The notes beneath the pieces are model-generated. The model searched no databases. It saw only the letters and a program-made list of their open reading frames with translations, and was not told where the DNA came from. The translations under genes and the position numbers were made by a program. This document shows positions 1 through 64,000 of a stretch of DNA of 64,000 nucleotides, piece after piece. The first letter of the stretch is position 1. Each line of letters opens with the position of its first letter. Source of the DNA: an uncultured bacterium (lineage in GTDB: Bacteria > Babelota > Babeliae > Babelales > Babelaceae); assembly GCA_963699275.1 (NCBI GenBank), contig OY969428.1, forward strand, positions 629,110 to 693,109. The letters are read 5' to 3'.

Positions 1-153
1 AAAGAAAAAAGGGATTTAACAGTATTTGATGATGGGCCTGGATATTATATTATCTCTCTCAGTATTCCAGGCGGCAGAGTTATAACAACCCAGCAAAATG
101 TTACTTTGGCTGCTAATGCACAACTCACAGCACTTCAGCAACCAAAAAAATGA
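1..153 (+). CDS. C-terminal end of a small exported-protein paralog (5' part outside window)
   Basis: Frame is open from base 1 to TGA at 151-153. The tail ...DDGPGYYIISLSIPGG... shares the GPG-aromatic-Y-hydrophobic motif with the 451..870 product (GPGLYVLRLERNF) and the split copy (GPGFYLLRLELTF). Confidence 0.4.
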   Translation, partial: KEKRDLTVFDDGPGYYIISLSIPGGRVITTQQNVTLAANAQLTALQQPKK

Positions 154-450
154 GCCAAGGCTCACAGCAAAGTTTCTCGTCATACCATGGGGTGTGCGCG
201 TTGCTACGGCAGTAGCTGCCGCCCAACAAGGTTCTGCGGCTGCACAACAAGGCTCAACTTTACCAATAGCCTAAATTAACCTGTAACTTAATTGGCCTCG
301 TATGTTCGTAAATACGAGGCCTGAGGATTACAAGAAGAAAAATCAAAGTGGCAAAGGAAATTGGATTAGGCATCAAATGAAAGGATGCTTTTCATTTTAT
401 CCTCGAGTTTGACGCGGGAAAGTACAGCTCAATAATTAAAGGAGTATATT

Positions 451-870
451 ATGAACAACATATCGATATCGGTATTAGTAAGTGCAGTTTTATTTGCGAT
501 GGCAGGATGCCAAGCATTTAGTTTGGTGAACTCGACCAATATTCCCGTTAAATTCTCATACATGAAAGCCACGAGAATGCTTCTTGTTGGGGAAGGGGGA
601 CCAATGCGCACCTATCCGGTTGGCCCACATGACGTAAGGAACGTAGGTCGACTTCAAGATGGTCCCGGGTTGTATGTATTACGTCTCGAGCGTAACTTTA
701 CGGTAGCCGATGTGATTACTGCCGATATAAATGATCAAACAGAACTTGAAGCCATTCAACCAATCCCTCAAATTCCTACTGCTATGAAGCTCAGGGTAAT
801 TGAGCATATCCCATTAGCAAGTTCCTCTATTTTTATGGCGCCACATTCTAGAAAGGAGAACTGTGAATAA
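451..870 (+). CDS. small putative lipoprotein, unknown function (intact family member)
   Basis: 139-aa ORF with RBS aaaggag at 438-444. N-terminus MNNISISVLVSAVLFAMAGC has a hydrophobic leader ending in a lipobox-like AMAGC. Confidence 0.6.
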   Translation: MNNISISVLVSAVLFAMAGCQAFSLVNSTNIPVKFSYMKATRMLLVGEGGPMRTYPVGPHDVRNVGRLQDGPGLYVLRLERNFTVADVITADINDQTELEAIQPIPQIPTAMKLRVIEHIPLASSSIFMAPHSRKENCE

Positions 871-971
871 AATATTGATATCCGTCCTAATAAGTGCAGT
901 TTTATTTGTGATAGGTGGATGCCAAGCATTTAGCTTGGCGAACTCAACAAATAGTCTCCTTAAATTCTCAT
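863..971 (+). pseudogene. 5' fragment of a paralog of the 451..870 gene, truncated by the IS insertion
   Basis: GTG at 863 with aggag at 854-858. It encodes VNKILISVLISAVLFVIGGCQAFSLANSTNSLLKFS, collinear with MNNISISVLVSAVLFAMAGCQAFSLVNSTNIPVKFS. Nucleotide homology stops after ttaaattctcat (about 971). Confidence 0.75.
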
Positions 972-1070
972 CGCAACCTCTGCTGCGGAGACCCCTTGCT
1001 TGAGCGATGGGGAGGAAGCACCTTTTTTTAATTTAACAAACATATCAAATAATGATATAGTTTGCGTATT

Positions 1071-2253
1071 ATGGAAAGAACAATAATAGTAGAACTAAAT
1101 GTTACTAGTGAACAGCCAGCTGCATTGAGCGAGACACTCAGAGAGCATACTGAGTGCTTTAATTTCAATGCAAAGGTTGGTTTTGAATCAAAATGCAGCA
1201 ACAGTGTTGAACTACATAAAAAAACATATCGTCGATTGCGTAGTCTCTATAATTTACCTTCTCAGCTTCAGATTGCAGCTCGAGAAAGCTGCCGAAGCAG
1301 TTAAAAGCGCGCTCACCTGGGAAATGAAACAGGCTTTATATATAGAACGGGCAAAAAAGAATGGAAAGCCTCTACCAAAACCTATTACTGCGCCATATTC
1401 TAAGTGTGCTCTCATTCGTTATGATCAACGGTCATATTGGGTTAATTGGGACTCAATGACCGCCAGTCTCTTAACAGTAAATGGGCGCATTAAGGTTCCC
1501 TTTACAGCCAATAAGCATGCTGCTCAATATATTTGTTATGAAACTAGGTCTGCTGATCTTTGCTTTCGCAATGGTCACTTCTATTTACATATTGTTGTAT
1601 CTATACCAGCTCCTGTTGTTGAACCAACTCAGGAGGTAATCGGTGTTGATCTTGGCATTACGCGTCCAGCGGTTACATCAAATTATTTTTTCTTAGGTGA
1701 ACGTAAAACGAAAGAAGGTGAACAACGTATATTTAGACTTCGTCGCAAACTACAAGCCAAAGGCACCCTCTCTGCCAAAAGACATCTTAATAAGTTGAGG
1801 GGGAAACTGTTTCGGAAAAGAGAGAATGACGACCATGTTCTTAGCAAAAGATTGAGTCAAAGTGCCTCCGCAGGAGGTACAATCGTCTTTGAAGATATTG
1901 CTGGTATTCGTGGAAATGCGAGCCGTAAAAAAGGTAAGGGTAAGCGCCAGTTGCACTCTTGGAGCTATAACCAACTTTACAGATTTACTGAATACAAGGC
2001 GGAAGCTCGTGGTATCAAAGTTGTAAAGGTTGACCCGCGACATACGAGCCAGAGGTGTTCTCGATGCGGACATACAGAACGAGCTAATCGAAAATCTCAA
2101 AGTCTATTTCTTTGCAAGAAATGTGGGTACTGTCTCAATGCTGACTTGAATGCATCAAAAAATATTCGAGACAGGTATATATCGTCTCTCGCCGACCTTG
2201 GTATATCCTCGGTCGGTGGCCCGCAGATCACACGGGCTATTGTCTCAACATGA
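1071..2253 (+). pseudogene. tnpB: TnpB (IS605 OrfB) RNA-guided nuclease with an apparent +1 frame break near 1285-1300
   Basis: The N-terminal 78 aa (MERTIIVELNVT...LPSQLQIAARE) are in the frame of ORF 1062..1304. The rest (EKAAEAVKSAL... to 2253) is in the frame of ORF 1168..2253. RuvC-I is VIGVDLGITRP, RuvC-II is IVFEDIAGIRG, the Zn finger is CSRCGH...CKKCGY, and RuvC-III is LNADLNASKNI. Confidence 0.85.
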
Positions 2254-2349
2254 GTTAGAGACAAGCCCCTTGAATTTATTCATGGGGTATGTGACACGTG
2301 AAATCTGTAAGAACCCCTCTTATAGGCCCGAAAGGCTTCGTACCTACCT
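2100..2349 (+). ncRNA. predicted position of a TnpB-associated omega-RNA (right-end RNA); not shown directly
   Basis: In characterised TnpB elements the guide RNA scaffold overlaps the 3' end of tnpB and runs to the right element end. This region holds the right-end hairpin ccccttgaatttattcatgggg (about 2265-2286). Placement rests on positional analogy only. Confidence 0.25.
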
Positions 2350-2610
2350 ATAAAGGACCATACCTATGCTGTTGAACCATATGAAACAAGGAATTTTCCG
2401 CTTCCGGAGGGTCCAGGGTTCTATTTATTGCGTCTCGAACTTACGTTTGGCTTATTCGGCCAGATTCTTGAAGATATAGATGATCGAACAAGACTTGAAG
2501 CTTTTCAACCACTCCCTGGATATCCCACTGAGCTCAAAGTAATTTAGCCAATGGAATTAGCAAGTTCCTCTATTTTTGTTGCAGATCAATTACTTGCTTT
2601 TTTTTGCTAA
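2350..2610 (+). pseudogene. 3' fragment of the interrupted paralog, with an additional in-frame TAG at 2545-2547
   Basis: It translates to IKDHTYAVEPYETRNFPLPEGPGFYLLRLELTFGLFGQILEDIDDRTRLEAFQPLPGYPTELKVI*PMELASSSIFVADQ.., collinear with residues about 54-130 of the 451..870 product. The TAG aligns with a Glu codon in the intact copy. Confidence 0.75.
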
Positions 2611-2848
2611 GCGTTTTGCCTTTGCAAATAAAAAGGCATGTTAAACTAGGATAGATGCACAAGCAAATGTACATTAAATAGTTGGATGAAGTTAGGGCAT
2701 TTATTTTAGTAATTATCGAGCGACTTCTAATGATTTTTTCAAATTGCGCTGATTTACCTGTTTCGTAATATGACTGTAGGCGTTTAATTGAGGTAACGGC
2801 GCAGCATCGTTTTTTTGAGTAAGAATCGATTTTTACTTATAGTATGAA

Positions 2849-4744
2849 TCAGGATTGAGGTATTAGGAGGCTAATACCATTAGGATCATCAGGACTGCAG
2901 AGCATACCTGTCATTGCATGAACGTTGATTTCCATGAGACTTGGATCAAATGTAAAATGTTTTATCTCGTTAGTAATTTTGCGATTAAATTCCTTCCAAA
3001 TTGGAAGAGCAGTTTGGGCAGCGAAGACATCATCCCCTAACGCTTTATTGTCATCAAATCCAACATATACTCCAGTACAGTAGCGAGGAGTTGCCCCGAC
3101 AAACCAACAGGTACGTGCATCATTTGTGGTTCCTGTTTTGCCAAGCGCATCAAAATCAAACCATCGTTCAGGACTACGTTTTTTTGCCTCTTCGATTTTT
3201 AGCATGAGAATTCTCCCCACTTGGCTGCTGATACGTGGGTTGAGCACCTGTTTCTTTTCAGGCTTGGCTTTCCATAATTTTGTTCCCCACTCATCTTTAA
3301 TCCATAGCACAGAATGAGGTTCAACCAGAGTACCTTGTTGTGCAAACATGTTCATGAAACAGGCCGCCTCACTGACGGTAACGTCAAGACATCCTAAAGC
3401 AAGAGAAGGATAAGGGTTGGTAGCCTCAAGACCACATTCACGTGCAAGGTTTACGAGAGATTGGGGATTTGATGATAACAGTGTTTTAATCGCTATAATA
3501 TTATTTGATGTTGAAAGAGCATGGCCGAGGGTCATTTGGCCGTCGAATCTATCAGTTGCATTTTTGGGACTCCATTCTTGATTGTAACAAGTGAGAGTAA
3601 TAGGCTCATCTATTTCTGTTTCTGAAAAAGATCTACCAAGCGAAAGAGCATGAGCAAAGACTAGTGGTTTAAATGCCGATCCCATTTGTCTACGTGCTTT
3701 AAGAGCTCGATTGAATTGCGACACCTGGAAGCTGCAGCCTCCGATGAGTGCCTTTATCGCGCCTGTGGTTCCTTCAATGCAAAGCAGAGCTCCTTCAAGT
3801 TGTGGCGAGAATTTTTTATGGAGTTTTTCAAACTGCTTGGCAAATACTGTCTCGGCAGCTTCTTGCATTTTCTTATTAAGAGTGGTTTGGATGATAAGGC
3901 CACCTGTATAGAGTTTTTGTTTGCCTACGGTCTCTTCTAAAAATATACGAATCGATTCCTTAAGGTGTGGTGCAAGAGATTTTGAATCTCTTTTTAAAAC
4001 GGTGATAGGTTTTTCGCGAGCGGCTTCATAATCCGGCTTAGTGATGAAGCCGAGCGTATGCATATTTTTTAAAATAAGGTTGCGCCGTTTTTTTGTAGAG
4101 GTGGGGTTATAAAGAGGGCAATATTCTTGTGGGCAGCGCACAATTGAAGCAAGAACTGCAGCCTCATCGATTGAAACCTCTTGGATATGTTTTGACCAGA
4201 AGCGCTGACTTGCTGCTTCTACGCCATAGATGCCAGATCCAAGATAGATATGATTAAGATAGGTTTCAAGAATCTGTTCTTTAGTAAATTGATGCTCTAC
4301 CACAAGTGAAATGATCTGTTCTTTTACTTTCCGCTTAAAACTTTTCTCCGTTTCAAAAAAAAGCAGCCGAACAAGCTGTTGAGTAATCGTACTCGCTCCT
4401 TGTGCTTTGCGTAGCTGAGTTGTATTTACAAGGATTGAGCGCGCGATACCTTTGAGCGAAAGACCGGAGTGTCGGAAAAATGACCAGTCTTCTGCGGCGA
4501 TAAAGGCTTTGATGACGTGCTGAGGGATCTCACTTAATTTAATGACATCTCGCTTATCAAGCTGAAACCGGCCCCACTCATTTCCTTCATCATCTAAGAG
4601 AATTGATGGCTTGCCGGGATTATAATGTTCAAGAACCGAAAAATCTACCCACGGCTGCTCGGTCACATAAAAGAGTACTCCTAAGCAGGTGCAAAAGAAG
4701 AGGATAATAACACAGAGGAGTCCAAAAAAAATACGTTTTATCAT
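2849..4744 (-). CDS. mrcA: bifunctional class A penicillin-binding protein (glycosyltransferase + transpeptidase), PBP1A type
   Basis: N-terminal TM segment. GT51 motifs EDWSFFRHSGLS, GASTITQQLVR and RKVKE. Transpeptidase motifs SAFKP (SxxK), STSNN (SxN) and KTGTTND (KTG). Confidence 0.9.
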   Translation of the reverse strand: MIKRIFFGLLCVIILFFCTCLGVLFYVTEQPWVDFSVLEHYNPGKPSILLDDEGNEWGRFQLDKRDVIKLSEIPQHVIKAFIAAEDWSFFRHSGLSLKGIARSILVNTTQLRKAQGASTITQQLVRLLFFETEKSFKRKVKEQIISLVVEHQFTKEQILETYLNHIYLGSGIYGVEAASQRFWSKHIQEVSIDEAAVLASIVRCPQEYCPLYNPTSTKKRRNLILKNMHTLGFITKPDYEAAREKPITVLKRDSKSLAPHLKESIRIFLEETVGKQKLYTGGLIIQTTLNKKMQEAAETVFAKQFEKLHKKFSPQLEGALLCIEGTTGAIKALIGGCSFQVSQFNRALKARRQMGSAFKPLVFAHALSLGRSFSETEIDEPITLTCYNQEWSPKNATDRFDGQMTLGHALSTSNNIIAIKTLLSSNPQSLVNLARECGLEATNPYPSLALGCLDVTVSEAACFMNMFAQQGTLVEPHSVLWIKDEWGTKLWKAKPEKKQVLNPRISSQVGRILMLKIEEAKKRSPERWFDFDALGKTGTTNDARTCWFVGATPRYCTGVYVGFDDNKALGDDVFAAQTALPIWKEFNRKITNEIKHFTFDPSLMEINVHAMTGMLCSPDDPNGISLLIPQS

Positions 4745-4798
4745 AACACGGCTTATAAAAAGGAGCGATTTCTAGTACGCTGTCAATATAAGGATATC

Positions 4799-5284
4799 AT
4801 GCATTTGGCTCCTCTCAAAGGGGCAGCGGGAGGCAGAATGATAAAGACCTGGCAAACGGTTTTCTTGTCAGCACTATGCTTTATAATTGATATGACTATT
4901 TTCTCTTACACGGGAAGACCGCGGGTATTTTTCGCATCCTCTTTATTTTATGCTCTGTGTCCTCAGGGCTCTTTTACTCAGATAATAATAGCCGGATGCT
5001 ATGTGTTGCTTGAGTCCTTTGCACTATCACACGTCATGGGAGCTGATCTTGTAGTGATGGTTCCATTGGGCCTTTTTCTTTCGAAAGTTGCTCAGCTAGC
5101 AGATATGAACATGGTGACACAGATGTTTGCTGTTGCTCTGTGCGGAATAATTCACTATTTAGTCATGGATTATTGGTGGCTCGGCCTTGGTATCAGCGTA
5201 CCGCTCCTCTTTACTTATTTAATAAATGCGATAATTGTGGTATACTTAGTACAAGGTAGTCGAGGCAATCGCTCAGTAATATGA
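4799..5284 (+). CDS. polytopic small membrane protein, unknown function
   Basis: 161-aa ORF (alternative start ATG 4838) with 4-5 hydrophobic segments. Its last 30 nt or so overlap the predicted 5' end of rnpB. No diagnostic motif was recognised. Confidence 0.45.
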   Translation: MHLAPLKGAAGGRMIKTWQTVFLSALCFIIDMTIFSYTGRPRVFFASSLFYALCPQGSFTQIIIAGCYVLLESFALSHVMGADLVVMVPLGLFLSKVAQLADMNMVTQMFAVALCGIIHYLVMDYWWLGLGISVPLLFTYLINAIIVVYLVQGSRGNRSVI

Positions 5285-5585
5285 GAGGAAAGTCCGGACT
5301 CCAAACGAACAAGGCACCTTAGGAAAACTAAGGAAGGCGTAAGCCTCTGGAAAGTGCCACAGAAAATAACCGCCCGAGGAAGCAATTCCTCTGGTAAGGG
5401 TGAAAACGGGTGGTAAGAGCACCCGGTTCATGCTCGTAAGAGTATGAAGGGGCAAACCCTGCCTGGAGCAAGACAAAGTAGGCATGGACGGCGTTCGTTA
5501 CGGTTTGAACATGCGGGTATGTCGCCTAGATAGATGGTTGCCAACCTTTATAGGTACAGAATCCGGCTTAACGGCTACCTTATCA
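5250..5585 (+). ncRNA. rnpB: RNase P RNA, bacterial type A
   Basis: Conserved blocks are GAGAGGAAAGTCCGGACTCC (5283-), AAAGTGCCACAGAAAA, GGTAAGGGTGAAAA, GGTAAGAGCAC and ACAGAATCCGGCTTA (5557-5571). P1 pairing joins aaggtagtcg (5253-5262) with cggctacctt (5572-5581). Confidence 0.92.
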
Positions 5586-5603
5586 TTCAATAAAAGGCTT
5601 AGT

Positions 5604-6308
5604 ATGTCCTCTCTTAGGCACTTTATACGTTCAACGTCTGTATCATTTCTGTGGATCCTTCCATTTATAGCTTTTTTACTGGGATATCAGCTTTTACGCA
5701 TTTTTACGCATACTCAGACAATTGCGGTTCCTTCAGTTGTTGGTCTTCATATGAATGATGCGATAAAGCTTCTTTCAGCAAACCGCCTTAATGTGCGTAT
5801 CCTCTCAGAAAAAGAGGAGGCTGATCTTCCTGAAGGCGTCATCTTAATGCAAACTCCAAGCCAAGGGACGGTAGTAAAGCCTCATCAGTCGATTTTTTTA
5901 GTGGTAACCCGCAGACCTCCGAAACCTCGGGCTCCTGAAGTCTATGGCCTTTCTAAGGCCGAAGCACTTTCAAAAGCTGAGCAGCTAGATATACGGCTTA
6001 AGATGTATGAGATTGAAAGTATCTATCCAGAAGGGATTTCCATTGCACAAAATGTCCAACCGGGCCATGAGCTTTCTGATAAGACTCTTTCGCTCTATCT
6101 CTCTTCAGGGACTACACCTCTCAGGATATTTCCCGACCTTAAGGGAAAGAAAGTTGACGAGGTAACTACTTTTTTTAAACCATATGGCATACAAGTTGAG
6201 GTAGTACCCAGCGATGTTATAGATGGCCAAATAATTGATCAGCGGCCATTATCAGGTACCCTTATAGATCTCAAAAAAACACCTTCGGTAACCGTTACAG
6301 TGCGTTAA
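5604..6308 (+). CDS. membrane-anchored protein with three PASTA domains and no kinase or PBP domain
   Basis: Start moved to ATG 5604 because the upstream part of ORF 5484..6308 lies inside rnpB. One TM segment (VSFLWILPFIAFLLGYQLL) is followed by three repeats of about 65 aa of PASTA type (VPSVVGLHMNDAIKLL...; APEVYGLSKAEALSKA...; IFPDLKGKKVDEVTTFF...). Confidence 0.75.
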   Translation: MSSLRHFIRSTSVSFLWILPFIAFLLGYQLLRIFTHTQTIAVPSVVGLHMNDAIKLLSANRLNVRILSEKEEADLPEGVILMQTPSQGTVVKPHQSIFLVVTRRPPKPRAPEVYGLSKAEALSKAEQLDIRLKMYEIESIYPEGISIAQNVQPGHELSDKTLSLYLSSGTTPLRIFPDLKGKKVDEVTTFFKPYGIQVEVVPSDVIDGQIIDQRPLSGTLIDLKKTPSVTVTVR

Positions 6309-6449
6309 TGCTCTGATCAGCACAAAATTATATAGCTTTCTAAAAAAGGATATGCTATTCTTACCCATTGACAGGGCCTTGCCTTAGTCAGGCGGGCGGG
6401 AATAGTTTCAAATAACTGGCGGAATGCCACAATCTCTGAAGGGTTTTTT

Positions 6450-6797
6450 ATGAAACACATACTTGTATTAGGTGTTTTACTTGCTGCTGTCTCAACAGCG
6501 AATGCTAATTTTGTTGCAGATTTTAAAGAACCAAGCAAAAATCAAGCGGTTTCGGCAGGAAAAGCAATACTTGCTGCTGCTGTAGGGATTTATGGGGCTT
6601 GGGCTGTGTGGGAAATGGCAAAGCCTGATGCAGAACTTTGGAATCAAGTGAGACATTTTAATGATCCTGGAACAGATAAATTGGCGAGGGTTAATAGGAT
6701 TGCAAAGCTTCTTGTAGCAAGTGGTGCTACTGCTTACGCGGTGTATTTCGCATTGTTTGAATGCCTAGTTCCTAATGCAAAAGCAGCAATTAAATAA
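6450..6797 (+). CDS. small exported/membrane protein, unknown function
   Basis: 115-aa ORF with signal-like N-terminus MKHILVLGVLLAAVSTANA, two further hydrophobic helices, and a hairpin plus T-tract downstream. Confidence 0.5.
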   Translation: MKHILVLGVLLAAVSTANANFVADFKEPSKNQAVSAGKAILAAAVGIYGAWAVWEMAKPDAELWNQVRHFNDPGTDKLARVNRIAKLLVASGATAYAVYFALFECLVPNAKAAIK

Positions 6798-6816
6798 GCG
6801 TCTATTTAATTGATAA

Positions 6817-6850
6817 GGGCTCCGAGCAGATTTTGTTCGGGGCTCTTTTT
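6817..6850 (+). terminator. rho-independent terminator-like hairpin
   Basis: gggctccga-(loop)-tcggggctc followed by ttttt. It sits between convergent genes 6450..6797 (+) and uppS (-) and overlaps the uppS stop codon. Confidence 0.5.
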
Positions 6851-7643
6851 ATTTGCCAAAGTTCCGCTTACGTTGAGTATATTCTTTTAAAGCATCGTCA
6901 AGATCTTTGGCCGTGAGTTCTGGCCAGAGACGGTCAGTGAAATACAGTTCACTATAGGTAGTTTGATAGGTCAAGAAGTTACTTAATCGCTTAACTCCGC
7001 CTGTACGGATGATAAGATCAGGGTCGGGCAGTCTGTTCGTCCACAGATATTTTTTAAAAGTTTCTTCATCAATGTCATTGATTTTTCCATCTTTGACGTC
7101 TTTGACAATCGCTTTCACTGCTGAAAGAATTTCTTGGCGACCCCCATAACAGAAGAGTACATTCAGTAGTAATTTAGATCCTTCTGCAGTTTCTCGCTCT
7201 ACTCGGGCAATCGTGTCTCGAATCGTCTCAGGGAATTTTGTAGTATCACCAATAAAGCGTACCTGAACCCCATTTTTTATAAGATCAGGAAGGGCCTTCT
7301 GAGCTTCTTCAATCATGATCGAGAATATTGCACTGATTTCTTCTGGGCTGCGCTGGAAATTCTCAAGAGAAAAGGCATATACGGAGACGATTTCAATGTT
7401 ATGTTCGAGACAATAGTGCACTACTCTGCGCACAGTCTCAGCGCCACGACGATGGCCCATTTGCTTGACCAAATTTCGCTTTTCAGCCCAGCGACGATTG
7501 CCATCCATAATAATTGCAAGATGCTTAAGTGGGGGACGTATATCGAGCGCTGAATCAGTGGGCGTATTGCTGAAAAATTTAATAAACCGGTGAGCAAGAG
7601 GTAAACAGAGGATAAGTGAAAAAAGAATAAGCGGTCGTGACAT
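6849..7643 (-). CDS. uppS: undecaprenyl-diphosphate synthase (cis-isoprenyl transferase) with a hydrophobic N-terminal extension
   Basis: HLAIIMDGNRRWA, VSVYAFSLENFQRS and DLIIRTGGVKRLSNFLTYQTTYSELYF. The first 20 aa or so (MSRPLILFSLILCLPLAHRF) are hydrophobic. Confidence 0.9.
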   Translation of the reverse strand: MSRPLILFSLILCLPLAHRFIKFFSNTPTDSALDIRPPLKHLAIIMDGNRRWAEKRNLVKQMGHRRGAETVRRVVHYCLEHNIEIVSVYAFSLENFQRSPEEISAIFSIMIEEAQKALPDLIKNGVQVRFIGDTTKFPETIRDTIARVERETAEGSKLLLNVLFCYGGRQEILSAVKAIVKDVKDGKINDIDEETFKKYLWTNRLPDPDLIIRTGGVKRLSNFLTYQTTYSELYFTDRLWPELTAKDLDDALKEYTQRKRNFGK

Positions 7644-8281
7644 TATACCCTCCGTTTCGTATCTCGTGCGAGCAGGTTTTTTACAAGAGACATTATGCTT
7701 ACTGTTCCGTAATAGGCTGCTGTCATAAGAAGTGCGAACATAAGTCGTTCAATCCACACAAGCGACATAAGGGATTTCCAAAAGAGAGGATTAGTCTCGT
7801 GGGTATATAGCCAAAGTACTGAACCAATGGCATGAGTCGTTAACGTACTTGCACAGGCCCGCATGAATATAGAGCGTACCGATACAATGCTTAATACTAA
7901 TGGCGGTAACCAATAGAGGGTGTAATACCAGCTTGAAAACCCAACAGGATGAAGTAAAAATGAGGTAATACAACTCAAAACCAGGCTTGCTTTAAAGAGC
8001 TGGGAATGTGCCGAGAGATAGAGCGAGCCTCCCAAGGTCGGTAAAAAATGGACCCACGTAAATAGTGAATGGGTAAGCGCAAAGGCGGTGAGGCACCGTG
8101 CAAAGTACACAATTAAGCCGGCTAGATTGCCGCCAAAAAAACCAGCAACTGGTGTAAGACCTGTTGCAAGGCTGAATGAGGCAAATGGGGTACCGATTAT
8201 TGCCGTGAGCGGAATGCGCGCGATACCTTGTATGAACGCCCCGTAAAGACCTGAAAAAATTATTTTTTTAACGTTTGTCAT
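7643..8281 (-). CDS. integral membrane protein (about 6 TM), unknown function
   Basis: 212-aa hydrophobic ORF whose stop overlaps the uppS start (TAATG). No diagnostic motif, and not CdsA-like. Confidence 0.5.
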   Translation of the reverse strand: MTNVKKIIFSGLYGAFIQGIARIPLTAIIGTPFASFSLATGLTPVAGFFGGNLAGLIVYFARCLTAFALTHSLFTWVHFLPTLGGSLYLSAHSQLFKASLVLSCITSFLLHPVGFSSWYYTLYWLPPLVLSIVSVRSIFMRACASTLTTHAIGSVLWLYTHETNPLFWKSLMSLVWIERLMFALLMTAAYYGTVSIMSLVKNLLARDTKRRV

Positions 8282-8478
8282 ACTGAAGAAACCTTTCTTA
8301 TCTAAAAGTATAGCAAATTTTCAATATATTTCACGGAAAAGTTCCCTTTGTCCTCCCTTTTTCCATAAGCTTGCAAACCCATTTCATAGTGTGAGATAAA
8401 TTGAAAAGGATAAGTTTTTTTTAAATATTTGCTTTGCGTTGTACCGGTACATTCTTACATGTGTAAGAGGAAAGTATT

Positions 8479-8808
8479 ATGAGTAAAAAAATAAAAACGA
8501 CATATGATGAATTGATGGAGTCCATGACACCTCAAGAAAGGAATGGGTATGAAAAGGAACTTAAAGATTTCATCATTTCAGAACTTGTTTTAGCAGCCAT
8601 GGAGGAAGATAATATCTCGGTTAGAAGACTTGCAAAACTCGCGGGTGTATCCCCTACGATTGTTCAAGAAATGCGATCAGGTTCAAAAAAAAGTTATAAT
8701 ACCAAAAGCTTTTTTAAGGTGCTAAAGAGTCTCGGTTATAACTTTCTCCTCGAACGTAAGGGACATATTACACTCTTAGGTTTTACGCATGTTAGTAAAA
8801 AAGGGTGA
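8479..8808 (+). CDS. XRE-type helix-turn-helix DNA-binding protein
   Basis: ISVRRLAKLAGVSPTIVQEMRSG is a typical HTH_XRE helix-turn-helix. RBS gaggaaag lies upstream of ATG 8479. Confidence 0.6.
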   Translation: MSKKIKTTYDELMESMTPQERNGYEKELKDFIISELVLAAMEEDNISVRRLAKLAGVSPTIVQEMRSGSKKSYNTKSFFKVLKSLGYNFLLERKGHITLLGFTHVSKKG

Positions 8809-8973
8809 AAAATCTTTAATGTCCAGTTTCGCAGGAGCTAAGACAATTACTCCTCGAAAATATAGGCAAAAATATCTGGTAGACAAGATAACTAGGCTGA
8901 TTCACAATCAACAACATTAAAAATATTAAAGTAATTAGACCGACAGCTAAAACTAGTTGGATTGATTAATCAT

Positions 8974-9290
8974 GATTTCACCACTGATAATGCAGTCCCA
9001 ATCTTGTTTTTCAGATAATCATGCAAAATTTCCCGTTGGATGGTAAAATTTAACTAGAAAATTATTTGACGACTGATAAGCCGTACAAATGGGGTTTTTC
9101 ACACGTCTTGCAAAATTTCACCACTGGATGGTAAAATGTATCTTCGAATGTGAGAAATTCTTTCCCCTCGGATAATATCAGCCCAATGAAGTTTTTCAGG
9201 TTCTCTTACAGAATTTCCCGTTAAGTGGTAAAATTTCACCTATCAATGTTAGAAAAGTTTTCATCTCTGATACATATTTGTCTCATCTTA
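8974..9290 (+). repeat. three imperfect tandem repeats (period about 90-98 bp) in a 568-bp non-coding gap
   Basis: Recurrent blocks CTGATAA(t/g)..(c)CAAT..GTTTTTCA(g/c) at 8983-9014, 9073-9102 and 9170-9199. Recurrent blocks (g)CA(a/g)AATTTC(a/c)CC..T(g/a)(g/a)..GGTAAAAT at 9023-9049, 9110-9137 and 9208-9234. Confidence 0.8.
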
Positions 9291-9376
9291 AAAACTAGCA
9301 GAATTTACATGATCCGCTTGCATAAACCGCTCTCTTGCCTGTAAACTAAATAAGCAGAGAGGATTCAAGGTGCGGT

Positions 9377-10042
9377 ATGTATAAAAATAATCTCCATATA
9401 CTATCTGATGACGTCTCACCTGAAACGACGGTGATTGTGTTTGATTTGCATAACGTAGTGTTCAAAAAACAGACTCGCAAAATAGTTGCTTCCTGTTTGA
9501 AGCTTATGCGCAAAGGCACCTGGCGCTATATGTTCCATCCTGTCGTGTGGTACCGTGCATATAGAATTCGTACAAAATCGAACGTAGCAGAAGACATTTT
9601 CCACAAAATGACCTCGTACTATCCCGGCCTTGCACCATTTAGGGGTGAATTTATTAGGCTGACGAATATTCAAAAACCGATCCGTAGGACTGTCGAACTC
9701 ATTAAGGAGCTAAAAGGACGAGGTTACAAGCTTTACGTCTTATCAAATATTGGCCGAGATACGTACACTGAACTCTGCCACAATTATCCAGATATTGCCG
9801 CTTACTTTGATGGTGCATTTACAGCATGTGCCGAAAAAAATTATCTCCATAAACCTCACAAGGGATTTTATGAGGGGTTTAAGGAGTTTCTTAAAAGCGA
9901 AGGTCACGGCGACAAGCAAATTCTCTTTATTGATGATTTAAAAAAGAATCTCATTGCGGCTGCGCATTGCAATATTGCAGGTGTCCATTACACCTCTTCT
10001 CGACGTTTAGCTTCGACCCTAAAAAATCTTGACGTTTTGTAA
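9377..10042 (+). CDS. HAD-superfamily-like hydrolase (tentative)
   Basis: VIVFDLHNVVF (motif I-like, second Asp replaced), VLSNIG (motif II) and ILFIDDLKKN (motif IV). Confidence 0.45.
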   Translation: MYKNNLHILSDDVSPETTVIVFDLHNVVFKKQTRKIVASCLKLMRKGTWRYMFHPVVWYRAYRIRTKSNVAEDIFHKMTSYYPGLAPFRGEFIRLTNIQKPIRRTVELIKELKGRGYKLYVLSNIGRDTYTELCHNYPDIAAYFDGAFTACAEKNYLHKPHKGFYEGFKEFLKSEGHGDKQILFIDDLKKNLIAAAHCNIAGVHYTSSRRLASTLKNLDVL

Positions 10043-10205
10043 TAATAAGCAAATTTTTCCTTTGGTGACGCATAAAAAAAATGCGCAAAATACTTTTTGA
10101 TTTTTGTTTTTTCTTGAGGTAGACTTAGGAAGTCGGTAAGTCTTGATAACCTCCATTTCCCCTGTCCGTGACACCTCTGTCTGGATAGGGGTATTGTTTA
10201 TAACA

Positions 10206-11216
10206 ATGCCTATAAAGAACCACCATTACCGTGAACCACATCGGCATAAAGGCCGCTATTTTAATCATAGTGATGAAAAATATCACTCATTCTTAGTTCC
10301 CTCACTTACAATGTTGGTTGAATGCTATTGGAATAGTTTCAAAAAGAAAGAAGAAAATATTGATGCATGGTTTAATCCGACGAAGCCAATTATGCGCAGT
10401 GAAGAGCTCGCATTTACCTGGATAGGTCATTCGACCTTTCTTATTCAAGCTGGTCAGCTCAATATCTTAACTGATCCTATATTTTCGCATTTGCCTCTTT
10501 TTAACCGTCAGACGAAACCTGGCCTTGAAATGGCTGAGGTTCCGGAGATCGATTATGTAATTATTTCACATAATCATCGAGATCATATGGATGAAAATGC
10601 GCTCACTTTTTTTAAAAATCATAAGCAGACCCATTTTCTTGTGCCACAGGGTAACAAAAGGTGGTTTGAAAAAAGAGGATTTGAACGCGTAAGCGAATAT
10701 AGCTGGTGGGACCGTGCTTCATTTAAAGGAGTGACATTTACTTTTTTGCCGGCGCACCACTGGGCACAGCGGAGTCTTTTTGATTTTAATGCGTCATTGT
10801 GGGGCAGCTGGATGATCTCTTTTAATAACAAGAATTTGTATTTTGCCGGAGATACAGCATATGCTCCTCATTTTTCACTAATACAGGAAGCATTTCCCAC
10901 TATTCATTATGCATTTCTGCCTATCGGACCGTGTGAGCCGCGTAGATGGATGAGCTATACTCATGTGAGTGCAGAAGAGGCTGGGCAGGCATTTTTAGAT
11001 CTTAATGCTCACTGTTTTGTGCCTATGCATTGGGGTACCTACAGCTTTGGTACAGATACACATGCAGGACCCTATGATCGACTTGTTGCCTGGTGGCAGC
11101 AGCAGAGTCTTACTCAAAAACTGATTACGCTGAAAATCGGCGAGCGGCATAGTGAGCAACCTCAGATCATAGCTCACCTTGAATCGGGAATCCAGATCGA
11201 ACAGGTCCTCAGATAG
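10206..11216 (+). CDS. metallo-beta-lactamase-fold hydrolase, NAPE-PLD/COG2220-like
   Basis: TWIGHSTFLIQAGQLNILTDP, the HxHxDH motif ISHNHRDHMD, and later HW...PMHWGT. The start is taken at MPIKNHH, but the ORF is open from 10143. Confidence 0.7.
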   Translation: MPIKNHHYREPHRHKGRYFNHSDEKYHSFLVPSLTMLVECYWNSFKKKEENIDAWFNPTKPIMRSEELAFTWIGHSTFLIQAGQLNILTDPIFSHLPLFNRQTKPGLEMAEVPEIDYVIISHNHRDHMDENALTFFKNHKQTHFLVPQGNKRWFEKRGFERVSEYSWWDRASFKGVTFTFLPAHHWAQRSLFDFNASLWGSWMISFNNKNLYFAGDTAYAPHFSLIQEAFPTIHYAFLPIGPCEPRRWMSYTHVSAEEAGQAFLDLNAHCFVPMHWGTYSFGTDTHAGPYDRLVAWWQQQSLTQKLITLKIGERHSEQPQIIAHLESGIQIEQVLR

Positions 11217-11286
11217 CTCTTCTCTAGCAAACTCATTTCCTTCTATAGTAGTGTAATGGTGGAGATCATTTTTTATTAGGAGAGAG

Positions 11287-12048
11287 ATGAATCGAGATTT
11301 CTTACTGATTGTATTGCAGGTTATTTACCTCGCATGCATGGTCTGTATTGTCCAGGTAAAGCGAGATACGAGTATCGCTAACTTTACCTGGGGTGGTGGC
11401 GTTATGCTCACCGCTCTTTACACATTACTCACCGGAGGAACGTTTTTTGCTCGCCAGATTCTTCTCACGGTCATGACACTTATCTGGGGAAGCCGTTTAG
11501 CGTTCTATGTATATTTACGCTATAGAGGAAATGATCCTCGTTTTGAGAAGTGGAAACATGAGGGAGGAGCGAAAGCGCTTATTATCAATCTTGGCTATAT
11601 TTTTGGATTACAAGCAGTCCTGTTGGCTATCATGTCAGTACCGGTATTTATAGTAAATAGGTACAGCGATCCCGGCCTCGCTGTATTTGATTTTATCGGT
11701 CTTGCTCTCTGGTTGGTAGGATTTTATTGGGAATCAGTTAGTGATTATCAGTTATATACCTTTATGAAAGATCCGTCTCATAAAGGCAAGATCATGAAAT
11801 ACGGTCTCTGGCATTATTCGAGACATCCTAATTATTTTGGGGAGGTAACGATGTGGTGGGGAGTTTTCCTGATAGCACTTTCAGTGCCACATGGGCTGTT
11901 AGCGGTTATTGCACCCATCACAATTACATTTTTATTGTGTTTTGTAACTGGAGTTCCATGGGTTGAAAAAGTATTTGAATCGAATCCTGAGTATCAGGAA
12001 TATAAAAGAAAAACGAGCGTGTTTATCCCGTGGTTTCCCAAACAGTGA
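11287..12048 (+). CDS. DUF1295 / steroid-5-alpha-reductase-like membrane protein
   Basis: Polytopic, with the characteristic GLWHYSRHPNYFGEVTMWWGVF block. Confidence 0.7.
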   Translation: MNRDFLLIVLQVIYLACMVCIVQVKRDTSIANFTWGGGVMLTALYTLLTGGTFFARQILLTVMTLIWGSRLAFYVYLRYRGNDPRFEKWKHEGGAKALIINLGYIFGLQAVLLAIMSVPVFIVNRYSDPGLAVFDFIGLALWLVGFYWESVSDYQLYTFMKDPSHKGKIMKYGLWHYSRHPNYFGEVTMWWGVFLIALSVPHGLLAVIAPITITFLLCFVTGVPWVEKVFESNPEYQEYKRKTSVFIPWFPKQ

Positions 12049-12049
12049 A

Positions 12050-12985
12050 TTAATCGTAAAACCCTTTGGTAAGATAAGCTCGTCCTGAGTCACCAAAGAC
12101 CATGACACCGATATCTTCAGGCTTCATTGTTTTTGCATAGTCATTAACGGCCGCCGCTACAGCTCCACTGCTCAACCCAACAAGAAAGCCGTGTTTACTT
12201 GCAAGCGGTTTTAAAATACCTAAAGCATCTTCGTCAGAAACACAGAGATAATCATCGATAACAGCAGTATTGAGAACAGGCGTTACAAAATCGATGCCAA
12301 CTCCTTCGAGCTTATAGGGCAGAGGATTGCCCTTAGTGGCCCTAAATGAGTTAATGGAATCGACTGCCAGCACTTTAATAGCGGGATTTTTCTCCTTAAG
12401 GAATTTACCGACACCGCTTATTGTTCCACACGTTCCAGCTGCTGCAAAAAAGTGAGTAAGCTTTCCATTGGTTTGCTTCCAAATCTCAGGTCCGAGCATA
12501 CTGTAGTGCGCATCCGCATTGGACGTATTAAAATATTGATTCAAAAAAAGTGAATTGGGAATCTTTTTAGCAAGTGCTGCTGCTTGGCTATGATAGCTTA
12601 AGGGATCTTCAATAAAGCGTGTTGCAGGACATTTAACGACTTCAGCTCCATACGCTTGTATCGTCTGATACTTTTCTTGGCTTATCTTTTCAAAGACACA
12701 GATAATCACCTTATATCCTTTGCTCGCCCCAATCATTGCCATTGATATGCCGTTATTGCCTGATGATGCGTCTATAAGCGTACCACCCGGTTTTATGAGC
12801 CCTTTTCTTTCTGCTTGCTCAATAAGATAGAGAGCGGAGCGATCTTTGAGGCTACCGCTTGGATTGAGGTATTCAAGTTTTGCGTAGAGTTGTGCAGGTG
12901 AATCAAAATTGATTTTTACGAGCGGCGTGTTACCGATCGCGCTAATGAGATTATTGTGAAGCATAGTGAGCTTTCTTAAGAACAT
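12050..12985 (-). CDS. cysK: PLP-dependent cysteine synthase / CBS-family enzyme
   Basis: IGNTPLVKI, KLEYLNPSGSLKDR (PLP Lys), SSGNNG, GTCGTISG and GLSSGA. Confidence 0.85.
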   Translation of the reverse strand: MFLRKLTMLHNNLISAIGNTPLVKINFDSPAQLYAKLEYLNPSGSLKDRSALYLIEQAERKGLIKPGGTLIDASSGNNGISMAMIGASKGYKVIICVFEKISQEKYQTIQAYGAEVVKCPATRFIEDPLSYHSQAAALAKKIPNSLFLNQYFNTSNADAHYSMLGPEIWKQTNGKLTHFFAAAGTCGTISGVGKFLKEKNPAIKVLAVDSINSFRATKGNPLPYKLEGVGIDFVTPVLNTAVIDDYLCVSDEDALGILKPLASKHGFLVGLSSGAVAAAVNDYAKTMKPEDIGVMVFGDSGRAYLTKGFYD

Positions 12986-13027
12986 ATGAAATTATGCCTT
13001 AAGTATAACGCAAAGAAAGGGCTTAAT

Positions 13028-13059
13028 CAAAAGCAAAAAAGGGTGCATTTGCACCCTTA
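13028..13059 (-). terminator. rho-independent terminator after csaA
   Basis: The minus strand reads aagggtgca-aa-tgcaccctt followed by ttttttgctttt. The stem overlaps the csaA stop codon. Confidence 0.6.
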
Positions 13060-13392
13060 AAAAAGCCGGGCTCCGTTAGCAACTTCCTTTTCAGGTCTTA
13101 CCAGCACTATATCACCTTTAGTATCAGCGACTCCCAATGTAAGCACTTCTGAGATAAAAGGGCCAATCTGCTTGGGAGCAAAATTAACCACCGCTAATAC
13201 CTGGCTGCCGATAAGGTGCTCTTTTGTGTAATGATGGGTAATTTGAGCCGATGACTTTTTGATTCCTATGTCCGGTCCAAAGTCTATCGTGAGCTTATAT
13301 GCAGGCTTTCTCGCCTCCGGAAAATCTTCAACGGCAGTGATAGTACCGACTTTGATAATAACTTTTTCAAAGTCTTGGTATGAGATATTCAT
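13057..13392 (-). CDS. csaA: tRNA-binding domain protein (CsaA/YgjH type)
   Basis: FEKVIIKVGTITAVEDFPEARKPAYKLTIDFG...SSAQIT...LIGSQVLAVVNFAPKQIGPFISEVL is the characteristic CsaA OB-fold pattern. Confidence 0.8.
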   Translation of the reverse strand: MNISYQDFEKVIIKVGTITAVEDFPEARKPAYKLTIDFGPDIGIKKSSAQITHHYTKEHLIGSQVLAVVNFAPKQIGPFISEVLTLGVADTKGDIVLVRPEKEVANGARLF

Positions 13393-14801
13393 GCTTTTAC
13401 CTTTCGTGTACAGCGAGAAACAGTCAGCAGCACAATCATCGAAAGTGCAAATCCTGGAAGAAGAGGCATAAAGCCAAATTTAAAATAAGGCCAGAGAAGG
13501 CCGAGTATCCCACCAAAGAACATGCTTGCTCTGATTCCATAGCGATTTGCCCACGGAATATAGAGTGCAGCAATGACGGATGGGGCGAATGAAAGGCCGA
13601 GCCCTGACCAGGCGTAACTTACTAAGCTATTAACGCTGCTCGTGTTATTGTAGCTAATTGCATACGCTAATAGAGGAAGGGCAATAATACAGCCTCGCAA
13701 GAGAGTAAGCGAATCTTTATCGCTCATTCCCTTTTTGTGAAGTCTTTTAATAAAATCTTCAGCAATGATGGAAGATGTAGCAAATATCTGTGCAGTCATA
13801 ACCGACATTGTTGCTGCAAGCACAGCACATAAAATAAAGCCTGCAAAGAGAGCAGGAAAGAGCTGTTTTACCATCTCGATAAAGACAAGCTCTCTATTTG
13901 CAAGAGGCGTTGCAAAAAAATAGCTCCCTACAAGGCCGACACAGGTAGCTGCGGCAAGGACTATTGTCTGCCATGATATACCGACCCATTTTGCTTTGTG
14001 CATTTGTTTGACATCTTTGATCGACATAAAGTTCATAAGAATATGTGGTGACCCAAAATAGCCTAAGCCCCAGCCTGTAGAAAGGAGGAGAATGCTGCTT
14101 ATTGTTGGCCACGAAAAATCAGGAAAGAGTCCCTTAGTTAAGCCTGAAAAACTCATCTGCGCAAGAAGGCCAGACGTATCTGTGATATGATTAAATGCTA
14201 CAATCGGTACCATAAGGATCATAGCAAGAAGAAAGATTCCTCTAAACATGTCACTCCATGCAAGTGCCACGAATCCTCCAATGAGAATATTAAGAACGAC
14301 CAGTAAAATGCTCAGAGCAATACCGAGATTATAATTGATGCCAAACGTTGTCTGGAATAATCTCCCTAATCCAATGAGTTCAGCTGCTATATAAAACACA
14401 ATGAAAAAGAACGTGAAAAAAACTGCCAGTAATCGAATCATACCTGAAGTATCATCAAATCTCTTTTCCAAGAAAGAGGCAAGCGTGAGACTTTGGTACT
14501 GCTCTGTACTTGTGCGTAAGCGTGGAGCAATGAACTGCCAGTTAAGGAACATGAAGATAATGAGGCCGAGAGCGACCCACACATTAAAAATTCCAAACCC
14601 GTAAATGAGGCCAGGATATCCCATAAATAGCCAGTCGCTCATATCGCTTGCTTGGGTAGAAAGGGCGGTTACCCAGTAATTCATTGAACGGTTACCAAGG
14701 ATAAATGAGCTTGTAGAGGTATTCTTTCGATAAAAGTAGAGACTGAGTCCCAGAAAAAATGCAAAGTAAGCGATAAACGCAATAAGATAGTACATGTTCA
14801 T
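13389..14801 (-). CDS. sodium:solute symporter family (SSF) transporter, PutP/PanF-like
   Basis: 470 aa with about 12-13 TM segments and typical SSF topology and composition. Its stop overlaps the csaA start (ATGA). The substrate cannot be assigned. Confidence 0.7.
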   Translation of the reverse strand: MNMYYLIAFIAYFAFFLGLSLYFYRKNTSTSSFILGNRSMNYWVTALSTQASDMSDWLFMGYPGLIYGFGIFNVWVALGLIIFMFLNWQFIAPRLRTSTEQYQSLTLASFLEKRFDDTSGMIRLLAVFFTFFFIVFYIAAELIGLGRLFQTTFGINYNLGIALSILLVVLNILIGGFVALAWSDMFRGIFLLAMILMVPIVAFNHITDTSGLLAQMSFSGLTKGLFPDFSWPTISSILLLSTGWGLGYFGSPHILMNFMSIKDVKQMHKAKWVGISWQTIVLAAATCVGLVGSYFFATPLANRELVFIEMVKQLFPALFAGFILCAVLAATMSVMTAQIFATSSIIAEDFIKRLHKKGMSDKDSLTLLRGCIIALPLLAYAISYNNTSSVNSLVSYAWSGLGLSFAPSVIAALYIPWANRYGIRASMFFGGILGLLWPYFKFGFMPLLPGFALSMIVLLTVSRCTRKVKA

Positions 14802-15179
14802 GATAAAAATCCTTTTTTAGTACGAGTGCTTACGCACGCGTAAAGCTAGGATACATATTTATTCACTAAGGCGTAAAGATGAGAAGGGACAAAAAAGATA
14901 CCCGTTAGGGAAGTGGCAAGGTAAAAAGGCGATGAGAAAAAATAAAAAGATACATATAACTGTCCATTTCAAAAAACTTTATCTACTTATTAGTATATCA
15001 CAGGGATACATAAAAAGCGAGAGTGCCCTCATTAAGAAGACTGTTATCTTACTAAGCAGAGAATTCGATTAAACAAGTACACTCGTCGTCAATGGTAAAT
15101 TATTCCGGATTCTTTTTAAAGGACCAGAATCGGTTGGGATTTTCTAAGGTGATGTGAGGATAAATAGTGAACAAAGCGC

Positions 15180-15208
15180 TTGCATGGCTTGTTAAGATCA
15201 CCTATAAT
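15180..15208 (+). promoter_or_regulatory. sigma70-like promoter
   Basis: TTGCAT (15180-15185), a 17-nt spacer, then TATAAT (15203-15208), directly upstream of the 15217/15244 start. Confidence 0.45.
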
Positions 15209-15216
15209 ACTAACGA

Positions 15217-16923
15217 ATGCAACAAACTCATCGAAAGCATGCAATGAAAAAATTGGTTCCCATAGGCATTTCAGATTTTAAAGAGCTCAAAAGCGGTAAC
15301 TACTATTATGTAGACAAAACGATGCTTATTAAAGATATTTTTGAAAGCGGAAAAGCAGTTTTGGTTACTCGTCCTCGTCGCTTTGGTAAAACGTTAAACC
15401 TTTCTATGCTGCATTATTATTTTACATTAGAGAGTAATAATTCGGACCTTTTTGTTGATACTCAGATCTGGGCACATGAATCTTACAAAAATTTGCAGGG
15501 ACAATTTCCTGTAATTTTTATCACCTTTAGAGATATTACTCAGACAAATTACAATGACATGTTAAAAAAAATTGCATATACAGTTTCGATTGAATTTGAG
15601 AGATTTTTTTATATTCTTGAAGGTGAAACTCTTAAAACTCATGAAAAAGAAATGTTCAATCGCATAAATTCAAGGCATGCGGATTTAGTAGATTTGGCAA
15701 GCAGTCTAGAATTCTTAGTAAGAATGCTTCATAAGTTTCACAAAAAAAAGGTTATTGTGCTTTTGGATGAATATGATGTTCCTTTGCAGACCGCGTACCT
15801 CCATGGATTTTATGACGAACTTATTCCCGTGATGAGGGACCTTTTGACGGGTATTTTCAAAGATCAAGTAATGCTTGAAAAAGGCGTCATTACGGGGAAT
15901 TTGACACTCGCAAAAGCGGGGATTTTTTCGGGCCTTAATAATCTTGATGTGTATAATGTAACACATACTCGCATGGCAGATAAATTTGGTTTTACAACTG
16001 AGGAGGCATACGGCTTACTTGATTATTACGAGTGTAAAAATATCATTGAGGAAATCAAAAACTGGTATGATGGTTATACTTTTGGAGAAGTGAAAGGCAT
16101 ATTTAATCCGTGGTCAATGCTTAAATGCATATCAGAAAACGGTGTTCGTTACACCTATTGGGTAAATACGAGTCATAATTCTCTCCTTAAAAAACTTATT
16201 GGCTCAGCTGATGAAGGAACAAAAAGCGATCTTGTGAACCTTCTTAATGGTCAATCAGTGCAACATACTATTCGTGAATCAATTATCTTTAAAGATCTTG
16301 ATACTCAATTCGATCTTATTTGGAGCTTATTATTGTTTACTGGATACTTAACCTACACATCTTGTCACGTAAGGGACGGGAAAAAAGAATGCACACTCAT
16401 CATTCCTAATAATGAAATAAAATATTTATACGAAGAGCTCATAAGAGACATTTTTACACAGATTTTGCCAGGCAAAGGACAAGAACTCCTCTCTGCTATC
16501 ATTCGTGGCGACACAGCAACTTTTACGACACTTCTTCAAGATTTTGTTTTAAAAAGCATGAGTACTTTTGATGTGCCGAGTTCTGATCCTGAAAGAAGCT
16601 ATCATCTCTTTGTACTCGGTTTACTGGTTATGCTGAGCGAAGACTATGAAGTTTCATCAAATCGAGAAGGAGGATTAGGCAGGTATGATATTGCGCTCAT
16701 TCCGAAAGTTCCAGGGAAAGTGGGAATTGTTATCGAATTTAAAAAAGTGTGGGGTGAGAATGAAAGCTTGGAGGTATCTGCCCAAAAAGCGCTCGATCAA
16801 ATAGTTGAGAAGAAATACGCGATATCCTTATTTTCCAAAAATGTGTCTTCTGTCTTTGCTTACGGAATTGCCTTCAAGGGTAAGACACTCTTTGTGAAAT
16901 CTGCATCTCTTGCTAACAATTAA
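15217..16923 (+). CDS. predicted AAA-ATPase-like N-domain fused to a PD-(D/E)XK nuclease domain (PF09820 + PF08011 architecture)
   Basis: N-terminus IGISDFKELKSGNYYYVDKTMLIKDI...VLVTRPRRFGKTLNLSML. C-terminus SYHLFVLGLL...GRYDIALIPK...GIVIEFKK has the D..E.K nuclease core. An alternative start is at 15244. Confidence 0.75.
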   Translation: MQQTHRKHAMKKLVPIGISDFKELKSGNYYYVDKTMLIKDIFESGKAVLVTRPRRFGKTLNLSMLHYYFTLESNNSDLFVDTQIWAHESYKNLQGQFPVIFITFRDITQTNYNDMLKKIAYTVSIEFERFFYILEGETLKTHEKEMFNRINSRHADLVDLASSLEFLVRMLHKFHKKKVIVLLDEYDVPLQTAYLHGFYDELIPVMRDLLTGIFKDQVMLEKGVITGNLTLAKAGIFSGLNNLDVYNVTHTRMADKFGFTTEEAYGLLDYYECKNIIEEIKNWYDGYTFGEVKGIFNPWSMLKCISENGVRYTYWVNTSHNSLLKKLIGSADEGTKSDLVNLLNGQSVQHTIRESIIFKDLDTQFDLIWSLLLFTGYLTYTSCHVRDGKKECTLIIPNNEIKYLYEELIRDIFTQILPGKGQELLSAIIRGDTATFTTLLQDFVLKSMSTFDVPSSDPERSYHLFVLGLLVMLSEDYEVSSNREGGLGRYDIALIPKVPGKVGIVIEFKKVWGENESLEVSAQKALDQIVEKKYAISLFSKNVSSVFAYGIAFKGKTLFVKSASLANN

Positions 16924-17019
16924 GAATCAATAAACCGTTTATTTGTCGATACCGCTTAATTTTAATATCTCATCTTACTTCACACAGAGATTTTTTGGAA
17001 AAATTGAGCAAAATTACCC

Positions 17020-17979
17020 CTATACCAGTGGCGTGATGACGAGCCAGAGGGCGATGATGAAAGCATACACGGCGCAAGTGTCTATAAGTCCCTGAGCTAA
17101 CATACTTGCTCGAGAGATAAAGTTATATGATTGCGGATTGTAGGCAATTTGAAGTGCACCGGCGGCAGCTGATCTGCCGGAGCTTATGCCAGCGCCAAAC
17201 GTGCCAAAGCCAATAGTTGCCCCAAAGGCCAGATAAGCTAATCCATACAGCCAGTGGTCAGGAACATATGTATATCGCGTGGTTAATAAAAATGAGATGA
17301 TCGATGCAAAAATGACCGGGGTTTCGATAATTGCCTGGCTAATGAATGTAAAAGTGAAGAGTCTGCTAAAGGCAAGACGGTTAAGTCCAATACTTTTGGT
17401 GGTTACCTTTGCTAAAAGGCCGCCTCCGAGCGCCGGCCCTACACAGCCAAAGCCGATGGCCACACCAGCGCCTACAAGGGCAAGTGCCTGGCTCACTGTT
17501 GTTACTGAGGAAAGCTTGTTACGTATGATAAGCGCAATAATAAATCCGAAAATGAGTGGGGTTTGACTGAGCGACTGAGCAAGCAACATAAAGTTACTTA
17601 TTTGTCGCGAAAGAAATGGTTGCCGAGCGATTGCAATAAAGGCCTCATATGGAGGTTGTGAGGCGGCCCAGCCGATGACCAGCCCAGGAATTCCGATCGC
17701 TATGGCCATCCCAATTTCCCCAACTGCTGCTGGCAATGTAGTTGGCTGCTTGAAAAAAAGCAGAAATGAGATGAGGAGGCCAAGGATAGCCGCAGTCTCG
17801 ATAAGAGCGAGCCCAAATATGACCGTACGTGTGATAGCTGGCTGCCCCGCAGGTTGACGATTTATTGCATCGAATGCCTGCTGCGTGGCAATTCCTTGCC
17901 CCAAACTGACACCAAATGCTGCACAGACAGTGCTAAACGCGATACTAATAAAGTGAATGAGCGCTATTGGCGATGTCAT
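17020..17979 (-). CDS. atpE: ATP synthase Fo c subunit, four c-type hairpins fused in one polypeptide (8 predicted TM helices)
   Basis: A continuous 319-aa ORF holds four units of about 80 aa, each Gly/Ala-rich helix, polar loop, second helix. Loops are RQPAGQ, RQPFLS, LNRLAF and YNPQSY. The ion-site position reads LIETAA (E), LSQTPL (Q), IIETPV (E) and LIDTCA (D). The start overlaps the atpB stop (ATGA). Confidence 0.8.
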   Translation of the reverse strand: MTSPIALIHFISIAFSTVCAAFGVSLGQGIATQQAFDAINRQPAGQPAITRTVIFGLALIETAAILGLLISFLLFFKQPTTLPAAVGEIGMAIAIGIPGLVIGWAASQPPYEAFIAIARQPFLSRQISNFMLLAQSLSQTPLIFGFIIALIIRNKLSSVTTVSQALALVGAGVAIGFGCVGPALGGGLLAKVTTKSIGLNRLAFSRLFTFTFISQAIIETPVIFASIISFLLTTRYTYVPDHWLYGLAYLAFGATIGFGTFGAGISSGRSAAAGALQIAYNPQSYNFISRASMLAQGLIDTCAVYAFIIALWLVITPLV

Positions 17980-18749
17980 AGATGCTGCTCCGATTGCTCA
18001 ATAGATGTAGCCATGCTGATATTGGTAAGCGTGAGGATCGAAAACACAAATGCCTGAAGGAAGCCCTCAAAAAGGATAAAGAACCCAGTAAGACCAAGAT
18101 TGATACCAAGCAGAATTCCTAGACTACTTTTCAGAATCGAGTTTGACATAAATGAATGCCAGATCTGGATGATAATTGCCCCTCCAAAAATGTTGCCAAA
18201 AAGACGGAAGGAAAGCGAGATGATGCCTGCGACTTCGCCCAAGACCTTGAGAGGAAGCATAATAATTCCCGCAATAAGGCTGAGTGGGAAGAAAATATTA
18301 AGCGGCATAAAGTAATCTTTTAAGTACGCTCCGAGTCCGTGCACATTAATCACCTCTTTTTGTATATAGAGGAATGCGATTATTCCTAAAGCCAAGGTCG
18401 TATTGAGATCCTTGGTTGGCTCTTCGACGTAAGGAAGGAGAGCAATCCAGTTACATGCAAGAATAAAAATAAAGAGAGGAGCGACAAAGGAATAGTAGCT
18501 ATATACAAAAGTACCTGCTGACTGCTCAACGAGTTGTATAAAGCTTTTGATAATCATTTTTACGATCCACGCTCCGGCAGAATCCTTTCTGCGTAAAAAG
18601 AAGCGGGCAATCACAATTAAGAAAATGAGAGCAGCGAGTGCTATCCAGGTATTTATGATGGTTGATGCAGTAAGTGCGGCGTAAGGACTTGTGATTCCCA
18701 AGGGAGCCAGGGGATACCACATTTGTTCATGTTCAAAGCCGCCTTCCAT
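17976..18749 (-). CDS. atpB: ATP synthase Fo a subunit
   Basis: PTKDLNTTLALGIIAF, ISLSFRLFGNIFGGAII (essential Arg) and FLQAFVFSILTLT. Confidence 0.88.
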   Translation of the reverse strand: MEGGFEHEQMWYPLAPLGITSPYAALTASTIINTWIALAALIFLIVIARFFLRRKDSAGAWIVKMIIKSFIQLVEQSAGTFVYSYYSFVAPLFIFILACNWIALLPYVEEPTKDLNTTLALGIIAFLYIQKEVINVHGLGAYLKDYFMPLNIFFPLSLIAGIIMLPLKVLGEVAGIISLSFRLFGNIFGGAIIIQIWHSFMSNSILKSSLGILLGINLGLTGFFILFEGFLQAFVFSILTLTNISMATSIEQSEQHL

Positions 18750-18765
18750 AGTCTTGCCTTGGTTT

Positions 18766-19017
18766 TTATCGTGTCTTTGTCAAAATAACAATCCACAGCG
18801 TTGTTATTAAGCTTCCTCCAAAGAGTATAAAAGGAATTATGCCCCATTGCAAGAAATAGAGCGCTGCTCCTGAAAAGGCAATGATTCGTAAAAGGGGAAT
18901 ATAGGGTTGAGAAAACGTCAGGGCTTTCCCTTGCTGAACAAGGGAAAGCCCATAGTAATAACCCGAAAGGAAACCTATGATGAGCGGGGGAACACCATGA
19001 ATAGTATGCTCAATCAT
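18766..19017 (-). CDS. small 2-3 TM membrane protein in the AtpI/AtpZ position (tentative)
   Basis: 83-aa hydrophobic ORF immediately upstream of atpB on the same strand. The call is positional only. Confidence 0.3.
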   Translation of the reverse strand: MIEHTIHGVPPLIIGFLSGYYYGLSLVQQGKALTFSQPYIPLLRIIAFSGAALYFLQWGIIPFILFGGSLITTLWIVILTKTR

Positions 19018-19029
19018 AGCTCTTTGGCG

Positions 19030-20451
19030 TTAAAACTTTTTGACACCTTTATAACGCCAATAACTGTTCACAACGGAACGAGAACCGGTAACGACGATAA
19101 GACCATTGCGTTCGTCGACAGGTTTTTTAGCAAGCTCCATAGCTTCTGCGAAAGACTTGCACATACGAGTTTTAATTTTCATGCTTTTAAGATCATTGGT
19201 AACTTTTTCAGTGTCCCATGATTCTTCTTCATTAACCCCAATAAGCGGTTCTTCAAGAGGCACAATATAGAGGGTTCCAGAGGTTTTTTTAAAGAAATAT
19301 CGTACTAACTTCAGGAACTCTTCACAGTGCATAGTTCCTCTTGCAGCTGCCATAATAATAGAAAGTCCTTTTAAGGGGCGCGCATAGTGAAGCAACCGGA
19401 CGCCAAGCAGAACATTCTGGAATGCATCCAAGTTTGAGGCTGTATCGAGAAGTACTGGTGGTTTATCTTTATCGAGGGTTTGGAATCGTCCTGGAAGTTC
19501 AATGACTTCCTCTTTCCAATATTGATCGAGAGTTTTTTTCGGTTGTTGTTCAGATTTGCGCTTGTCTTCACGTGTTGGTCGGCCACGTTTGCCTTTTTGT
19601 TTGCTTAGTAAGCTGTCAGCGGTTATGGTAACATTTTTATTGTAGTATCGTTCCATAAATGTTTGAGCTAATCGCTCTGCAAGAGCGGCACAACGACCAT
19701 GCAGCTGTTCAAAGGGGTAATTTAAGGGAGCAAGTTTTCGGATGGGCATGGCCCACTGACCACCTTGCGTATCGGTTAGGTCATTCATTAATTGGAGATT
19801 ATTTTTGCTTTGGTCACCGGAGACCAGATAGGTACCTTTTTTGATGATCCCCATCGTTTCTTTAATAATAGGGGCCAATTCAGATTCAGTAGTATCTACG
19901 TCAGTAGGAGTAATTCGTGTGATAGTAGCGGCAAAGGGATGGCAGATATTAACGGCATCAAATGCGCCACCTTGGCTTACCTCGAGGACTGCAACATCGA
20001 TTTTTTGATCAACAAAATAGAGGAGAGCCATTAGGGTAAGAAGCTCATTACTATATGCGTCGATGCCCAAAGATTCGGCCATATTAATTACATCGTTGCC
20101 GATATCGGTAAATGCTTTATTAGGAATTGCTTCAAGGTTAATTGCTAAACGTTCATTATAGGTGAGTAAATGAGGAGATGAGAACGTCCCGACTTTGAGT
20201 CCTTCCGCTTTTAAAAGTTTTGTGGTCAAATAGGCCGTCAAACTTTTCCCATTGGTTCCTGCGACAAACAAGGTACTGAGCTTACGCGATGGGTGCTCAA
20301 AAGCAGCATCAAGTTGCTTGATTCTGTCAAGGGTTTTGCTGTCTTTGTTCACAGACCAGTGAGCGTCCAGATACTCAGTGACTTCAGTATAGTTCCGCAG
20401 CTTAGTCTGGGGGGAAGTCTTAGATGGGGTTTGTTTTCGAATGTCCATCAT
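19030..20451 (-). CDS. folC: folylpolyglutamate synthase / dihydrofolate synthase (Mur-ligase family)
   Basis: FVAGTNGKSLTAYL (P-loop), GTFSSPHLLTYNERLAIN and VLEVSQGGAFDAVN. It contains a basic insertion of about 30 aa, KQKGKRGRPTREDKRKSEQQPKKT. Confidence 0.8.
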   Translation of the reverse strand: MMDIRKQTPSKTSPQTKLRNYTEVTEYLDAHWSVNKDSKTLDRIKQLDAAFEHPSRKLSTLFVAGTNGKSLTAYLTTKLLKAEGLKVGTFSSPHLLTYNERLAINLEAIPNKAFTDIGNDVINMAESLGIDAYSNELLTLMALLYFVDQKIDVAVLEVSQGGAFDAVNICHPFAATITRITPTDVDTTESELAPIIKETMGIIKKGTYLVSGDQSKNNLQLMNDLTDTQGGQWAMPIRKLAPLNYPFEQLHGRCAALAERLAQTFMERYYNKNVTITADSLLSKQKGKRGRPTREDKRKSEQQPKKTLDQYWKEEVIELPGRFQTLDKDKPPVLLDTASNLDAFQNVLLGVRLLHYARPLKGLSIIMAAARGTMHCEEFLKLVRYFFKKTSGTLYIVPLEEPLIGVNEEESWDTEKVTNDLKSMKIKTRMCKSFAEAMELAKKPVDERNGLIVVTGSRSVVNSYWRYKGVKKF

Positions 20452-20633
20452 AAATTACTCCGTAAATAAAATGTTTCACAATTTTTCAACTGTCACAATT
20501 TCCTGTTGATGTTCATAATAGTAACCCAAAATTTTATTTATGTCAAAATATAAATTCCACATTTTGAAATCTAACGTTAAATTGACAAAAAAATAAAAAG
20601 GAAATGAACTCCGAAATTAATGATCAGATCGTG

Positions 20634-20663
20634 TTGACGAGAATTTAAGAGTGTGCTTATAAT
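20634..20663 (+). promoter_or_regulatory. sigma70-like promoter upstream of the pilin gene
   Basis: TTGACG (20634-20639), an 18-nt spacer, then TATAAT (20658-20663). Confidence 0.35.
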
Positions 20664-20810
20664 GAGACGGGAAAAGAGATTGATTTTTTTTTCCTAATAC
20701 TAGTTTAAACTGAAAAAATGTGATGCCTAGGAAATTTTTTTGAAGTAAGCAAATTTTCTCTTAGTTAAGCATAAAATAAAAGTTAGTTCAAATCAGAAAA
20801 AAGGACCCTC

Positions 20811-21269
20811 GTGCACAACAATTGCGGCTTTACGCTTATTGAACTTATGATCATCGTCGCCATCATCGCCTTTCTTTCAATGCTTTCCGTACCGAGTCTC
20901 TTAAGAGTGTTAGCAAAGGCTAAGCGGGCTGAGGCATATCTCTATTTACATACTCTTGCTCAGGCTCAAAAAGCTTATCATGCTGAACATGGGAGTTACA
21001 CAAAAAAGATAGGCAAAAAAGGCTCTGATTCATTGCAGTGGGAGCCTGAAGGAAACTATAATTATACCTACGGTTTTCCTGAAGGAGCTGAAGGCGACGG
21101 TCATTTCACTGGTCAACTTAACACCCCTCCGTCTCTGCTTTCAGGAGCTACTATCTCAAAAAATGGTTTTATACTCTATGCGGCAGGATACATCTATGGG
21201 GACAAGCCGGACATCATCTCTATAGACCATCACCATGTTATACGAATTGTTAATGATGCATTAGGATAA
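20811..21269 (+). CDS. type IV pilin / pseudopilin with prepilin cleavage-methylation motif
   Basis: GTG start preceded by aagga. Leader MHNNCG then FTLIELMIIVAIIAFLSMLSVPS (G/FTLIE class III signal). Confidence 0.85.
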   Translation: MHNNCGFTLIELMIIVAIIAFLSMLSVPSLLRVLAKAKRAEAYLYLHTLAQAQKAYHAEHGSYTKKIGKKGSDSLQWEPEGNYNYTYGFPEGAEGDGHFTGQLNTPPSLLSGATISKNGFILYAAGYIYGDKPDIISIDHHHVIRIVNDALG

Positions 21270-21999
21270 ATTTTAGATAGTCCTGCAAAAAGACATACAT
21301 GATAGCGGCAATAGCGAGCCAAGGCCCGAAAGCGAGCTTGATAGAGTGCATTTTCTTGTATTTAAAAATGAGCGCTATTCCTGCAAGTGACCCTAAGAAT
21401 GCTCCTATAAAGAGAGTAAGCCAGGCTCCCCAAAGTCCGGTAAATGCGCCAATCATGGCAAGTAGATCAAGATCTCCTTCACCGAGTGCTTCTATCCTTC
21501 TTACCAGATAAAAGAGCCGAGCAATGAGCCATAGTAAGAGGTAGCCAAGAACAGCTCCTAGAACGCTATCGGTAATAGTTAAAGGGAGGGCATGAAAAAG
21601 AGTCAGTACAATGCCTACGGGGATCATTCCGAGTGTCATATAGTCAGAGATAAGCATGCTCTCAAAATCCGTTCTTATAGTTACAATGAGCGCGGAAAAA
21701 AAGAGACCATAGCTGAAGAAATACTGTGGAATAAAGATAGCCAGTAGTGTAAGCACAATTGCTGTAAACAGTTCTATAAAAGGATACAAAAATGAGATAA
21801 GAGCACGACAGTTGCGGCACCGTCCCCAGAGGATGATCCAAGAAACTATCGGGATTAAATCGTACCAGGCAAGGTGGATCTTGCAATTGGTACAAAATGA
21901 GCGACCCAGAATACTATGTCCCTTAATAAGACGATATCCTAGGCAATTTAAGAAGGATCCCCAGCACAGAAATATTAAAAAGAGTAAGACAATCCAGAT
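21250..21999 (-). CDS. pilD: prepilin peptidase (A24 family); 5' end uncertain, no canonical start codon in the conserved N-terminal part
   Basis: The ORF track starts at TTG 21789, but the same frame is open to 22024. There it encodes the expected Cys-rich N-domain (IWIVLLFLIFLCWGSFLNCLGYRLIKGHSILGRSFCTNCKIHLAWYDLIPIVSWIILWGRCRNCRALIS). Downstream lies GEGDLDLLAMIGAFTG. AAGGAG sits 5 nt before ATC 21999. Confidence 0.75.
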   Translation of the reverse strand: MWIVLLFLIFLCWGSFLNCLGYRLIKGHSILGRSFCTNCKIHLAWYDLIPIVSWIILWGRCRNCRALISFLYPFIELFTAIVLTLLAIFIPQYFFSYGLFFSALIVTIRTDFESMLISDYMTLGMIPVGIVLTLFHALPLTITDSVLGAVLGYLLLWLIARLFYLVRRIEALGEGDLDLLAMIGAFTGLWGAWLTLFIGAFLGSLAGIALIFKYKKMHSIKLAFGPWLAIAAIMYVFLQDYLKFILMHH

Positions 22000-22001
22000 G
22001 G

Positions 22002-22364
22002 CTACTCCTTTGTTTTTACACTTTCAATAAGCTGCTCAATGCGCTGAGTTTTTTCAAACTGTTTGTCAAACTTAAAAACTAATTCGGGAGTGTAACGAGA
22101 CTTGACGGTACTTGCTAATGCTTTTCTTAAAGAAGGTTTATAGAGGGTAAGCTGTCTCAGAATTTGATTAAAATGTTCCTCTCCTTGCGCAGTATAAAAG
22201 AAGACGGTACAGACACCTTTGTCAGGAGAGAGTTGGACGCGATTAACGGTAATGCCTTGTAGCCTGCTATCATCGAGTGAGGCTTGTAAGAAAAGCTGTG
22301 ATATTTCTCGAAAAAGGAGGGACTCTTTTTGTGCTCGTTTAACGTTTGATACTGAAGATACCAT
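22002..22364 (-). CDS. rbfA: ribosome-binding factor A
   Basis: RAQKESLLFREISQLFLQASLDDSRLQGITVNRVQLSPDKGVCTVFFY is the typical RbfA pattern. Confidence 0.8.
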   Translation of the reverse strand: MVSSVSNVKRAQKESLLFREISQLFLQASLDDSRLQGITVNRVQLSPDKGVCTVFFYTAQGEEHFNQILRQLTLYKPSLRKALASTVKSRYTPELVFKFDKQFEKTQRIEQLIESVKTKE

Positions 22365-22365
22365 A

Positions 22366-22572
22366 TTAGAATCGCTGAGACGCCATTCTTATCCAATTTT
22401 GTTTAATTGCGCGAAGTAGTTTTTTGCGTCGTTTTTGGGTAGGGGGTTCATAGTAGACGATGCGCTTCATGTCACGTACTATACCCTCACGTTCAATTTT
22501 TTTCTTTAGCTGTTTCAATGCACGATCAACATTATCATGCACATTGATAGAAATATTTGCTCTTCGACTCAT
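22366..22572 (-). CDS. rpsU: 30S ribosomal protein S21
   Basis: INVHDNVDRALKQLKKKIEREGIVRDMKRIVYYEPPTQKRRKK. Confidence 0.85.
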   Translation of the reverse strand: MSRRANISINVHDNVDRALKQLKKKIEREGIVRDMKRIVYYEPPTQKRRKKLLRAIKQNWIRMASQRF

Positions 22573-22765
22573 AAGATCAGCTTGTCCTTTCGTTTGCGGA
22601 ATTTTTTAATTGTATACCTTAGTATAGCGGATTTTATGAAATTGTCCATCGTTTATCAAATACGTGTGTTAGAGCAAAGTGATAAGTTCCCTCTGTACGG
22701 CAAATTGAAAAAAGTTGCCTCATTAATCAAAAAAGAGCTCCGGTTTTGGGTTATTCTAGTTTTCA

Positions 22766-23767
22766 CTAAGAAGCTGTATTAAGAATATAGGCATCAAATG
22801 CAACAAGCCATTGAAGAATCTCGCTGTTCTCCGGCTTCTTGCAGGCAAGATCGAGAGCTCTTTCTCCGCGCATGTCTGTTATCATAACATTAATACCCTG
22901 TTTATTGAGAAGTAGTTTAACTATTTCAGTGTGACCGTAAGCAACCGCAAACATCAGAGCTGTTGTGCCAGAATGATCTTGGGAATTAACATCAACACCC
23001 TCTTTTTCAAGGAGCAACCTCACTGTTTCAGGGTGGTTTTCTATAACGGCAAGTGTGAGAGCGGTTGCGCCCGAAATTTCTTGCGCATTCAAACCTATAC
23101 GAGGGATATCAAGAAGTAACTTTGTAATTTTGGCATGACCATTGTAGGCAGCGAACATAAGAGCCGTCTCGCCACCGACATTTCCCGCATTGAAATCAAT
23201 TCCAGGTTGAGCGAGCAGTACTTCAACAACATCCGTATGTCCTTTTTCAGAGGCAATCATGAGAGGAGTGTCACCATCTAAATTTCGGGCGTTGATATCG
23301 GTAGCAGGTTGGGCGAGGAGAAATCGCACAAATTCCACCGGAGCGCCACGTGCTGCGAGCAAGAGAGGTGTTAATTTGTTTAGAATATTGCACTTGGATT
23401 GTAGTGCTTGGAGTATCGTTATATATTGCACTTCTATACTCTCAGGAGAGATAAATCCAGGAAGTGGCACAATGGGAGCTTGAGCATGTTCAGCGACTTG
23501 AGGTGAAAATTCTGAGGAGGCAACATGGACGCTTACCGTGCTTGACCCCGAGCTGCTTGCCTGTGCAGCAGGAATAAATTGTTGATTGTCTGTTGCCATG
23601 TTTTCAGGAATTAATTCTTGTTGATCAGTTTGGTAAAAGCGAGTTTTTTTAAACTCTTGTTCAGTCGGCTCATTGATGTCATCTATTAGATGTCTTTTTT
23701 TTTCCATGGTGAAGAGAGAATGAGTCGCGAGCAAACATGAGATAATGAGAAAAATGTTAAGTTTCAT
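22766..23767 (-). CDS. ankyrin-repeat protein with N-terminal secretion leader
   Basis: Leader MKLNIFLIISCLLATHSLFT then MEKK. There are at least 6 ANK units (G.TPLM.A...GH...V..LL..PGID.NA). Confidence 0.9.
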   Translation of the reverse strand: MKLNIFLIISCLLATHSLFTMEKKRHLIDDINEPTEQEFKKTRFYQTDQQELIPENMATDNQQFIPAAQASSSGSSTVSVHVASSEFSPQVAEHAQAPIVPLPGFISPESIEVQYITILQALQSKCNILNKLTPLLLAARGAPVEFVRFLLAQPATDINARNLDGDTPLMIASEKGHTDVVEVLLAQPGIDFNAGNVGGETALMFAAYNGHAKITKLLLDIPRIGLNAQEISGATALTLAVIENHPETVRLLLEKEGVDVNSQDHSGTTALMFAVAYGHTEIVKLLLNKQGINVMITDMRGERALDLACKKPENSEILQWLVAFDAYILNTAS

Positions 23768-24004
23768 TGAAATTCCTTTTAGATGTTTTTTATCTCACTA
23801 CAGGAGTGCTGTGAGGGGTTAAATGCATATAAAGTCGTGTTATTTAATTAAGACTTGTCTTTTTCATTCTGCGGATTAATAGTATTTTTTAAATTTAGCG
23901 ATTTGATTTGTAATTTCGAAAGTGGTTTCATTATTTTTCAATGCATAATAATGTTAATGCTACGTTTGCTGAAAATCAAATCACCATAAAACAAAAAGCG
24001 CAGT

Positions 24005-25477
24005 TCAAGCATTAGATGCAAAGCCACTGATTAAAATGCCCGGTTTATTAAGAAGGAGTTCTATAATTTCCGTAAAGCCGCCCCATATTGCAAGCGTTAA
24101 CGCCGTCTCTCCAGATCTACTGCGAGCATTGACCTCGATTTCTTCTTTTTCAAGGAGTAGCTCAACGACTTTTTTATGTCCACAATTGGCGGCTAGCATG
24201 AGTGCGGTCCAACCATCTTCTTCGCGTGCATTTACGGTAACTTCGGGTCTGTCGAGAAGCATCTGTATTGTTTCTGAATCGCCCTTTTCAGCAGCAACCA
24301 TGAGAGGCGTACACCCATCGAGAGACTGAGCATTTACATCAATATGAGGATCTCTAAGAAGTATTCGAACGATCTCTTTGTGTTTTTTGCTAGCGGCAAT
24401 CAAGAGGGCCGTCTCTCCTCGACTATTTTGCGCATTGATGGCGATGCTTGGATGGTTGATGAGGAGTTTAGTAATACCTTTATAACCTTTCTCCGCGGCA
24501 AGTCTCAAAGGAGTAGTTCTCAAGAAGTTTTGAGCATTGACAATAATATCAGGATGAGTAAGCAAAAGTTTAACGAGGTCTGTACGTCCCTTGAGGACAG
24601 CGATTAAGAGAGCATTCCATCCTTTGCTATCTTGAATATTAACATCAATGGTAGTTTGATTAAGGAGTATGCGGGCGCTTTCTATTTGCTCAATGTTTGC
24701 AGCGATCATGAGAGCGGTCCAGCCCTCGTAATTTTGGTCATTAATGTCGATGCGAGGTTTACTCAGAAGTATTTTCATGATTGCGCTATTGCCATATTCG
24801 GCAGCTAGCATAAGAGCACTTCTGCCTCCGGGGCCTTTAGCATTGATATCTGGCATAGATAATTTATCAAGCAATTTAACAATTGCTGCTTGCCCGGTTT
24901 TTGTAGCAATCATGAGAGCGGTATTGCCAATGATATCCCTCATGTAGGGTTTAATACCAGGATCGGTGAGCAGTAACTGCACGATTTCTTCGTGACCACT
25001 GTCCGCAGCCAACATGAGAGGAGTCCAGCCATGTTCATTCTGGACATTGACATTCACGTGTTGAGAAAGAAGCGACCGAACGATCGGTGTATGTCCCTTG
25101 TGCGCAGCAATCATGAGTTGCAGTGTTCCTCCCTTTTTTTCGTGAGCGTGAGTGAACTGTTGCAATTGTAATGGCTTCATTGCGCTTTCTGGCGCATTTC
25201 CAATTAAGAACTGTTCATTACTTGGTTGCTCGATAGTGGGATGAACGCGGCTAGCACGTAAGGATGTCGTAGCTGGCATAGTATTGTGTGGAACTATATT
25301 TTTATCTGTCATTTTCGGAGTCGTAGCATTTTCTGTGCGAGCTTTTTTACACTCAATCTTTTCTTTTGTTTTACTGTCAACGTGCTGCCTTTTTTCCATG
25401 GTAAAGACACTTTGATTTGTCAATAAGAACGAAGTAAGAAGAAAAATTTTGACTTTCATGGACATTCCGAATTTCAT
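24005..25477 (-). CDS. ankyrin-repeat protein with N-terminal secretion leader
   Basis: Probable start is MKVKIFLLTSFLLTNQSVFT-MEKR (25459). About 11 ANK units follow. Confidence 0.9.
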   Translation of the reverse strand: MKFGMSMKVKIFLLTSFLLTNQSVFTMEKRQHVDSKTKEKIECKKARTENATTPKMTDKNIVPHNTMPATTSLRASRVHPTIEQPSNEQFLIGNAPESAMKPLQLQQFTHAHEKKGGTLQLMIAAHKGHTPIVRSLLSQHVNVNVQNEHGWTPLMLAADSGHEEIVQLLLTDPGIKPYMRDIIGNTALMIATKTGQAAIVKLLDKLSMPDINAKGPGGRSALMLAAEYGNSAIMKILLSKPRIDINDQNYEGWTALMIAANIEQIESARILLNQTTIDVNIQDSKGWNALLIAVLKGRTDLVKLLLTHPDIIVNAQNFLRTTPLRLAAEKGYKGITKLLINHPSIAINAQNSRGETALLIAASKKHKEIVRILLRDPHIDVNAQSLDGCTPLMVAAEKGDSETIQMLLDRPEVTVNAREEDGWTALMLAANCGHKKVVELLLEKEEIEVNARSRSGETALTLAIWGGFTEIIELLLNKPGILISGFASNA

Positions 25478-25582
25478 CTAGCACACATCCTTATTATGAT
25501 TAGCAAAGACCAGAGTAAAATTATCAAATTATATCAAACCAAGACTTCTTAATTAAGCGTCTATTTTTATTCATCATTAGTA

Positions 25583-25610
25583 AATATATAGACCGCACAA
25601 ATTTTGTCAA
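25583..25610 (-). promoter_or_regulatory. sigma70-like promoter for the 24005..25477 ankyrin gene
   Basis: The minus strand reads TTGACA (25610-25605), a 16-nt spacer, then TATATT (25588-25583). Confidence 0.35.
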
Positions 25611-25800
25611 ATTCATATAGGGTGCTGATAATTTGGAAAGGTCTTAGAATTAAGCATAAAATACTGATTTCTTCATGTTGGGTTACAGGATTGGCGCATT
25701 CAGACTTACGTATATGGTACATTGCCTATTGAGTATTTTCGCTGATTGTTAATGGTATCGGCTAATGATTATGGTTTGTATAGGATGTTTTTTGATCTTG

Positions 25801-27446
25801 CTAATTTAAAACTTTGCGGTGAGAACGAATCAATTCAGCAGTTTCGGTTTCATCCTCTTCGATAGCTATTTCTAAGGCAGTATTTCCTTCATCATTTTTA
25901 TCATCGAGATTAATACCAGGCTTGGCAAGCAACATTTGCACAACATTCTTATGGCCATAGAAAGCAGCAAGCATAAGCGCGGTCCAACCCGAATGATCTC
26001 TTGTATTGATATTTACTTGAAATTTGTCGATTAATAGCTGAACGACTTGCTTTTTCTCAGTAATGCTTCCTGCTGCGCACATGAGAGCATTCCAACCGTC
26101 AGAATTTTGAGCATTGATATTTATGCCAGGCATCTCAAGTAACAAGAGTGCTATATTTTCGAGATCCTGGATTTTGTCAACTTCGCGATCGTTGTTAAGT
26201 GAAATTGTGAGGGCTGTATCAAGACTTTCGTCTTGCATATTAACATCTATCTGTGGTTGAGCAAGCAACATTTGCACAACATTCTTATGGCCATAGAAAG
26301 CAGCAAGCATAAGCGCGGTCCAACCCGAATGATCTCTTGTATTGATATTTACTTGAAATTTGTCGATTAATAGCTGAACGACTTGCTTTTTCTCAGTAAT
26401 GCTTCCTGCTGCGCACATGAGAGCATTCCAACCGTCAGAATTTTGAGCATTGACATTTATGCCAGGCATCTCAAGTAACAAGAGTGCTATATTTTCGAGA
26501 TCCTGGATTTTGTCAACTTCGCGATCGTTGTTAAGTGAAATTGTGAGGGCTGTATCAAGACTTTCTTCTTGCCTATTAACATCTATCTGTGGTTGAGCAA
26601 GCAACATTTGCACAACATTCTTATGGCCATAGAAAGCAGCAAGCATAAGCGCGGTCCAACCCGAATGATCTCTTGTATTGATATTTACTTGAAATTTGTC
26701 GATTAATAGCTGAACGACTTGCTTTTTCTCAGTAATGCTACCCGCTGCGCACATGAGAGCATCCCAACAGTCAGCATTTCTGGCCTTGACATTTATGCCG
26801 GGCATCTCAAGTAACAAGAGTGCTATATCTTCACGATCATTGCTAAGTGAAATTGTGAGGGCTGTATCAAGATCTTCGTCTTGTATTTTAACATCTATCT
26901 GTGGTTGAGCAAGCAACAATTTTACAATTTCTATGTATCCTTGTTCAGTGGCAGCAATAAGCGCAGTCCAAACGGGATCATGTTCACCATGCGTGTTGTT
27001 GATATCAATGCCAGGCTGTGTAAGTAATAGTTGCACGATGTCTTTGTGGCCGTTCATAGCGGCCAGTATGAGAGCAGTCATGCAGCAATTACGAGCATTG
27101 ATATCGATGCCAGGTTGTTTCAGGAGGACGCGAACGATTTCCACATGACCATTGTTAGCTGCGCACATGAGAGGAGAGTTTCCTTCTTCGTTTTGTGCAT
27201 TGATGGCAATATATGGTTTGCCAAGGAGTGCATTGACGATTTCTAATTGACCACTTTCAGCGGCAAGTATGAGGGCTTTTGCATAGTCGTGGGCTTCAAC
27301 AACGTCTGATCTTGATCCCGAGTTACGCGAGTTTTCTTGGAACCTTGCTCAGTTACAACATCATTGAGAATTCTCCTTTTTTCCATCGTAAAAAGAGAAT
27401 GATATGTTGTGAAACATGAAATAATGATAAATACTTTAATGCGCAT
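25801..27446 (-). pseudogene. ankyrin-repeat gene with a frame break between the leader and the repeat region
   Basis: The leader ORF 27243..27446 (MRIKVFIIISCFTTYHSLFT-MEKR...) and the ANK ORF are in different frames. The ANK ORF is open upstream of the M at 27168, to about 27350, and the two overlap at about 27245-27350. One indel would fuse them. Confidence 0.7.
25925..26915 (-). repeat. three tandem 336-bp (112-aa) near-identical intragenic repeats
   Basis: The unit beginning gcaagcaacatttgcacaacattcttatgg recurs at 25925, 26261 and 26597. Copies 1 and 2 are almost identical. Copy 3 is more diverged and has a short deletion. Confidence 0.9.
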
Positions 27447-27642
27447 GACTTACCTTTTTTTAATGAAGTGCTTTCTCTTATTCTTCATCGGTAAATAGCC
27501 TAAAAAAGAAATTGTCACTTGGTGATAGCATCATTTATGTGGCACGGTTTTGCTTAATTAATCGGAAAAATACTTTCTCCACAGAAATAACAATGACTTA
27601 TACTATCCAAAGGCTCAATATTGCCTTTGATTTCTTTTGTTA

Positions 27643-28995
27643 TTAACGCGTGATCTTTCCAAAACTCTTAATCAAATTAACGATAGCGGCATGTCCACGT
27701 TGCCTCGCTATTTCAAGAGCAGTTTCTTTATCCGTATTTTGAGCATTCAGATCAATTGCAGGTACTTTAAGCAGGAGTTGAACAATTTCTGTATGTCCCA
27801 TATCAGCAGCACACATGAGAGGAGTCCATCGATCATTGTCCTGCTGATTAACGTCAATGCTCACTTTTTTAAGTAGGAGTCGAACCATTTCAGTGTGACC
27901 ATGTTTACACGCTATCATAAGAGCAGTAGCACCATCTTCATTTTGTGCATTAATATGGATATGAGCCTTACTAAGAAGGCATTCGGCACTGGCTGTATTT
28001 CCATACTCAGCAGCAATCATTAAAGCACTGATGTCTTGTTCTTCATGAGCATTAATATCGACATCAGGATGATCTATGAGTAATTGTACTATCTCTGAGA
28101 AATCATTTTCGCATGCGAGCATGAGTGCTGTTTGGCCGACATCTTGTTGAACGTTGACATCAATGTCCGGTTCATCAAGAAGCAATTTCACAATTTCTAT
28201 GTGACCTTTTTCGGCAGCGAGCATAAGAGCGGTGTAACCATAGGACTCAACCGCATTAATCTCGATGTCATCCCTGTCAAGAAGTAACTGTACAATTTCT
28301 TGATTGCCCTTTTCAACAGCAACTATGAGTGGCGGTTCTGAGCCTATATTTACATCAATACTGGGCATTGCAAGGAGCAATCGAACGATGTTTATATGTC
28401 CGCCATACAAAGCACAGCTCAGTGCAGATACGCCGGCTCTTTCATCATTGATGTTGATTTTTGGTTGCTTAAGCAGTATTTGAACGATTTCGTAATGACC
28501 ATTCTTGGCAGCTGATATAAGAGCAGTTGTAGTGTCGGGTAGATGGGGAGCATTAACATCAATATCTGGAATGCCAAAAAGCGAATTTACCATTTCTGTA
28601 CGTCCACATTCAGCAGCTATTAAAAGGGCCCTGCAGCAGAGTTGTTGTATGGTTGTATTACCCGATTGTTGCTCAAGTAATTTTTTGATGTCTTGCGCGA
28701 TAGAAATAAAAAATGGTCTCCAATCGGAACTATGACTTGTCTTTTCAAATATAATAGCTTCAAGTATTCGTAACATATACAAGCAAAGTTGCTGATCTTC
28801 CGCCGAAAGTGAGATGAGCTGTTGCGTGAGTGATGATTGACACCTATCGATTTCGGTACTTACCGGTGAAGAATTAACGGTACTTCCAGACTCATTGTGG
28901 TTAGTGTTGCCGAGGGCCTTACGTGTTTGCTCCATGGTTAAAAGGGATGTACTTGCAAACAAACTAGATGTAATAAAAAAAATTTTGAGTTTCAT
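27643..28995 (-). CDS. ankyrin-repeat protein with N-terminal secretion leader
   Basis: Leader MKLKIFFITSSLFASTSLLT then MEQT. About 9 ANK units. Confidence 0.9.
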   Translation of the reverse strand: MKLKIFFITSSLFASTSLLTMEQTRKALGNTNHNESGSTVNSSPVSTEIDRCQSSLTQQLISLSAEDQQLCLYMLRILEAIIFEKTSHSSDWRPFFISIAQDIKKLLEQQSGNTTIQQLCCRALLIAAECGRTEMVNSLFGIPDIDVNAPHLPDTTTALISAAKNGHYEIVQILLKQPKININDERAGVSALSCALYGGHINIVRLLLAMPSIDVNIGSEPPLIVAVEKGNQEIVQLLLDRDDIEINAVESYGYTALMLAAEKGHIEIVKLLLDEPDIDVNVQQDVGQTALMLACENDFSEIVQLLIDHPDVDINAHEEQDISALMIAAEYGNTASAECLLSKAHIHINAQNEDGATALMIACKHGHTEMVRLLLKKVSIDVNQQDNDRWTPLMCAADMGHTEIVQLLLKVPAIDLNAQNTDKETALEIARQRGHAAIVNLIKSFGKITR

Positions 28996-29102
28996 AAGAA
29001 ATCCAAGAGCTGCTCCAATTTTTATTTTACATTAGTAATGATATAAAATTTATAAAAATTGTCAAAGGATGCTGTGCTTGTCCATTTTGATATGACTCGA
29101 AA

Positions 29103-29570
29103 TCAAGCTGACTTTGCAAGATCTTTTGACCAGCCATATTCAACCAATGGTATTCCATTGAGCGATGCTTCTATGCCTTTTTTTACAAATGGGATGATTG
29201 GATCAGGCAAATTTTTAAGAGGGTAGAAAGCGAGATCGAAATGCTTATCAGGTTCCTGGTTAACAATCTCGTTTTCCCACTTATGGCTCACAAAAAAGAA
29301 ATCTACCGCTTCATGAGTGGGGCCTCTTTCGTTCATAGTATTGTACCCGACGCTCCCTAATCTTAACCATTCAGGTTTGATAAGAATATTTGCCTCTTCT
29401 TGAGCTTCGCGAATGATTGCTTGTGTTGCTGACTCATCTGGGTCGATGCAACCGGCAATCACGGAATAAAATCCATTAGCAAATTTCGAACGGCGACGGA
29501 GCATAAGGAGCTGATCGTCGTGGATAAGGAGAAGGCTCACGGTGACGTGAACCATGTGTCTTTTTTGCAT
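29103..29570 (-). CDS. NUDIX hydrolase
   Basis: Nudix box AGCIDPDESATQAIIREAQEEANI (G.5E.7REUxEExGU pattern). Confidence 0.8.
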   Translation of the reverse strand: MQKRHMVHVTVSLLLIHDDQLLMLRRRSKFANGFYSVIAGCIDPDESATQAIIREAQEEANILIKPEWLRLGSVGYNTMNERGPTHEAVDFFFVSHKWENEIVNQEPDKHFDLAFYPLKNLPDPIIPFVKKGIEASLNGIPLVEYGWSKDLAKSA

Positions 29571-29649
29571 ATTTCTACCTTTTCTTTTAATATCATTATT
29601 TATTATATAATAGGGTGTGAAAAAGTAAAGGTTAGGCTATGAAAAGTTA

Positions 29650-31263
29650 TTACCAGGTAAATGTCACGCTGCCCATGTAGGTACCAGATTTGTAGGCATT
29701 GCGTTGGCGCACGGGACCCTGCCAGAGGATACCGATAGCGAGACAATCAAAAAGATCGTAATTGAATGCGACATTGGCAACATCAGCTTCCCACTTGCTA
29801 AAGCATTCCGTACGCTCCACATCGAATCCTGTAGCATAGTAACTGGAATTTTCTGGGATAAATGAACGACAGACCGTGATCTTATCTTGAGCGTGACTTG
29901 TAATACAGTATTCTGCCCAGAATGACAGATTATCTAAAAAGTGGTAAGCGTGTAACCCAAAATTAAAATGCCAGGTAGGTCCTGGACGAATGCTCACATC
30001 TGCAGCATAAGGAAAAATACCACTTTCTGCATAGTTAGTAGGCATGCGGAAATTACAGAAATCCTGTCTAAAAAAGTACGAGAAACCGCCGGCAAAGGTC
30101 AAATCCAGTGTATCAAGAAAATCGATCGTAAACCCGGCTATACCGCCTACATACGTGTGGCCGTTGTTTCCTATAGGTACGGCAAACGGTTTGTTAGCAT
30201 TTATTTCTTTAGAAAGCGGAATTCCCACACCCGCTTCAGCAAATGGCATGAAAACAAGACGGGGATACCGCTCATCATCTTCATTGATAAGAAAGAGGTG
30301 CCGCCAAAAGAGTGAAAGTCGCAAATCATCAAGTCCGACCTTGTGATAATTACAGATATCAAGTCCCAAAATGTCAGCAATCGGGTAAAGATTGTCCATA
30401 ATATTAGTAATTACTGCCTGCTTGCAATCAGCCGTATATCCAAGATTGAGTACTGCGTCGTCGATTGGCATGAAGGGCTGTTTTGGTACGATGCAATCGG
30501 TGGCTCCTGTTGGACTGCACGATGGTTGTGGGCAGGGAGGCACTGTTGTTGGATCAACATAAGGTGGCGCAATTCCAGGTACTGGGGTAAAGGGCAGCGG
30601 GGTTGTTGTTGTGCCGGATAGAGGGCCAACCATAGCGCTTGCAGGGCATGCAGTACCGAGCGCTTGGCACGTAAAATCATTAAATGCATGGACAGTTTGC
30701 CGAACGTCAGAAATTCCCCATCGTGCTCTTAGACCGACAGCATACCAGCATCGATCGATGAGCAAGCATTCACTTTCAAAGCGAACGCCATATTTTTTAT
30801 ATACTGTCGGAATCGAAAAAAAACCGAATTCTTGGTTTTTATCTACATACTGGGGACTGGTGACGTTTAGCAGACAATTAGAATCATCTGAAACTGTAAA
30901 GTCTGCATCGGTAAGACCCAATGCCGTAAACAGAACGGTTTTCAGGGCTGGGTCATAAAAAAGACCGCACATGTTCCAGCGTCCATTAAGGTCACCAATA
31001 TTGACGGCATCGCGTTCACTATTTGAAGCGCAGTTAGCAAATTGATGGTAAGGGCTTACGCTGATTTGGAGGCGATTTAATGCATAGGTATAATCAAAGC
31101 GCATTAAGTTTGCTTTTTGACGGGTAGCCAAATATGAATAGGGATAAACGGTACTGTAAGGCGGTAATTGATCATTGCGTGTAAGGTTTGGAAATCCATT
31201 AAGAGAACTGCTGAGACAAATAACTATTATGCCCTTATAAATCCCCTTCAGTCCCTTACGCAT
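29650..31263 (-). CDS. putative outer-membrane beta-barrel protein, cysteine-rich
   Basis: Signal-like N-terminus, alternating aromatic/hydrophobic beta-strand patterns, and a C-terminus ...GSVTFTW ending in an aromatic residue. About 20 Cys, including a PPCPQPSCSPTGATDC loop. Confidence 0.55.
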   Translation of the reverse strand: MRKGLKGIYKGIIVICLSSSLNGFPNLTRNDQLPPYSTVYPYSYLATRQKANLMRFDYTYALNRLQISVSPYHQFANCASNSERDAVNIGDLNGRWNMCGLFYDPALKTVLFTALGLTDADFTVSDDSNCLLNVTSPQYVDKNQEFGFFSIPTVYKKYGVRFESECLLIDRCWYAVGLRARWGISDVRQTVHAFNDFTCQALGTACPASAMVGPLSGTTTTPLPFTPVPGIAPPYVDPTTVPPCPQPSCSPTGATDCIVPKQPFMPIDDAVLNLGYTADCKQAVITNIMDNLYPIADILGLDICNYHKVGLDDLRLSLFWRHLFLINEDDERYPRLVFMPFAEAGVGIPLSKEINANKPFAVPIGNNGHTYVGGIAGFTIDFLDTLDLTFAGGFSYFFRQDFCNFRMPTNYAESGIFPYAADVSIRPGPTWHFNFGLHAYHFLDNLSFWAEYCITSHAQDKITVCRSFIPENSSYYATGFDVERTECFSKWEADVANVAFNYDLFDCLAIGILWQGPVRQRNAYKSGTYMGSVTFTW

Positions 31264-31402
31264 GATGCTACTATCCTTTCAATATTCTTAGCTATTCTGG
31301 TGCTCATCTATTAGAGCGATTGGTCTATGTTATAGCATTGATACTGCATTTCGTCAAATTATGCTACACTGAAACTCGCATTCATTATTGAGGAAGTTTC
31401 AT

Positions 31403-31654
31403 ATGTACTGTTCATATTACCAGGCTCGAGTCACCGAAAAGGAATCATGGTTTTTGGTTGCACTTTTGCGCAGCTTTGAACATCTTGCTTTTGATCGCAC
31501 ATATGACAAATCTACTGCGACATTTGAATTTTTTGTGCCGCATGACAATGAACGGATATTTTTGGAGCTGCTTGAGTATCTGAAAAAGCAGGGCGTGATT
31601 TTGAGTGTAACAGCGTTATCTAATAGACTCACTGATCCGAATGCTCTTGTCTAA
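31403..31654 (+). CDS. small hypothetical protein
   Basis: 83 aa from ATG 31403 with gaggaag RBS (the ORF track starts at TTG 31388). No recognised motif. Confidence 0.4.
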   Translation: MYCSYYQARVTEKESWFLVALLRSFEHLAFDRTYDKSTATFEFFVPHDNERIFLELLEYLKKQGVILSVTALSNRLTDPNALV

Positions 31655-31655
31655 G

Positions 31656-33086
31656 TCATTGCGTTAAGACTGCAAGGCGTGCTTTGACTTCATCCGAGGG
31701 CAGCATAGAGAAGAGATCTTTGATGCTTGGTCCCTGAGGCTTGCCAGTAAGCGCGATGCGGACGAGAGAAAAAATATCTTTGACTGGAACAGACTGTTCT
31801 TTACACAAAGCCTGTAAATGTGTTGCTGCATCATGGGGCTGCATTTCTTCGATAGCGCTCAGCGCAGTTTTTAAAAATGACTGATAAGTTTGAAGGTGGT
31901 AGACATTGAGAAGCTCAATGCTGATCTTGGGTCTTTCAATAATGAAACTCAGCGCTTCCGGGGTATCTTTCAGCGTTACGAGCTCTTGTTGGACGTAGGC
32001 AATGAGCATGGCAAGTTTGTCATCGGGTATGTTTTCAAAGTTCGGATCTACAGCTGTTAAAAAAGGTTTGCACAGCTGTGTTAGTGCTATGGTATCATAA
32101 TGCATAATCCAGTGATGATTTACCCAGCGCAATTTTTCAAGGTCATAACGAATTTGGCCTGTTGCAGAAAGATGATCAAAATTAAACGTTTCTATAAGTT
32201 TTTTCTTATCCATGATTTCTTCTTTGACAGAATGACCAATGATAGAAAGATAATTAACTATTGCCTCAGGCAGATATCCGCTATTTTTTAGATCAGTTAA
32301 TGAAAAACCGAAATCTCGCTTTGACAGCTTTTTTCCTTCGGCATTTCCAATAATAGGCAGATGCCAGAAAACGGGTGTTTCTGCAAGAAATGCCTCATAA
32401 AGGGCAACCTGAGATGCGGTATTTGTCAAATGATCTTCTCCGCGAAATACATGAGTAATTTTCATTTCAACGTCATCAACAAAATTTGCAAATAAGAACG
32501 TGAAGCTGCCATCCTGACGCGTAAGCGGTATGTCAGAAAAGTGCCTCAGTTCAAAATGCATCGCATGATGAGCGAGGTCATAAAAAGAGACGGTTTTTGT
32601 ATCATCGAGGTGAAAACGCCAAATAAAAGGGATAGCTGCAGCCAGCTTTTCCTCAATTTGAGCATCCGTTAGCTTGAGACACGTTCTATCGTACCGCGGT
32701 GGCTGTTTCATCGCCAACTGGCGTTGTCTTCTTTTTTCAAGCTCTTCTGGCGTACAAAAGCAGCGATACACAAGGTGCTTGTCTTGGCAGATCTGTAGGT
32801 ACTTTTTGTAAAATTCAGTTCTTTGCGACTGATAATACGGTGCGTATGGACCGCCTTTAACAGGGCCTTCATCGTAATCAAGACCGAGCCAGGCAAGGTC
32901 TTGCATGATTTGATGACCCTCAGGATCTACCAATCTTTGCTGATCAGTATCTTCAATGCGCAGAATAAAGGTCCCGCTTTTTTGGCGGGCAAACAAAAAA
33001 TTTATAAGGGCTGATCGTACATTGCCTAAGTGCATGAACCCTGTTGGCGAAGGGGCAAAACGTACACGAGGCGCTGGTTTAGTCAT
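31656..33086 (-). CDS. gltX: glutamyl-tRNA synthetase
   Basis: RVRFAPSPTGFMHLGNVRSAL (HIGH), ILRIEDTD and KKLSKRD (KMSKS). Confidence 0.9.
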   Translation of the reverse strand: MTKPAPRVRFAPSPTGFMHLGNVRSALINFLFARQKSGTFILRIEDTDQQRLVDPEGHQIMQDLAWLGLDYDEGPVKGGPYAPYYQSQRTEFYKKYLQICQDKHLVYRCFCTPEELEKRRQRQLAMKQPPRYDRTCLKLTDAQIEEKLAAAIPFIWRFHLDDTKTVSFYDLAHHAMHFELRHFSDIPLTRQDGSFTFLFANFVDDVEMKITHVFRGEDHLTNTASQVALYEAFLAETPVFWHLPIIGNAEGKKLSKRDFGFSLTDLKNSGYLPEAIVNYLSIIGHSVKEEIMDKKKLIETFNFDHLSATGQIRYDLEKLRWVNHHWIMHYDTIALTQLCKPFLTAVDPNFENIPDDKLAMLIAYVQQELVTLKDTPEALSFIIERPKISIELLNVYHLQTYQSFLKTALSAIEEMQPHDAATHLQALCKEQSVPVKDIFSLVRIALTGKPQGPSIKDLFSMLPSDEVKARLAVLTQ

Positions 33087-33226
33087 AGCGGGTCTCTAGT
33101 TGTCTTTCTTGCAAATTTCAGTTTGTTTCCATTATATCATAAAAGGAAAAAAATGTACCATTTGACGAAATAGACATCAAAAAATATCTTAAGATATAAC
33201 ACTAACCATATCGTGCGAGGAACATC

Positions 33227-33727
33227 ATGAAAAAAATTCTCATTCTCGGATTATTGGCTTTTTCTTGGGGCATATACGCTGAAAACAAAGAAGAGCTTTA
33301 TAAAGAAGAACTTATGGGAGCCATAAAAGAGGGTAATGTCGAAAGCGTTACGAGAATTTTAAAGGCAGGTGACGTGCAGAAAAATCATCTGATAGAAGCT
33401 GCTCTCTTTGCTTTGGATAAAACAAGAAACGAATGTTTAATAAAAGTTCAAAATGAAGCCCAGAAGAGTGGTACTGCCCTGATGGCAGCTATGCTAGGAA
33501 TTTCAGTATATATTTTTGGAATTTGCTATGCGAATAAGATTAATTTTTATGAAAGCTTAGCGTTAGCTTTGATGCCGTCTGTGGGAACTCTATTCGCAGC
33601 GGCAATGGTTAATATATTAGAGTTAAATAAGATAACTACTCCTGACCCACATATTAATGCACTCGAGATTGCTCGACTTGTGGCACATTCAGCTCACAAA
33701 CCTGAAGAACCGTCTGAAAATAAATAA
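33227..33727 (+). CDS. P-family member 1: leader + short helical motif + 2 TM + charged tail, unknown function
   Basis: MKKILILGLLAFSWGIYA-ENKEELYKEELMGAIKEGNVESVTRILKAG..., two hydrophobic helices, then ..LEIARLVAHSAHKPEEPSENK. Confidence 0.7.
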   Translation: MKKILILGLLAFSWGIYAENKEELYKEELMGAIKEGNVESVTRILKAGDVQKNHLIEAALFALDKTRNECLIKVQNEAQKSGTALMAAMLGISVYIFGICYANKINFYESLALALMPSVGTLFAAAMVNILELNKITTPDPHINALEIARLVAHSAHKPEEPSENK

Positions 33728-33844
33728 AACATGAGTTCGATATGAGCAGATTTATTAGGAAGATTTTTCAAGATTCTTTTTTGATGAAATAGGGATCAAA
33801 AAATATCTTAGATATAACGCTAACCATATCATACGAGGAACATC

Positions 33845-34351
33845 ATGAAGAAACTTCTCATTCTTGGATTATTGGCTTTTTCTTCCAGCTTATACGCTGA
33901 AAACAACGAAGAGCTTTCTAAAGAAGAACTTATGAGAGCCATAAAAGAGGGTAATGTCGAAAGCGTTACGAGAATTTTAAAGGCGGGGATACAGAAAAGT
34001 GATCTCACCGATGCCGCACATTTTGCTCTTGATAAAATAAAAAACGAAATTGCACTAAGGGCTGCTAACGAAGAGTATAGGCTCGGATCGACCATGTTGT
34101 CGCTCATCTACATATATGGTTCTTATATGTTTTTCATTTGCCGGGCCAATCACATGCAACTGCACGAGAGCTTAGTGATGTCATTTATTCCTGCCGTTGC
34201 TGTCCCATGTCTAGGCCTTTTAGTAAAATGGTTTGGTCTAGATCAACCTACAATAGCTGATCCTCAAGTTAATACGATAGAAATTGCTCGGCTTGTGGCC
34301 CTTTCAGCGTATTCTGCGAAATCATCTGAAAAGCAAGCAGAGCAAAAATAG
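33845..34351 (+). CDS. P-family member 2
   Basis: MKKLLILGLLAFSSSLYA-ENNEELSKEELMRAIKEGNVESVTRILKAG.... The upstream 110 bp or so also duplicates the region upstream of member 1. Confidence 0.7.
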   Translation: MKKLLILGLLAFSSSLYAENNEELSKEELMRAIKEGNVESVTRILKAGIQKSDLTDAAHFALDKIKNEIALRAANEEYRLGSTMLSLIYIYGSYMFFICRANHMQLHESLVMSFIPAVAVPCLGLLVKWFGLDQPTIADPQVNTIEIARLVALSAYSAKSSEKQAEQK

Positions 34352-34474
34352 ATTACATCAAACTCTTTTTTTACCTGGCATGAAATGTTATTATAACCCA
34401 CTAAAAGATGCCGTTTGACGGAAGAGGTCGCAAAAAGTATGATACCATTAGCACTGATCTGTAAGAGGAACAAC

Positions 34475-35002
34475 GTGAAGAACTATATTATCATCGCTTT
34501 TCTAGTCCCCATTTTCACGGGTATCCTGTTTGCTGATCAAAAGCAAGAGCTTATGGATGCAATAAAAAAACGCGACATTAATCAACTTGCAAGGATTTTA
34601 TTGAAAGCAGATCTCATGCAAAAAAGTGATCTAGAGGACGCGCAGCAGTATGCTTTTGATAGACTAAAACATCCGTCAGTAGAGAGAACTCCTTTTGAAT
34701 GGTGCCAAGTTATAGGAGGCCCTACCGTGGGTTTCTGGAGTCTCTATTGGATTTTGACGAAAATGGGACGTTCAAATGGCCCGCTTGTTTGGTTACACCT
34801 GGGTGCTTTGGTTGTATCACCCTTTGTTATGCTTAATGGTTTTTTGGCGCCAATTATACGCTCGACTGCGTCAGAAGTAATTGCTGAATATGTATCAAAA
34901 GCAGCTGATATTGTACGAGAACATCCTGAAAAAGGGAAACAAAGGCTTTTGCTTGAAAAGCTTATATTTGAAGGGACCACTTTTATTAGAGGAACACCAT
35001 GA
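34475..35002 (+). CDS. P-family member 3
   Basis: GTG 34475 is preceded by aagaggaacaac, the same RBS context as members 4 and 5. VKNYIIIAFLVPIFTGILFA-DQKQELMDAIKKRDINQLARILLKAD... Confidence 0.6.
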   Translation: MKNYIIIAFLVPIFTGILFADQKQELMDAIKKRDINQLARILLKADLMQKSDLEDAQQYAFDRLKHPSVERTPFEWCQVIGGPTVGFWSLYWILTKMGRSNGPLVWLHLGALVVSPFVMLNGFLAPIIRSTASEVIAEYVSKAADIVREHPEKGKQRLLLEKLIFEGTTFIRGTP

Positions 35003-35526
35003 ACAACTATCTTCTTATTGTGTCTTTTGCTTGTGTTTTTACAAGTGCTCTGTTTGCGGATAAGAGAGATGAACTTATCAGTTCAATAAAACGGGGCGAT
35101 GTAGAAAAAGTAACAAGAATTTTAAGAAAGGCTGATCAAATTCAGAAAAATGACCTCGAGGAAGCAGCTGAATATGCTCTCGACCGAACAAAATCGCCAT
35201 CCTTATCTCGGACTGGATGGGAATGGACGAAGGCTATTGCTGGTGGTTTGTTCTTACCAACCAGTCTGCTTAGTTGGCACTGGTTCACCGGGGGACCATT
35301 TAGAGATGATTCTCCTAATTGGTTTGATGTGGGACATGCTATGTTTGCGGCTTTATGTGCGTATCTGCTTTACTCCGGGATAAGCACACCAATCAAGCGC
35401 TATGCTGGTGCGAAAGAAATTGCTCACCTGGTAGGAAATGCAGCTGAAAAAACTGGAGAAAAATCTGAAAATGCAGGCGAGCAATCAGCTCCGCGAAAAA
35501 GATTAATAATCGATGACGAAGATTGA
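34999..35526 (+). CDS. P-family member 4
   Basis: MNNYLLIVSFACVFTSALFA-DKRDELISSIKRGDVEKVTRILRKAD.... ATGA overlap with member 3. Confidence 0.7.
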   Translation: MNNYLLIVSFACVFTSALFADKRDELISSIKRGDVEKVTRILRKADQIQKNDLEEAAEYALDRTKSPSLSRTGWEWTKAIAGGLFLPTSLLSWHWFTGGPFRDDSPNWFDVGHAMFAALCAYLLYSGISTPIKRYAGAKEIAHLVGNAAEKTGEKSENAGEQSAPRKRLIIDDED

Positions 35527-35549
35527 GTCTTTATTAAAGAGGAACAACC

Positions 35550-36077
35550 ATGAATAAATATTTTCTTATTGGGTCTTTTGCTTTCACAAGTATTTTGTTT
35601 GCGGATAAGCGAGATGAACTTATCAGTGGAATAAAAAAAGGTGACGTAGAAAAAGTCACAAGAATATTAAGAAAGGCCGATCAAATCCAGAAAAATGACC
35701 TCGAGGAAGCAGCTGAATATGCTCTCGATCGAACAAAATCGCCATCCTTATCTCGGACTGGATGGGAATGGACGAAGACTATTGCTGGTGGGTTGTTCTT
35801 ATCAACCAATTTGATTAGTTGGTACGTGAGGTTCACCCACGAAGAATTCAGAAATGTCCCTTTTCCTAATTTGCATGATGGGGTGCATATTGTCTGGACA
35901 TCTTTATGGGCGTATCTGCTTTACTCCGGGATAAGTGAACCATACAAGCGCTATGCTGGTGCGAAAGAAATTGCACGCCTGGTAGGAAATGTAGCTAAAA
36001 AAACTGATCAAAAATCCCAAAATGCAGGTGAGCAACCAGCTCCACGAAAAAGATTAATAATCGATGACGAGGATTGA
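35550..36077 (+). CDS. P-family member 5 (recent duplicate of member 4)
   Basis: The first 80 aa or so and the last 45 aa or so are nearly identical to member 4 (...KNDLEEAAEYALDRTKSPSLSRTGWEWTK...; ...RKRLIIDDED). Confidence 0.7.
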   Translation: MNKYFLIGSFAFTSILFADKRDELISGIKKGDVEKVTRILRKADQIQKNDLEEAAEYALDRTKSPSLSRTGWEWTKTIAGGLFLSTNLISWYVRFTHEEFRNVPFPNLHDGVHIVWTSLWAYLLYSGISEPYKRYAGAKEIARLVGNVAKKTDQKSQNAGEQPAPRKRLIIDDED

Positions 36078-36229
36078 TTTTCATTTTATTTAAAAGAATG
36101 AAAAGCATAGCGAATACGCTTTTCAGCCCTTTTTTTATTTTAAATTTCGAAAAGATTAGTTGTATGATTTGATGAGAGAAATAACAAAAATAGTATAACG
36201 ATATATTTCTTCAAGGCATTTAAAGGAGC

Positions 36230-36682
36230 ATGATGATTAATCGTTTATTTATTGGTTTACTAGTTTTCATCTCTACAGGCTGCATTTTTGCTGATCAAGA
36301 GGATCGGCATGTGGGAGGTATAGACAAAAATGAAGACCTAATGACTGCCATAAAAAAAAGGGATGTTCGAGAAGTTAAAAGAATTTTGGCGGATGTCGAT
36401 GCTATGCAGACAAAGGATTTAGAAACTGCTTTTGAGTATGCTTCTTCCCGCATGAAACAAAGTTCACAACGTAAGTGGTGGGAATGGTTTTTGATTATAT
36501 ATTGTGGTGTACACTTATTTAAAAGAGATGGTGCTAACTACTGGCATATTTTGAATACTATTTTTGCGACGCTAGGAATGTGTTACGGGATAATCGGTCC
36601 TTTTAATCGGCAGGCAGCAGCAGAAAAAATTACTCGGCTTTTGCTGACAAAGTGCCGCGAGAAAAATGTGGAAATCCAGTAA
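36230..36682 (+). CDS. P-family member 6 (divergent)
   Basis: Leader ...FISTGCIFA-DQEDR.., DLMTAIKKRDVREVKRILADVDAMQTKDLETAFEYA, one or two TM segments, AEKITRLLL tail. Confidence 0.6.
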   Translation: MMINRLFIGLLVFISTGCIFADQEDRHVGGIDKNEDLMTAIKKRDVREVKRILADVDAMQTKDLETAFEYASSRMKQSSQRKWWEWFLIIYCGVHLFKRDGANYWHILNTIFATLGMCYGIIGPFNRQAAAEKITRLLLTKCREKNVEIQ

Positions 36683-36716
36683 AATAGTACTTCCCATAAA
36701 GAAAAATAATTCATCG

Positions 36717-37307
36717 ATGAGGAAAGATTTGAAAACCCTAACGATAATACCTATGTACTTGGTTATTTTTGGAAGTGTTAGTTTGCATGCTGACAAAGCA
36801 CAGAATGCACTCATGCGAGATGCTATTGAGACGTCTGATGTGTTAGCAGTCAGGGGACTTCTGAAAAAAGTAGAGCCTCTTAAAACCGCAGATAAGACTT
36901 CCTGGATCAAATTTGCAGATGATGTCATTGGGGAAAAAAGAGAGTTAACATCTCTTCTTAAGAGCCCACGTGATCTTATACGGTTTCTGTTTGGAGCAAC
37001 CGTTACCGTAAGCTGCACAGGACTTGCCGGCTTTTTTTTCAGACGCTACCTTAGGTGCCCGCTAAACTCGGGGGTGGACCCTGAAGAAAGAAGAACAAAT
37101 TTAGTCTATAGTGGTCTTTCTGCAGGTGTAGTAATACTGGGTGTTATCGCAATGGTCAAGGGTTGGTATTGTGATACTGCATATGCCAATGTAAAACTTG
37201 CTCGCCTAGCGAAAGAAGCTATCGAAAAAGCTCTTGTGGAAGGAGCTACTGGTACTCCTCAGTTAGCACAAAAAGATATTCGATCTTCAGACAAAAAAGA
37301 TCAGTGA
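36717..37307 (+). CDS. P-family member 7 (most divergent)
   Basis: MRKDLKTLTIIPMYLVIFGSVSLHA-DKAQNALMRDAIETSDVLAVRGLLKK.., two TM segments, VKLARLAKEAIEKAL tail. Confidence 0.55.
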   Translation: MRKDLKTLTIIPMYLVIFGSVSLHADKAQNALMRDAIETSDVLAVRGLLKKVEPLKTADKTSWIKFADDVIGEKRELTSLLKSPRDLIRFLFGATVTVSCTGLAGFFFRRYLRCPLNSGVDPEERRTNLVYSGLSAGVVILGVIAMVKGWYCDTAYANVKLARLAKEAIEKALVEGATGTPQLAQKDIRSSDKKDQ

Positions 37308-37412
37308 TTTTTTTTCTTATTGACAAATTGCTCAATTAGAATATGCTAGGAGCCTAGGTACCTATGTGGTCCTGTTTTGTTATATATCAGTAGTTATACA
37401 TTCGAGGTTTTC

Positions 37413-38302
37413 ATGAAAAACATTATAGTAAAGATTTTGTTTTCTGCTCTCGTGTTACTTCCCTCAGTGAAGGCGATGCAGCAGTCACAAACTTCAGCAA
37501 ATAGTCGCAGACAACGGCGCAATCGTCTGATCAGCAAAACAATGCAGTATTGCAGCAAATGCTTGTTGCTTCTATGGATCAGTCCCACATGCAAGCTATT
37601 TTAACGAGTATGGCTGAGATATCGAAGGCGATTCTTGCTCGTATTGAGAAAGAAAAACAGGAAGAATTGGCAAAGGCCAATGAAAAATATCAAGCGGCAT
37701 TTGTGTGCGCGTTTCAGAACAGTGAGTCGACGCAAGAGGAAAAAGAGATTGCCTTGGAATATATAGCATTTTCCGCTCGCTTAATACCGGCAATAGCTGA
37801 TTATTATGCGAAGAAAGCTACTTTAGAGAAAGTGGCTGAAGAAGTACAATGGCGTGCTATTTCTGCCTTACAATGGCAGATTTCAAAAGTTGATCTGCCT
37901 GGGGAATGTTGTGTAGCTCCGTATCGTGAAATGACCCATGAAGACTATCTCAAAGAGCGTATAAGATGTGAGAAAATTTTGGCTTCTCGACCGACTGCTG
38001 ATGACGTTGGAATAGCGGCACTGTGTTGGATTGCGAATGAAGGAAATTGGGCAACTCAGCAAAAAAAGGATGCCGCTACAAACCTGCAGGCCGCAAATGC
38101 GACGATCGAAGCGACAGTTCTCTCGCCTCAAATGGCAGCTCTGAAAGCACAATATACAAAAAGAAAGCGCATGTTAACTTCCTATTTAGGCAGTTATTTC
38201 TTTTCTCAAGAAACGCGTTCGCAAGCAGCTTTAGAGTTTTACGAAATAAGTAAGGCAGAAAAAAAGCTCGCCCAATCACAGAGTCAGCCGGCTGCTCAAT
38301 AA
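37413..38302 (+). pseudogene. Q-family member 1 (exported coiled-coil protein) with a frame break after the leader
   Basis: The leader MKNIIVKILFSALVLLPSVKA-MQQSQTSAN.. (frame of ORF 37377..37604) runs into a stop. The homologous body (..NNAVLQQMLVASMDQSHMQAILTSMAEISKAILARIEKEK..) is in the -1 frame (ORF 37550..38302), which is closed by TAG just upstream of about 37505. Confidence 0.65.
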
Positions 38303-38367
38303 CTAATTTGTATTTACAAAGAATTCTTAATCAAATGACAAAAATACTCAGATACTATGAGGTTCTT

Positions 38368-39498
38368 ATGAAAAACATTTCAATCAAGATCATCTTGCTT
38401 GGTCTTGCATTCAGTACTTCAACAAAAGCAATGCAATCATCATCACAAGCTTCAGCTGACTCCATGACTGCGGAGCATACGACAACTACTGAAAACTTAG
38501 TTGGAGCATTTAATGCTCAAATAAACGCACTAACAGAACGATTTCATTCGGAAAAAAGATTCTTGGAAGCTGCGCAAGGGGACGAACGTGTGGCACGATT
38601 GGCCTTTATTCAAACTTTACAAACGGAGCTTAGTGATCTTGTCGATAGACGTGATGCACAACGAGCGGCTGGCGCAGGTCTGCGGCCTTCAAATGGACAG
38701 GCAGCGCAATCTTCTACCCAGCCTCAAGAAACGGTACAAAACGCTCTCTTAGCTTCTATGCAAAAATCACAGGTGCATGGAAGAATTTTAGAATGTATGG
38801 CTGAGTTAGCTAAGAAAATTGTTGCTCGCTTTTCGAAAGAAAGGGATGCAGAAATGGAAAAGGCTAGAATGCAAAATGAACAAGCTCTGCAAGTTCTTAA
38901 AAACAGTGAGTCGACGCCAGAGCAAAAAGAACTTGCTATTGAGCAGATAGAGTTTTTAGGGCGTTTGATGCCTGCGATAGCTGATTACTATGCAAAAGCT
39001 GCAGCCTTAGATAATATATTTACTGAAGTTCGCTGGCGAACGATTTCAGGTCTCCAGCGCGCAGCAGCTGAGGCTGGTCAGCCACCGAAACAATGTGTGG
39101 GTGGTTCTGAAACAGTTATGACCCATGAGGATTATTTAAGTTCACGTGCTAGATATGAAAAAATTCTTGATGATCTTCAGGCATCTGATCTACTTAAACA
39201 GGACACCATTTTATCCTGGTATTGGACTGAAAAGAGATGGGAAGGGCAGCAAAGAAAAAATGCTGCTAACGAAGTGAAAGCCAATAATGCTGCAACCGAG
39301 AAAACAGAAACACCGGTTCTTACTCAAGTAGCAAGCCAAAAAGCTGAATATATGAAGAAGCAGCATACTCTAGCTCTTTATATAGGCTGTTATTTCTTTA
39401 CTGAGGAAGTACGTGTGAAAGCGGCTTTGGATTTCTATCAGATTGAAAAAGAAATAAGACGACTTGTGCATCCAAGTACTCAGTCAGCTTCGCATTAA
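38368..39498 (+). CDS. Q-family member 2
   Basis: MKNISIKIILLGLAFSTSTKA-MQSSS... Shared blocks ILECMAELAKKIVARFSKERDAEMEKA, NSESTPEQKELAIEQIEFLGRLMPAIADYYAK and AALDFYQIEKE. Confidence 0.7.
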   Translation: MKNISIKIILLGLAFSTSTKAMQSSSQASADSMTAEHTTTTENLVGAFNAQINALTERFHSEKRFLEAAQGDERVARLAFIQTLQTELSDLVDRRDAQRAAGAGLRPSNGQAAQSSTQPQETVQNALLASMQKSQVHGRILECMAELAKKIVARFSKERDAEMEKARMQNEQALQVLKNSESTPEQKELAIEQIEFLGRLMPAIADYYAKAAALDNIFTEVRWRTISGLQRAAAEAGQPPKQCVGGSETVMTHEDYLSSRARYEKILDDLQASDLLKQDTILSWYWTEKRWEGQQRKNAANEVKANNAATEKTETPVLTQVASQKAEYMKKQHTLALYIGCYFFTEEVRVKAALDFYQIEKEIRRLVHPSTQSASH

Positions 39499-39513
39499 TT
39501 AATTTTTTAGAGG

Positions 39514-39558
39514 GCTCTCTTGGATATTATCAAGATATTTCCAAGAGAGCTCTTTTTT
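39514..39558 (+). terminator. rho-independent terminator
   Basis: An 11-bp perfect stem gctctcttgga / tccaagagagc (39514-39524 / 39540-39550), then tctttttt. Confidence 0.7.
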
Positions 39559-39624
39559 GTTTAAATTAGTTTTGAATCTTAGAGGATTCCATCTTTAGAA
39601 GGCTTTTATAAAACGGAGGTTTTT

Positions 39625-40473
39625 ATGAATATTTCGCAGAGAGCAGTAGTTATGTGCTTGCTTGTTACTTTATTTTCTTCGGTAATGGCGATGCAGCAAG
39701 AGGAACGTAATATTCAGTGCTATGAACAAATTCTAACCAGACTGCCTCCTTCTCAAAAAATGTTACACATTATGGCGCGTATAGCCGAAGCGATTTTTGC
39801 TCGCGCTGAGAAAGAAAGGCGAGCAGAGATGCTTAAAGTGCGAACAGAGTTGGACAGTGCTTTGAAGGTTCTTCGAAGCAGCCTATCATCACAACAGGAA
39901 AAAGAACAGGCAAGCGAGACGGTTGAATTTTTAAATAGACTTTCAGGTGAGATCTCGGTCCATTTTGCAAAAAAGACCGCAACTCAGGCTGTGCTTGAAG
40001 AGGCTTCGGGCAGGGCTCTTTTTGCCCTAAATGATGCCGTTGAAAGAGTAAGTGCTGATGAGCCTCATGACGACACCCCGCGGGAAGAATTTAAATTAGG
40101 ACATTATCAAGATGATCTGAATCGAGCGCTTAGTATTCTTAATGATGCAGAGAGTCCTCTTAAAGAAAAACGGAATGTTGCGAGGGTATGGTATTTCAAT
40201 GAGCTTCGTTGGGCAGAGCAACAAAGCAAGAAGAACACAGAAAAAGCACAGCAAGATGCGCCAGTAGCTCAGATAGACAATAAAAAAGTTCCGATCCTCT
40301 CGCCAGAACAAGCAGCGCAGAAAGCCGAATATGAAAAAACAAAGCGTATCGCAGTGAAGTATATACACTGTAATTATTTTAGTGAAGACGTGCGCTATCA
40401 AGCAGCGCTTGATTTCTATCTTGCAGACAAAGCCGAAAAAGATCTTACAGCTTTTCAGTCCACCACATCCTAA
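39625..40473 (+). CDS. Q-family member 3
   Basis: MNISQRAVVMCLLVTLFSSVMA-MQQEE... Shared blocks MARIAEAIFARAEKERRAEMLK, SSQQEKEQASETVEFLNRL and AALDFYLADKAEKDL. Confidence 0.7.
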   Translation: MNISQRAVVMCLLVTLFSSVMAMQQEERNIQCYEQILTRLPPSQKMLHIMARIAEAIFARAEKERRAEMLKVRTELDSALKVLRSSLSSQQEKEQASETVEFLNRLSGEISVHFAKKTATQAVLEEASGRALFALNDAVERVSADEPHDDTPREEFKLGHYQDDLNRALSILNDAESPLKEKRNVARVWYFNELRWAEQQSKKNTEKAQQDAPVAQIDNKKVPILSPEQAAQKAEYEKTKRIAVKYIHCNYFSEDVRYQAALDFYLADKAEKDLTAFQSTTS

Positions 40474-40498
40474 TTTTATTAAAACCAATCTGTGGAGA

Positions 40499-40531
40499 GC
40501 TTCTTGGAATATCCAAGAGGCTTTCTCTTTT
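40499..40531 (+). terminator. rho-independent terminator (homologous to the one at 39514)
   Basis: Stem gcttcttgga / tccaagaggc with one G-U pair, followed by tttctctttt. Confidence 0.55.
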
Positions 40532-40625
40532 GGCACCATTTGCGCTTACCTGTAATAGAGAGTAATCTAGTACTATCTCTTTTTTTAAGAGTACACTATT
40601 TGGGAATGTGATTCGGGGGAACACC

Positions 40626-42137
40626 ATGAATATAAGTCAGAAATCAGTTCTGGCTTTCGTAACGTTTATGCCACTTCTGCTCAATGCAGCAGGAGAGGCA
40701 TTCTTGGAAGGCCGCATTCGTACGGCAATTGCGGAACGTCAATCGAGAATTAATAGTCCAATTTCAGGCGAGCGGGTTGCGCAAAGAGCCATTGAACAGC
40801 GACTGAGATCTCCAGAAGAGTGCATACGTGAAGCTGTCGAATTGCGCGAGACAATCAGGTTTGCCCATGAAATTGCTCATGATCCTGCAAACAATCCACA
40901 AGCTCTTATCGCCTCAGTGAATGCTGAGCAGGCAGAATATGAGCGCAGAGAGCGTGAGGAACTTGAAGCATCAATTAAATGGAGAAATACCCTTCTTACC
41001 CCATTCGAAATTAATGGCTATACGGTGCCTGTTGGATTTTATAAGAGAGATCTTATAGAATTACCCATTTATGGGGTCCAATTGTATGCACGTAAGCTTC
41101 TTAGAACATCGCTTAAACAACGCCGTGAAGAAACTATCATTAAGCATATTACTGAAGGCGCATATAATTCGCTCATCGAAATTCTCGAATCGGTAAAGAA
41201 AGCCGAAGAAAAATATGAGCTTGAGTATGAAGAAAAAAGTGCGCTTGGAAAGTTATTTACTGTTGATTCACGCGCACGAGATGTTCTTTTGAATCCTATA
41301 CGTGAGTACCTTTACGAGAACCACTATCTTATCGGTTATCTGCCCATTAATACCATGGTTTTATTTCCGTTACTCTCATGCTGGCTTTTTGATAAGACGA
41401 GCTCCTGGCTTGAATCGACGCTCTTAGAGAAGGATTATGATGAGATTTTTCGCAGGGGTGGGGTTCAAGCTTTGAACATGGAATATCTTGAAGCCTTTCA
41501 ACCAAATGCTGAAGGGCAACTAATAAAGGCTGAAAAGACGCCATTTACACTAACAACGAGCTTGCGATTTTGCGAATGGCTGTTATCTTTTTCGTATTTT
41601 CATAAGCTGCCAAGCACCATGAATTTACGAGTATTTTTATTATGGCTTTGGGGTATTCCAGCGCCTCTTTTTAATGACGCAAAAATTTTCAAGACTATGA
41701 GTCAGCTCGCAGGAGTAAAGTTACCTGATGCATTCTACTCGAAGCCGGTTGAGTTGGCTATCGAATATTTAGGTTATGGATTTTCCGCGAAACTTTTTGA
41801 TAGACAATGCGGTGAAACGTGGACGAAATACGTTTTGGAGAACCGTGAAAAATTTCTCACACGCTTAAAAAATTATAAACGTGCAGTAGAGCAACTTGAT
41901 AATGCTGAGGTCGCTGTTAAAGAAGCTGAGCGAAAATTGAGAAAATTTGTGGAAAATGGCCACCGCATGAATTCATGGTTGCCGGGTGCTGAGGCAAGGC
42001 AGTGGTGGAAGTCGGAATCTCGTGGATCCACTACAATAACGAATGCGGTCAGCCTTGGCTTGACGGGTATAATGGCATATAAGTTGGCCCGATGGTATTG
42101 GAATATAACGCATCCGCGAGCTGAGCATCCAGCTTAA
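40626..42137 (+). CDS. large exported/membrane protein, unknown function
   Basis: Start is taken at MNISQKSVLAFVTFMPLLLNA (same MNISQ leader type as Q3). A charged helical region is followed by several hydrophobic segments and a C-terminal TM segment (AVSLGLTGIMAYKLARWYW). Confidence 0.6.
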   Translation: MNISQKSVLAFVTFMPLLLNAAGEAFLEGRIRTAIAERQSRINSPISGERVAQRAIEQRLRSPEECIREAVELRETIRFAHEIAHDPANNPQALIASVNAEQAEYERREREELEASIKWRNTLLTPFEINGYTVPVGFYKRDLIELPIYGVQLYARKLLRTSLKQRREETIIKHITEGAYNSLIEILESVKKAEEKYELEYEEKSALGKLFTVDSRARDVLLNPIREYLYENHYLIGYLPINTMVLFPLLSCWLFDKTSSWLESTLLEKDYDEIFRRGGVQALNMEYLEAFQPNAEGQLIKAEKTPFTLTTSLRFCEWLLSFSYFHKLPSTMNLRVFLLWLWGIPAPLFNDAKIFKTMSQLAGVKLPDAFYSKPVELAIEYLGYGFSAKLFDRQCGETWTKYVLENREKFLTRLKNYKRAVEQLDNAEVAVKEAERKLRKFVENGHRMNSWLPGAEARQWWKSESRGSTTITNAVSLGLTGIMAYKLARWYWNITHPRAEHPA

Positions 42138-42169
42138 TGTCAAGACAAAAACCTTAGAGGAGAACCTAT

Positions 42170-43840
42170 ATGATGGATAAAATAGTTACAAGAGGTCTAA
42201 AGGCGGTATTCTATCTATCCTTTTTACAGGGGGCTGTGCAGCTTTACTCTATGGAGGCGGCTCGAGGAGCACTTCCAGGAGCAGCTAACCCGAATGATCC
42301 TAATCGACCGCAGGTTGGGGAACACATTGCACAAGTTTATAACGTAGTCGAGCCAGCCATTCGGAACAACATAAATGCGATGGTTCTTGGTGAGCGTGAA
42401 GCATTGCAAAATGCACTTGATGCTGTGAATATCTCCTTAGCTAATGCTCGTGGAGTGGAACGAGAGAGATTATTAGCACGACGTGCTCAATTGGAAGATC
42501 AGCTTTTTGCCGTTGCAAGGCGACACGGAGGTCTTTTGGAGAATGCCCATCAAGCTGCTGTAAATATCGGAGCAGAATATGCTAGGTTCATTTTGGATAG
42601 AGGGAGAGAAGAATTTTCACGGCAAACGCAGTTTGGTAATACAGCTATTAACGCTCGTGAAAATCGTGCTGGAATGGTGCAAGCAAGCAGAGATCGTTTT
42701 GCCGATATTACTAATTGGGTTCGAGGTAATCCGAAATATATTTTGGGCATGACTGCAGGACTGACCATAGCAAGCTATGGTACCTATAAAGGGCTGCAGA
42801 TTGCGGCACATCGTTTTGAAAAGGAAACCCCACGTCTTGCGCAAGAAACATCGCTCCTTTCTACTAAAGAACAGATGCTTAATTGGTTAACGGGTAAACC
42901 ACAAAAAGAAGCAAATATAAAAGATGTGATTTTGCCTGAGGAAGATGAAAGGCGCGTGGAGGAGATCGTTGCAGCAATGCAATACTCCGTTCAAAATGGT
43001 GCCTATCTTAAAAATGGACTTTTCTGGGGACCTCCAGGAACTGGTAAAACTTTCTTGCTTGAAAGAATTGCTCGTAGTAGTGGCATGGATTATCTCTTAG
43101 TTGCAGGTCCCGATGCATTTGCCTATAGTGTGGAAGAAGGAATTATAGAGTGGAATAAAGTATTTGATCGAGCTGAAAACCATCCTAGACCAGTTATGAT
43201 TGTTATCGACGAATGCGAAGTTATCTTAGGTGACAGAAAAGACCCTGCCAATCAATCTGATAAGAAGCAGGCTTACCTCAATTTAATTTTAACGCGTTTT
43301 GGAACAGAAAATCGTAAACGCTGCGTGTTTGCTATCTGTAACCTTCCTGAGCGCCTTGATGAAGCATTTTTAAGCCGGTGCGATATTCAGATGTATGTAG
43401 GAGTCCCAGCGGTTCCTCAGCGTAAGCAGTTAATTAAGAAATATTTCACGAAATATCTTATTAAAGCAGAACACTTGGTGCATGAGGTTGTGGCCACAGT
43501 TACTGGATTCTTTAACAATCTTTTCTCATCGCCACCACCGCCTCCTACGCCACTTAAGTTCGAACAAGGCTTACTCAAAGATAATGAGATGAGTCCTCAG
43601 TTGATTGATGAAATCAGCGACAAACTTGAAGGACATGACTTTGTGGGACGTGATATTTCAAAGATGATGTTAATGATAGAAAGTACCGCGCACTCAACGA
43701 AGGACTCGATGGTTACTCGAGCTATTATTGATCGCGTGATAAAGACCAAGATTCACGAGAAACGTGTTGCTCGAGAAGGCTTTAAACGGGCACCATCGCA
43801 GGCAGATAAGAAGCCAACGCAGACATCTGCCGCAGCATAA
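42170..43840 (+). CDS. membrane-anchored AAA+ ATPase with ATAD3-like architecture
   Basis: N-terminal leader ..AVQLYS-MEAARG, then a helical region and a TM segment (YILGMTAGLTIASYGTY). Next come ETPRLAQETS, Walker A GLFWGPPGTGKTF, SGMDYLLVAGPD, Walker B VMIVIDECE, and the ..ICNLPERLDEAFLSRCD.. block. Confidence 0.75.
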   Translation: MMDKIVTRGLKAVFYLSFLQGAVQLYSMEAARGALPGAANPNDPNRPQVGEHIAQVYNVVEPAIRNNINAMVLGEREALQNALDAVNISLANARGVERERLLARRAQLEDQLFAVARRHGGLLENAHQAAVNIGAEYARFILDRGREEFSRQTQFGNTAINARENRAGMVQASRDRFADITNWVRGNPKYILGMTAGLTIASYGTYKGLQIAAHRFEKETPRLAQETSLLSTKEQMLNWLTGKPQKEANIKDVILPEEDERRVEEIVAAMQYSVQNGAYLKNGLFWGPPGTGKTFLLERIARSSGMDYLLVAGPDAFAYSVEEGIIEWNKVFDRAENHPRPVMIVIDECEVILGDRKDPANQSDKKQAYLNLILTRFGTENRKRCVFAICNLPERLDEAFLSRCDIQMYVGVPAVPQRKQLIKKYFTKYLIKAEHLVHEVVATVTGFFNNLFSSPPPPPTPLKFEQGLLKDNEMSPQLIDEISDKLEGHDFVGRDISKMMLMIESTAHSTKDSMVTRAIIDRVIKTKIHEKRVAREGFKRAPSQADKKPTQTSAAA

Positions 43841-43870
43841 CAATGTTCTCTGTAGTAGAGTGAGCATCCA

Positions 43871-43910
43871 GAACATGCCGTTCCCAAGAAGGAGCGGCAT
43901 GTTCTTCTCT
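43871..43910 (+). terminator. rho-independent terminator closing the 33.2-43.8 kb cluster
   Basis: A 10-bp perfect stem gaacatgccg / cggcatgttc (43871-43880 / 43895-43904), followed by ttctctt. Confidence 0.6.
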
Positions 43911-44123
43911 TAAAAAGCTGCTTCCTTTCAAAAATTCACAATCTCTTCTAACTCTTGTTTATTTATTTTTAAACTCTGTATTCTAACATAAAAGACCTCT
44001 GCTTATCGGAGCTGGAGATCTGCTAATCGTTCCAGAAGAATCTTCTGGGGCTTGGAATTTGACAGGAAAAAGGCAAGTTGGTATGGTAGGTGGCTTGGGT
44101 GTAATGAAAAAAGGACGAGAGGA

Positions 44124-44402
44124 ATGAATAAGTGTTTAAAAATTACGCTTACTATCGAGATTAAAGAGGGCTTTTTGCAGAATATTATTCAGCAACAAGC
44201 ACGCAAGAATAATCTTGAAGGTATAGTGCAGCCACTTGGTTCTGATAAAGTCAAAATTATTGTCTGTGGAGAAAAAGAGCAGGTCGATTCTTTTGTCGAC
44301 TCGATTCATCGCGAGGCAACAGGCTCTGCAATTAAAGAAATCGAAATTGAACCGCATGTCAGAGATAAGGACTATCGCGGTGTCTTCCGTGTCATTGAAT
44401 AA
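44124..44402 (+). CDS. acylphosphatase-fold protein with degenerate active-site motifs
   Basis: The 92 aa from ATG 44124 are collinear by eye with acylphosphatases (VKIIVCGEKEQVDSFVDSI; AIKEIEIEP; FRVIE). IKEGFLQNI replaces the GRVQGVGFR phosphate loop. Confidence 0.45.
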   Translation: MNKCLKITLTIEIKEGFLQNIIQQQARKNNLEGIVQPLGSDKVKIIVCGEKEQVDSFVDSIHREATGSAIKEIEIEPHVRDKDYRGVFRVIE

Positions 44403-44477
44403 ATTCTTGATATTCGTACTACCATTTTTTGTGTATACTAGGACGTGAAAATAAAATAACTTTAACGCGTTCTGACT

Positions 44478-47042
44478 ATGCATATTCTTAGTAAATTAAC
44501 TCTTATTTTAACGCTTTTTTCGTGCGGACTTTATGCGGATGTCCCGTGGACCTTTACTAAAATACGGGGCAAGGGATCATTTTTTTCTAAAGAACGCTAT
44601 CTCCAGCACTATCTTATTGAGCCTGGGGATCGTTTTGATCTTTCTAAGCATAAGCTTTCTTTAACCAAAATGGTGGATGTGATGAAAGCAGAAGGGTACC
44701 TCAAAGCACGCATTACCGATGAAATAAATTATGATAAGGCGAGCAAAACTGTTTCTGTCGCGGTTAGATTTGAGCCTGGGTCACGTTATATTATTGATTC
44801 AGTTCAAGTTAAACTAGATCAGTATCCTGAACTACGTAATGAGCTGCAGAAAAAAGCAGAGAAGACGCTCGCGCATGCCATTGCAGAAAAGGATCGCATT
44901 GCTGCTGCAACAGATGAGATGACAAAGTATCTTGCTAAAAAGGGATATGCTGGTGCAACGATACAGTCGCATCTGGCGATTATAGAAGATAAGAAAAATC
45001 GAGCAACTCTTTCTTTTGTAGTGACACTAGTCGAGAAAAAGGAATATCTCTTTACCGGAAATTCTTTTTTTACGAGTGATCAACTGCTTGATGAAATTCT
45101 TTTAGTGCAAGAACAGGGACTTTCTTTGCCGGACTCATTGATTGCAGAAGATATTGAAGCTCTGTATAGGGCAAAAGGATTTTTAGCTGCTCATGTGGAT
45201 GTGAATGAAAAACCGGGTATAGTTACCTTTCTCATTCATGAGGGTGAGCGATATAAAGTCGGAACCGTAAGCAAAGCACTAACGGGAGATCACCCTGCAG
45301 ATCTATCGGTAAAAGAGATTGTAAAAAAATTGAAGCATGATCTTGAAAGCCTTCCGGTTTTTGATCAGGAGCAGATCGATGAGCGGCGTTTTCAAGCAGC
45401 CCAGGAGCTTACTCGCCTGGGGTACTGGGATGCTCATATTGAGGTGCAGATGAAGCCGATTAGAGCTAAAAAACAAGATATCGTGCTTGATATTCATCTG
45501 GGTAATAAACGAATGATACAAAATATCATCATTGTGGATCATCCAGAATTTCTCAAAGAAGGGCTCTTTAAGCGATGGGTCTGTTTAAAAGTTCCCCAAT
45601 CTATCAGTCCTCAAGAGATTGACGAGCAGAGGCGATGGCTTCAAAAAACATTTGCTAAGCGTGGATACCTCAATGCGAAAATTGCCTACGACATTCAGAT
45701 ACTCCCCTCAGGCTCGACTTTAGAATGGAAGATCGATATATCACAAGGGCCAGTTCGATTTGGCCGAACGGTTATTGCTGGCCTTAAAAAAATGAAACCC
45801 TATATTGTTGAACGAGAGCTTCGGTACCACGAAGGCGAAGTCTGGAGTAGGGAGAAAATAGACGAAAGCATAAAGCGGTTGCGCGATTTATGCATGTTTG
45901 AAACGATTTCCATTACACCGCTGTCTGAAGAGCCGGCAAATAGTCAGTTTCAGCCCGTGCTTATTAAATGCATAGAGGATGATCCGTTTGAAATAAGAAC
46001 ACGACTTGGATTTCAGTTTGTGAGCAAGAGTTTTACGCATGTATCGTGGTCAACCTTTCGACTTGGTGGATCTTTTCTTTGGAAGAATCCGGCCGGTATT
46101 GCCGATCGTCTGACCCTTGATGCAGATTTAAGCTGGTATACCCGTAATCTTGCCATCGGTTATGAAGTACCGTGGATTGGATCGTTACCGGTGAGGACAC
46201 TGTTCAGAGTGTATAGTGATCAGTATGATCAGCCGCTTATTTCGAGTAAGCAGCGGCTTTATAAAGAATCGCATGATGGTGTTAGTGTCTCTTTCAAACA
46301 CAGTCATCCCTGGTGGCATGGCTGCTTTAAATTTGGTATAGAGCTTGATAAGCTCTCATGTATTGCTCCCGAGCTTGCTCATGTGATCGATTTTGAGCCG
46401 ACATTGGTAAATCATCGGACTCCCTATCTCTATTTTGAGCCGATCGTCACGTTTGAACATTTTGATAATAAGGTTGATCCGTGCAAAGGATTTTCAACGA
46501 TTATTGCATTGAAAGCGATGGTCCCACCTGGGGTCAGAGATGGGTGGTTTATTAAAGCAGTTTTTGAACAGTCTTTTTATTATCCTCTCTATCGCTCATT
46601 GATTGGTGCGGTGCGCTGGAGAGTGGGACATATATTCAATCCGCAGTTTAATACCATCTTGCCAACTGAGCGGTTTTATTTGGGTGGCTGTTCTACCTTG
46701 CGTGGTTATGAGCCAAATATGGTTCCACCGCTTAATGATCTTGTCTGTGATAACTGCCGCATTTTCGTGCCTGTTGGTGGTAAATCGATGGCTAATATTA
46801 ATACTGAGTTACGGTTCCCTTTGTATCAACGACTGAGCGGGGTAGTATTTACTGATATGGGCGCACTTGCCCAAGATAAATTTGCAGATATTAAAGCACG
46901 GTGGGTGGGCGCAACTGGATTTGGGGTACGCTTTGCTACGCCGGTCGGACCTGTCCGTTTTGATATTGGGTGGAAATGGAAAAAGCGTAATCCTGAAGAT
47001 AAGAGATATGCATGGTTCCTTACGCTCGGTCATGCCTTTTAA
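44478..47042 (+). CDS. bamA: Omp85-family outer-membrane protein assembly factor
   Basis: Signal peptide and repeated POTRA-like modules. The C-terminal barrel has GGCSTLRGYE, NTELRFPL and GATGFGVRFATPVGPVRFDIGWKW, and ends ..LTLGHAF. Confidence 0.88.
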   Translation: MHILSKLTLILTLFSCGLYADVPWTFTKIRGKGSFFSKERYLQHYLIEPGDRFDLSKHKLSLTKMVDVMKAEGYLKARITDEINYDKASKTVSVAVRFEPGSRYIIDSVQVKLDQYPELRNELQKKAEKTLAHAIAEKDRIAAATDEMTKYLAKKGYAGATIQSHLAIIEDKKNRATLSFVVTLVEKKEYLFTGNSFFTSDQLLDEILLVQEQGLSLPDSLIAEDIEALYRAKGFLAAHVDVNEKPGIVTFLIHEGERYKVGTVSKALTGDHPADLSVKEIVKKLKHDLESLPVFDQEQIDERRFQAAQELTRLGYWDAHIEVQMKPIRAKKQDIVLDIHLGNKRMIQNIIIVDHPEFLKEGLFKRWVCLKVPQSISPQEIDEQRRWLQKTFAKRGYLNAKIAYDIQILPSGSTLEWKIDISQGPVRFGRTVIAGLKKMKPYIVERELRYHEGEVWSREKIDESIKRLRDLCMFETISITPLSEEPANSQFQPVLIKCIEDDPFEIRTRLGFQFVSKSFTHVSWSTFRLGGSFLWKNPAGIADRLTLDADLSWYTRNLAIGYEVPWIGSLPVRTLFRVYSDQYDQPLISSKQRLYKESHDGVSVSFKHSHPWWHGCFKFGIELDKLSCIAPELAHVIDFEPTLVNHRTPYLYFEPIVTFEHFDNKVDPCKGFSTIIALKAMVPPGVRDGWFIKAVFEQSFYYPLYRSLIGAVRWRVGHIFNPQFNTILPTERFYLGGCSTLRGYEPNMVPPLNDLVCDNCRIFVPVGGKSMANINTELRFPLYQRLSGVVFTDMGALAQDKFADIKARWVGATGFGVRFATPVGPVRFDIGWKWKKRNPEDKRYAWFLTLGHAF

Positions 47043-48811
47043 AATTCTTGAGCCTGTTCCTGCCAGAGATGTGCATAAAGACCACCTTGTGAAAGAAGTT
47101 CCTCATGAGTGCCTCTTTCAGCAATTCGGCCATGATCAAATACTAATATTTTGTCAGCATCAACAATTGTTGAAAGGCGATGCGCTATGATGAGCGCAGT
47201 AGTTGATGCAGATATCTCTTTTACATTTTGTTGAATCTCTTTTTCAGTTCTTGTATCCAATGCAGACGTTGCTTCATCAAATACGTATACTGCTGGTTTT
47301 TTAATAATTGCACGCGCAATAGCGATACGCTGTTTTTCGCCACCGCTAATTTTGAGTCCTCTTTCACCTACAATTGTTTCATACCCATCAGGAATCTTTG
47401 CAATAAACGTATCAAGATGCGCAAGCCGCGCCGCTTCAAAGACCTGTTCTTTCGTGGCACTCGGTTTTCCGTACGCAATATTGTAAAAGAGGGTGTTATT
47501 AAAAAGAACGGTATCCTGGGGTACAAAAGCCATCAGGTCATGGAGAGATTTCTGAGTTACGGTGCGGACATCATGACCATTTATTAAAATAGCTCCTCCC
47601 GTTACATCATAGAGCCTAAAAAGCAGACGACTGATCGTCGATTTTCCTGATCCAGTGGGTCCTACAAGAGCAATGGTTTTTCCTGCAGGAACTGAAAAAC
47701 TTATTTCATGAAGGATTTCTCGCTTTGCATCATAGCTAAATGAAACCTGTTCAAAGGTAATACTCGCAGTCTCAGCCGCAAGGGCGATCGCATTTGGTGC
47801 ATCTACTACTTCAGGTTTTCTTTCTAAAAGGGCAATTGAATCGCTAATGTCTACAAAGCCCTTACGAATTTGTTGGAGAATATAGCCGAAATAACTTAGG
47901 GGCACGACAAACTGAAGGATGTAGGCATTAATGAGTACAAAATCACTCGTTTGTAATGTGTGATTGAGAACTGCCTTTCCCGCATACCAGGTAATAAGTG
48001 AGAGTCCCGTGCCAATAATAAGAGACTGCAGGAGATGCATAAACATTGTCTCTTTGTTTAGCCAGTGAGCAGACTGTGTTTGATCGTCGAGATGTTTTCT
48101 ACATTGCGCTTTTTCAAATGCCTGATTGGTGAAATATTTTACGGTCTCAAAATTAATGAGGCTATCAATAATAAATGCCTTTGTACCCGATCTTTTTTCA
48201 TTATAGATTTCATGGGTTTTATGAGAGCGCTCAAGTCCGATGATGCTTGCGGCGATATAGAGAAGAAGCATGCAAGCAACTGCAGTTGAATAGAGAGCTC
48301 CGTATAAAAAGAAAATAACAATGATTGCTCCAATGATTTCTGCAATAGTGGGGATCATAAAAAGAAAGAGGCCCCAAAAAAGATTTTCTATGCCATGGTG
48401 AGCACGGGTAATTGCACTTGAAATAGCCCCTGTTCTTCGTTCAAGGTGAAAGCGGAGAGAGAGCGTATGGAGGTGATCAAAGAGTTCCAAACTAAAACGA
48501 TTGGTTACCTGCTCTAAAATCTCTGTGACTAGATATGAGCGAATATGCGCAACTATTTGGCTTACTGTCCATGCTATGCCATACAGCATGAGCATGAGGC
48601 TTACAACTGCAGGTACGTTCTGTGTAGAAAAAAGAGCTATTACCTTTCTAAAAATGAGAGGCACGCCAACATTCATCATGATGGTAATAATCATCACAAA
48701 GACGGCGAGGACGATCTTTAGCATCCATGATCTGTCACCTTTCCACAGATAATGGGTGACCATTGAAAGCGTTTTAATAAGATTGGTGGTAGCCTTTTTT
48801 TGTGCTGTCAT
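47039..48811 (-). CDS. ABC exporter (fused permease + ATPase), Atm1/ABCB7-like
   Basis: The start is taken at MTAQKK (48811). FHLERRTGAISSAITRAHHGIENLF lies in the TMD. Walker A is GPTGSGKST, the signature is LSGGEKQRIAIARA, and Walker B is VYVFDEATSALD. Confidence 0.85.
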   Translation of the reverse strand: MTAQKKATTNLIKTLSMVTHYLWKGDRSWMLKIVLAVFVMIITIMMNVGVPLIFRKVIALFSTQNVPAVVSLMLMLYGIAWTVSQIVAHIRSYLVTEILEQVTNRFSLELFDHLHTLSLRFHLERRTGAISSAITRAHHGIENLFWGLFLFMIPTIAEIIGAIIVIFFLYGALYSTAVACMLLLYIAASIIGLERSHKTHEIYNEKRSGTKAFIIDSLINFETVKYFTNQAFEKAQCRKHLDDQTQSAHWLNKETMFMHLLQSLIIGTGLSLITWYAGKAVLNHTLQTSDFVLINAYILQFVVPLSYFGYILQQIRKGFVDISDSIALLERKPEVVDAPNAIALAAETASITFEQVSFSYDAKREILHEISFSVPAGKTIALVGPTGSGKSTISRLLFRLYDVTGGAILINGHDVRTVTQKSLHDLMAFVPQDTVLFNNTLFYNIAYGKPSATKEQVFEAARLAHLDTFIAKIPDGYETIVGERGLKISGGEKQRIAIARAIIKKPAVYVFDEATSALDTRTEKEIQQNVKEISASTTALIIAHRLSTIVDADKILVFDHGRIAERGTHEELLSQGGLYAHLWQEQAQEF

Positions 48812-48889
48812 CTCTTTTTTCCCCTTTTGCTTTCCTTCTAAAAAGCTATATATTGGGTAATGCTTATAGTTTAACATAAATCTCAACCA

Positions 48890-49618
48890 ATGGATTTTAT
48901 GGGGCATCAGAATAATAATGTGTCACCGGAACATGTCCATATTCATGACGACCACCATCATCATGACCCAACTTTTAAAACCGAGCTGATGCATCACCTT
49001 CCTTATGCTATCTTTTCAGTAGCATTGGGCATGATTATCTTAAGTTTCCTTGATTATGCGTCTGTTCTTCATTCGATAGGACATGAGGCACGTCGCATTG
49101 CCTGTGGCGGCTATCATATGCTGTTTCACAGTTTCCACTTTTTGCATATACTTTTTGCAGCGACGGGAACAATTATTACGTTTTCCCGTTTTTCTCAAAA
49201 TATCGTCAAGATGCTCATTATCGGCACGATTTCTCCGGCATTTTTCTGTATGCTTTCTGACGTGCTCCTGCCATATTTAGCAGGAAGATTGCTGGGCGTT
49301 GATATGGAACTGCATATCTGCTTTCATCGAGAGCTTCAGAACGTGCTTCCATTCTTGGCAGTTGGGGTGATTAATGGCCTTGTGTTACGTATGCATCATT
49401 CTTCAATGCTTCCCGTCTTTTCGTTAGGTTCACACGTCATGCACATACTCATTAGCTCACTTGCAGCGCTCTTTTATATGGTCGCTCATGGCTTTGATAA
49501 TTGGTACCCACGGATGGGATGGGTCTTTTTATTTTTGGTAATTGCTGTGGTCATTCCCTGCACGCTTTCTGATATTCTAGTGCCTATGTACTGGGCTGGA
49601 GTGAAAACTAAAAAATGA
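48890..49618 (+). CDS. His-rich polytopic membrane protein, possible metal transporter
   Basis: N-terminus ..PEHVHIHDDHHHHDP, then about 6-7 TM segments with conserved His residues. The stop overlaps the potA start (ATGA). Confidence 0.5.
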   Translation: MDFMGHQNNNVSPEHVHIHDDHHHHDPTFKTELMHHLPYAIFSVALGMIILSFLDYASVLHSIGHEARRIACGGYHMLFHSFHFLHILFAATGTIITFSRFSQNIVKMLIIGTISPAFFCMLSDVLLPYLAGRLLGVDMELHICFHRELQNVLPFLAVGVINGLVLRMHHSSMLPVFSLGSHVMHILISSLAALFYMVAHGFDNWYPRMGWVFLFLVIAVVIPCTLSDILVPMYWAGVKTKK

Positions 49619-50703
49619 AAAGTGTTAGGCTGGAACATGTAACGAAATCCTTTCACGGAGAACTGATCGTACAAGACATCAATCTCACTATTCCTTCAGG
49701 AAAGATTTTTGTGCTTCTCGGGCCAAGTGGTAGTGGTAAAACGACCTTGCTCCGCTTAATCGGAGGATTTGAGCGTGTTGATAGCGGTAAGATTTTTTTG
49801 GGAAACGAGGATGTCACTAAACTCCCCATCAATGAACGTCCTATTAATACCGTCTTTCAAAATTATGCACTCTTTCCTCATCTTACCGTTTTTGAAAATG
49901 TTGCTTATAGTCTGATGATCTCGAAGTTATCCCGTCATACGATTAAAGAAAAAGTCGATAAAATGCTTAAAATGGTTCGTCTTGAAGCTCATGCTAATAA
50001 AGCGATTAGAACACTTTCGGGAGGTCAACAACAACGTGTTGCACTTGCACGAGCAATTATAAATGAGCCTGATGTGCTCTTGCTTGATGAGCCTCTGGCG
50101 GCGCTTGATTTTACGCTGCGGGAACGCGTGCTTGTCAATCTTATTGCATTACAAGATACATTAAAAACGACGTTTATTTATGTGACGCATGATCAGCTCG
50201 AAGCGTTGACGGTAGCTGATAAGATGGCAATTCTCAATCATGATGGAGATATAGAACAACAGGGAACTCCCAAAGAAATTTATGAGTTCCCTGTTTCTTC
50301 ATTTGTTGCACAGTTTGTAGGGACGAGTAATATTTTTCAGGGCACATTTAAAAAAGAGCCGACACCACTTCTAGAAGTTCCTGGGTTAGGTGATTTGATT
50401 GTCCAAATTCCTTCGGAAAAGCATTGGATGGTTGAAAAATCTGAGCTGCTGTTGAGTGTAAGGCCTGAAAAGATACTTATTGCACGCAGTGAACGTCCAG
50501 GATTTGCTAATATGCTTACAGGGGTTGTTGAGGCCATTGTGTATCACGGACGATCAACCCAATATAATGTCCGTTTAAAAAATGGCAAGATTGTTCAGGT
50601 ATTTGAGCAGAATGAAGAACATTTCCCGCATGAGATCATAGATTACGATAACATCGTCTATTTGCACTGGCAAAAAGAAAATGCCGTTTTATTGGAAAGG
50701 TAG
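49615..50703 (+). CDS. potA: polyamine ABC transporter ATP-binding protein
   Basis: GPSGSGKTTLLRLIGGFE, LSGGQQQRVALARA and LLLDEPLAALD, plus a C-terminal TOBE-like domain. Confidence 0.85.
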   Translation: MKSVRLEHVTKSFHGELIVQDINLTIPSGKIFVLLGPSGSGKTTLLRLIGGFERVDSGKIFLGNEDVTKLPINERPINTVFQNYALFPHLTVFENVAYSLMISKLSRHTIKEKVDKMLKMVRLEAHANKAIRTLSGGQQQRVALARAIINEPDVLLLDEPLAALDFTLRERVLVNLIALQDTLKTTFIYVTHDQLEALTVADKMAILNHDGDIEQQGTPKEIYEFPVSSFVAQFVGTSNIFQGTFKKEPTPLLEVPGLGDLIVQIPSEKHWMVEKSELLLSVRPEKILIARSERPGFANMLTGVVEAIVYHGRSTQYNVRLKNGKIVQVFEQNEEHFPHEIIDYDNIVYLHWQKENAVLLER

Positions 50704-50706
50704 CCT

Positions 50707-51579
50707 ATGCAAGAATTTCTGAGCAAATTGAAGCGTGAGTTTCCCTTCTTTTTTATTGTTCCCAGCTTTGTATGGCAAATACTCTTTTTCTATGTGCCGC
50801 TTGCTTTCATGTTTTTTATGAGTCTAATCATTATTTGTCCAGAACGAGCGGTGCCCATTTTCTCTGTCTGCAGGTATATTCCTTTTTTGAACCATGCCTA
50901 TATATATATTATTATTAAATCGGTTATTTTAGCCGCGGTTACAGGAATTCTCTGTTTTTTAATTGGCTATCCACTTGCTTCTTTTTTGGTTTTTCGGGCG
51001 GGACGATTCAAGCCCATATTTATTTTTTTGTTAATTTTACCGTTCTTTACTAATTTTCTTCTGCATGTCTATTCTTGGTTTTTTGTTCTTGATAGAAGTG
51101 GCATACTCAATAATACTCTTTTGTACCTAAGGCTTATCGGGGAACCCCTCCCTTTTTTAAATTCTATCGGGGCGATTATGGTATTAATGGTCTACTGCTA
51201 CTTGCCCTTTATGGTGCTCGGAATCTATACTGCGCTTGAACGTTTTGATACAACGCTTATTGAAGCTTCAGAAGATTTGGGCGCATCGGGATTCGAGACG
51301 TGGTTTCACATTATTTGGCCACTTTCAATGTCAGGGATCATTACAGGATTTTTCTTAGTGTTTGTTCCATCATTCGGTGAATTTGCAATTCCAGGATTGA
51401 TGGGTGGTGAAAAATATCTTTTTGTGGGATCTGTTATCGCCCAGTACGCACTTGGCGGCAAGACGCTTGCTTATGGGACAGCATTTACCGTTACGAGCTT
51501 TTGTTGCTTAGTTATTCTTATGATTATTGGTTATCAGCTCCAAAAAGTAATCTATGCTTATTTTATGGGTGAAAGATGA
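50707..51579 (+). CDS. potB: polyamine ABC transporter permease
   Basis: Six-TM binding-protein-dependent permease with the EAA-type loop IEASEDLGAS.... Confidence 0.8.
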   Translation: MQEFLSKLKREFPFFFIVPSFVWQILFFYVPLAFMFFMSLIIICPERAVPIFSVCRYIPFLNHAYIYIIIKSVILAAVTGILCFLIGYPLASFLVFRAGRFKPIFIFLLILPFFTNFLLHVYSWFFVLDRSGILNNTLLYLRLIGEPLPFLNSIGAIMVLMVYCYLPFMVLGIYTALERFDTTLIEASEDLGASGFETWFHIIWPLSMSGIITGFFLVFVPSFGEFAIPGLMGGEKYLFVGSVIAQYALGGKTLAYGTAFTVTSFCCLVILMIIGYQLQKVIYAYFMGER

Positions 51580-52358
51580 CACTCCTTGGAAGGCTCAGTT
51601 TTATTTTATTAATCGCGACATCGTATCTTTTTTTATATGTTCCTATTGCGGTTCTTATTCTTTTTTCTTTCAATGATGGACCATTTCCATCACCGTGGGT
51701 AGGATTTTCTTTAAAATGGTACCATGAGCTCTTTCATTCTTCTGTTATTTGGTCGGCTTTTTATAATTCACTTATCCTTGCTCTTTCGGCGATGATCTTG
51801 AGCGTAACGTTTAGCCTCGGTCTGGTTTACTTTGCGTGCACAAAAAGACCGATTAGAAAATTTACCTTTCTGTTTTATGGAAATACGGTTGTTCCCGAAG
51901 TCGTGCTTGCCATAGGCTTATTGAGCTTTTTTTCACTCCTTGCCATTCCGTTAGGGCTTATTGCATTGATAGCGGGGCACACGGTGTTAGGACTGGGGTA
52001 TGCGGTGCCCATTATTTATACAAGTTATCTTTCACGAGATAAAAGGATTTACGAGGCGTCACTTGATCTTGGTGCAACAAAAAGCCAGACATTTTGGAAG
52101 ATTGAGCTACCGCTCTTGAGACCCGCTATCCTTTCGGCGGCTCTTTTGGTGTTTATTATGTCCTTTGATGATTTTATTATCTCCTACTTTTGCTCAGGCA
52201 GTGAGGCCCAGACGCTTTCGCTCTATATTTACAGCATGATTCGTTCGGGAATATCACCGGTGGTTAATGCGCTATCAACGATTCTGTTAGCGTTGAGCAG
52301 CCTTTTGGTAATAATACTGTGTTATATAATGATGCGCTCGAAACTGATACGGATATGA
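51576..52358 (+). CDS. potC: polyamine ABC transporter permease
   Basis: Six-TM permease with the EAA loop YEASLDLGATKSQTFWKIELP. ATGA overlap with potB. Confidence 0.8.
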   Translation: MTLLGRLSFILLIATSYLFLYVPIAVLILFSFNDGPFPSPWVGFSLKWYHELFHSSVIWSAFYNSLILALSAMILSVTFSLGLVYFACTKRPIRKFTFLFYGNTVVPEVVLAIGLLSFFSLLAIPLGLIALIAGHTVLGLGYAVPIIYTSYLSRDKRIYEASLDLGATKSQTFWKIELPLLRPAILSAALLVFIMSFDDFIISYFCSGSEAQTLSLYIYSMIRSGISPVVNALSTILLALSSLLVIILCYIMMRSKLIRI

Positions 52359-53452
52359 CGACCAGACTTTTTATTTTTCGTACTGTAATTGTTGTGTTCT
52401 GGTTTGCTGTAATTATGGGATTTGCGTACTGTCCTAATTTTTCGATGTTCTCAAGCACGAGAAAATCTATCAATGTGTGTACCTGGTCGGGGATGTTCGA
52501 TTTGCAGCTTATTTCAGAGTTTGAGAAACAGACGGGCATTCACGTAAATCTGAGTTACTACGAAAGTAATGAGGAGCTCTTTCTTAAATTAGGGACCTCT
52601 CAAATGCATGGCTATGATCTTATTCTTCCATCAGACTATGCAATTGATCACCTTAAAACGAGAGGAATGCTCAAAAAAATTGATAAGACGAAGCTTGTCT
52701 TTTATCAGCACCTGAATCCTGTCTTGCTCGGTCATTATTTTGATGAACAGAATAACTACTCAGTGCCGTTTGAATGGTCAATTTATGTGATTGGTATTAA
52801 CGACGAGTGCTATGAAAACCGGAAAAAATCGCTCCCCGAGACCTGGGCGCTTATTTTTGATAAAGAGTGGCTCAAGACACATCGCATCATTATGACAAAT
52901 GACCCATTAGTTGCCATTCCGCTTGCATCATTTTATCTCTATCATTCTTTTGAAGAACTCTCTAAAAATCAAATACAAGCAATCAAGGCGCTACTTACAA
53001 GCCAATATAAATGGGTAGCCGCCTATAGAGATTTTAGAGCGAGCAACTATCTTGCGAGTAATAATGCATGTCTTGCCGTTTCGTCAAGCTCCTACATGCT
53101 ACAAAGTATGAAAGAATCCCCTTCGCTTGATTTCGTTATACCAAAAGAAGGAACACTCGTTACCATTGAAAGTTTTGCTATTCCAAGTTCAAGCAATAAA
53201 GAAGATCTCGTGTATTCATTTATGAATTTTATGATGCGTCCTGAGAATGTTGCACATAACTATGCTCATCTTGGCTTTTTCCCCGCCACTCTTGATGCTT
53301 TACCTCTGCTAAGTCTTCATCCAAAAGCTCGTGAGCTCATTACGCTTTCAAAAAAAGAATTTGAGCGCTTTCATCTCTTGCGCTACGATATTATCAAAAA
53401 TGCGCTCAGTGAAGCAGAATTGCAGGATTTGTGGATTAGAATAAAAGTATAA
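52355..53452 (+). CDS. potD: polyamine-binding periplasmic protein (PotD/PotF family)
   Basis: The start is taken at MTTRLF (overlaps the potC stop). Leader plus INVCTWSGMF....YYESNEELFLKL...GYDLILPSDY. Confidence 0.75.
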   Translation: MTTRLFIFRTVIVVFWFAVIMGFAYCPNFSMFSSTRKSINVCTWSGMFDLQLISEFEKQTGIHVNLSYYESNEELFLKLGTSQMHGYDLILPSDYAIDHLKTRGMLKKIDKTKLVFYQHLNPVLLGHYFDEQNNYSVPFEWSIYVIGINDECYENRKKSLPETWALIFDKEWLKTHRIIMTNDPLVAIPLASFYLYHSFEELSKNQIQAIKALLTSQYKWVAAYRDFRASNYLASNNACLAVSSSSYMLQSMKESPSLDFVIPKEGTLVTIESFAIPSSSNKEDLVYSFMNFMMRPENVAHNYAHLGFFPATLDALPLLSLHPKARELITLSKKEFERFHLLRYDIIKNALSEAELQDLWIRIKV

Positions 53453-53627
53453 AGCCTTTTGCCGCTTATTTATCATTATGAACAAGAATTTGAAAAATTT
53501 TTAGGGGTCACGGTTCCTTATTTATGGTTATCTCTTAGAGGTGCTCCGGCAACGGCATTTGATGTTTTTTGCATTTAAGATAGTTTGCTAATATAACGGT
53601 AGCACCTTATAACACGGACAATTCTCT

Positions 53628-55859
53628 ATGAACATTAAAAATTTCTTAATTTCTTTACTCTTTATTTCTTATCCTCTGTGTGCGATGTCCTCAAAACAAT
53701 TAGCCAAACAAAGGAATAAAATTACCAGACAGCATCTTGAAAATCTAAACGAAGAATTAAAAGAGTTCTTGCTGCTTTTGAAGAAGCCGGGAAATATTAA
53801 CGCTCGTGATGCGCATGGAAATACTCCACTTATAAGGGCTATCGAGCAAAGCAACAGTAAAATGACTCAACTGATCCTTAAACTACCAGCCACAGATATC
53901 AATGCCAAAAATCAAGAAGGCGTAACCGCTCTTATGTGCGCTGCCAAAATATCTCGATTCAAAGAAATTGTTCAGTTATTGCTCGCTAAAAAAGCTATTG
54001 ATGTTAATGCCCAAGATGTAAGAGGAGAAACAGCTCTGATGATCGCCACAAAATTTGGTAACAAAGAAGTTGTTGAGTTGCTCTTTAAAGCACCCAATAT
54101 AAATGTAAATGCTCAAGATAAAGATGGCAAAACAGCTCTTATGTTTGCTGCGCAATTTGATCAAAAAGAAATCGCTCAACTGCTTATTGCACAACCTGGA
54201 ATTGCTATCAATGCCCAAACGAAATCCGGTTGGACGGCTTTAACGTATGCTATTCGATCTGAGGGCGCTGAAATAACAGCACTCCTTCTAAATCAACCTT
54301 GCATCGATGTTTCGAAAGTGCTTTTTGATGCGGTCACGTTTGGTAGAAAAGAAGTTGTCGAACAGCTTCTTGCCAGACCTGATGTCGATGTCAATGCTGT
54401 CACAGAAGCGGGATTGAGTGCTTTGAGATTAGCATTTGATTATCAACAGAAAGATATAATTATCTTACTGCTTAATAAAAAAGGAATAGATATCAAACAA
54501 GCGCTTTTTCATGCCGTTCGTAAAAATAATAAAGAAGCGGTCCAACTGTTTCTTGCTCAATCTTGTATTGACATAAATATCGTGTATCAAAAACACACGG
54601 TTCTCGGTATTGCTGCCGAAAATGGTCACAAGGAGATAGTGGAGCTTCTCCTTCAACAACGTGGTGTCGATGTTAATCGAAAAGACGAATTTGGTCATAC
54701 CGCTCTCATATGCGCTTGCAAAGAAAATTTTACGGAAATTGTTGAACTGCTTCTTAAGCATCCAGGTATCGATATTTGTGCGCGCGATCAAGCGAGGTGG
54801 TCTGCTATGACATTCGCTATCCGCTGTGGTCACAAAAAAATAGTAGCCTTACTACTTGATAATCCTCACATTGATCTTACAGCAGCTCTTATGGAAATAA
54901 TTTCAGCGGGCAATGTAGAGATGATGCGATTGCTTCTTGCCCGAACAAATATCAGTATTAATCTTGCAGATGAATCTGGCGATACACCACTTGTGAAAGC
55001 TATCATTTGTGGGCGAAAAGAAATGGTTCAGTTCCTTCTCCAACAACCTGGCGGTAATATAAATGGCGAAAACAAGTACGGGTGGTCACTTCTTAGGTGT
55101 GCGCTCAAATTTGGTCACCCGGAAATAGCGCTACTTTTGGCTAATGACCCTAACATAGATAGAAATAAAGCTCTTCTAGACGCTGTTCGCGAAGGAAACA
55201 AAGAAATCTTTCAAGTGCTTTTGACTAAACCTGGCGTAGATATAAATGCACACAATGAACATGGTGAGACAGCCCTTATTGTTGCTGCTCAAAAAGGTCA
55301 AACAGAACTGGCAGGGCTACTTCTTGCAATGCCTCATGTCGCTCTTAATGCTGGTGACGATGATGGCCAAACGGCTCTCATGATTGCTGCTTATAATGGT
55401 CACGAGGAAATTGTTGGGCTGCTTCTTGCTCAACTTACTATAGCTGTTAATGTTCAAGACGAGACAGGCAGGACAGCTCTGATGGCTGCTGCTCATGAGG
55501 GTCACAGAGAAATTGTTCAATTACTTCTTGCTCACCCTGATATAGCCATTAATGTTCAAGATAATGAACAGGTAACGGCTCTCATGTACGCTACGGAAAA
55601 CGGTCATACTGAAGCAGCTCAGTGCTTTCTCAGTGCTCCTGACATAGCGGTCAATGTTCAAGATAGTGATGGTCGGACTGCTCTTATGCTTGCTGTTGAA
55701 AACGGTCATCTTGAAACTGTTCAATTGCTACTTCATCAATATGATTTAGAGATGAATATCAAGGATCACGAAGATTTGACAGCTGAGCAGATAGCTGAAC
55801 AAAGCGGGTATGCCACTATTGCACAGTTAATTCGAAGTGCTTATAGAGTCACTCGCTAA
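53628..55859 (+). CDS. large ankyrin-repeat protein (about 20 units) with N-terminal secretion leader
   Basis: Leader MNIKNFLISLLFISYPLCA then MSSK, followed by continuous ANK units. Confidence 0.9.
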   Translation: MNIKNFLISLLFISYPLCAMSSKQLAKQRNKITRQHLENLNEELKEFLLLLKKPGNINARDAHGNTPLIRAIEQSNSKMTQLILKLPATDINAKNQEGVTALMCAAKISRFKEIVQLLLAKKAIDVNAQDVRGETALMIATKFGNKEVVELLFKAPNINVNAQDKDGKTALMFAAQFDQKEIAQLLIAQPGIAINAQTKSGWTALTYAIRSEGAEITALLLNQPCIDVSKVLFDAVTFGRKEVVEQLLARPDVDVNAVTEAGLSALRLAFDYQQKDIIILLLNKKGIDIKQALFHAVRKNNKEAVQLFLAQSCIDINIVYQKHTVLGIAAENGHKEIVELLLQQRGVDVNRKDEFGHTALICACKENFTEIVELLLKHPGIDICARDQARWSAMTFAIRCGHKKIVALLLDNPHIDLTAALMEIISAGNVEMMRLLLARTNISINLADESGDTPLVKAIICGRKEMVQFLLQQPGGNINGENKYGWSLLRCALKFGHPEIALLLANDPNIDRNKALLDAVREGNKEIFQVLLTKPGVDINAHNEHGETALIVAAQKGQTELAGLLLAMPHVALNAGDDDGQTALMIAAYNGHEEIVGLLLAQLTIAVNVQDETGRTALMAAAHEGHREIVQLLLAHPDIAINVQDNEQVTALMYATENGHTEAAQCFLSAPDIAVNVQDSDGRTALMLAVENGHLETVQLLLHQYDLEMNIKDHEDLTAEQIAEQSGYATIAQLIRSAYRVTR

Positions 55860-56061
55860 GCGCTGATAACCCGATGAATGCGTTATCTCAAAATAATAAT
55901 ATCTCTGAAATATACTCGGTACTACTTAATAAGATAAATACAAAATCTTGTATGAAGCCTCTGGGTGGATCTTTGAGTTTTATTGATTTATACTGAAATT
56001 ACTAGCTTATTTGATTACTAAAAACTGATATCAGTGCAATTTTTTTAAAAGAGTTCGAAGT

Positions 56062-57972
56062 ATGAATGATCACCAACGCAAATTTTATGTGACTACTCCT
56101 ATTTATTATGTTACAGCTCGTCCGCATTTAGGCTCATTATATTCAACACTTTTAGCGGATGTTGCTGCACGGTGGCATAAGCTCAGAGGATATAAAACCT
56201 TTTTTCTCACGGGTACTGATGAGCATGGTCAAAAGATAGCAGAAGCTGCTCAGAAGGCGAATATGCCCCCGCAAGCTTTTGTAGATAGTTTTATTGATGC
56301 TTTTAAAGAAACCTGGGATAAGTACGAAATAGTCTACGATTATTTTATTCGAACGACTGATGAAAGTCATATTAAAGCGGTGCAACGCTGGATACGAGAT
56401 TTACAGCAATCAGGTGATATCTATAAATCCTTTTATAGTGGCTTTTACTGCACACCGTGTGAAACCTATGTGACTGAGTCACAAACGCCTGAAGCCGAAG
56501 CACCCTTGTGCCTTTCTTGTGAGAGAGGGACCCGGTTTATTTCTGAGGAATCTTATTTTTTTAGATTATCGGCTTATCAAGATCGGTTACTCGCATTGTA
56601 TGCTGAGAATCCTGATTTTATTGTGCCACGAGAGCGCCTTAATGAGGCGGTAAGCTTTGTTGAATCAGGACTTAAAGATCTCAGTATTTCAAGAACGACC
56701 GTCAAATGGGGTATTCCCTTTCCCGATGATGTGAAGCATACAACCTATGTGTGGGCGGATGCTCTTAATAATTATATAACAGCAGTTGGCTATGGAAATG
56801 AAGCTCGGCAAGAAGAGTTTAAGTTCTGGTGGCCTGCTGATATGCAGGTAATGGGAAAAGATATCGTCAGATTCCATGCTGTTTACTGGCCAGCATTTCT
56901 TATGGCGACCGGGTTAGCGTTGCCGAAACATCTGCTTGTGCATGGCTGGATCAAAATAAACAATCAAAAAATGTCTAAATCATTTGGCAATATAGTTGAT
57001 CCTCTTGCTCTTCTGGAGGCCTACGGAGCTGAACAGGTACGGTATTACCTTGTTCGGCAGTTGGCGATAACGCATGATGCTGAATTTAGTACACTTGATT
57101 TAGAGCAGCGTATTAATGCTGATCTTGCAAATGATCTTGGTAATCTACTCAACAGAGTTTCTACACTTGCTCATAAGCATGAGCTGTTTGAAATAAAACA
57201 TCCACAAAATTGGGGAGCTCGAGAGCTTGATTTGCGTGATTCTTTCTGGAGCATGCTTGAGCTCTACTCAGTTGATATGGAGGATGGATATTTTCATCGA
57301 GCACTCAATAGCTTGTGGAAGTTTATTGGCGAAGTGAATGCTTACTTCCATGCATCAGAGCCATGGAAGATTACTGATAAGGCACGCTTTGAAGAGGTTA
57401 TTTCGGCAACGTGTCACAGCCTCCATGCTATAGGCATTCTTCTTTTACCTGTTATGCCTTCTAAAATGGAAGCATTGCTTAATAGCTTAGGTGTGAGTGT
57501 TCAACCGAATCAAACGACCGATTTTGTTCAGGAGCTCAATGATAATCCATGGACTAAGACATTTTTGCTTACGAAAATTCCGATGCTCTTTGAAAAATAT
57601 GAAGCACAACCTGCGCAAGTCCCAGGAAAGACCGCCCCGGAATTACCAGTTGTTACCTATGATGAGTTTACCAAAGTTGCTTTGGTCGTAGGTACGATCG
57701 AAGCGTGCGAAGATATCGCCGGCTCAGACAAACTCTACAAACTCAAAGTCAATTGTGGCGAGTTTGGTATAAGACAGATTCTTGCCGGGGTGAGAAAGAG
57801 CCTAGCACCTATCGAGTTGTTAGGGAGGCAGGCAGTTTTTGTCTTGAATTTGCCGCCACGTAAAATGATGGGTCTTGATTCAGAAGGAATGATGTTAGTT
57901 GCTAAAGATGGCGAAGCATTGAGAATTATTAGCCCAGTTAATCCGGTAGCTAACGGAACGCGTCTGAGTTAG
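56062..57972 (+). CDS. metG: methionyl-tRNA synthetase with C-terminal tRNA-binding (EMAP-like) domain
   Basis: YVTTPIYYVTARPHLGSLYS (HIGH), a CxxC...CxxC knuckle, NNQKMSKSFGN (KMSKS), and the C-terminus VGTIEACEDIAGSDKLYKLKVNCGE. Confidence 0.92.
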   Translation: MNDHQRKFYVTTPIYYVTARPHLGSLYSTLLADVAARWHKLRGYKTFFLTGTDEHGQKIAEAAQKANMPPQAFVDSFIDAFKETWDKYEIVYDYFIRTTDESHIKAVQRWIRDLQQSGDIYKSFYSGFYCTPCETYVTESQTPEAEAPLCLSCERGTRFISEESYFFRLSAYQDRLLALYAENPDFIVPRERLNEAVSFVESGLKDLSISRTTVKWGIPFPDDVKHTTYVWADALNNYITAVGYGNEARQEEFKFWWPADMQVMGKDIVRFHAVYWPAFLMATGLALPKHLLVHGWIKINNQKMSKSFGNIVDPLALLEAYGAEQVRYYLVRQLAITHDAEFSTLDLEQRINADLANDLGNLLNRVSTLAHKHELFEIKHPQNWGARELDLRDSFWSMLELYSVDMEDGYFHRALNSLWKFIGEVNAYFHASEPWKITDKARFEEVISATCHSLHAIGILLLPVMPSKMEALLNSLGVSVQPNQTTDFVQELNDNPWTKTFLLTKIPMLFEKYEAQPAQVPGKTAPELPVVTYDEFTKVALVVGTIEACEDIAGSDKLYKLKVNCGEFGIRQILAGVRKSLAPIELLGRQAVFVLNLPPRKMMGLDSEGMMLVAKDGEALRIISPVNPVANGTRLS

Positions 57973-60239
57973 TGCTCAGTAGTTCCGCCTTCAACGAGAG
58001 CGCGCTTAAATCCGCAGACTTTATTGTTACAGATGAGTGTTATGTTACCTGCCTTATCAACGCGCCTGAGCAGGTAGGGTGCTTTGCATTTACTGCACGG
58101 CGTTTCTTCGATTTCCCCAGATATTGAGAAATTACATTCAGGGTATGTGCTGCATCCCCAGAACTTTTTCCCTTTCCAGATTTTTTGAACGACATCTCCT
58201 TTGCCGCACTGTGTGCATTTAAAGCCAGCTTTTACCTGCTTTATATACTTGCATCCAGGATACCCCGTACATGCGACGAATGGTCCGAAGCGGCCACGCA
58301 TTTGTCGCAATGGTTTTTCACACACAGGACAGGCCTCTGCAAGAATTTTTGGCTGCTCGGCTGCAATGAGTTTTATCGTGCCGTCAGGGAGTCGCTCAAA
58401 ATTACTTGTGAAGGTACATTGAGGATAACGATCACATCCTGCAAATGGCCCCGCTTTTCCAAAACGGATGAGAATATGACCAATTTTGCATTCAGGGCAG
58501 ACGATATCAGTAGTTTCGATATGCTTTTTAGCACCACCTCTAAATTGTTCAAGGTCTTTTTCAAAGGAGGTATAAAAATCTTTTATGAGAGTATCTCGTT
58601 TGAGTGTTCCGCCCGCAACCTTATCAAGATCCTCTTCCATCTTTGCCGTAAATCCAAGATCCATGATTTTTGGAAGATTTTCGTTAAGCATCTTAGTGAC
58701 GACAAAACCGAGTTCACTTGGCACAAATCGCTTTTTATCATCAAGAGAGGTATATGAACGAGCTTGAATTGTTTTTATAATTGTCTGATACGTGCTTGGT
58801 CGTCCGATTCGTTCTTTTTCAAGATCTTTTACCAAAGTAGCCTCAGTATACCGAGGGGGTGGCTGCGTAAAATGTTGCTTAGGGTTTATCTTTTTTATCT
58901 CGAGTGCTTCTTTTTCTTTAAGATTCTTAGGAATGACTGTTTTTCCTTCCTCTTCTTCTTTTTCTGCTTCCTCACCACCATACACTTTTAAAAAACCATC
59001 GAATATAAGTGTTGATCCGGTTGCTTTAAATGTGAAAGCACCTCCTTGAACCGTAACCTGTCGTTGCGCATATTGTGCAGGCTTTACCTGACAGGCTACG
59101 AAGCGGCGCCAAATGAGATCATAGAGTTTTACTGCATCAGCAGGAAGATATTTTTTTGCGATCTCAGGCGTCAATTCTACGTCAATAGGTCTAATCGCTT
59201 CGTGCGCATCTTGCGCTTTTGATTTGGAATAGAGCTGGGCAGATGCAGGTAAATAGTCTTTTCCATATTTTTTTTCTATAAACGAACGTGCTTGCTTAAG
59301 CGCGATATCAGAGATCCTCAAAGAATCGGTACGCATGTAGGTAATAAGCGCAACTGGTGTCGAAGGATCATCGAGAGGAATCCCTTCATAAAGTTTTTGG
59401 GCAACCTGCATTGTTTTTTGGACTGAGAATCCTAATTGATTATAGGAGCTCTGTTGCATGGTACTCGTCATAAATGGAGCATTTGGGTTCTTTAATCTCT
59501 TGGTATCTTTGATTGATTCTACTGCGTAAGAAGTCCCTTTAATCTTATCGACAAGCGTTTGAGCTTCTTTCTCGTTATGAATCTCAGCTTTTTTCTTATT
59601 GATATGGGTAAGAGGGGCAGTAAACGATCCACTTGCGCCAGAAAAAAGAGCATCGATTGACCAGTATTCTTCTTGCTTAAAGTTTCTGATTGCTTCTTCG
59701 CGATCTACGATGAGTTTAAGTGCAACTGACTGTACCCGTCCCGCTGAAAGGCCTTTTGCAACCTTTTTCCACAGGACGGGAGATACCTGATACCCTACTA
59801 AACGATCAAGAATTCTACGTGCTTGCTGTGCGGACACTTTATTAAGGTCCACATCTGAAGGATGAGAGATAGCCTCTTCAATAGCAGGCTTGGTAATTTC
59901 ATTGTACGTGATACGCTTGATTTTACTCTTATCTTTAACGACCTTTTCTACCTCTTGTTCAACATGCCATGCAATGATCTCACCTTCTCGATCAGGGTCA
60001 GTTGCAAGATAGATATGATCGGCAGTACGTGCTTCCTTGGCAATATCGGCAAGGGTCTTTTCCTTGCCCTCAAGGGTCACATAGTGGATATCAACGGTAT
60101 CATTAATAGAAACCCCGATCTCCTTTTGAGGGAGATCCTTTACATGTCCCACTGTGGACATGATCTTAAAGTCCTTTCCCAAGAACTTTGAAATCGTTTT
60201 GATTTTTGCGGGGGATTCTACGATTAATAAATTTTTCAT
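57969..60239 (-). CDS. topA: DNA topoisomerase I
   Basis: Toprim LLIVESPAKIKTISKFLG, DPDREGE, active-site region ITYMRTDS, and several C-terminal CxxC...CxxC zinc ribbons. Confidence 0.92.
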   Translation of the reverse strand: MKNLLIVESPAKIKTISKFLGKDFKIMSTVGHVKDLPQKEIGVSINDTVDIHYVTLEGKEKTLADIAKEARTADHIYLATDPDREGEIIAWHVEQEVEKVVKDKSKIKRITYNEITKPAIEEAISHPSDVDLNKVSAQQARRILDRLVGYQVSPVLWKKVAKGLSAGRVQSVALKLIVDREEAIRNFKQEEYWSIDALFSGASGSFTAPLTHINKKKAEIHNEKEAQTLVDKIKGTSYAVESIKDTKRLKNPNAPFMTSTMQQSSYNQLGFSVQKTMQVAQKLYEGIPLDDPSTPVALITYMRTDSLRISDIALKQARSFIEKKYGKDYLPASAQLYSKSKAQDAHEAIRPIDVELTPEIAKKYLPADAVKLYDLIWRRFVACQVKPAQYAQRQVTVQGGAFTFKATGSTLIFDGFLKVYGGEEAEKEEEEGKTVIPKNLKEKEALEIKKINPKQHFTQPPPRYTEATLVKDLEKERIGRPSTYQTIIKTIQARSYTSLDDKKRFVPSELGFVVTKMLNENLPKIMDLGFTAKMEEDLDKVAGGTLKRDTLIKDFYTSFEKDLEQFRGGAKKHIETTDIVCPECKIGHILIRFGKAGPFAGCDRYPQCTFTSNFERLPDGTIKLIAAEQPKILAEACPVCEKPLRQMRGRFGPFVACTGYPGCKYIKQVKAGFKCTQCGKGDVVQKIWKGKKFWGCSTYPECNFSISGEIEETPCSKCKAPYLLRRVDKAGNITLICNNKVCGFKRALVEGGTTEH

Positions 60240-60389
60240 AACCTCAATATAATGTTCTTTTTTTTGTAAACTGTGTACCTTAAGATACCATACTTTTTTT
60301 ATAATGCATAACTGGGTACAACTGTAGCAGTGTTCTTGCCGTTTTTAAAGACTTTTAACTTTTTAACGAAATGTGATGAGGAGATTTTT

Positions 60390-60417
60390 CAAAAAAAGTG
60401 AGCTGCTTTAGCTCACA
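60390..60417 (-). terminator. rho-independent terminator, about 260 nt downstream of the ANK-RING gene
   Basis: The minus strand reads gtgagct-aaagc-agctcac followed by ttttttt. Confidence 0.5.
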
Positions 60418-60680
60418 AAAATCTTCAAGGCTATAATAGCGAAAGTTACAATGCTTTGTGCCATGAAAAATTGCCTAGTACCTTATTGTGTTCCTAAAGA
60501 ACCTTTCTTCAAATGTGTTGGCAAGATATTTTTTAACCGGCTTTGCTGTGGTTAATCGGCTTTGCAATCGCCCAGGTTTGAACCATGGCTTACTTGACTT
60601 TCTGAGCGGTCTAAAAGCCTTGGCTTTGTTGCAAGCACAGTTAACGCAAGCAGATTTAATGTGCTTACACAGCTCCGAAG

Positions 60681-62507
60681 TTATTGTTGGACATTCTGGT
60701 TACCAGGCACAGTAGGGTAAGTCGTATTTCCGACTGGTCCTGGCTGCAGTCGTCGTGCAGGGGCAGCTGGTACCGGAGAATGAATATAAGCTGGAGCGCG
60801 TGGTGGAGCTATAGTGACTGCTGCAGGTTGAGTAGGCATAGGAGCTGGTACGTGCCTAGCAATCCGTAATGGAGCATAGGTAGGAAGGGGTGGTTGAGCT
60901 CCAAATGGGGCAGCAGAAGCTAGAGGATTAGTAGGTCTGGCGATAGGAGCTAAAACGGGATTTGGTATTTGGGCATGTTCTACAGGGCGGAGTCGTAGTC
61001 TAACTCTATGAGCAAGAAATTCCGCGATGACCGGGTGTGGTTGAGCATTTTGGTTTCTTTCTCTATGAGCAAGAAATTCCGCGATGACTGGGTGTGGTTG
61101 AGCATTTTGGTTTCTTTCATGCCCAGGTAATGCGGGATGAGCATTTGCTGCACCGGCCGCATTTTGTGCCGGTAAACCATTTAATGAGCGTTCGGCCGCC
61201 ATCCGAGCAGTTTCTGGAAGTTCAGGTACTTCCGGACGCTCAAATTCAGGATCAATGCGTTGTGGAACAGGTACTGAGCGCACTGGCCTGTTGGTCGGAC
61301 TGATTTCAACATTATTCAGTGAGCGTAATTTTTGAATATTGGCTAATTCTTGGGTGGTAAGTGTCCGATTGCATCCAATAAGACCTATGTTGTTGTTTTC
61401 ACGGTATTCAATTGGGTCAAAAATAACTATATTACGTCTACAAACTGGGCATGTTTTCCGTTCATTTCCCTGTCGTTCGACATGAGGCAATAAGCACTCA
61501 AGGTGGAAGTTGTGCTTACATGTGCATCGAATGCCAATTTCTTTGTCTTCATCATCATGGCCTATGTGTGTCATACAAACGGGGCAGTCTTTAAAATTTT
61601 CCGGAAGGTGTACTGAAGCCTCTAAAAGGCGTGCGATTTGTGCAAAGCCGAACTGGACGGCATAGTCGCGTGCTGTTCTTCGAGCATTATCTTGCACATT
61701 GCGATCAAATCCCAGAACAAGAAGTATTTCTACAAGTTCAGGGATTCCTGTGATCACTGCCTTATAAAGGAAGCTTCTTCCATTAACATCTCTATAATTG
61801 TGTATATTCGGAATATGCTGGGCAAGACATTTTAGAATTCTCTTTGTTTTTTCAAGTGCCCGCGGCCAGTTGTCAGGAGTGCGGAAACGAGGTTCAGTAA
61901 GATTTAATAGTGCCAATTCAAAATCAGTAACTGTAGGTTGTTCATTTTGTGCGAATTTTTCAACAAGATCTGGGTAAAGTCTTTGTATCGCTTCATGCAA
62001 CGTCCTTACACTTCTTTTTTTGGCAAGCTTATGCTCCAGCATTCTATCAGCGAAGATCTCTTGTATCGCAAAGATTTCTGCATCAGTAAATCGTTCGGTA
62101 TTTCTTAAAATAGCGACAACTTCTTGGTGTTCATTATCAGCTAGGAAGTTCTGCTGTTCTGCAGTGAGATTTAATTTGTTCTGATCGGCACCGAGCTGTA
62201 AAAGTAGTTGTGTGGTACGTGATTTTTTTGCTAGTACTGCAAAAAACAAAGGAGTTCTTTCACTTACCCTCGTGCCATCATTATTACTAGTAATTTTTAA
62301 GGTATCTACATCGACACCTCTCATTAACACTAAGAAACTGATCTTTTCAAGTGCACGTTCCGTAAGGATCGGGTTTCTAGAGTCTTCTAAGAGACATAGT
62401 TTATGAATGTCATTGCTGCCTAGAGCTATTTCATCATAATTTGGTTGCATTGCGATTGCTGATGCGTTGATAAACAGGATAAGAATGGCAAAAAATTTGA
62501 GATTCAT
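60681..62507 (-). CDS. exported ankyrin-repeat + RING-H2 zinc-finger protein with proline-rich C-terminus (candidate E3 ubiquitin ligase mimic)
   Basis: Leader MNLKFFAILILFINASAIA then MQPN. ANK units are TPLFFAVLAKKSRTTQLLLQLGADQN and GRSFLYKAVITGIPELVEILLVLGFDRN... The RING-H2 pattern is C-PV-C-x16-C-K-H-NF-H-LE-C-x14-C-PV-C (about 61440-61590). Confidence 0.85.
   Translation of the reverse strand: MNLKFFAILILFINASAIAMQPNYDEIALGSNDIHKLCLLEDSRNPILTERALEKISFLVLMRGVDVDTLKITSNNDGTRVSERTPLFFAVLAKKSRTTQLLLQLGADQNKLNLTAEQQNFLADNEHQEVVAILRNTERFTDAEIFAIQEIFADRMLEHKLAKKRSVRTLHEAIQRLYPDLVEKFAQNEQPTVTDFELALLNLTEPRFRTPDNWPRALEKTKRILKCLAQHIPNIHNYRDVNGRSFLYKAVITGIPELVEILLVLGFDRNVQDNARRTARDYAVQFGFAQIARLLEASVHLPENFKDCPVCMTHIGHDDEDKEIGIRCTCKHNFHLECLLPHVERQGNERKTCPVCRRNIVIFDPIEYRENNNIGLIGCNRTLTTQELANIQKLRSLNNVEISPTNRPVRSVPVPQRIDPEFERPEVPELPETARMAAERSLNGLPAQNAAGAANAHPALPGHERNQNAQPHPVIAEFLAHRERNQNAQPHPVIAEFLAHRVRLRLRPVEHAQIPNPVLAPIARPTNPLASAAPFGAQPPLPTYAPLRIARHVPAPMPTQPAAVTIAPPRAPAYIHSPVPAAPARRLQPGPVGNTTYPTVPGNQNVQQ
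61004..61117 (-). repeat. 2 x 57-bp direct repeat inside the Pro-rich tail (19-aa unit ERNQNAQPHPVIAEFLAHR)
   Basis: 61004-61060 and 61061-61117 differ at a single position (c/t). Confidence 0.9.
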
Positions 62508-62550
62508 GGTTTTCCTTAATTTTTATTTTAACATTATTCTATTTGAAATA

Positions 62551-62579
62551 AATTTAGCAAAAAAAATTGATTTTGTCAA
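62551..62579 (-). promoter_or_regulatory. sigma70-like promoter for the ANK-RING gene
   Basis: The minus strand reads TTGACA (62579-62574), a 17-nt spacer, then TAAATT (62556-62551). Confidence 0.35.
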
Positions 62580-62742
62580 AAAATTTACCAAAGATACCTG
62601 AACCCTTAACAAATCGCTGCAGTTGGATGGCTACTTTCTTCTTTTAAAGACTTTTAAGAAAACGGATTTTTGAGAGTAACAAAAGAGATATGAGGTTACT
62701 TATAGGAAAGTGAGCGGCTTTTTAAGCCGCCCACATCAGTAA

Positions 62743-64000
62743 TTAATGAACCAAATGCCAAAATCCATTCTTTCGTATGAATTTCTTGCGTGCTGGCTGC
62801 ATTTTTGAAGAAGGCTTCGTCGGTTTTATTCGTGAAACAAGCTTCTTAATTGGCTTCTTGCTCACTTGTCTTTTTAGTTTGGCGACGGGCTTAGTCGGCC
62901 GCTTTCCGATTTTCTTAACCGGCCTTTTAAGTGCCGGCTTTCCTTTAACAATTTTAACAATTTTCCTAGCTTTAGGTTTTGCCGCACGTATAGGCGATAA
63001 AGCAGGCTTTATCGGTGCAATCGGCGCTATTGGGCTAACCATGGGCGCTGGCACCGGGAGTACCGGCCAAATTGGAAATATCGGGCTAGTTGGTCCACCA
63101 GCTGGGCTTGGTGATATTGGAGGAACGGGCCCACCAATTGGACCTGGTAATGGTGGTATTGGGCCACCGATTGGACCTGGCGCCGCTGGAGCACTTGGTG
63201 CAGCAGGGCCGGCCGGAGCTGGAATTCGTGGTCTTGGTGCTGGTGCTGGAGCAACAGCTGGAGCAGCAGGAACCGCAGGGACAGGTACAGGTAACCTTAC
63301 AGCCACAGGAATTGGTCCTAGAGCTGGAACAGGAGCTAAAGCCGGATTTGGTACTGGAGCATGAACAGGAACTCGAGCAGCAGGTACTACAGGATTAGCG
63401 GGTCTTGCAGCTGGAGCCGGAACAGGAGCTAAAACTGGATTTGGTGCTTGAGGCTGAACAGGGGGTTGAGCAGCCGGCATTCCAGGATTAGCGGGTCTTG
63501 CAGCTGGAACTGGGACAGGAGCTAAAGCCGGATTTGGTGCTTGAGGCTGAACAGGAACTTGAGCAGCAGGCACTACGGGATTACCAGGTCTTGCAGCAGC
63601 TGGAGCTGGAACAGGAGCTAAAGGCGGATTTGGTGCTTGAGGCTGAATAGGAGCTCGAGCAGCAGGTACTACCACAGGATCAGCGGGTCTTGCAACTGGG
63701 GCTGGAACAGGAACTAAAACCGGATTTGGTGCTTGAGCATTAGCGGGGGCCGGAACTGGTTCTACGGGTCCGGGTCCGAGTCGCCTAACTCGAAATGCAT
63801 CTGCTGGGGCAATTGGGTTGCCTGCTGGAACAATAGCATCTGGTTGTGCTATTGGCGGCCGTTGCCGGTGCACAGGTATGACCGGTTGTTGTGCCCACCA
63901 CAATCTTCTTTGCTCTCTTACTCTTCTAATCTCGCCTGCCATTTGAGGAAATATATTTAATATGCGTTCGGTATTTTCGGCCCAGACCTCATAAGGGAGC
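62743..64000 (-). CDS. Pro/Ala-rich repeat protein with lysine-rich C-terminal tail (5' end outside window)
   Basis: The frame stays open upstream of the M at 63942 to the window edge. It holds units of about 31-32 aa, PNP(V/A)LAPVPAPAARPANPVVPAA(R/Q)VPVQPQA. The tail is KPKARKIVKIVKGKPALKRPVKKIGKRPTKPVAKLKRQVSKKPIKKLV... Confidence 0.7.
   Translation of the reverse strand, partial: LPYEVWAENTERILNIFPQMAGEIRRVREQRRLWWAQQPVIPVHRQRPPIAQPDAIVPAGNPIAPADAFRVRRLGPGPVEPVPAPANAQAPNPVLVPVPAPVARPADPVVVPAARAPIQPQAPNPPLAPVPAPAAARPGNPVVPAAQVPVQPQAPNPALAPVPVPAARPANPGMPAAQPPVQPQAPNPVLAPVPAPAARPANPVVPAARVPVHAPVPNPALAPVPALGPIPVAVRLPVPVPAVPAAPAVAPAPAPRPRIPAPAGPAAPSAPAAPGPIGGPIPPLPGPIGGPVPPISPSPAGGPTSPIFPIWPVLPVPAPMVSPIAPIAPIKPALSPIRAAKPKARKIVKIVKGKPALKRPVKKIGKRPTKPVAKLKRQVSKKPIKKLVSRIKPTKPSSKMQPARKKFIRKNGFWHLVH
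63300..63760 (-). repeat. five tandem 93-96-bp coding repeats
   Basis: The anchor ggatttggt(g/a)ct recurs at 63344, 63437, 63530, 63626 and 63722. Confidence 0.85.

Follow-up and report, generated by a model that had tools for sequence, protein, structure and literature searches.

A seven-gene tandem array encoding small leader-bearing proteins with an ankyrin-like head and a predicted helical hairpin

The window (the whole 64,000-nucleotide stretch of DNA that was analysed) derives from a bacterium, most likely of Candidatus Dependentiae (TM6), that is probably a parasite inside protists. Its forward strand carries, at 33227-37307, seven intact, consecutive paralogous genes whose products of 150-196 aa lie exactly where an earlier note on this DNA had placed them (Table 1). 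The sizes given presuppose starts at GTG 34475 for member 3 and ATG 36717 for member 7, in agreement with database proteins P0001 and P0002. The open-reading-frame list begins member 3 at TTG 34415; because this TTG is the -35 box of a promoter-like element, the downstream GTG matching P0001 is taken as the start. Members 3 and 4 have 4 nt in common, where the start of the latter overlaps the stop of the former. Across the 64-kb window the family HMM recovers each of the seven members with E values of 4e-30 to 2e-46 and matches nothing else, so that the seven-gene family is far above chance level.

Table 1. Features of the array and its flanks. Promoter-like elements are consensus matches only, and such sites are no commoner in the region than in shuffled sequence.
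Feature	Coordinates	Strand	Remarks
gltX (glutamyl-tRNA synthetase)	31656..33086	-	divergent conserved anchor of the locus
Promoter-like element, copy 1	33161..33191	+	before member 1; TTGACG-17-TATCTT at 33162-33190; sigma-70-like match 9/12
Member 1	33227..33727	+	166 aa; leader ..GIYA-E; HMM E 5e-33
Promoter-like element, copy 2	33780..33810	+	before member 2; repeat D6, 90% identity
Member 2	33845..34351	+	168 aa; HMM E 2e-33
Promoter-like element, copy 3	34414..34444	+	before member 3; TTGACG-17-TATGAT at 34415-34443; D6 71%; 10/12
Member 3	34475..35002	+	175 aa; GTG start; HMM E 2e-37
Member 4	34999..35526	+	175 aa; the member modelled
Member 5	35550..36077	+	175 aa; 79% identical to member 4
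Terminator-like hairpin, then U run	36099..36140	+	3' of member 5; dG -10.9 kcal/mol, z -3.1
Member 6	36230..36682	+	150 aa; AAGGAG ribosome-binding site; HMM E 4e-30
Member 7	36717..37307	+	196 aa; ancestral-type copy; HMM E 7e-46
~500-aa partner gene	40608..42137	+	leader, helical, C-terminal hydrophobic helix
AAA ATPase	42170..43840	+	classical CDC48/FtsH-type AAA domain, leader-like N-terminus; conserved downstream neighbour in L002, L005

All seven proteins share one layout, running from a Sec-type leader through an ankyrin-like motif and a pair of hydrophobic helices to an (E)IARLV helix and a charged tail; alignment, hydropathy and the AlphaFold model agree on this organisation, as the earlier note had proposed. 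Each leader combines a K-rich N-terminus, a hydrophobic core of 12-15 residues, Ala at -1 and I/L at -3, and ends in IYA-E, LYA-E, LFA-D (three members), IFA-D or LHA-D, in keeping with the (Y/F/H)A-(E/D) pattern first noticed, while A-x-A-like sites occur in the leaders of many homologues. Likewise present are the ELM.AIK.GDVE.VTRIL motif, the EIARLV motif and the RKRLIIDDED end common to members 4 and 5. Member 1 illustrates the arrangement, with the ANK-like motif, two strongly hydrophobic helices at about 84-100 and 112-128, the EIARLV helix and an acidic tail, and member 7 is marked by SLLKSPRDL...KGWYCDTAY..KLARLAKEAIEKA. Leader cleavage, like the membrane orientation considered below, we infer from rules of thumb.

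Behind the leader lies a three-helix head of ~45 residues, whose helices 1 and 2 fit the ankyrin-repeat consensus. The hairpin that follows consists of two Gly- and aromatic-rich hydrophobic helices separated by a hypervariable loop, and its second helix runs on into a basic, moderately amphipathic helix and then into a low-complexity charged tail. The AlphaFold2 model of member 4 (pLDDT 88.9, pTM 0.69; helices at 4-18, 22-32, 35-43, 50-65, 73-98 and 108-160) confidently predicts a three-helix head atop a helical hairpin. The two hydrophobic helices and the amphipathic IARLV segment described in the earlier note are both present, but the first helix (helix A) is only marginally hydrophobic in members 3-6 and the amphipathicity is moderate (muH 0.34-0.64); the hairpin helices of members 1, 2 and 7 are sufficiently hydrophobic for stop-transfer. 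K+R densities of 0.20 ahead of helix A, 0.15 within the loop and 0.16 beyond helix B give no positive-inside bias around the hairpin in favour of a cytoplasmic loop. Small-xxx-small and glycine-zipper-like patterns, for example GVIYGILGVAGVYFAVKG, occur in both helices of many homologues and are mostly lost in members 3-6.

When the seven-member profile was searched against 1.84 billion proteins, the identified matches outside the family, with P0036 left out, were ankyrin-repeat proteins, ten of them verified by Pfam and six by sequence. Profile positions ~21-65 match these proteins repeatedly, with E values down to 1.7e-10, and the register of the motif is that of the ANK repeat. No Pfam ANK model scores above threshold against the members, and a broader family profile finds no significant match among the window's own ANK proteins. 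The single ankyrin-type helix pair suggested earlier is therefore upheld by profile matches and register but falls below the Pfam threshold; the ankyrin link is valid at motif level only, with the head corresponding to one to one and a half degenerate repeats. Searches of Pfam, NCBIfam, PADLOC, PHROGs, PDB sequences and Foldseek returned nothing significant, consistent with the earlier view that no known family is recognisable.

Beyond this genome, an exhaustive profile search recovers about 25 full-length distant homologues, and these, together with syntenic arrays in related Dependentiae, indicate that the family is not confined to the genome studied. Copy number varies from 0 to 7 per locus, with seven copies in the window, one each in L002 and L007, five in L005, five to six in L003 and none in L004; elsewhere, at least five copies lie within 2.2 kb of L011 and at least two in L009. 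Two L003 members carry K/R/E-rich, coiled-coil-like inserts of ~200-225 aa between the two helices. Related genomes house the family at an equivalent position: gltX lies divergently on one side, and the genes for a ~500-aa protein and an AAA ATPase, and bamA, lie downstream. The window's gltX shares 72% identity with its counterpart in a Candidatus Dependentiae MAG and 61-69% with those of other loci sharing the gltX/bamA neighbourhood, and family homologues are kept across genomes with a gltX identity of only 61-73%. In five related loci the ~500-aa gene and a family member are neighbours (L002, L003, L005 and L007 by tblastn, L006 by blastp); in L003 the two remain paired, with a 4-nt overlap, after a move to the other side of bamA. 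The ~500-aa protein has no match in Pfam or NCBIfam, and its structure model reaches a pLDDT of only 37.5. As the genomes compared are fairly close, part of the linkage to this gene and to the AAA ATPase could be a matter of overall synteny.

The three promoter-like elements constitute a direct-repeat family, D6, and the second copy is continuous with repeat D3, in which 33810-33987 matches 33192-33369 at 92% identity; the promoter-proximal DNA of members 1 and 2 is accordingly duplicated, as had been noted. A ribosome-binding context, GAGGAACA(N)C, is common to members 1-5, so that its sharing stands while its restriction to members 3-5 in the earlier note does not; GAGGAACAAC precedes the start of member 3. 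Ribosome-binding sites are good in members 1-6, and member 7 has no obvious Shine-Dalgarno sequence. The terminator-like hairpin after member 5, equalled in stability by one of 200 shuffles, suggests the transcription units 1, 2, 3-4-5 and 6-7.

Members 1 and 2, previously taken for recent duplicates, share 52% amino acid identity overall and are near-identical only in the first ~210 nt and the promoter. Their dS is 0.23-0.42 in the 5' part versus 1.75 or more in the 3' part, a contrast that points to partial gene conversion rather than recent whole-gene duplication. Pairwise dN/dS is below 1 for all estimable pairs (0.17-0.62) and is 0.51 overall for pair 4/5. Within that pair, dN/dS is 0.028/0.316 in the N-domain (omega 0.09), 0.313/0.225 in the hairpin (omega about 1.4) and 0.079/0.216 in the tail (omega 0.37); across 26 homologues, conservation is highest in the head and the juxtamembrane stretch and lowest in the loop. 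Members 1-6 match each other first, whereas the best matches of member 7 are L002a, L007a and L005c/d rather than its paralogues in the window. Members 1-6 are lineage-specific copies, generated by duplication in place together with partial gene conversion, on which selection still acts. Member 7 is the conserved ancestral copy, the orthologue of the genes that related genomes have in single copy, and it always has the gene for the ~500-aa leader-bearing protein as its neighbour. That the family exists and is subject to selection is established; its function we only infer.

The best-supported reading, held tentatively, is that of a lineage-restricted family of Sec-inserted envelope proteins with a periplasmic ankyrin-like head in Candidatus Dependentiae. 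The leader would bring the N-terminus through the inner membrane; transfer would halt at the first hydrophobic helix and resume with the second, leaving the head and the C-terminal helix both facing the periplasm and the variable loop in the cytoplasm. A cytoplasmic loop is preferred because the long L003 inserts fit most easily if the loop never crosses the membrane. The head may serve as a membrane-anchored protein-binding adaptor for the ~500-aa neighbour, possibly for the AAA ATPase; alternatively, its clients may come from the very large Sec-exported secretome of Dependentiae, and duplication would allow the copies to differ in the clients or partners they recognise. Dependentiae reportedly possess the Sec and type II systems only, with no type III or IV, and in Babela the type II system is the sole secretion system detected (PMC4378268, PMC4776705). 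Counting against an envelope location, the marginally hydrophobic helix A of members 3-6 might fail to arrest in the inner membrane. Host-interaction genes, moreover, typically show tandem expansion, turnover of copy number and segmental omega above 1. In addition, the usual interpretation of leader-bearing ankyrin proteins in the phylum is that they are secreted effectors aimed at the host (PMC6561590, PMC4378268).

In a rather unlikely alternative, the proteins are membrane effectors that act on the host, as functional analogues of chlamydial Inc proteins. Once exported by Sec, they would exit by the type II system or in outer-membrane vesicles, the hairpin would insert into a host membrane (vacuole or organelle) and present the head and basic C-helix to host proteins, and tandem copies would diversify under host pressure. 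Consistent with this, the lineage is obligately intracellular, C. destructans is reported to bud vesicles, and signal peptides occur on most ankyrin proteins of the lineage, which are read as secreted effectors (78% in Chromulinavorax, 79/126 in Babela; PMC6561590, PMC4378268). Four of the five canonical ANK proteins in the window bear leaders similar to the family's. Small size, closely spaced hydrophobic helices, tandem arrays and lineage specificity are Inc-like traits; the weak hydrophobicity of most hairpins would ease escape from inner-membrane arrest, and the elevated hairpin omega of pair 4/5 and the turnover of copies between genomes point the same way. However, no route is known for a Sec-exported alpha-helical hairpin protein across the outer membrane into a host membrane with both termini host-cytosolic, and Inc proteins depend on a type III system, reportedly missing with type IV from Dependentiae, and have no cleavable leader. 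The long L003 loop inserts cannot cross a membrane spontaneously, the copy with the strongest conservation lies in close linkage with genes of the bacterial envelope, namely those for the ~500-aa protein and the AAA ATPase together with bamA, and sequence and fold searches reveal no likeness to Inc or other effector families.

It is improbable that the proteins provide immunity-type self-protection as membrane-tethered periplasmic ankyrin-like inhibitors of the cell's own exported hydrolases. The Bdellovibrio ankyrin protein Bd3460 offers a precedent, and the family's layout pairs a leader with an ANK-like motif; immunity gene clusters are typically tandem, small, leader-bearing paralogues, as in this diversifying array, and the large secretome of a cultured relative is rich in proteases and nucleases. 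The family profile does match Bd3460, but insignificantly (E 0.61) and mostly in the leader region (profile positions 2-48); one degenerate repeat falls far short of the multi-repeat surface used by Bd3460, toxin or hydrolase genes are absent in or beside the array at all loci examined, and PADLOC gives no match. Equally doubtful is an oligomeric channel or membrane-perturbing function, whereby the Gly-rich helices (GxxxG, glycine-zipper-like) would form a homo-oligomeric pore in a bacterial or host membrane under regulation by the head. The helix patterns of many homologues suit such a pore, as do the top Foldseek matches, which are helical membrane oligomers and alpha pore-forming toxins (ExbB; AhlB/SmhB), but these are insignificant throughout (all E > 0.1, TM-score <= 0.33). 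The Pfam glycine-zipper and holin families are unmatched (glycine-zipper at E up to 1), the Gly pattern has largely gone from members 3-6, and conservation within the protein is lowest in the hairpin, which is unexpected of a pore lining. Already disfavoured, and most improbable, is the view that the genes are non-functional remnants, that is, spurious or decaying ORFs after repeated duplication. Decay, which the earlier note had raised, is suggested by one L005 copy (11282-11767), seemingly truncated by a frameshift, and the missing Shine-Dalgarno sequence of member 7 would fit it; against this, all seven window copies are intact, dN/dS stays under 1 in every estimable pair, with an omega of 0.09 in the N-domain of pair 4/5, homologues persist in the diverged genomes, upstream elements and most ribosome-binding sites are preserved, and the fold is confidently modelled.

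Among known systems, the glycine-zipper 2TM proteins (PF05433 Rick_17kDa_Anti and related) likewise are small envelope proteins with a leader and a Gly-rich two-helix hairpin, found in intracellular bacteria among others, but they are lipoproteins without an ankyrin-like head or basic C-helix. Bdellovibrio Bd3460 and Pseudomonas aeruginosa AnkB resemble the family as leader- or anchor-bearing ankyrin-type proteins acting as periplasmic protein-binding partners; they differ in having several canonical, Pfam-detectable repeats, no C-terminal hairpin and no tandem arrays. Inc proteins share with the family small size, an origin in obligate intracellular bacteria, a bilobed hydrophobic domain of two helices and a short loop, tandem clusters, fast evolution, lineage restriction and the lack of an enzymatic domain. 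Inc export relies on a type III system and on a matching signal that is not cleaved, whereas the family has a Sec-type leader; the Inc hairpin lies near the N-terminus rather than after a folded head, sequence and fold are dissimilar, and the family's loop can hold inserts of ~200 aa. The signal-peptide ankyrin proteins of Dependentiae (Babela massiliensis, Chromulinavorax destructans; PMC4378268, PMC6561590) belong to the same phylum, have a Sec-type leader followed by the helix-turn-helix consensus L..A...G....V..LL.., and are multi-copy, lineage-specific and often clustered, as is the family; four canonical examples are located 4-10 kb upstream in the window. They build a stack of 4-20 repeats in place of the family's short degenerate head, and canonical ANK effectors lack the two-helix membrane hairpin and the basic C-terminal helix, both of which the family possesses.

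The array encodes a solid, well-delimited family that is new and belongs to a poorly known phylum, and whose function we infer below. ORF calling and a MAFFT alignment (A1) bear out the earlier note's description of seven consecutive same-strand ORFs with one layout: each opens with a hydrophobic leader ending (Y/F/H)A before E or D and continues with the motif ELM.AIK.GDVE.VTRIL.KAD..QK.DLE.A..YALD, after which come two hydrophobic stretches and, past an (E)IARLV segment, a charged tail that closes with RKRLIIDDED in both members 4 and 5. Searched with a family HMM, the 64-kb window yields these seven genes (E 4e-30 to 2e-46) and no other copy, so the array is real and far beyond chance. In a Kyte-Doolittle scan, members 1, 2 and 7 show two further hydrophobic segments after the leader; in members 3, 4 and 6 the second of these alone exceeds the cut-off, and in member 5 none does. 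The first helix of members 3–6 has weak hydrophobicity and many Trp, Gly and Pro residues. The AlphaFold2 model of member 4, built with a 26-sequence family alignment, has a pLDDT of 88.9 and a pTM of 0.69. It places a leader helix (residues 4–18) before three short helices of the ankyrin-like N-terminal head (22–32, 35–43 and 50–65), followed by helix A (73–98) and a helix at 108–160 in which helix B continues into the EIARLV helix; these last two form the predicted hairpin. The loop between the hydrophobic helices spans 4–22 aa in the window members and 4–38 aa across the 26-sequence alignment. Mean column conservation is 0.44 in the head, 0.49 in the stretch before helix A, 0.18 in the loop and 0.21 in the tail; the head is thus conserved and the loop hypervariable, the two hairpin helices show moderate hydrophobicity overall, and the C-terminal helix is basic.

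Coordinates of the array, its neighbours and family-related loci; encoded lengths of members assume the database-protein starts (GTG 34475 for member 3, ATG 36717 for member 7)
Feature	Locus	Coordinates	Strand	Remarks
TnpB-type transposon-associated nuclease	window	1168-2253	+	361-aa ORF with Cas12f1-like TNB domain
ATP synthase subunit c-like ORF	window	17020-17979	-	319 aa; three separate matches to subunit c model; adjoins subunit a
Canonical ankyrin-repeat proteins	window	22766-28995	-	four consecutive, upstream of array
537-aa leader-bearing protein	window	29650-31263	-	ends ..GSVTFTW
gltX	window	31656-33086	-	
Promoter-like element, 31 nt	window	33161-33191	+	TTGACG-17-TATCTT; upstream of member 1
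Promoter-like element, copy 2	window	33780-33810	+	90% identity; upstream of member 2
Promoter-like element, copy 3	window	34414-34444	+	71%; TTGACG-17-TATGAT; upstream of member 3
Duplicated DNA, members 1/2	window	33192-33369 and 33810-33987		92%
Member 1	window	33227-33727	+	166 aa
Member 2	window	33845-34351	+	168 aa
Member 3	window	34475-35002	+	175 aa
Member 4	window	34999-35526	+	175 aa
Member 5	window	35550-36077	+	175 aa
Member 6	window	36230-36682	+	150 aa
Member 7	window	36717-37307	+	196 aa
Second tandem paralogue family	window	37377-40473	+	three genes, 35-44% identical to one another
First gene of second family	window	37413-38302	+	frame switch near 37500
Conserved pair	window	40608-43840	+	directly upstream of bamA
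~500-aa partner gene	window	40608-42137	+	
AAA ATPase	window	42170-43840	+	556 aa
Canonical ankyrin-repeat protein	window	53628-55859	+	fifth in window
Family member with insert	L003	5626-6807	-	393 aa
Family member with insert	L003	7385-8431	-	348 aa
Leader-bearing ankyrin-repeat protein	L004	5496-6281	-	261 aa; directly downstream of bamA
Fifth family copy	L005	11282-11767	+	profile match limited to positions 1-106

At the DNA level, the promoter-like element of member 1 recurs before members 2 and 3; TTG 34415 was discarded as a candidate start for member 3, since it falls on the -35 box of this repeated element. The promoter-proximal duplication reported for members 1 and 2 is confirmed, and it extends through the first ~140 nt of coding sequence. 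The ribosome-binding context ascribed to members 3–5 is indeed shared there but is not limited to them, as members 1–5 all carry GAGGAACA(N)C; AAGGAG precedes member 6, and no site is obvious for member 7. The stop of member 3 and the start of member 4 share 4 nt, member 5 begins 23 nt after member 4, and a hairpin with a U run (dG -10.9 kcal/mol, z -3.1) lies 3' of member 5. On consensus matches only, the predicted transcription units are likely to be member 1, member 2, members 3-4-5 and members 6-7. Horizontal acquisition of the array was rejected, since its GC content (0.39–0.41) matches the rest of the window (~0.41) and the locus is syntenic in relatives.

Pairwise dN/dS is 0.17–0.62 for all estimable pairs (Nei-Gojobori; dS is saturated for five member pairs, four of which include member 7), which argues that the ORFs are constrained and not decaying. 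Between members 4 and 5, which are 79% identical, the N-domain (codons 21–75) gives dN 0.028, dS 0.316 and omega 0.09, the hairpin and loop (codons 76–130) give dN 0.313, dS 0.225 and omega ~1.4, and the tail gives omega 0.37. Members 1 and 2, previously taken for recent duplicates, are near-identical in the 5' block and promoter but only 52% identical as whole genes. Given this low overall identity and a dS of 0.23–0.42 in the 5' part versus at least 1.75 further on, the shared block appears better explained by partial gene conversion than by recent whole-gene duplication. All-against-all BLAST, in which members 1–6 best-match one another and member 7 best-matches genes of other genomes, points to member 7 as the ancestral copy and to members 1–6 as a lineage-specific expansion. 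Such expansions of membrane proteins are common among intracellular bacteria.

A word-indexed protein search with seven-member and 28-member alignments returned only proteins of the same genome plus one from L003, a locus of a related genome, and its insensitivity made an exhaustive profile search necessary. Against 1.84 billion representatives, the latter finds 44 proteins at E <=1e-3, of which six come from the same genome, about 25 are full-length homologues (150–212 aa, with one at 273 aa) laid out as the window members are, and nearly all others are ankyrin-repeat proteins. The family thus extends beyond this genome, homologues and syntenic arrays being present in related Dependentiae. 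The wider consensus (A4) comprises, in its N part, the leader, L..AIE.SDV..VKKLLRR.G.L...DKK.LLE.AE.....R...SL.KS.WDL.K...GG and helix A, and in its C part the variable loop, helix B ending G.Y...KG..C..A, and ..R...ARKI...IKKA. Back-translated patterns of alignment A2 match nothing in the genome contigs, and those of alignment A6 recover from the metagenome collection only the contig of L005, a related locus. An exact look-up of member 1 retrieves no contig, and several homologues are on contigs too short to show their neighbourhood. Where identifiable, the family sources are Dependentiae; the window gltX is 72% identical to that of a Candidatus Dependentiae MAG, and its counterparts on two complete MAG chromosomes match it at 68% and 61%. 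The GC content of the window (~0.41) and its five canonical ankyrin-repeat proteins, four with N-terminal leaders, accord with placing it in Dependentiae.

Related genomes carry the family in an equivalent slot, which is divergent from gltX and precedes the ~500-aa gene, the AAA ATPase and bamA. Copy number among the loci varies from 0 to 7: seven in the window, five to six in L003, five in L005 (one apparently frameshifted), at least five in tandem on the 2.2-kb contig L011, at least two in L009, one each in L002 and L007, and none in L004, the most distant locus. After its partial profile match, the fifth L005 copy continues as ...GKVLSGSRYIWRPRACWCLLCAERLLL and is probably a frameshifted pseudogene or a MAG error; the apparent frameshift fits birth-and-death turnover. 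Two L003 members carry inserts of ~200–225 aa, K/R/E-rich and coiled-coil-like, between the two hydrophobic helices, indicating that the hairpin loop tolerates a whole extra domain. The family is therefore small and fast-evolving, with one conserved anchor copy and a birth-and-death expansion.

The resemblance of the motif to a single ankyrin helix pair holds at the motif level, in profile matches and in consensus register. Specifically, the seven-member profile matches ankyrin-repeat proteins among 1.84 billion proteins via positions ~21–65 (best E 1.7e-10), and each matched protein carries 4–10 stretches aligned to it. The helix-turn-helix consensus ..L..A...G....V..LL..G/A.. is present in register, hhalign aligns DKRDELISSIKRGDVEKVTRILRKAD to DGATALMIACKHGHTEMVRLLLKKVS, the start of a Pfam-defined repeat in a window ankyrin-repeat protein, and the family register also coincides with a repeat in the KAT1 ankyrin domain. 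The Pfam ANK models (PF00023, PF12796, PF13606, PF13637, PF13857) place no member above the gathering threshold; the lowest value is an E of 0.092 for Ank_5 in a single member, and the remaining six have no ANK match at E <=1. The wider-family N-domain profile reaches E 0.018 at best against window ankyrin-repeat proteins, among 80 ORFs. A stacked-repeat solenoid is absent from the member 4 model, in which the three short helices before the hairpin leave space for one to one and a half repeats only. On the Pfam, N-domain and space results together, the family is ankyrin-like and is not classed as ankyrin-repeat proteins. It possibly derives from a leader-bearing ankyrin-repeat protein, or the likeness may be convergent. 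The 261-aa protein of L004 combines a leader, canonical ankyrin repeats and a C-terminal hydrophobic helix and gives no family HMM match; its architecture is of a kind from which the family could derive. Four of the five canonical ankyrin-repeat proteins in the window have N-terminal leaders ending ..FTME, ..LTME or ..CAMS, and these match the pattern reported for Dependentiae candidate effectors.

The earlier note recognised no known family, and Pfam, NCBIfam, PADLOC, PHROGs, PDB profile and Foldseek searches agree in giving no significant match. For the seven members, Pfam and NCBIfam return nothing significant, the Pfam S_4TM effector model reaches only E 0.15, and glycine-zipper 2TM / Rick_17kDa_Anti (PF05433) and related models are absent among Pfam matches at E <=1. 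The PDB-sequence profile search yields sub-threshold matches only, to ankyrin segments and a complex I single-pass subunit, and the best PHROGs match (E 0.003, one member) is to a family of unknown function. Foldseek with the member 4 model finds nothing significant in the PDB (best E 0.22, TM-score <=0.33) or in BFVD (best E 0.16, TM-scores up to about 0.44); its top matches, ExbB and alpha-pore toxins, were rejected as generic helical-hairpin matches. The family is absent from the curated libraries tested, and no description of it was found in the literature searched. What is new is the architecture, in which one degenerate ankyrin-like repeat sits on a membrane hairpin of two helices and a partner gene is conserved; the Sec leader with an ankyrin motif and tandem paralogue expansion are known ingredients of Dependentiae biology.

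The window order is the 537-aa protein and gltX on the reverse strand, followed on the forward strand by the array, a three-gene paralogue family, the ~500-aa gene, the AAA ATPase and bamA. L002, L003, L005, L006 and L007 each have a family member directly beside the ~500-aa gene, and in L003 both have been relocated across bamA yet remain paired, with a 4-nt overlap. The product of the ~500-aa gene is leader-bearing and helical with a hydrophobic helix at the C-terminus; an AlphaFold model from a two-sequence alignment is unusable (pLDDT 37.5). The ATPase has a leader-like N-terminus and a classical CDC48/FtsH-type AAA domain at 284–411, and the two proteins may form an undescribed envelope module. 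The 537-aa protein, whose aromatic C-terminus is outer-membrane-barrel-like, has no Pfam or NCBIfam match and is kept beside gltX in L002–L005 at 40–63% identity. The second paralogue family, situated between member 7 and the ~500-aa gene, has leaders ending ..KAMQ(Q/S)S or ..MAMQQE and a helical body, with no Pfam or NCBIfam match; since no homologue occurs in any related locus examined, it looks like an insertion specific to the window lineage. Its first gene carries the leader (MKNIIVKILFSALVLLPSVKAMQQSQTSANS...) and the body (..SQTTAQSSDQQNNAVLQQMLVASM...) in different frames and is a frameshifted pseudogene or an assembly error. The ATP synthase ORF may be a c-subunit gene that was triplicated or fused, which would be an unusual arrangement among F-type ATPases of bacteria.

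Inspected by eye, the leaders show an MKK/MNN n-region, a 12–15-residue h-region, Ala at -1 in all seven members, I or L at -3 and D/E at +1, with A-x-A-like sites in many homologues; an uncleaved signal anchor is a possible alternative. The function we infer, tentatively and at somewhat less than an even chance, is that of a Sec-inserted envelope protein with a periplasmic binding module. The leader would direct Sec export of the head, helix A would stop transfer and helix B would restart it, leaving the loop cytoplasmic and the head and C-helix facing the periplasm. The periplasmic ankyrin-like head would then be a membrane-tethered binding module for the ~500-aa partner or exported clients. 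This reading is in keeping with the large charged L003 inserts, with the strong hydrophobicity of the helices in members 1, 2 and 7, and with the tight genomic association between the ancestral copy and other envelope genes that encode leaders. It also agrees with the secretion systems reported for Dependentiae, which are Sec and type II only, types III and IV being absent (PMC4378268, PMC4776705). Against it stand the lack of a usable positive-inside bias and the marginal hydrophobicity of members 3–6, taken from a crude Hessa-scale sum that cannot decide arrest in the inner membrane. In addition, leader-bearing ankyrin proteins of the phylum are normally taken as secreted effectors (PMC6561590, PMC4378268), and the family evolves in a manner reminiscent of host-interaction genes.

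An Inc-like effector that acts at the host membrane and is delivered without a type III system is the main rival. Though attractive, it is unlikely: it has no known delivery route and is hard to square with the ~200-aa loop inserts. Both it and the envelope role are likelier than the remaining candidates. Immunity-type inhibitors are improbable; no PADLOC anti-phage defence model matches (best E 0.044, one member), the profile comparison with the periplasmic ankyrin self-protection protein Bd3460 (5cea_A) is not significant (E 0.61, profile positions 2–48), and no hydrolase gene lies in the array or its flanks. Oligomeric channels have a similarly slim chance, and junk ORFs, set against genes under constraint, are very improbable. 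A small probability falls to readings outside those considered.

Dependentiae are a widespread phylum of protist parasites, almost never cultured, whose host-interaction and envelope biology is barely known. The fold of the family is confidently predicted, both its genomic slot and its partner gene are conserved, and its birth-and-death dynamics are clear; it is a tractable marker for comparative genomics of the phylum and presents an ankyrin repeat pared down to one unit on a membrane hairpin. Proteins that remain in the envelope would point to an undescribed module of a family member, the ~500-aa protein and a membrane AAA ATPase next to bamA; if instead they reach host membranes, they would reveal how a bacterium lacking type III and IV systems can decorate a host compartment.

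Comparison with chlamydial Inc proteins reveals no sequence or fold homology to a known Inc family (Pfam, NCBIfam, PDB sequences, Foldseek) and no type III genes within the 64-kb window. Inc proteins carry a type III secretion signal without a cleavable Sec leader; all seven members start with a leader of classical appearance, with a basic N-terminus, a hydrophobic core and Ala at -1. The family shares with them the bilobed hydrophobic domain of two membrane helices and a short loop. A type-III-independent counterpart of Inc proteins is unlikely; in such a system, Sec-exported hairpins would leave by type II secretion or in outer-membrane vesicles and lodge in a membrane of the host, either that of its vacuole or that of mitochondria recruited to it. 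There they would present the minimal, single ankyrin-like head to factors of the host, and an arms race with the protist would drive the tandem copies apart.

Follow-up and report, generated by a model that had tools for sequence, protein, structure and literature searches.

A 64,000-nucleotide stretch of DNA (hereafter, the window) from a member of the Dependentiae (TM6) encodes an AAA+ ATPase of 556 aa with a single predicted transmembrane (TM) helix, whose nearest named relative, judged by sequence comparison, is ATAD3, a protein that, to our knowledge, has not been known outside eukaryotic mitochondria. This ATPase probably represents a Dependentiae branch of the ATAD3 family that is encoded in an operon with a fast-evolving exported partner of ~500 aa and functions as an endogenous machine of the inner membrane. 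The bacterial branch has been seen so far solely in Dependentiae; a literature search turned up no account of an ATAD3 from bacteria, and two bacterial members are already called "ATAD3A/B" in the JGI pipeline annotation. A preliminary description of this DNA had assigned an ATAD3-type membrane ATPase and a preceding large membrane protein to two co-oriented plus-strand open reading frames (ORFs), of 556 and 503 aa, respectively. Both ORFs were found at the positions claimed beforehand, the 503-aa one coming first, and independent gene calling on a public contig yielded identical genes. All the strings quoted in that description, ETPRLAQETS (residues 218 to 227), GPPGTGKTF, SGMDYLLVAGPD, IVIDECE, ICNLPERLDEAFLSRCD, and VPAVPQRKQLIKKYF, are present in the 556-aa product.

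Domain architecture of the ATPase

The ATPase gene (positions 42170..43840, plus strand; identified by PF00004, phmmer, hhalign, and BLASTP) encodes, in this order, an N-terminal leader, ~160 helical residues, and one TM helix, which a PRLAQETS linker joins to an intact classical AAA module. The leader (42170..42253, plus strand; residues 1 to 28, ...AVFYLSFLQGAVQLYSM|EAA), recognized by hydropathy and peaking at residues 13 to 31 in the family-averaged profile, belongs to an x-[STA]-M type found repeatedly in this genome and in many other ORFs of the window, and a comparable leader is present in most homologs of the ATPase. It is atypical in that Met occupies the presumed −1 site of a cleavage that is only predicted. 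The long helical region that follows (42254..42733, plus strand; residues ~29 to 188) is presumed to form a coiled coil, and its predicted location after export is the periplasm; the AF2 model places helices at residues 49 to 92, 96 to 158, and 163 to 186, with low confidence. The TM helix (42734..42808, plus strand; residues ~189 to 213, YILGMTAGLTIASYGTYKGLQIAA) is supported by hydropathy and by an AF2 helix at residues 195 to 216. Leader, helical region, and TM helix had all been proposed previously and are all present, although the TM helix proved only weakly hydrophobic (family-averaged Kyte-Doolittle peak of 1.27 at residues 188 to 206). Lys and Arg residues around it number 4 on each side, a count on which the positive-inside rule is uninformative.

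The PRLAQETS linker motif (42827..42850, plus strand; residues 220 to 227) corresponds to PSLVRETS in ATAD3. The bacterial alignment shows no variation at its P, L, E, T, and S, and P221, A224, T227, and S228 are invariant in the family; in the ATAD3 alignment, P, L, V, and T are invariant and E and S are nearly so. The nucleotide-binding domain (43019..43402, plus strand; residues 284 to 411) matches PF00004 with an E value of 1.3e-20 and carries a Walker A motif (GPPGTGKT, 287 to 294), Walker B (D347-E348), sensor-1 (N391), and an arginine-finger region (LSRCD, R403). The catalytic motifs are intact: G287, K293, T294, D347, E348, N391, and R403 do not vary across the aligned family. The preliminary description had called for a structure prediction, and the AF2 model of the AAA core (pLDDT > 90) has a classical AAA fold. 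The lid domain with the C-terminal helix (43412..43774, plus strand; residues ~415 to 535) includes the FVGRDISK motif, with an invariant R494 and the counterpart FSGREI[AS]K in ATAD3, and carries a variable proline-rich insert at residues 445 to 470.

Relationship to ATAD3 and to other AAA+ families

In an exhaustive phmmer search of 1.84 billion proteins, the top ranks were taken by ~100 similar leader-bearing bacterial proteins, followed by ATAD3 proteins with the PF12037+PF00004 domain combination, one of them from a fish, which scored well above all other AAA families. Best-domain scores against the window region were at least 83 bits for the family and ATAD3, whereas no other AAA protein exceeded 68 bits. 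The hhalign comparison with ATAD3 (probability of 100%, E = 1.2e-77) covers 351 columns from just before the TM helix to the C terminus, spanning the TM helix, linker motif, AAA domain, and lid. The core blocks and the position of PSLVRETS had earlier been aligned by eye, and this alignment was borne out by BLASTP against the fish ATAD3 (P0173, NCBI KAL3063778.1), in which the two proteins are 28% identical along a colinear stretch of 351 residues (E = 3e-33), in the order TM helix, P-x-L-x-x-ETS (PSLVRETS in the fish protein), GPPGTGKT, SGMDY, and C-terminal lid. Both hhalign and BLASTP align the TM helix with that of ATAD3 (VTATVAGLTLLAAGVYSARNATAVAG). The ATAD3 references were database proteins verified by Pfam and the named fish protein; a human ATAD3A sequence served only as a lead for choosing candidates.

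The window protein shares with ATAD3A/B (PF12037+PF00004) an N-terminal helical or coiled-coil region, a single weakly hydrophobic TM helix rich in Gly, Ser, and Tyr, the P-x-L-x-x-ETS motif, a pre-AAA helix, the AAA domain, and a lid with the G-R-[DE]-I-[AS]-K motif. The GR[DE]I string is also found in outgroup AAA proteins and was dropped as an ATAD3-specific feature. The core motifs differ in detail: MDYLLVAGPD, VIDECE, and LSRCD in the window protein versus MDYAIMTGGD, VDEADA, and NDRID, respectively, in ATAD3. Further, the window protein is bacterial and starts with a Sec-type leader, whereas the N terminus of ATAD3 is proline-rich or faces the cytosol.

The ATAD3_N coiled coil mediates the interactions of ATAD3 itself, and it is in this part that the likeness ends. 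Of the two profiles suggested at the outset, PF00004 was readily detected, whereas PF12037 (ATAD3_N) gave no match to the window protein at E ≤ 1; nor is it among the 25 families most frequently matched by the 21 closest homologs. In hhalign, only the last ~75 positions of PF12037 (the juxtamembrane helix and TM helix) align to the window protein, and the coiled-coil part shows no similarity to ATAD3_N (probability of 1.8%), so that any functional equivalence of the N-terminal halves is a matter of analogy. More distant bacterial members do pass the ATAD3_N cutoff of 25 bits, namely P0102, a sister bacterial protein on a 1.32-Mb contig (28.7 bits), and P0141 (46 bits).

The clade II proteins (for example, P0132 on L089/L090 and the Babeliales protein at L002:7440-8981) and P0102 (on L091) resemble the window protein and its clade I in being bacterial, in having a leader and a matching architecture, in following immediately upon an uncharacterized ORF, and in residing on Dependentiae-type contigs. 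They differ in having another neighborhood, not beside BamA, and an upstream ORF that is weakly or not at all partner-like, and they are closer to the eukaryotic ATAD3, with MDYAI, FDWA, and DEADAF motifs and, in P0102, P0141, and P0155, a detectable ATAD3_N domain, unlike in the window protein. With the fish ATAD3 as the query, eukaryotic proteins scored 277 bits, clade II 182, clade I 107, and the outgroup 56 (the last three being medians). In a neighbor-joining (NJ) tree of 263 columns with 12 eukaryote-type sequences and 200 bootstraps, the ingroup including ATAD3 was recovered in 74% and the eukaryotic ATAD3 clade in 91% of replicates, and the backbone among the bacterial lineages and eukaryotes was supported at only 14 to 45%. 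Transfer of an ATAD3-type gene between bacteria and eukaryotes, one of the two consequences drawn in the preliminary description, is likely.

Should the protein be an ordinary bacterial AAA+ ATPase (FtsH-like, CbbX/SpoVK-like, or of the anti-phage IetA/IteA type), its likeness to ATAD3 would be generic. That reading could draw on weak partial NCBIfam and PADLOC matches to CDC48, FtsH, CdvC, and IteA/IetA (38 to 53 bits, far under the cutoffs) and on the best PDB sequence and fold matches, which are to p97/Cdc48, with no ATAD3 among the matches listed. We consider it highly improbable: the weak matches span only the AAA core of ~160 to 200 residues, whereas the matches to ATAD3 reach across the TM helix, linker, pre-AAA helix, lid, and C-terminal helix at about twice the score, and the ingroup is monophyletic with ATAD3 in 74% of the NJ bootstraps. 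The named relatives nearest to the window ATPase are those with PF12037 and PF00004, rather than FtsH- or CbbX-like ones, an outcome that supports the preliminary description, which had named a best placement among ordinary bacterial AAA+ proteins as part of what would refute it. FtsH is likewise a bacterial classical AAA hexamer with an inner-membrane anchor, a region in the periplasm, and its ATPase in the cytoplasm, but two TM helices enclose its small periplasmic domain and it ends in an M41 protease. The window ATPase has a leader, a long helical region, and one internal TM helix; it has no match to Peptidase_M41 (PF01434) and scores 52.6 bits against the FtsH model TIGR01241 (NCBIfam cutoff, 600). 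An anti-phage defense system of the IetA/IteA type was rejected: the PADLOC match to IetA (50.9 bits) covers the AAA core only, the IteA score in NCBIfam is 38.5 bits (cutoff, 510), and the neighbors are the partner, an acylphosphatase, and BamA, with no IetS-like protease among them.

The solved structures that best match the fold are those of generic AAA proteins (p97 D1, FtsHi, NVL, and Rix7), and no ATAD3 entry appears among the fold-search matches listed. The D1 domain of p97/Cdc48 and other classical AAA proteins share the nucleotide-binding and lid fold (Foldseek E of ~1e-12, root mean square deviation of ~3.3 Å over ~300 columns), but p97/Cdc48 is a soluble tandem-AAA protein with N domains, 17 to 21% identical to the window protein, and has no leader, TM helix, or linker motif. 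Since the closest structures are protein translocases and unfoldases, the classical-clade fold and the membrane anchor would suit an unfoldase or extractase that serves membrane-protein quality control at the cytoplasmic face of the inner membrane, with the partner as a substrate adaptor and a periplasmic region that only oligomerizes, functions that a reduced genome may need. This role appears rather doubtful. Pore-loop-1 is FAYS in the window protein, the position is poorly conserved across the family, and the aromatic-hydrophobic-Gly consensus is absent from clade I, clade II, and eukaryotic ATAD3; moreover, an exported helical region of ~160 residues and an exported partner exceed what oligomerization requires.

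The partner protein and the gene neighborhood

The partner gene (40626..42137, plus strand; 503 aa, found in the ORF list and by the independent gene call) encodes a protein with an N-terminal leader (residues ~7 to 27) and a largely helical body that is followed near the C terminus by a conserved hydrophobic helix (~471 to 489). The leader agrees with the preliminary description; the multiple TM helices proposed there are not convincing, as the hydrophobic features conserved across homologs are limited to the leader, a weak peak at residues 370 to 388, and the C-terminal helix. The partner has no match to known domains in Pfam, NCBIfam, PADLOC, or PDB, including a PDB profile search; its AF2 model, built from 3 sequences, is unusable (pLDDT of 47), and a word-index search with the partner alignment retrieved three proteins only. 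We know of no eukaryotic counterpart, and in being encoded together with a dedicated exported partner the window ATPase differs from ATAD3.

The partner and ATPase genes are separated by a 32-nt gap (42138-42169), not the 33 nt reported initially, which contains a GAGGAG ribosome-binding site (42157..42162, plus strand) 7 nt upstream of the ATPase start codon and in which a consensus scan reported no terminator-like site. We infer from this arrangement that the two genes are co-transcribed as a two-gene operon. Its possible end is an inverted repeat followed by TCTCTT (AGAACATGCCG / CGGCATGTTCT; 43870..43905, plus strand) with an 11-bp stem and a 14-nt loop, which begins 30 nt past the ATPase stop codon and was read directly from the sequence, its loop being above the limit of the consensus scan.

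Farther downstream on the plus strand are genes for an acylphosphatase (44124..44402; 92 aa, PF00708) and for the outer-membrane assembly protein BamA/Omp85 (44478..47042; 854 aa, PF01103 with POTRA domains), both of them conserved neighbors. The adjacency of BamA is no evidence for a common function. The conserved upstream boundary of the locus is the glutamyl/glutaminyl-tRNA synthetase gene gltX (31656..33086, minus strand; PF00749). Between gltX and the partner gene lie arrays of leader-bearing paralogs (33227..40473, plus strand), recognized by paralogy and cross-locus homology, that comprise seven small proteins (150 to 213 aa) and three mid-size ones (250 to 396 aa), with zero Pfam matches among them; the window ORF at 36666-37307 is homologous to small ORFs of L084, L085, and L088.

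Host and distribution

The host is a Dependentiae bacterium: the named relatives of TopA at 65 to 69% identity come from Dependentiae/Babeliaceae, and TopA homologs share contigs with the homologs of the ATPase. Of the loci with such ATPase homologs, L002 belongs to Babeliales and L003 to Dependentiae. The ATPase gene lies on a 1.73-Mb bacterial contig and is not a nuclear-encoded eukaryotic gene; eukaryotic contamination is ruled out by the contig size, the ribosome-binding site, the conserved bacterial synteny, and the presence of the gene on over 10 contigs of bacteria.

Co-occurrence of the two genes in related genomes, proposed earlier as a check, was confirmed by finding the pair again on at least 10 related contigs. 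Partner homologs are directly 5′ of the ATPase gene in 8 loci (mutual phmmer E values of 1e-9 to 1e-91), and a metagenome scan added three short loci, two of which (L093 and L094) independently show the same pairing. The partner thus immediately precedes the ATPase gene in the window and in L082-L088, L093, and L094, with a weak resemblance in clade II, whereas the ORF upstream of the ATPase gene in L002, L003, and L091 shows no detectable identity with this partner. The usual order, gltX...partner-ATPase-acylphosphatase-bamA, is stable in the 6 clade I loci with enough flank, the acylphosphatase gene being syntenic in L083-L086 and L088, and the ATPase gene is single-copy in each locus examined. 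A scan of a genome collection with the whole-family alignment retrieved only two true relatives (one from Babeliales and one from Dependentiae), but was swamped by the generic PGTGKTM pattern and is therefore uninformative on the breadth of the family. Viral contigs scanned with the linker motif contained no relatives.

The partner-ATPase module evolves faster than the neighboring genes. Identity to the syntenic orthologs is 32 to 41% for the C-terminal half of the ATPase and 22 to 39% for the partner, compared with 59 to 75% for GltX and 39 to 51% for BamA, and similarity of the N-terminal half of the ATPase is undetectable even among syntenic orthologs. Such rapid divergence would also fit a host-facing protein, which counts against an endogenous role.

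Proposed mechanism and evolutionary implications

In the endogenous machine that we favor, the leader would route the first ~190 residues, with the helical coiled-coil region, via Sec to the periplasm, and the weakly hydrophobic helix would halt transfer and anchor the ATPase in the inner membrane of the bacterium itself. The ATPase module, presumably a hexamer, would remain in the cytoplasm, where ATP is available. With its leader and C-terminal anchor helix, most of the partner is proposed to lie in the periplasm beside the coiled coils, with which it may interact. Hydrolysis of ATP in the cytoplasm could then power conformational changes in an assembly that spans the periplasm in the direction of the outer membrane, with envelope organization, inner-outer membrane contacts, and lipid or protein traffic as candidate jobs. 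By analogy, the proposed topology, in which the ATPase faces the matrix or cytoplasm and the coiled coil occupies the intermembrane space or periplasm, would equal that reported for mitochondrial ATAD3, in which a matrix ATPase and an inner-membrane TM helix are joined to an intermembrane-space coiled coil that extends to the outer membrane (PMC10419812).

Organelle mimicry, the other consequence suggested at the outset, is the weaker reading. Dependentiae are obligate intracellular parasites that live within protists, and a secreted mimic of host ATAD3 could exit the bacterium, enter host mitochondrial membranes, and remodel or tether mitochondria for the benefit of the parasite. Leader-bearing proteins of eukaryotic type (ankyrin, WD40, UCH, and Mito_carr) abound in this genome and in related ones, and the fast evolution of the exported half of the ATPase and of the partner would fit such a role. 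The same is true of the biology of Chromulinavorax destructans, which replicates enveloped by an expanded host mitochondrion and in which 44% of the proteins have signal peptides (PMC6561590). Nevertheless, we find a secreted mimic less likely than an endogenous machine, and unlikely in its own right. A TM helix after a Sec leader should retain the protein in the bacterial inner membrane, and such a stop-transfer segment between the leader and an ATP-requiring domain argues for the endogenous role; there is no evident export route for a folded AAA hexamer. In addition, the gene occurs once per locus in synteny with housekeeping genes, the partner is leader-bearing too and co-conserved, and identity to eukaryotic ATAD3 is ~28%, with the ATAD3_N coiled coil missing.

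A bolder extension of the endogenous machine, which we regard as improbable, would make it an ancient trans-envelope device with which mitochondrial ATAD3 shares its origin through transfer, in either direction, around the time of early eukaryotes. Eukaryotes could have obtained the gene from a Dependentiae-like parasite, or an ancestor of the phylum could have acquired it from an early host and added the Sec leader and partner. The lineage is reported to lack lipid synthesis, and if the shared-origin reading is true, the machine might, among other tasks, carry lipids taken from the host through the envelope, and the bacterial system would offer a tractable prokaryotic model for the coupling of inner and outer membranes by ATAD3.

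In mitochondria, ATAD3 is essential and linked to disease, and how it works at the molecular level is debated. It was initially thought to be limited to multicellular eukaryotes, and its characterization in a unicellular eukaryote is only recent (PMC13249166). A diversified bacterial branch with an equivalent predicted topology and a dedicated partner provides an evolutionary handle on the origin of ATAD3 and adds a clear case of gene traffic between protists and intracellular parasites. Through it, two conserved genes that are annotated as "hypothetical" in a little-known phylum gain a likely role, and it may give a simpler system for studying how ATAD3-type ATPases function at a double membrane.

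The ATPase and Its Relationship to ATAD3

The 556-aa protein encoded at positions 42170 to 43840 (+ strand) combines a leader, a long helical region, a TM helix, and an AAA module, in this order. The preliminary description had likened this architecture, by eye, to that of eukaryotic ATAD3, and all the peptide blocks that it quoted are present in the product. The Pfam scan bore out the AAA part of the comparison, with a single AAA domain (PF00004, residues 284 to 411, E = 1.3e-20) and everything else at the noise level, but not the N-terminal part, as ATAD3_N (PF12037) was not detected even at E ≤ 1. Hydropathy averaged over the family has only two peaks, both modest, which correspond to the leader (residues 13 to 31) and the TM helix (188 to 206). 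In the AlphaFold2 model, built with 21 homologs, the AAA core and lid are confident (pLDDT above 90 at about 250 to 430 and 460 to 535); the N-terminal half is modeled at low confidence as long helices (49 to 92, 96 to 158, and 163 to 186) followed by a helix at 195 to 216. Walker A (GPPGTGKT), Walker B (D347-E348), sensor-1 N391, and R403 in LSRCD are invariant across the ATPase family, as are P221, A224, T227, and S228 of the PRLAQETS linker; judged at the motif level, the protein is catalytically competent.

Searched exhaustively with phmmer, 1.84 billion representatives yielded 106 matches at E ≤ 1e-30, and nine of the 10 Pfam-scanned proteins drawn from the top 150 matches carried both ATAD3_N and AAA (E values of 1e-6 to 1e-99), including ATAD3 from the fish Pagothenia borchgrevinki (KAL3063778.1). 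BLASTP aligned the window ATPase with this fish protein over 351 residues (28% identity, E = 3e-33). Profile-profile comparison of the bacterial family with the ATAD3_N-positive proteins gave a probability of 100% (E = 1.2e-77) over 351 columns, extending from ∼30 residues before the TM helix to the C-terminal helix, whereas the N-terminal coiled-coil region alone showed no similarity to ATAD3_N (probability 1.8%). Sequence comparison thus makes the 556-aa protein very probably a homolog of ATAD3; because the profile and BLASTP alignments cover that part, homology is well founded starting at the juxtamembrane helix and is not demonstrable for the exported half.

Per-domain scores against residues 215 to 545 of the window protein separated the bacterial family and the ATAD3 proteins (at least 83 bits) from every other AAA protein (at most 68 bits). 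With fish ATAD3 as the query, median best-domain scores were 277 bits for the eukaryote-type proteins, 182 for clade II (a second leader-bearing bacterial set), 107 for clade I (the leader-bearing bacterial set to which the window ATPase belongs), and 56 for the outgroup of other AAA proteins. The likeness to ATAD3 that had been proposed is upheld by this separation, the profile alignment, and the identity to the fish protein. NCBIfam models of CDC48, FtsH, CdvC, PAN, and IteA scored 38 to 53 bits against cut-offs of 500 to 1000, the PADLOC match to IetA reached 51 bits, and the PDB sequence and fold searches returned p97/Cdc48, Afg2, Rix7, NVL, and FtsHi, with matches confined to the AAA core. 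Pfam detected no protease domain in the protein.

Distribution and Phylogeny

The 20 homologs found by word-index search (497 to 572 aa, 31 to 38% identity) all have AAA as their sole domain. The two true relatives of the ATPase in the species-genome collection come from one Babeliales MAG and one Dependentiae MAG. TopA (topoisomerase I) of the window genome has many relatives at 65 to 83% identity, all the named ones being “Candidatus Dependentiae” or “Babeliaceae,” and several TopA relatives and AAA homologs sit on shared contigs. These relationships place the host in the phylum Dependentiae (TM6), whose members live as obligate intracellular parasites in protists. The window contig itself (1.73 Mb, GC content of about 41%) carries PBP1A, several leader-bearing ankyrin proteins, and RNase P RNA.

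In the neighbor-joining tree (142 sequences, 263 columns, 200 bootstraps), the whole ATAD3-like ingroup stands apart from other AAA domains with 74% bootstrap and the eukaryote-type ATAD3 clade has 91%; how the bacterial lineages branch with respect to eukaryotes carries only 14 to 45%, too little to fix the order. The window ATPase is placed at the base of the large clade I. Clade II takes in the Babeliales protein and P0132, whose gene adjoins Rho and TsaD on a 195-kb bacterial contig, and has more motifs in common with eukaryotic ATAD3 (MDYAI, FDWA, and DEADAF). In a third bacterial set (P0102, P0141, and P0155), the leader and a Pfam-detectable ATAD3_N occur together; the P0102 gene is surrounded by ankyrin genes on a 1.32-Mb bacterial contig. 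By these comparisons, divergence within the bacterial members is as deep as that between bacteria and eukaryotes, which argues for a long history in Dependentiae rather than recent capture.

Two bacterial members, one of them among the 20 word-index homologs, are already labeled “ATAD3A/B” in the JGI automated KO-based annotation, so the resemblance was already visible to pipelines. Full-text searches retrieved no paper linking ATAD3 with Dependentiae, Chlamydiae, Legionella, or bacteria in general, and the family, its partner, leader, and distribution appear to be undescribed in the literature searched.

Partner Protein and Conserved Locus

The gene for the 503-aa partner (40626 to 42137, + strand) ends 32 nt before the AAA gene; both ORFs lie where the preliminary description had put them, and identical calls were obtained on an independent public contig. 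Within the gap, a ribosome-binding site (GAGGAG) precedes the AAA-gene ATG by 7 nt, a scan revealed no terminator-like site between the two genes, and an 11-bp inverted repeat lies 3′ of the AAA-gene stop codon. To call the partner a multi-TM protein was an overstatement: hydrophobicity is conserved in the leader, in a weak peak at residues 370 to 388, and in a C-terminal helix. No relatives of it were found in Pfam, NCBIfam, PADLOC, or the PDB.

The two genes form a conserved module, as their pairing, noted at first in the window only, recurs across clade I and in L093 and L094, two metagenome loci found independently, whose upstream ORFs match the partner profile. In the clade I loci examined, an uncharacterized leader-bearing ORF of 420 to 621 aa ends 18 to 52 nt before the AAA gene, and these ORFs are mutually homologous (phmmer E values of 1e-9 to 1e-91). 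The sole exception is L084, with a gap of about 760 nt and an intervening 201-aa ORF (7277 to 7882, + strand), the first ∼40 residues of which nearly duplicate the N terminus of P0003, the AAA protein encoded downstream; the exported region seems to have been partly duplicated in tandem here. The partner profile gave a weak, colinear match to the upstream ORF of clade II (L089/L090, E of about 1e-8) and none to the upstream ORFs of L002 (Babeliales), L003 (Dependentiae MAG), and L091 (the P0102 locus). In L003, an 1829-aa ORF (1907 to 7396, + strand) directly upstream of the ATAD3-like gene has marginal C-terminal similarity to the window partner (BLASTP E = 0.04, 71 residues) and may be a much-expanded partner or an unrelated protein.

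The order GltX (− strand), small leader-protein arrays, partner, AAA, acylphosphatase, BamA is found in the window and in L083, L084, L085, L086, and L088. Identity to the syntenic orthologs is 59 to 75% for GltX, 52 to 66% for acylphosphatase, 39 to 51% for BamA, 32 to 41% for the C-terminal half of the AAA protein, and 22 to 39% for the partner, with similarity undetectable in the AAA N-terminal half; by this measure, the exported parts are the fastest evolving at the locus.

Two tandem paralog arrays (33227 to 37307 and 37550 to 40473, both + strand) have no Pfam matches. Seven small leader-bearing proteins (150 to 213 aa) make up one of them, and three mid-size proteins (250 to 396 aa) make up the other; the small family has syntenic counterparts in L084, L085, and L088, where similar ORFs precede the partner gene. 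Another eukaryote-type gene, encoding a mitochondrial carrier (PF00153, Mito_carr), is located between acylphosphatase and BamA in L083, a contig from a related member of Dependentiae (10541 to 11602, − strand), with WD40 genes nearby.

Leaders and Other Genes in the Window

A recurrent leader ending, x-[TSA]-M followed by E, Q, or S, was observed in the ORFs at 22766–23767(−), 24005–25477(−), 27643–28995(−), 38308–39498(+), 39625–40473(+), 42170–43840(+), 53628–55859(+), and 60681–62507(−), for example (slash after the Met) HSLFTM/EKK, QSVFTM/EKR, TSLLTM/EQT, PLCAM/SSK, SAIAM/QPN, and QLYSM/EAA, and in most homologs of the AAA protein. This ending may serve Dependentiae as a lineage-specific motif for signal-peptide cleavage or for sorting. 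Of the 47 ORFs in the window that are 150 aa or longer, 28 showed a hydrophobic stretch at the N terminus in a crude hydropathy test.

Two of these leader-bearing ORFs, 24005–25477(−) and 53628–55859(+), encode large ankyrin-repeat proteins with partial, below-cut-off NCBIfam matches to Legionella Dot/Icm Ank effectors and are typical candidates for host interaction in Dependentiae. The ORF at 20811–21269(+) starts with MHNNCGFTLIELMIIVAIIAFL, which resembles the N-terminal methylation motif of a type IV pilin or pseudopilin. A bacterial class A RNase P RNA (5252–5586, + strand, 236 bits) overlaps the mechanical ORFs 4799–5284 and 5484–6308, which are probably not genes.

Predicted Topology and Possible Function

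Because the AAA module requires ATP and comes after a stop-transfer helix that itself follows a Sec-type leader, the simplest arrangement would have the N-terminal helical region in the periplasm, the TM helix anchored in the bacterial inner membrane, and the ATPase module on the cytoplasmic side. The partner, via its leader and C-terminal anchor, would share a compartment with the coiled coils. Such an arrangement would be the topological equivalent of mitochondrial ATAD3, whose ATPase lies in the matrix, whose TM crosses the inner membrane, and whose coiled coils extend through the intermembrane space as far as the outer membrane (PMC10419812). The main rival explanation, a secreted ATAD3 mimic working on host mitochondria, would suit the lifestyle of Chromulinavorax destructans, a cultured member of Dependentiae that is enclosed by the host mitochondrion while it replicates (PMC6561590), but fits poorly with the internal TM helix, the co-conservation of an exported partner, and the stable synteny with housekeeping genes. 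The predicted topology and the likely placement of the partner alongside the coiled coils favor, with a fair degree of probability, an endogenous ATP-driven envelope machine that would span the periplasm of these bacteria.

Follow-up and report, generated by a model that had tools for sequence, protein, structure and literature searches.

A probable secreted RING-H2 ubiquitin ligase effector with ankyrin repeats and a conserved post-RING extension in an uncultured Dependentiae-related bacterium

Near the right edge of the window, by which we mean the whole stretch of 64,000 nucleotides analysed, a complete open reading frame on the minus strand encodes a 608-residue protein, with the extent and RING segment reported for it in the first-pass annotation both recovered in the translation. 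The protein combines an N-terminal leader, ankyrin (ANK) repeats, a RING-H2 finger, a conserved extension and a low-complexity tail, and its gene stands in tandem with a paralog, P0002, whose coding sequence leaves the window. A promoter-like match lies 44 bp 5' of the start codon. The features of the locus are as follows:

60681..62507, minus strand: complete coding sequence with ATG start, 608 aa, comprising leader, ANK, RING-H2, conserved extension and Pro/Ala-rich tail
62451..62507, minus strand: Sec-type signal peptide, aa 1-19 (MNLKFFAILILFINASAIA, followed by MQ), on a heuristic reading
62169..62258, minus strand: ankyrin repeat, aa 84-113 (Pfam Ank, 24.0 bits vs. cutoff 21.1)
61623..61841, minus strand: ankyrin repeat block, aa 223-295 (Pfam Ank_2, E=8e-11, 42.8 bits)
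61437..61589, minus strand: RING-H2 finger, aa 307-357, with outer ligands C308 and C356 (profile, PDB alignments, AF2)
61215..61436, minus strand: conserved post-RING extension, aa 358-431 (family alignment)
60684..61214, minus strand: Pro/Ala-rich low-complexity tail, aa 432-608 (composition)
61005..61118, minus strand: 57-bp tandem duplication in 2 copies, coding for an exact 19-aa repeat
62551..62579, minus strand: sigma-70-like promoter match, TTGACA-17-TAAATT with TG (consensus match only)
60398..60416, minus strand: terminator-like hairpin and T-run, 3' of the stop codon and before topA (consensus match only)
62743..64000, minus strand: 3' part of the tandem paralog P0002, exiting the right edge of the window
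62710-62734: terminator-like hairpin at the P0002 side (consensus match only)

The surroundings of the gene are those of a bacterial chromosome, with TopA, MetRS, BamA and ABC transporters as neighbors, together with a PBP, UppS, ATP synthase and GluRS. TopA is 65-78% identical to its counterparts in MAGs labelled no further than 'uncultured bacterium', 55-59% to those in MAGs labelled TM6/Babeliales and at most 46% to those in MAGs labelled as other phyla; the encoding genome is bacterial and belongs to the obligate intracellular Dependentiae/Babeliales lineage. The window holds five other ANK genes, four of them with leaders, as well as genes for a type IV pilin and a prepilin peptidase.

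With respect to the N-terminal half of the protein, manual inspection and a hydropathy scan agree with the secretion leader proposed earlier, in that a Sec-type leader can be read heuristically at aa 1-19, with K4, a 15-residue hydrophobic core (FFAILILFINASAIA) and A17-I-A19 preceding M20; the same scan gave no further membrane-like segment in the protein. The paralogs show this pattern of a leader followed by Met as well, and so do other ORFs with leaders in the window, including the neighboring ANK genes. The ankyrin repeats expected upstream of the RING were recovered by both Ank (aa 84-113) and Ank_2 (aa 223-295), amounting to multiple repeats N-terminal to the finger, and Ank_5 scored 25.1 bits on the same protein; degenerate repeats, with no profile match of their own, likely flank aa 84-113, beginning at about aa 30. 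A search of NCBIfam returned only weak, generic ANK-driven matches (MzaA, AnkH, AnkY), all far under their cut-offs. The Pro-rich tail with a perfect 19-aa duplication was likewise found where it had been placed, C-terminal to the RING: aa 405-608 comprise 19% Pro and 17% Ala, and the exact tandem repeat ERNQNAQPHPVIAEFLAHR occupies aa 464-501, its two DNA copies (61005-61061 and 61062-61118) differing by one synonymous mismatch. This tail is about 350 aa shorter than that of P0002 and does not have the basic C-terminus of the latter; the shorter tail and the very recent duplication are compatible with relaxed constraint on this part of the protein.

The candidate zinc ligands of the RING are C308, C311, C330 (or C328), H332, H335, C338, C353 and C356, in the order C3H2C3, and their spacings of 2/18/1/2/2/14/2 conform to the accepted RING consensus, C-x2-C-x9-39-C-x1-3-H-x2-3-H-x2-C-x4-48-C-x2-C. 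The first-pass annotation had assigned the RING-H2 type correctly but had counted 16 residues between the second and third ligands, a reading that ends on C328; in alignments with RNF24 and RLIM the third ligand is C330 and the spacing x18, so that the canonical reading becomes C-x2-C-x18-C-x-H-x2-H-x2-C-x14-C-x2-C. The local order is C328-T-C330-K-H332, and both the x16 and x18 readings fall within the consensus ranges. As for profile searches, zf-RING_2 (PF13639) matched the 608-residue protein at 27.5 bits against a gathering threshold of 27.3 (E=3.7e-6, profile positions 2-44 of 44), which is significant and over the curated threshold but by just 0.2 bits, whereas its paralog and relatives scored clearly, at 29.8-44.3 bits. 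Searched as a single sequence against the PDB, the protein matched RNF4, RNF24, RLIM, EL5, listerin, RNF13 and RNF126 (E 2.8e-5 to 4e-3), while the family profile matched 24 solved RING-H2 E3 ligases with E down to 1.2e-6. Among 81 loci totalling 1.3 Mb, mostly from other bacteria, the RING regular expression matched solely in Dependentiae-type loci, and the RING match is, on this sequence evidence, in excess of chance.

Structure prediction gave the same picture. In the metal-free AF2 model, pLDDT was 82-89 across most of the RING but fell to about 67 within the variable C2-C3 loop, and for the extension it was 73-87. The top Foldseek matches of this model were exclusively RING E3s, e.g., APC11 (TM 0.80, rmsd 3.3 over 61 columns), plus giant-virus RING proteins; the predicted structure thus resembles RING E3 domains only. 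A prediction for aa 1-445 from a 2-sequence alignment reached a pLDDT of 34, so no model of the arrangement of ANK and RING is offered. Three of four E2-contact positions are kept in the protein, namely V310 (hydrophobic, C1+2), P354 (after C7) and R357 (linchpin), which we take to be E2-contact and linchpin positions from the established structures of RINGs with E2~Ub. In the RNF4 alignment, V310 falls on Ile, P354 on Pro and R357 on the linchpin Arg. The fourth position, the RING-helix Trp, is His342 in the 608-residue protein and Tyr in P0002, and P0028, P0048 and P0085 (second module) have Trp there; in the PDB alignment RNF4 is likewise without the helix Trp.

Three other classes of finger were considered and rejected. 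A U-box assignment fails on score (zf-RING_UBOX, 11.8 bits vs. a cutoff of 25.2, E=0.25), and all eight zinc ligands are present. The prokaryotic RING family Prok-RING_4 reached 12.9 bits against a cutoff of 27, with topA, metG and ANK genes as neighbors of the gene, and the plant XB3/XBAT type (RING_XB3-XBAT31) 10.9 bits against a cutoff of 50.

The family numbers at least four paralogs, this gene among them, two of which form the tandem pair. P0002, at 961 aa, also comprises leader, ANK, RING and extension and is 76% identical to the 608-residue protein over aa 1-445; between the two proteins, identity is highest in the extension (88%) and the RING (78%), as compared with 47% for the leader. 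The extension, of about 75 aa, follows the pattern IVIFDPIE...LIGCNR...ELANIQKLRSLNNV...RPVRSVPVPQRI.PEFERPEVPELP (aa 358-431) and is common to P0002, P0028, P0048 and P0085 along with the RING; profile searches for its homologs found none among PDB sequences (E<=10) and none in Pfam. All eight zinc ligands are intact in 6 of 7 aligned family modules, the exception being the divergent first module of P0085. Other paralogs are located elsewhere on the same contig, one of them adjoining the gene for ribosomal protein S20, and proteins with leader, ANK and RING-H2 occur in another Babeliales MAG as well. A RING also occurs with a leader and another domain in the closest relative; some relatives carry C-terminal hydrophobic anchors, and double RINGs are found among them.

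An exhaustive HMMER search returned mostly ankyrin-rich proteins, with true relatives of the RING plus extension confined to P0028, P0048 and P0085. Word-indexed searches recovered only the protein itself and its paralog with the whole protein as query, only itself with aa 1-404, and one 226-aa RING protein (E=4e-5) with the family profile; these searches were inconsistent and missed known relatives, and hence support little past the statement that there are no close homologs. The RING plus extension profile found zero relatives in JGI metagenome contigs and IMG/VR, and a metagenome scan seeded with the ANK-RING pair of locus L004 gave 79 ANK loci, none of them combining ANK with RING beyond the same contig. 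Since identity to any RING outside the family is about 35% or less, no donor can be named. In synteny comparison, the gene pair beside topA is absent in the closest relatives (L022 and L006); synteny is not conserved, and the pair is therefore a lineage-specific insertion or expansion.

Compared with eukaryotic ligases such as RNF24, RLIM, RNF13, EL5 (ATL), RNF126 and AMFR, the protein shares the C3H2C3 order, permitted spacings and predicted fold, and it has in common with eukaryotic RING-H2 E3s the E2-contact Pro, the hydrophobic C1+2 residue and the linchpin Arg. It differs from them in being encoded by a bacterium with a Sec leader, in having His in place of the helix Trp, in the long (18 residues) and acidic C2-C3 loop, and in its conserved extension, which has no eukaryotic or PDB counterpart. 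In Legionella AnkB, the Orientia Anks and poxvirus ANK/PRANC proteins, the ankyrin repeats pick the host target and a small C-terminal module links to the ubiquitination machinery, a layout similar to the one here. ANK plus F-box effectors recruit SKP1-CUL1 via the F-box and rely on the host RING protein RBX1; the 608-residue protein, in contrast, brings its own RING and would be expected to bind E2~Ub directly. Plant XB3/XBAT proteins and MIB1/2 have the same order of N-terminal ankyrin and C-terminal RING, but XB3-type RINGs are C3HC4 and not C3H2C3, and we saw no sign of orthology. LubX, GobX, RavN, NleG and AvrPtoB, which mimic E3s by binding E2s once delivered into the host cell, have no zinc ligands or are recognized by structure only, whereas the zinc RING-H2 described here is detectable from sequence.

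Among bacteria, a RING finger protein was reported in a one-line genomic mention for Babela massiliensis, an isolate of the Dependentiae (Pagnier et al. 2015; PMC4378268), with which our protein shares phylum, lifestyle and the idea of a potential E3 amid many secreted ANK proteins; compared by description only, the ANK fusion, post-RING extension and paralog expansion are not described there (PMC4378268). The present protein is accordingly a fresh example and not a new principle, because RING proteins had already been noted in Dependentiae. SneRING (SNE_A12920) of Simkania negevensis, a chlamydial RING E3 shown to be active in 2025, comes from an obligate intracellular amoeba-associated bacterium and works with UbcH5-type E2s, a precedent indicating that bacterial RINGs of this kind can be real ligases (PMC12591485). 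Its ligands are atypical (the third one for Zn1 is His, and Zn2 has NxxC), Ser occupies the E2-contact position, and its layout is an N-terminal RING with a C-terminal alpha/beta domain and no ANK reported (PMC12591485); the 608-residue protein is set apart from it, by description, in that its eight ligands are all canonical and its contact residue is hydrophobic. [quoted passage not shown] The earlier remark that true RING-H2 fingers are rare in bacteria is thus overstated for intracellular bacteria (PMC3417536, PMC4378268, PMC12591485).

Taken together, we favor, with reasonable though not full confidence, the reading that the 608-residue protein is an effector, secreted by a protist-dwelling Dependentiae (TM6/Babeliales) bacterium, that acts as a ubiquitin E3 ligase of the eukaryotic RING-H2 type. 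Because an exported protein joins ankyrin repeats to a complete RING-H2, it is a credible candidate for hijack of host ubiquitin, and the RING profile, the RING-only fold matches, the conserved ligands and the intracellular lineage all uphold its earlier nomination as such. It is probably a functional secreted E3 effector, and from sequence we infer both ligase activity and host delivery. In the mechanism we propose, the N-terminal leader would route the unfolded protein through Sec, from where it may move onward to the host cytosol or a host-facing surface, for example by type II/type IV-pilus-like machinery or vesicles. The RING-H2, as predicted from its conserved positions and fold, would hold two zinc ions in a cross-brace and dock a UBE2D-like host E2~ubiquitin by means of the central helix, V310 and P354, and R357 would serve as the linchpin priming the discharge of ubiquitin. 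Judging by ANK-F-box and ANK-RING ligases, the ankyrin repeats may grip a host target, and the ubiquitin would then pass either to this target or to the effector. We surmise that the extension could form a small beta-hairpin/helix subdomain packed on the RING that perhaps tunes E2 or ubiquitin binding or oligomerization, and that the Pro/Ala-rich tail may be disordered and evolve fast, as a spacer or for docking. The family as a whole would be a lineage-specific and duplicating one, in which the RING plus extension stays constant and the targeting modules around it are swapped, ankyrin repeats in our protein for a hydrophobic C-terminal anchor in its relatives.

Many RINGs are inactive on their own, and it is conceivable, if unlikely, that the fold is a real RING but an unproductive ligase, one that would act on E2s as a sink or decoy, bind to the ubiquitin system in some other way or mediate protein interactions as a plain zinc finger, with the ankyrin repeats as the effector part. 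The replacement by His of the helix Trp, an E2 contact in many RING-H2s, and the borderline Pfam score would fit such a role, but active RINGs such as RNF4 are without this Trp as well, the protein keeps the linchpin Arg, the Pro that follows C7 and a hydrophobic residue at C1+2, and the RING plus extension is the best-conserved region between paralogs. Export raises a separate question. A Sec leader by itself carries a protein to the periplasm only, and the leader is the only export signal visible; type III, IV and VI secretion components were not seen within the window, and we know of no dedicated host-translocation system for Dependentiae. The protein could then stay outside the host cytosol (periplasm, bacterial surface or vacuole lumen) as a zinc finger with a non-ubiquitin role, which we hold to be rather unlikely, given that ANK with a canonical RING-H2 has no known partners beyond the eukaryotic cytosol, that the same leader format is the norm among presumed effectors of the phylum (signal peptides are found on 78% of the ANK proteins of Chromulinavorax), and that the hydrophobic C-terminal anchors of relatives suggest host-facing display.

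The gene might also be a decaying duplicate of a lineage-specific family heading to a pseudogene, as its place in a tandem pair, its shortened tail, the very recent 57-bp duplication and the lowest RING score of the family could suggest; an intact 608-codon ORF, zinc ligands and extension retained at 78-88% identity to the paralog, and its own promoter-like and terminator-like signals make this distinctly improbable. Prokaryotic RING families do exist (Pfam Prok-RING models), but participation in a bacterial-internal ubiquitin-like conjugation or defence system is very improbable in view of the sub-threshold Prok-RING_4 score, the absence of E1, E2, JAB and Ubl genes near the RING gene, the best matches being eukaryotic RING-H2 E3s, and a leader and ANK repeats that point to export. 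That eukaryotic or giant-virus DNA was misassembled into a bacterial bin is barely credible: the eukaryotic character of the domains and the giant-virus proteins with RINGs among the structural matches would fit it, but the gene is intron-free with a bacterial leader, its region resembles the rest of the window in GC content, bacterial housekeeping genes flank it on a 1.73-Mb contig, the scan of IMG/VR gave no relatives, and the paralogs elsewhere on this contig include the one beside ribosomal protein S20.

To our knowledge, there is no experimental knowledge of how Dependentiae, as widespread obligate protist parasites, control their hosts; almost all characterized bacterial E3 effectors that we know of are of the U-box, HECT-like, NEL, SidE or F-box types, and SneRING, with its non-canonical ligands, is the one biochemically studied bacterial zinc RING known to us. 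The secreted RING-H2 ligase favored here pairs a fully canonical RING-H2 with a predicted substrate-binding ANK domain, and aa 20-445 are small enough for expression and E2 panels. It could offer a first point of entry to the subversion of host ubiquitin by Dependentiae, as well as a clean case of a eukaryote-type RING on a Sec-exported scaffold of bacterial origin. New insight is most to be expected from the post-RING extension. We raise, as a tentative idea of which we are doubtful, that the RING-H2 and this extension of about 75 residues ('IYDPIE...LIGxNR...LRxLxNV...RPxRxVPVP') comprise an undescribed bacterial effector platform, i.e., an E3 core made of a canonical zinc RING, with an accessory element built into it, which has been duplicated and re-targeted by module swap within a small Dependentiae-related clade. 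The accessory element may be, for example, a subdomain that binds the E2 backside or ubiquitin or that mediates dimerization, in loose analogy with the AO7 U5BR, and the modules swapped may be the ankyrin repeats of the tandem pair vs. the double RINGs and conserved C-terminal membrane anchor of its relatives.

The ORF of the studied gene was found intact exactly where the first-pass annotation had placed it, and Pfam searches together with repeat analysis recovered both the ankyrin (ANK) units described upstream of the RING finger and the perfect 19-residue duplication described in the Pro-rich tail. The features of the gene and its tandem paralog are:

60681..62507, (-) strand: studied ORF, 608 aa
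aa 84-113 of the studied protein: Ank (Pfam), N-terminal to the RING
aa 223-295 of the studied protein: Ank_2 (Pfam, E=8e-11), N-terminal to the RING
61005-61118, (-) strand: 57-bp tandem duplication encoding the exact 19-aa repeat, aa 464-501
62743 to beyond 64000, (-) strand: tandem paralog P0002, 961 aa, directly upstream of the studied gene

The two copies of the 57-bp duplication differ by one synonymous mismatch, and the duplication is therefore recent; the tail (17% Ala and 19% Pro over the last 204 residues) is a disordered, fast-evolving region. Read manually, the N-terminus has K4, a 15-residue hydrophobic core and A-I-A ahead of M20, and looks like a candidate cleavable Sec signal peptide, with no second membrane-like segment found in the protein beyond this leader. 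The gene does not stand out in GC content, and the promoter-like and terminator-like sites flanking it (consensus matches only) suggest that it forms its own transcription unit.

The candidate zinc ligands are C308, C311, C328/C330, H332, H335, C338, C353 and C356. Sixteen residues past C311 one reaches C328, followed by T-C330-K-H332; because alignments to RNF24 and RLIM place C330 in the third-ligand position, we read the finger as the canonical C-x2-C-x18-C-x-H-x2-H-x2-C-x14-C-x2-C. Thus the RING-H2 segment noted at first pass is present, but the x16 given between its second and third ligands was a miscount. The suggested search with zf-RING_2 (Pfam) yielded a significant match over the whole profile (27.5 bits, E=3.7e-6), exceeding the curated threshold by only 0.2 bits; P0002 and other family members scored 29.8-44.3 bits. 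As a lone query, the RING segment matched the solved E3s RNF4, RNF24, RLIM, EL5, listerin, RNF13 and RNF126 (E 2.8e-5 to 4e-3), and a 7-sequence family profile matched 24 solved RING-H2 ligases (best E 1.2e-6). For aa 296-444, an AF2 model based on the family alignment had pLDDT of 82-89 across most of the RING and ~67 in the variable loop between the second and third ligands. Foldseek of this model against PDB returned exclusively RING E3 domains (TRIM21, APC11, RNF4, RBX1, TRAF6, RNF125 and HRD1), with APC11 at TM 0.80 and rmsd 3.3 over 61 columns, while giant-virus RING proteins were matched in a viral library. Other identities for the RING were rejected, namely Prok-RING_4 (12.9 bits vs. 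a cutoff of 27), zf-RING_UBOX (11.8 vs. 25.2) and RING_XB3-XBAT31 (10.9 vs. 50).

Established structural work on RING-E2~Ub complexes has defined the roles of an E2-contacting Ile, a conserved Pro and a linchpin Arg; in alignment with RNF4 these correspond to V310, P354 and R357, respectively. The Trp typical of the RING-H2 helix is His in the studied protein and Tyr in P0002, and is kept in the relatives P0028 and P0048 and in the second module of P0085; RNF4 likewise lacks it.

P0002 shares the leader-ANK-RING layout, with 76% identity across aa 1-445 (leader 47%, ANK parts 74-77%, RING 78%), rising to 88% in the post-RING segment, aa 358-431. Its tail carries ~4.4 copies of a 93-bp repeat (63321..63737, QAPNPxLAPVPAPAARPxNPVVPAA...) and ends with a ~90-aa, very Lys/Arg-rich segment that the studied gene does not have. 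Exhaustive HMMER searching, the output of which was dominated by ankyrin-rich proteins, identified three genuine relatives of the region that spans the RING and the segment behind it, P0048, P0085 and P0028 (42-46% identity). Since P0048 and P0085 lie on the studied gene's own 1.73-Mb contig, this genome carries at least four paralogs; P0028 is on another bacterial contig, with a further RING gene downstream whose product has both a leader and a hydrophobic domain at its C-terminus. All three relatives have leaders, lack ankyrin repeats, carry one (P0048) or two (P0028 and P0085) RING modules, and combine extended Pro/Ala-rich stretches with a hydrophobic domain conserved at the C-terminus. 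This domain of ~90 aa (G..LLG.LMS.ELK ... Y.PFA...IL...PQRT.D.K...S...GVAAG.LLP), which contains two or three hydrophobic stretches and is also listed for L082:11680-12486, is missing from both ANK-bearing paralogs; it may serve to anchor the proteins so that they are displayed on either the bacterial or the host membrane.

As the relatives share it amid differing modules, the constant core is the RING-H2 plus its ~75-residue extension (IYDPIE...LIGxNR...LRxLxNV...RPxRxVPVP...RPxxPELP), modeled as a beta-hairpin plus helix (pLDDT 73-87). The extension had no sequence match in Pfam or PDB, searches of JGI metagenome contigs and IMG/VR turned up no relatives of RING plus extension, and the closest genomes lack synteny for the tandem pair.

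The neighbors of the gene are plainly bacterial (TopA, MetRS, BamA/Omp85 and ABC transporters), and the window also holds a class A PBP, UppS, a PASTA protein, F-ATPase a and c subunits, GluRS and TnpB. TopA shares 78%, 71% and 65% identity with MAGs whose label is just 'uncultured bacterium' or 'bacterium', 55-59% with TM6/Babeliales-labelled MAGs and at most 46% with MAGs assigned by label to any other phylum. Dependentiae are obligate intracellular parasites of protists. Abundant ankyrin genes with leaders are a hallmark of this group, and five more ankyrin genes occur in the window, four with leaders; Chromulinavorax destructans has 98 ANK proteins, 78% with signal peptides (PMC6561590). 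A Babeliales MAG locus, L004, has two tandem leader+ANK+RING-H2 genes beside topA (zf-RING_2 42.5 and 31.5 bits), and that of the closest relative, L022, pairs a leader and an unknown domain with a RING-HC. The RING pattern was confined to Dependentiae-type loci among 81 that were fetched, a 1.3-Mb set drawn mostly from other phyla. The first-pass remark that true RING-H2 fingers are rare in bacteria is too strong for this ecological group. Directly upstream of the L004 pair, L004:12908..13825 (+) encodes a leader-bearing protein without a Pfam match, whose C-terminal Cys/His pattern, CCHFFHED...CPAC, may be a degenerate RING.

Sequence analysis shows in what order the domains lie, that the ligands are conserved and that the gene belongs to a bacterial intracellular parasite, and the profile and PDB matches, together with this context, support the first-pass proposal of a candidate effector of the host ubiquitin system. 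We surmise that the leader would direct Sec export and that the protein would reach the host side via an undefined route, where the RING, folding in a zinc-dependent manner, would dock a host UBE2D-like E2~Ub via the helix together with V310 and P354, R357 serving as the linchpin; ubiquitin would then be passed to an ANK-held target or to the effector itself, and the extension may steady the RING or contribute E2 or ubiquitin contacts. Competing explanations are that the RING is inactive or a decoy, that the protein is exported without reaching the host, or that the gene is a decaying duplicate. A bacterial-internal ubiquitin-like system and contamination by eukaryotic or giant-virus DNA both conflict with what the profiles and the genomic context show.

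Eukaryote-like E3 effectors of intracellular bacteria are already known, and the studied protein would join them as a candidate. SneRING of Simkania, reported in 2025 as an active RING E3 with UbcH5b and UBE2T, differs in its atypical ligands and architecture (PMC12591485). In a search of the open-access literature we met neither ANK-RING-H2 fusions nor the post-RING extension described for Dependentiae; the one element that is possibly new is this conserved extension, with the family that swaps modules around it. The finding is conceptually expected and the source organism uncultured, and in vitro tests of the protein would be straightforward.

Many unrelated exported proteins have a Sec-type leader ending in a small residue and followed at once by Met, usually then Glu/Gln (...SLFT|MEKK, ...STKA|MQSS, ...SAIA|MQPN, ...TLKA|MDQK). 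This format could represent a motif for cleavage or sorting that is specific to the lineage, or a relic of the original start codon after leader capture, and occurs in:

22766..23767, 24005..25477, 27643..28995 and 60681..62507, (-) strand
38308..39498, 39625..40473, 42170..43840 and 53628..55859, (+) strand
other sequences: P0002, P0048, P0085, L004:13840 and L022:6866

An array of four ankyrin-repeat genes at 22766..28995 (-) has near-identical leaders in three; the fourth, 25801..27168 (-), begins as called within an ANK repeat, so that it may lack its real start or leader, or have it further upstream. Seven small ORFs in a row (33227..37307, (+), 150-213 aa), the first six with leader-like N-termini by eye and several sharing N-terminal regions 'ELxxAIKxGxVExVTRIL', suggest that a family of small secreted proteins has expanded locally; a Pfam scan of the first ORF only gave no match. 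The AAA ATPase at 42170..43840 (+; 556 aa), with a leader-like N-terminus, resembles Babela's secreted, Ulp1-fused AAA+ family, although the peptidase domain was not detected here. A type IV pilin/pseudopilin with an N_methyl motif (20811..21269, +) adjoins a Peptidase_A24 prepilin peptidase (21250..21789, -), possible parts of the only export machinery other than Sec that the window shows. The TnpB/Cas12f1-like ORF at 1168..2253 (+; TNB domain, 84 bits) indicates an IS200/IS605-type element in this reduced genome. The F-type ATP synthase c subunit ORF (17020..17979, -, 319 aa) has three ATP-synt_C stretches by Pfam and four hairpin-like repeats by eye, with E / Q / E / D at the ion-binding position; such a multi-hairpin fused c subunit beside subunit a is unusual for a bacterium.
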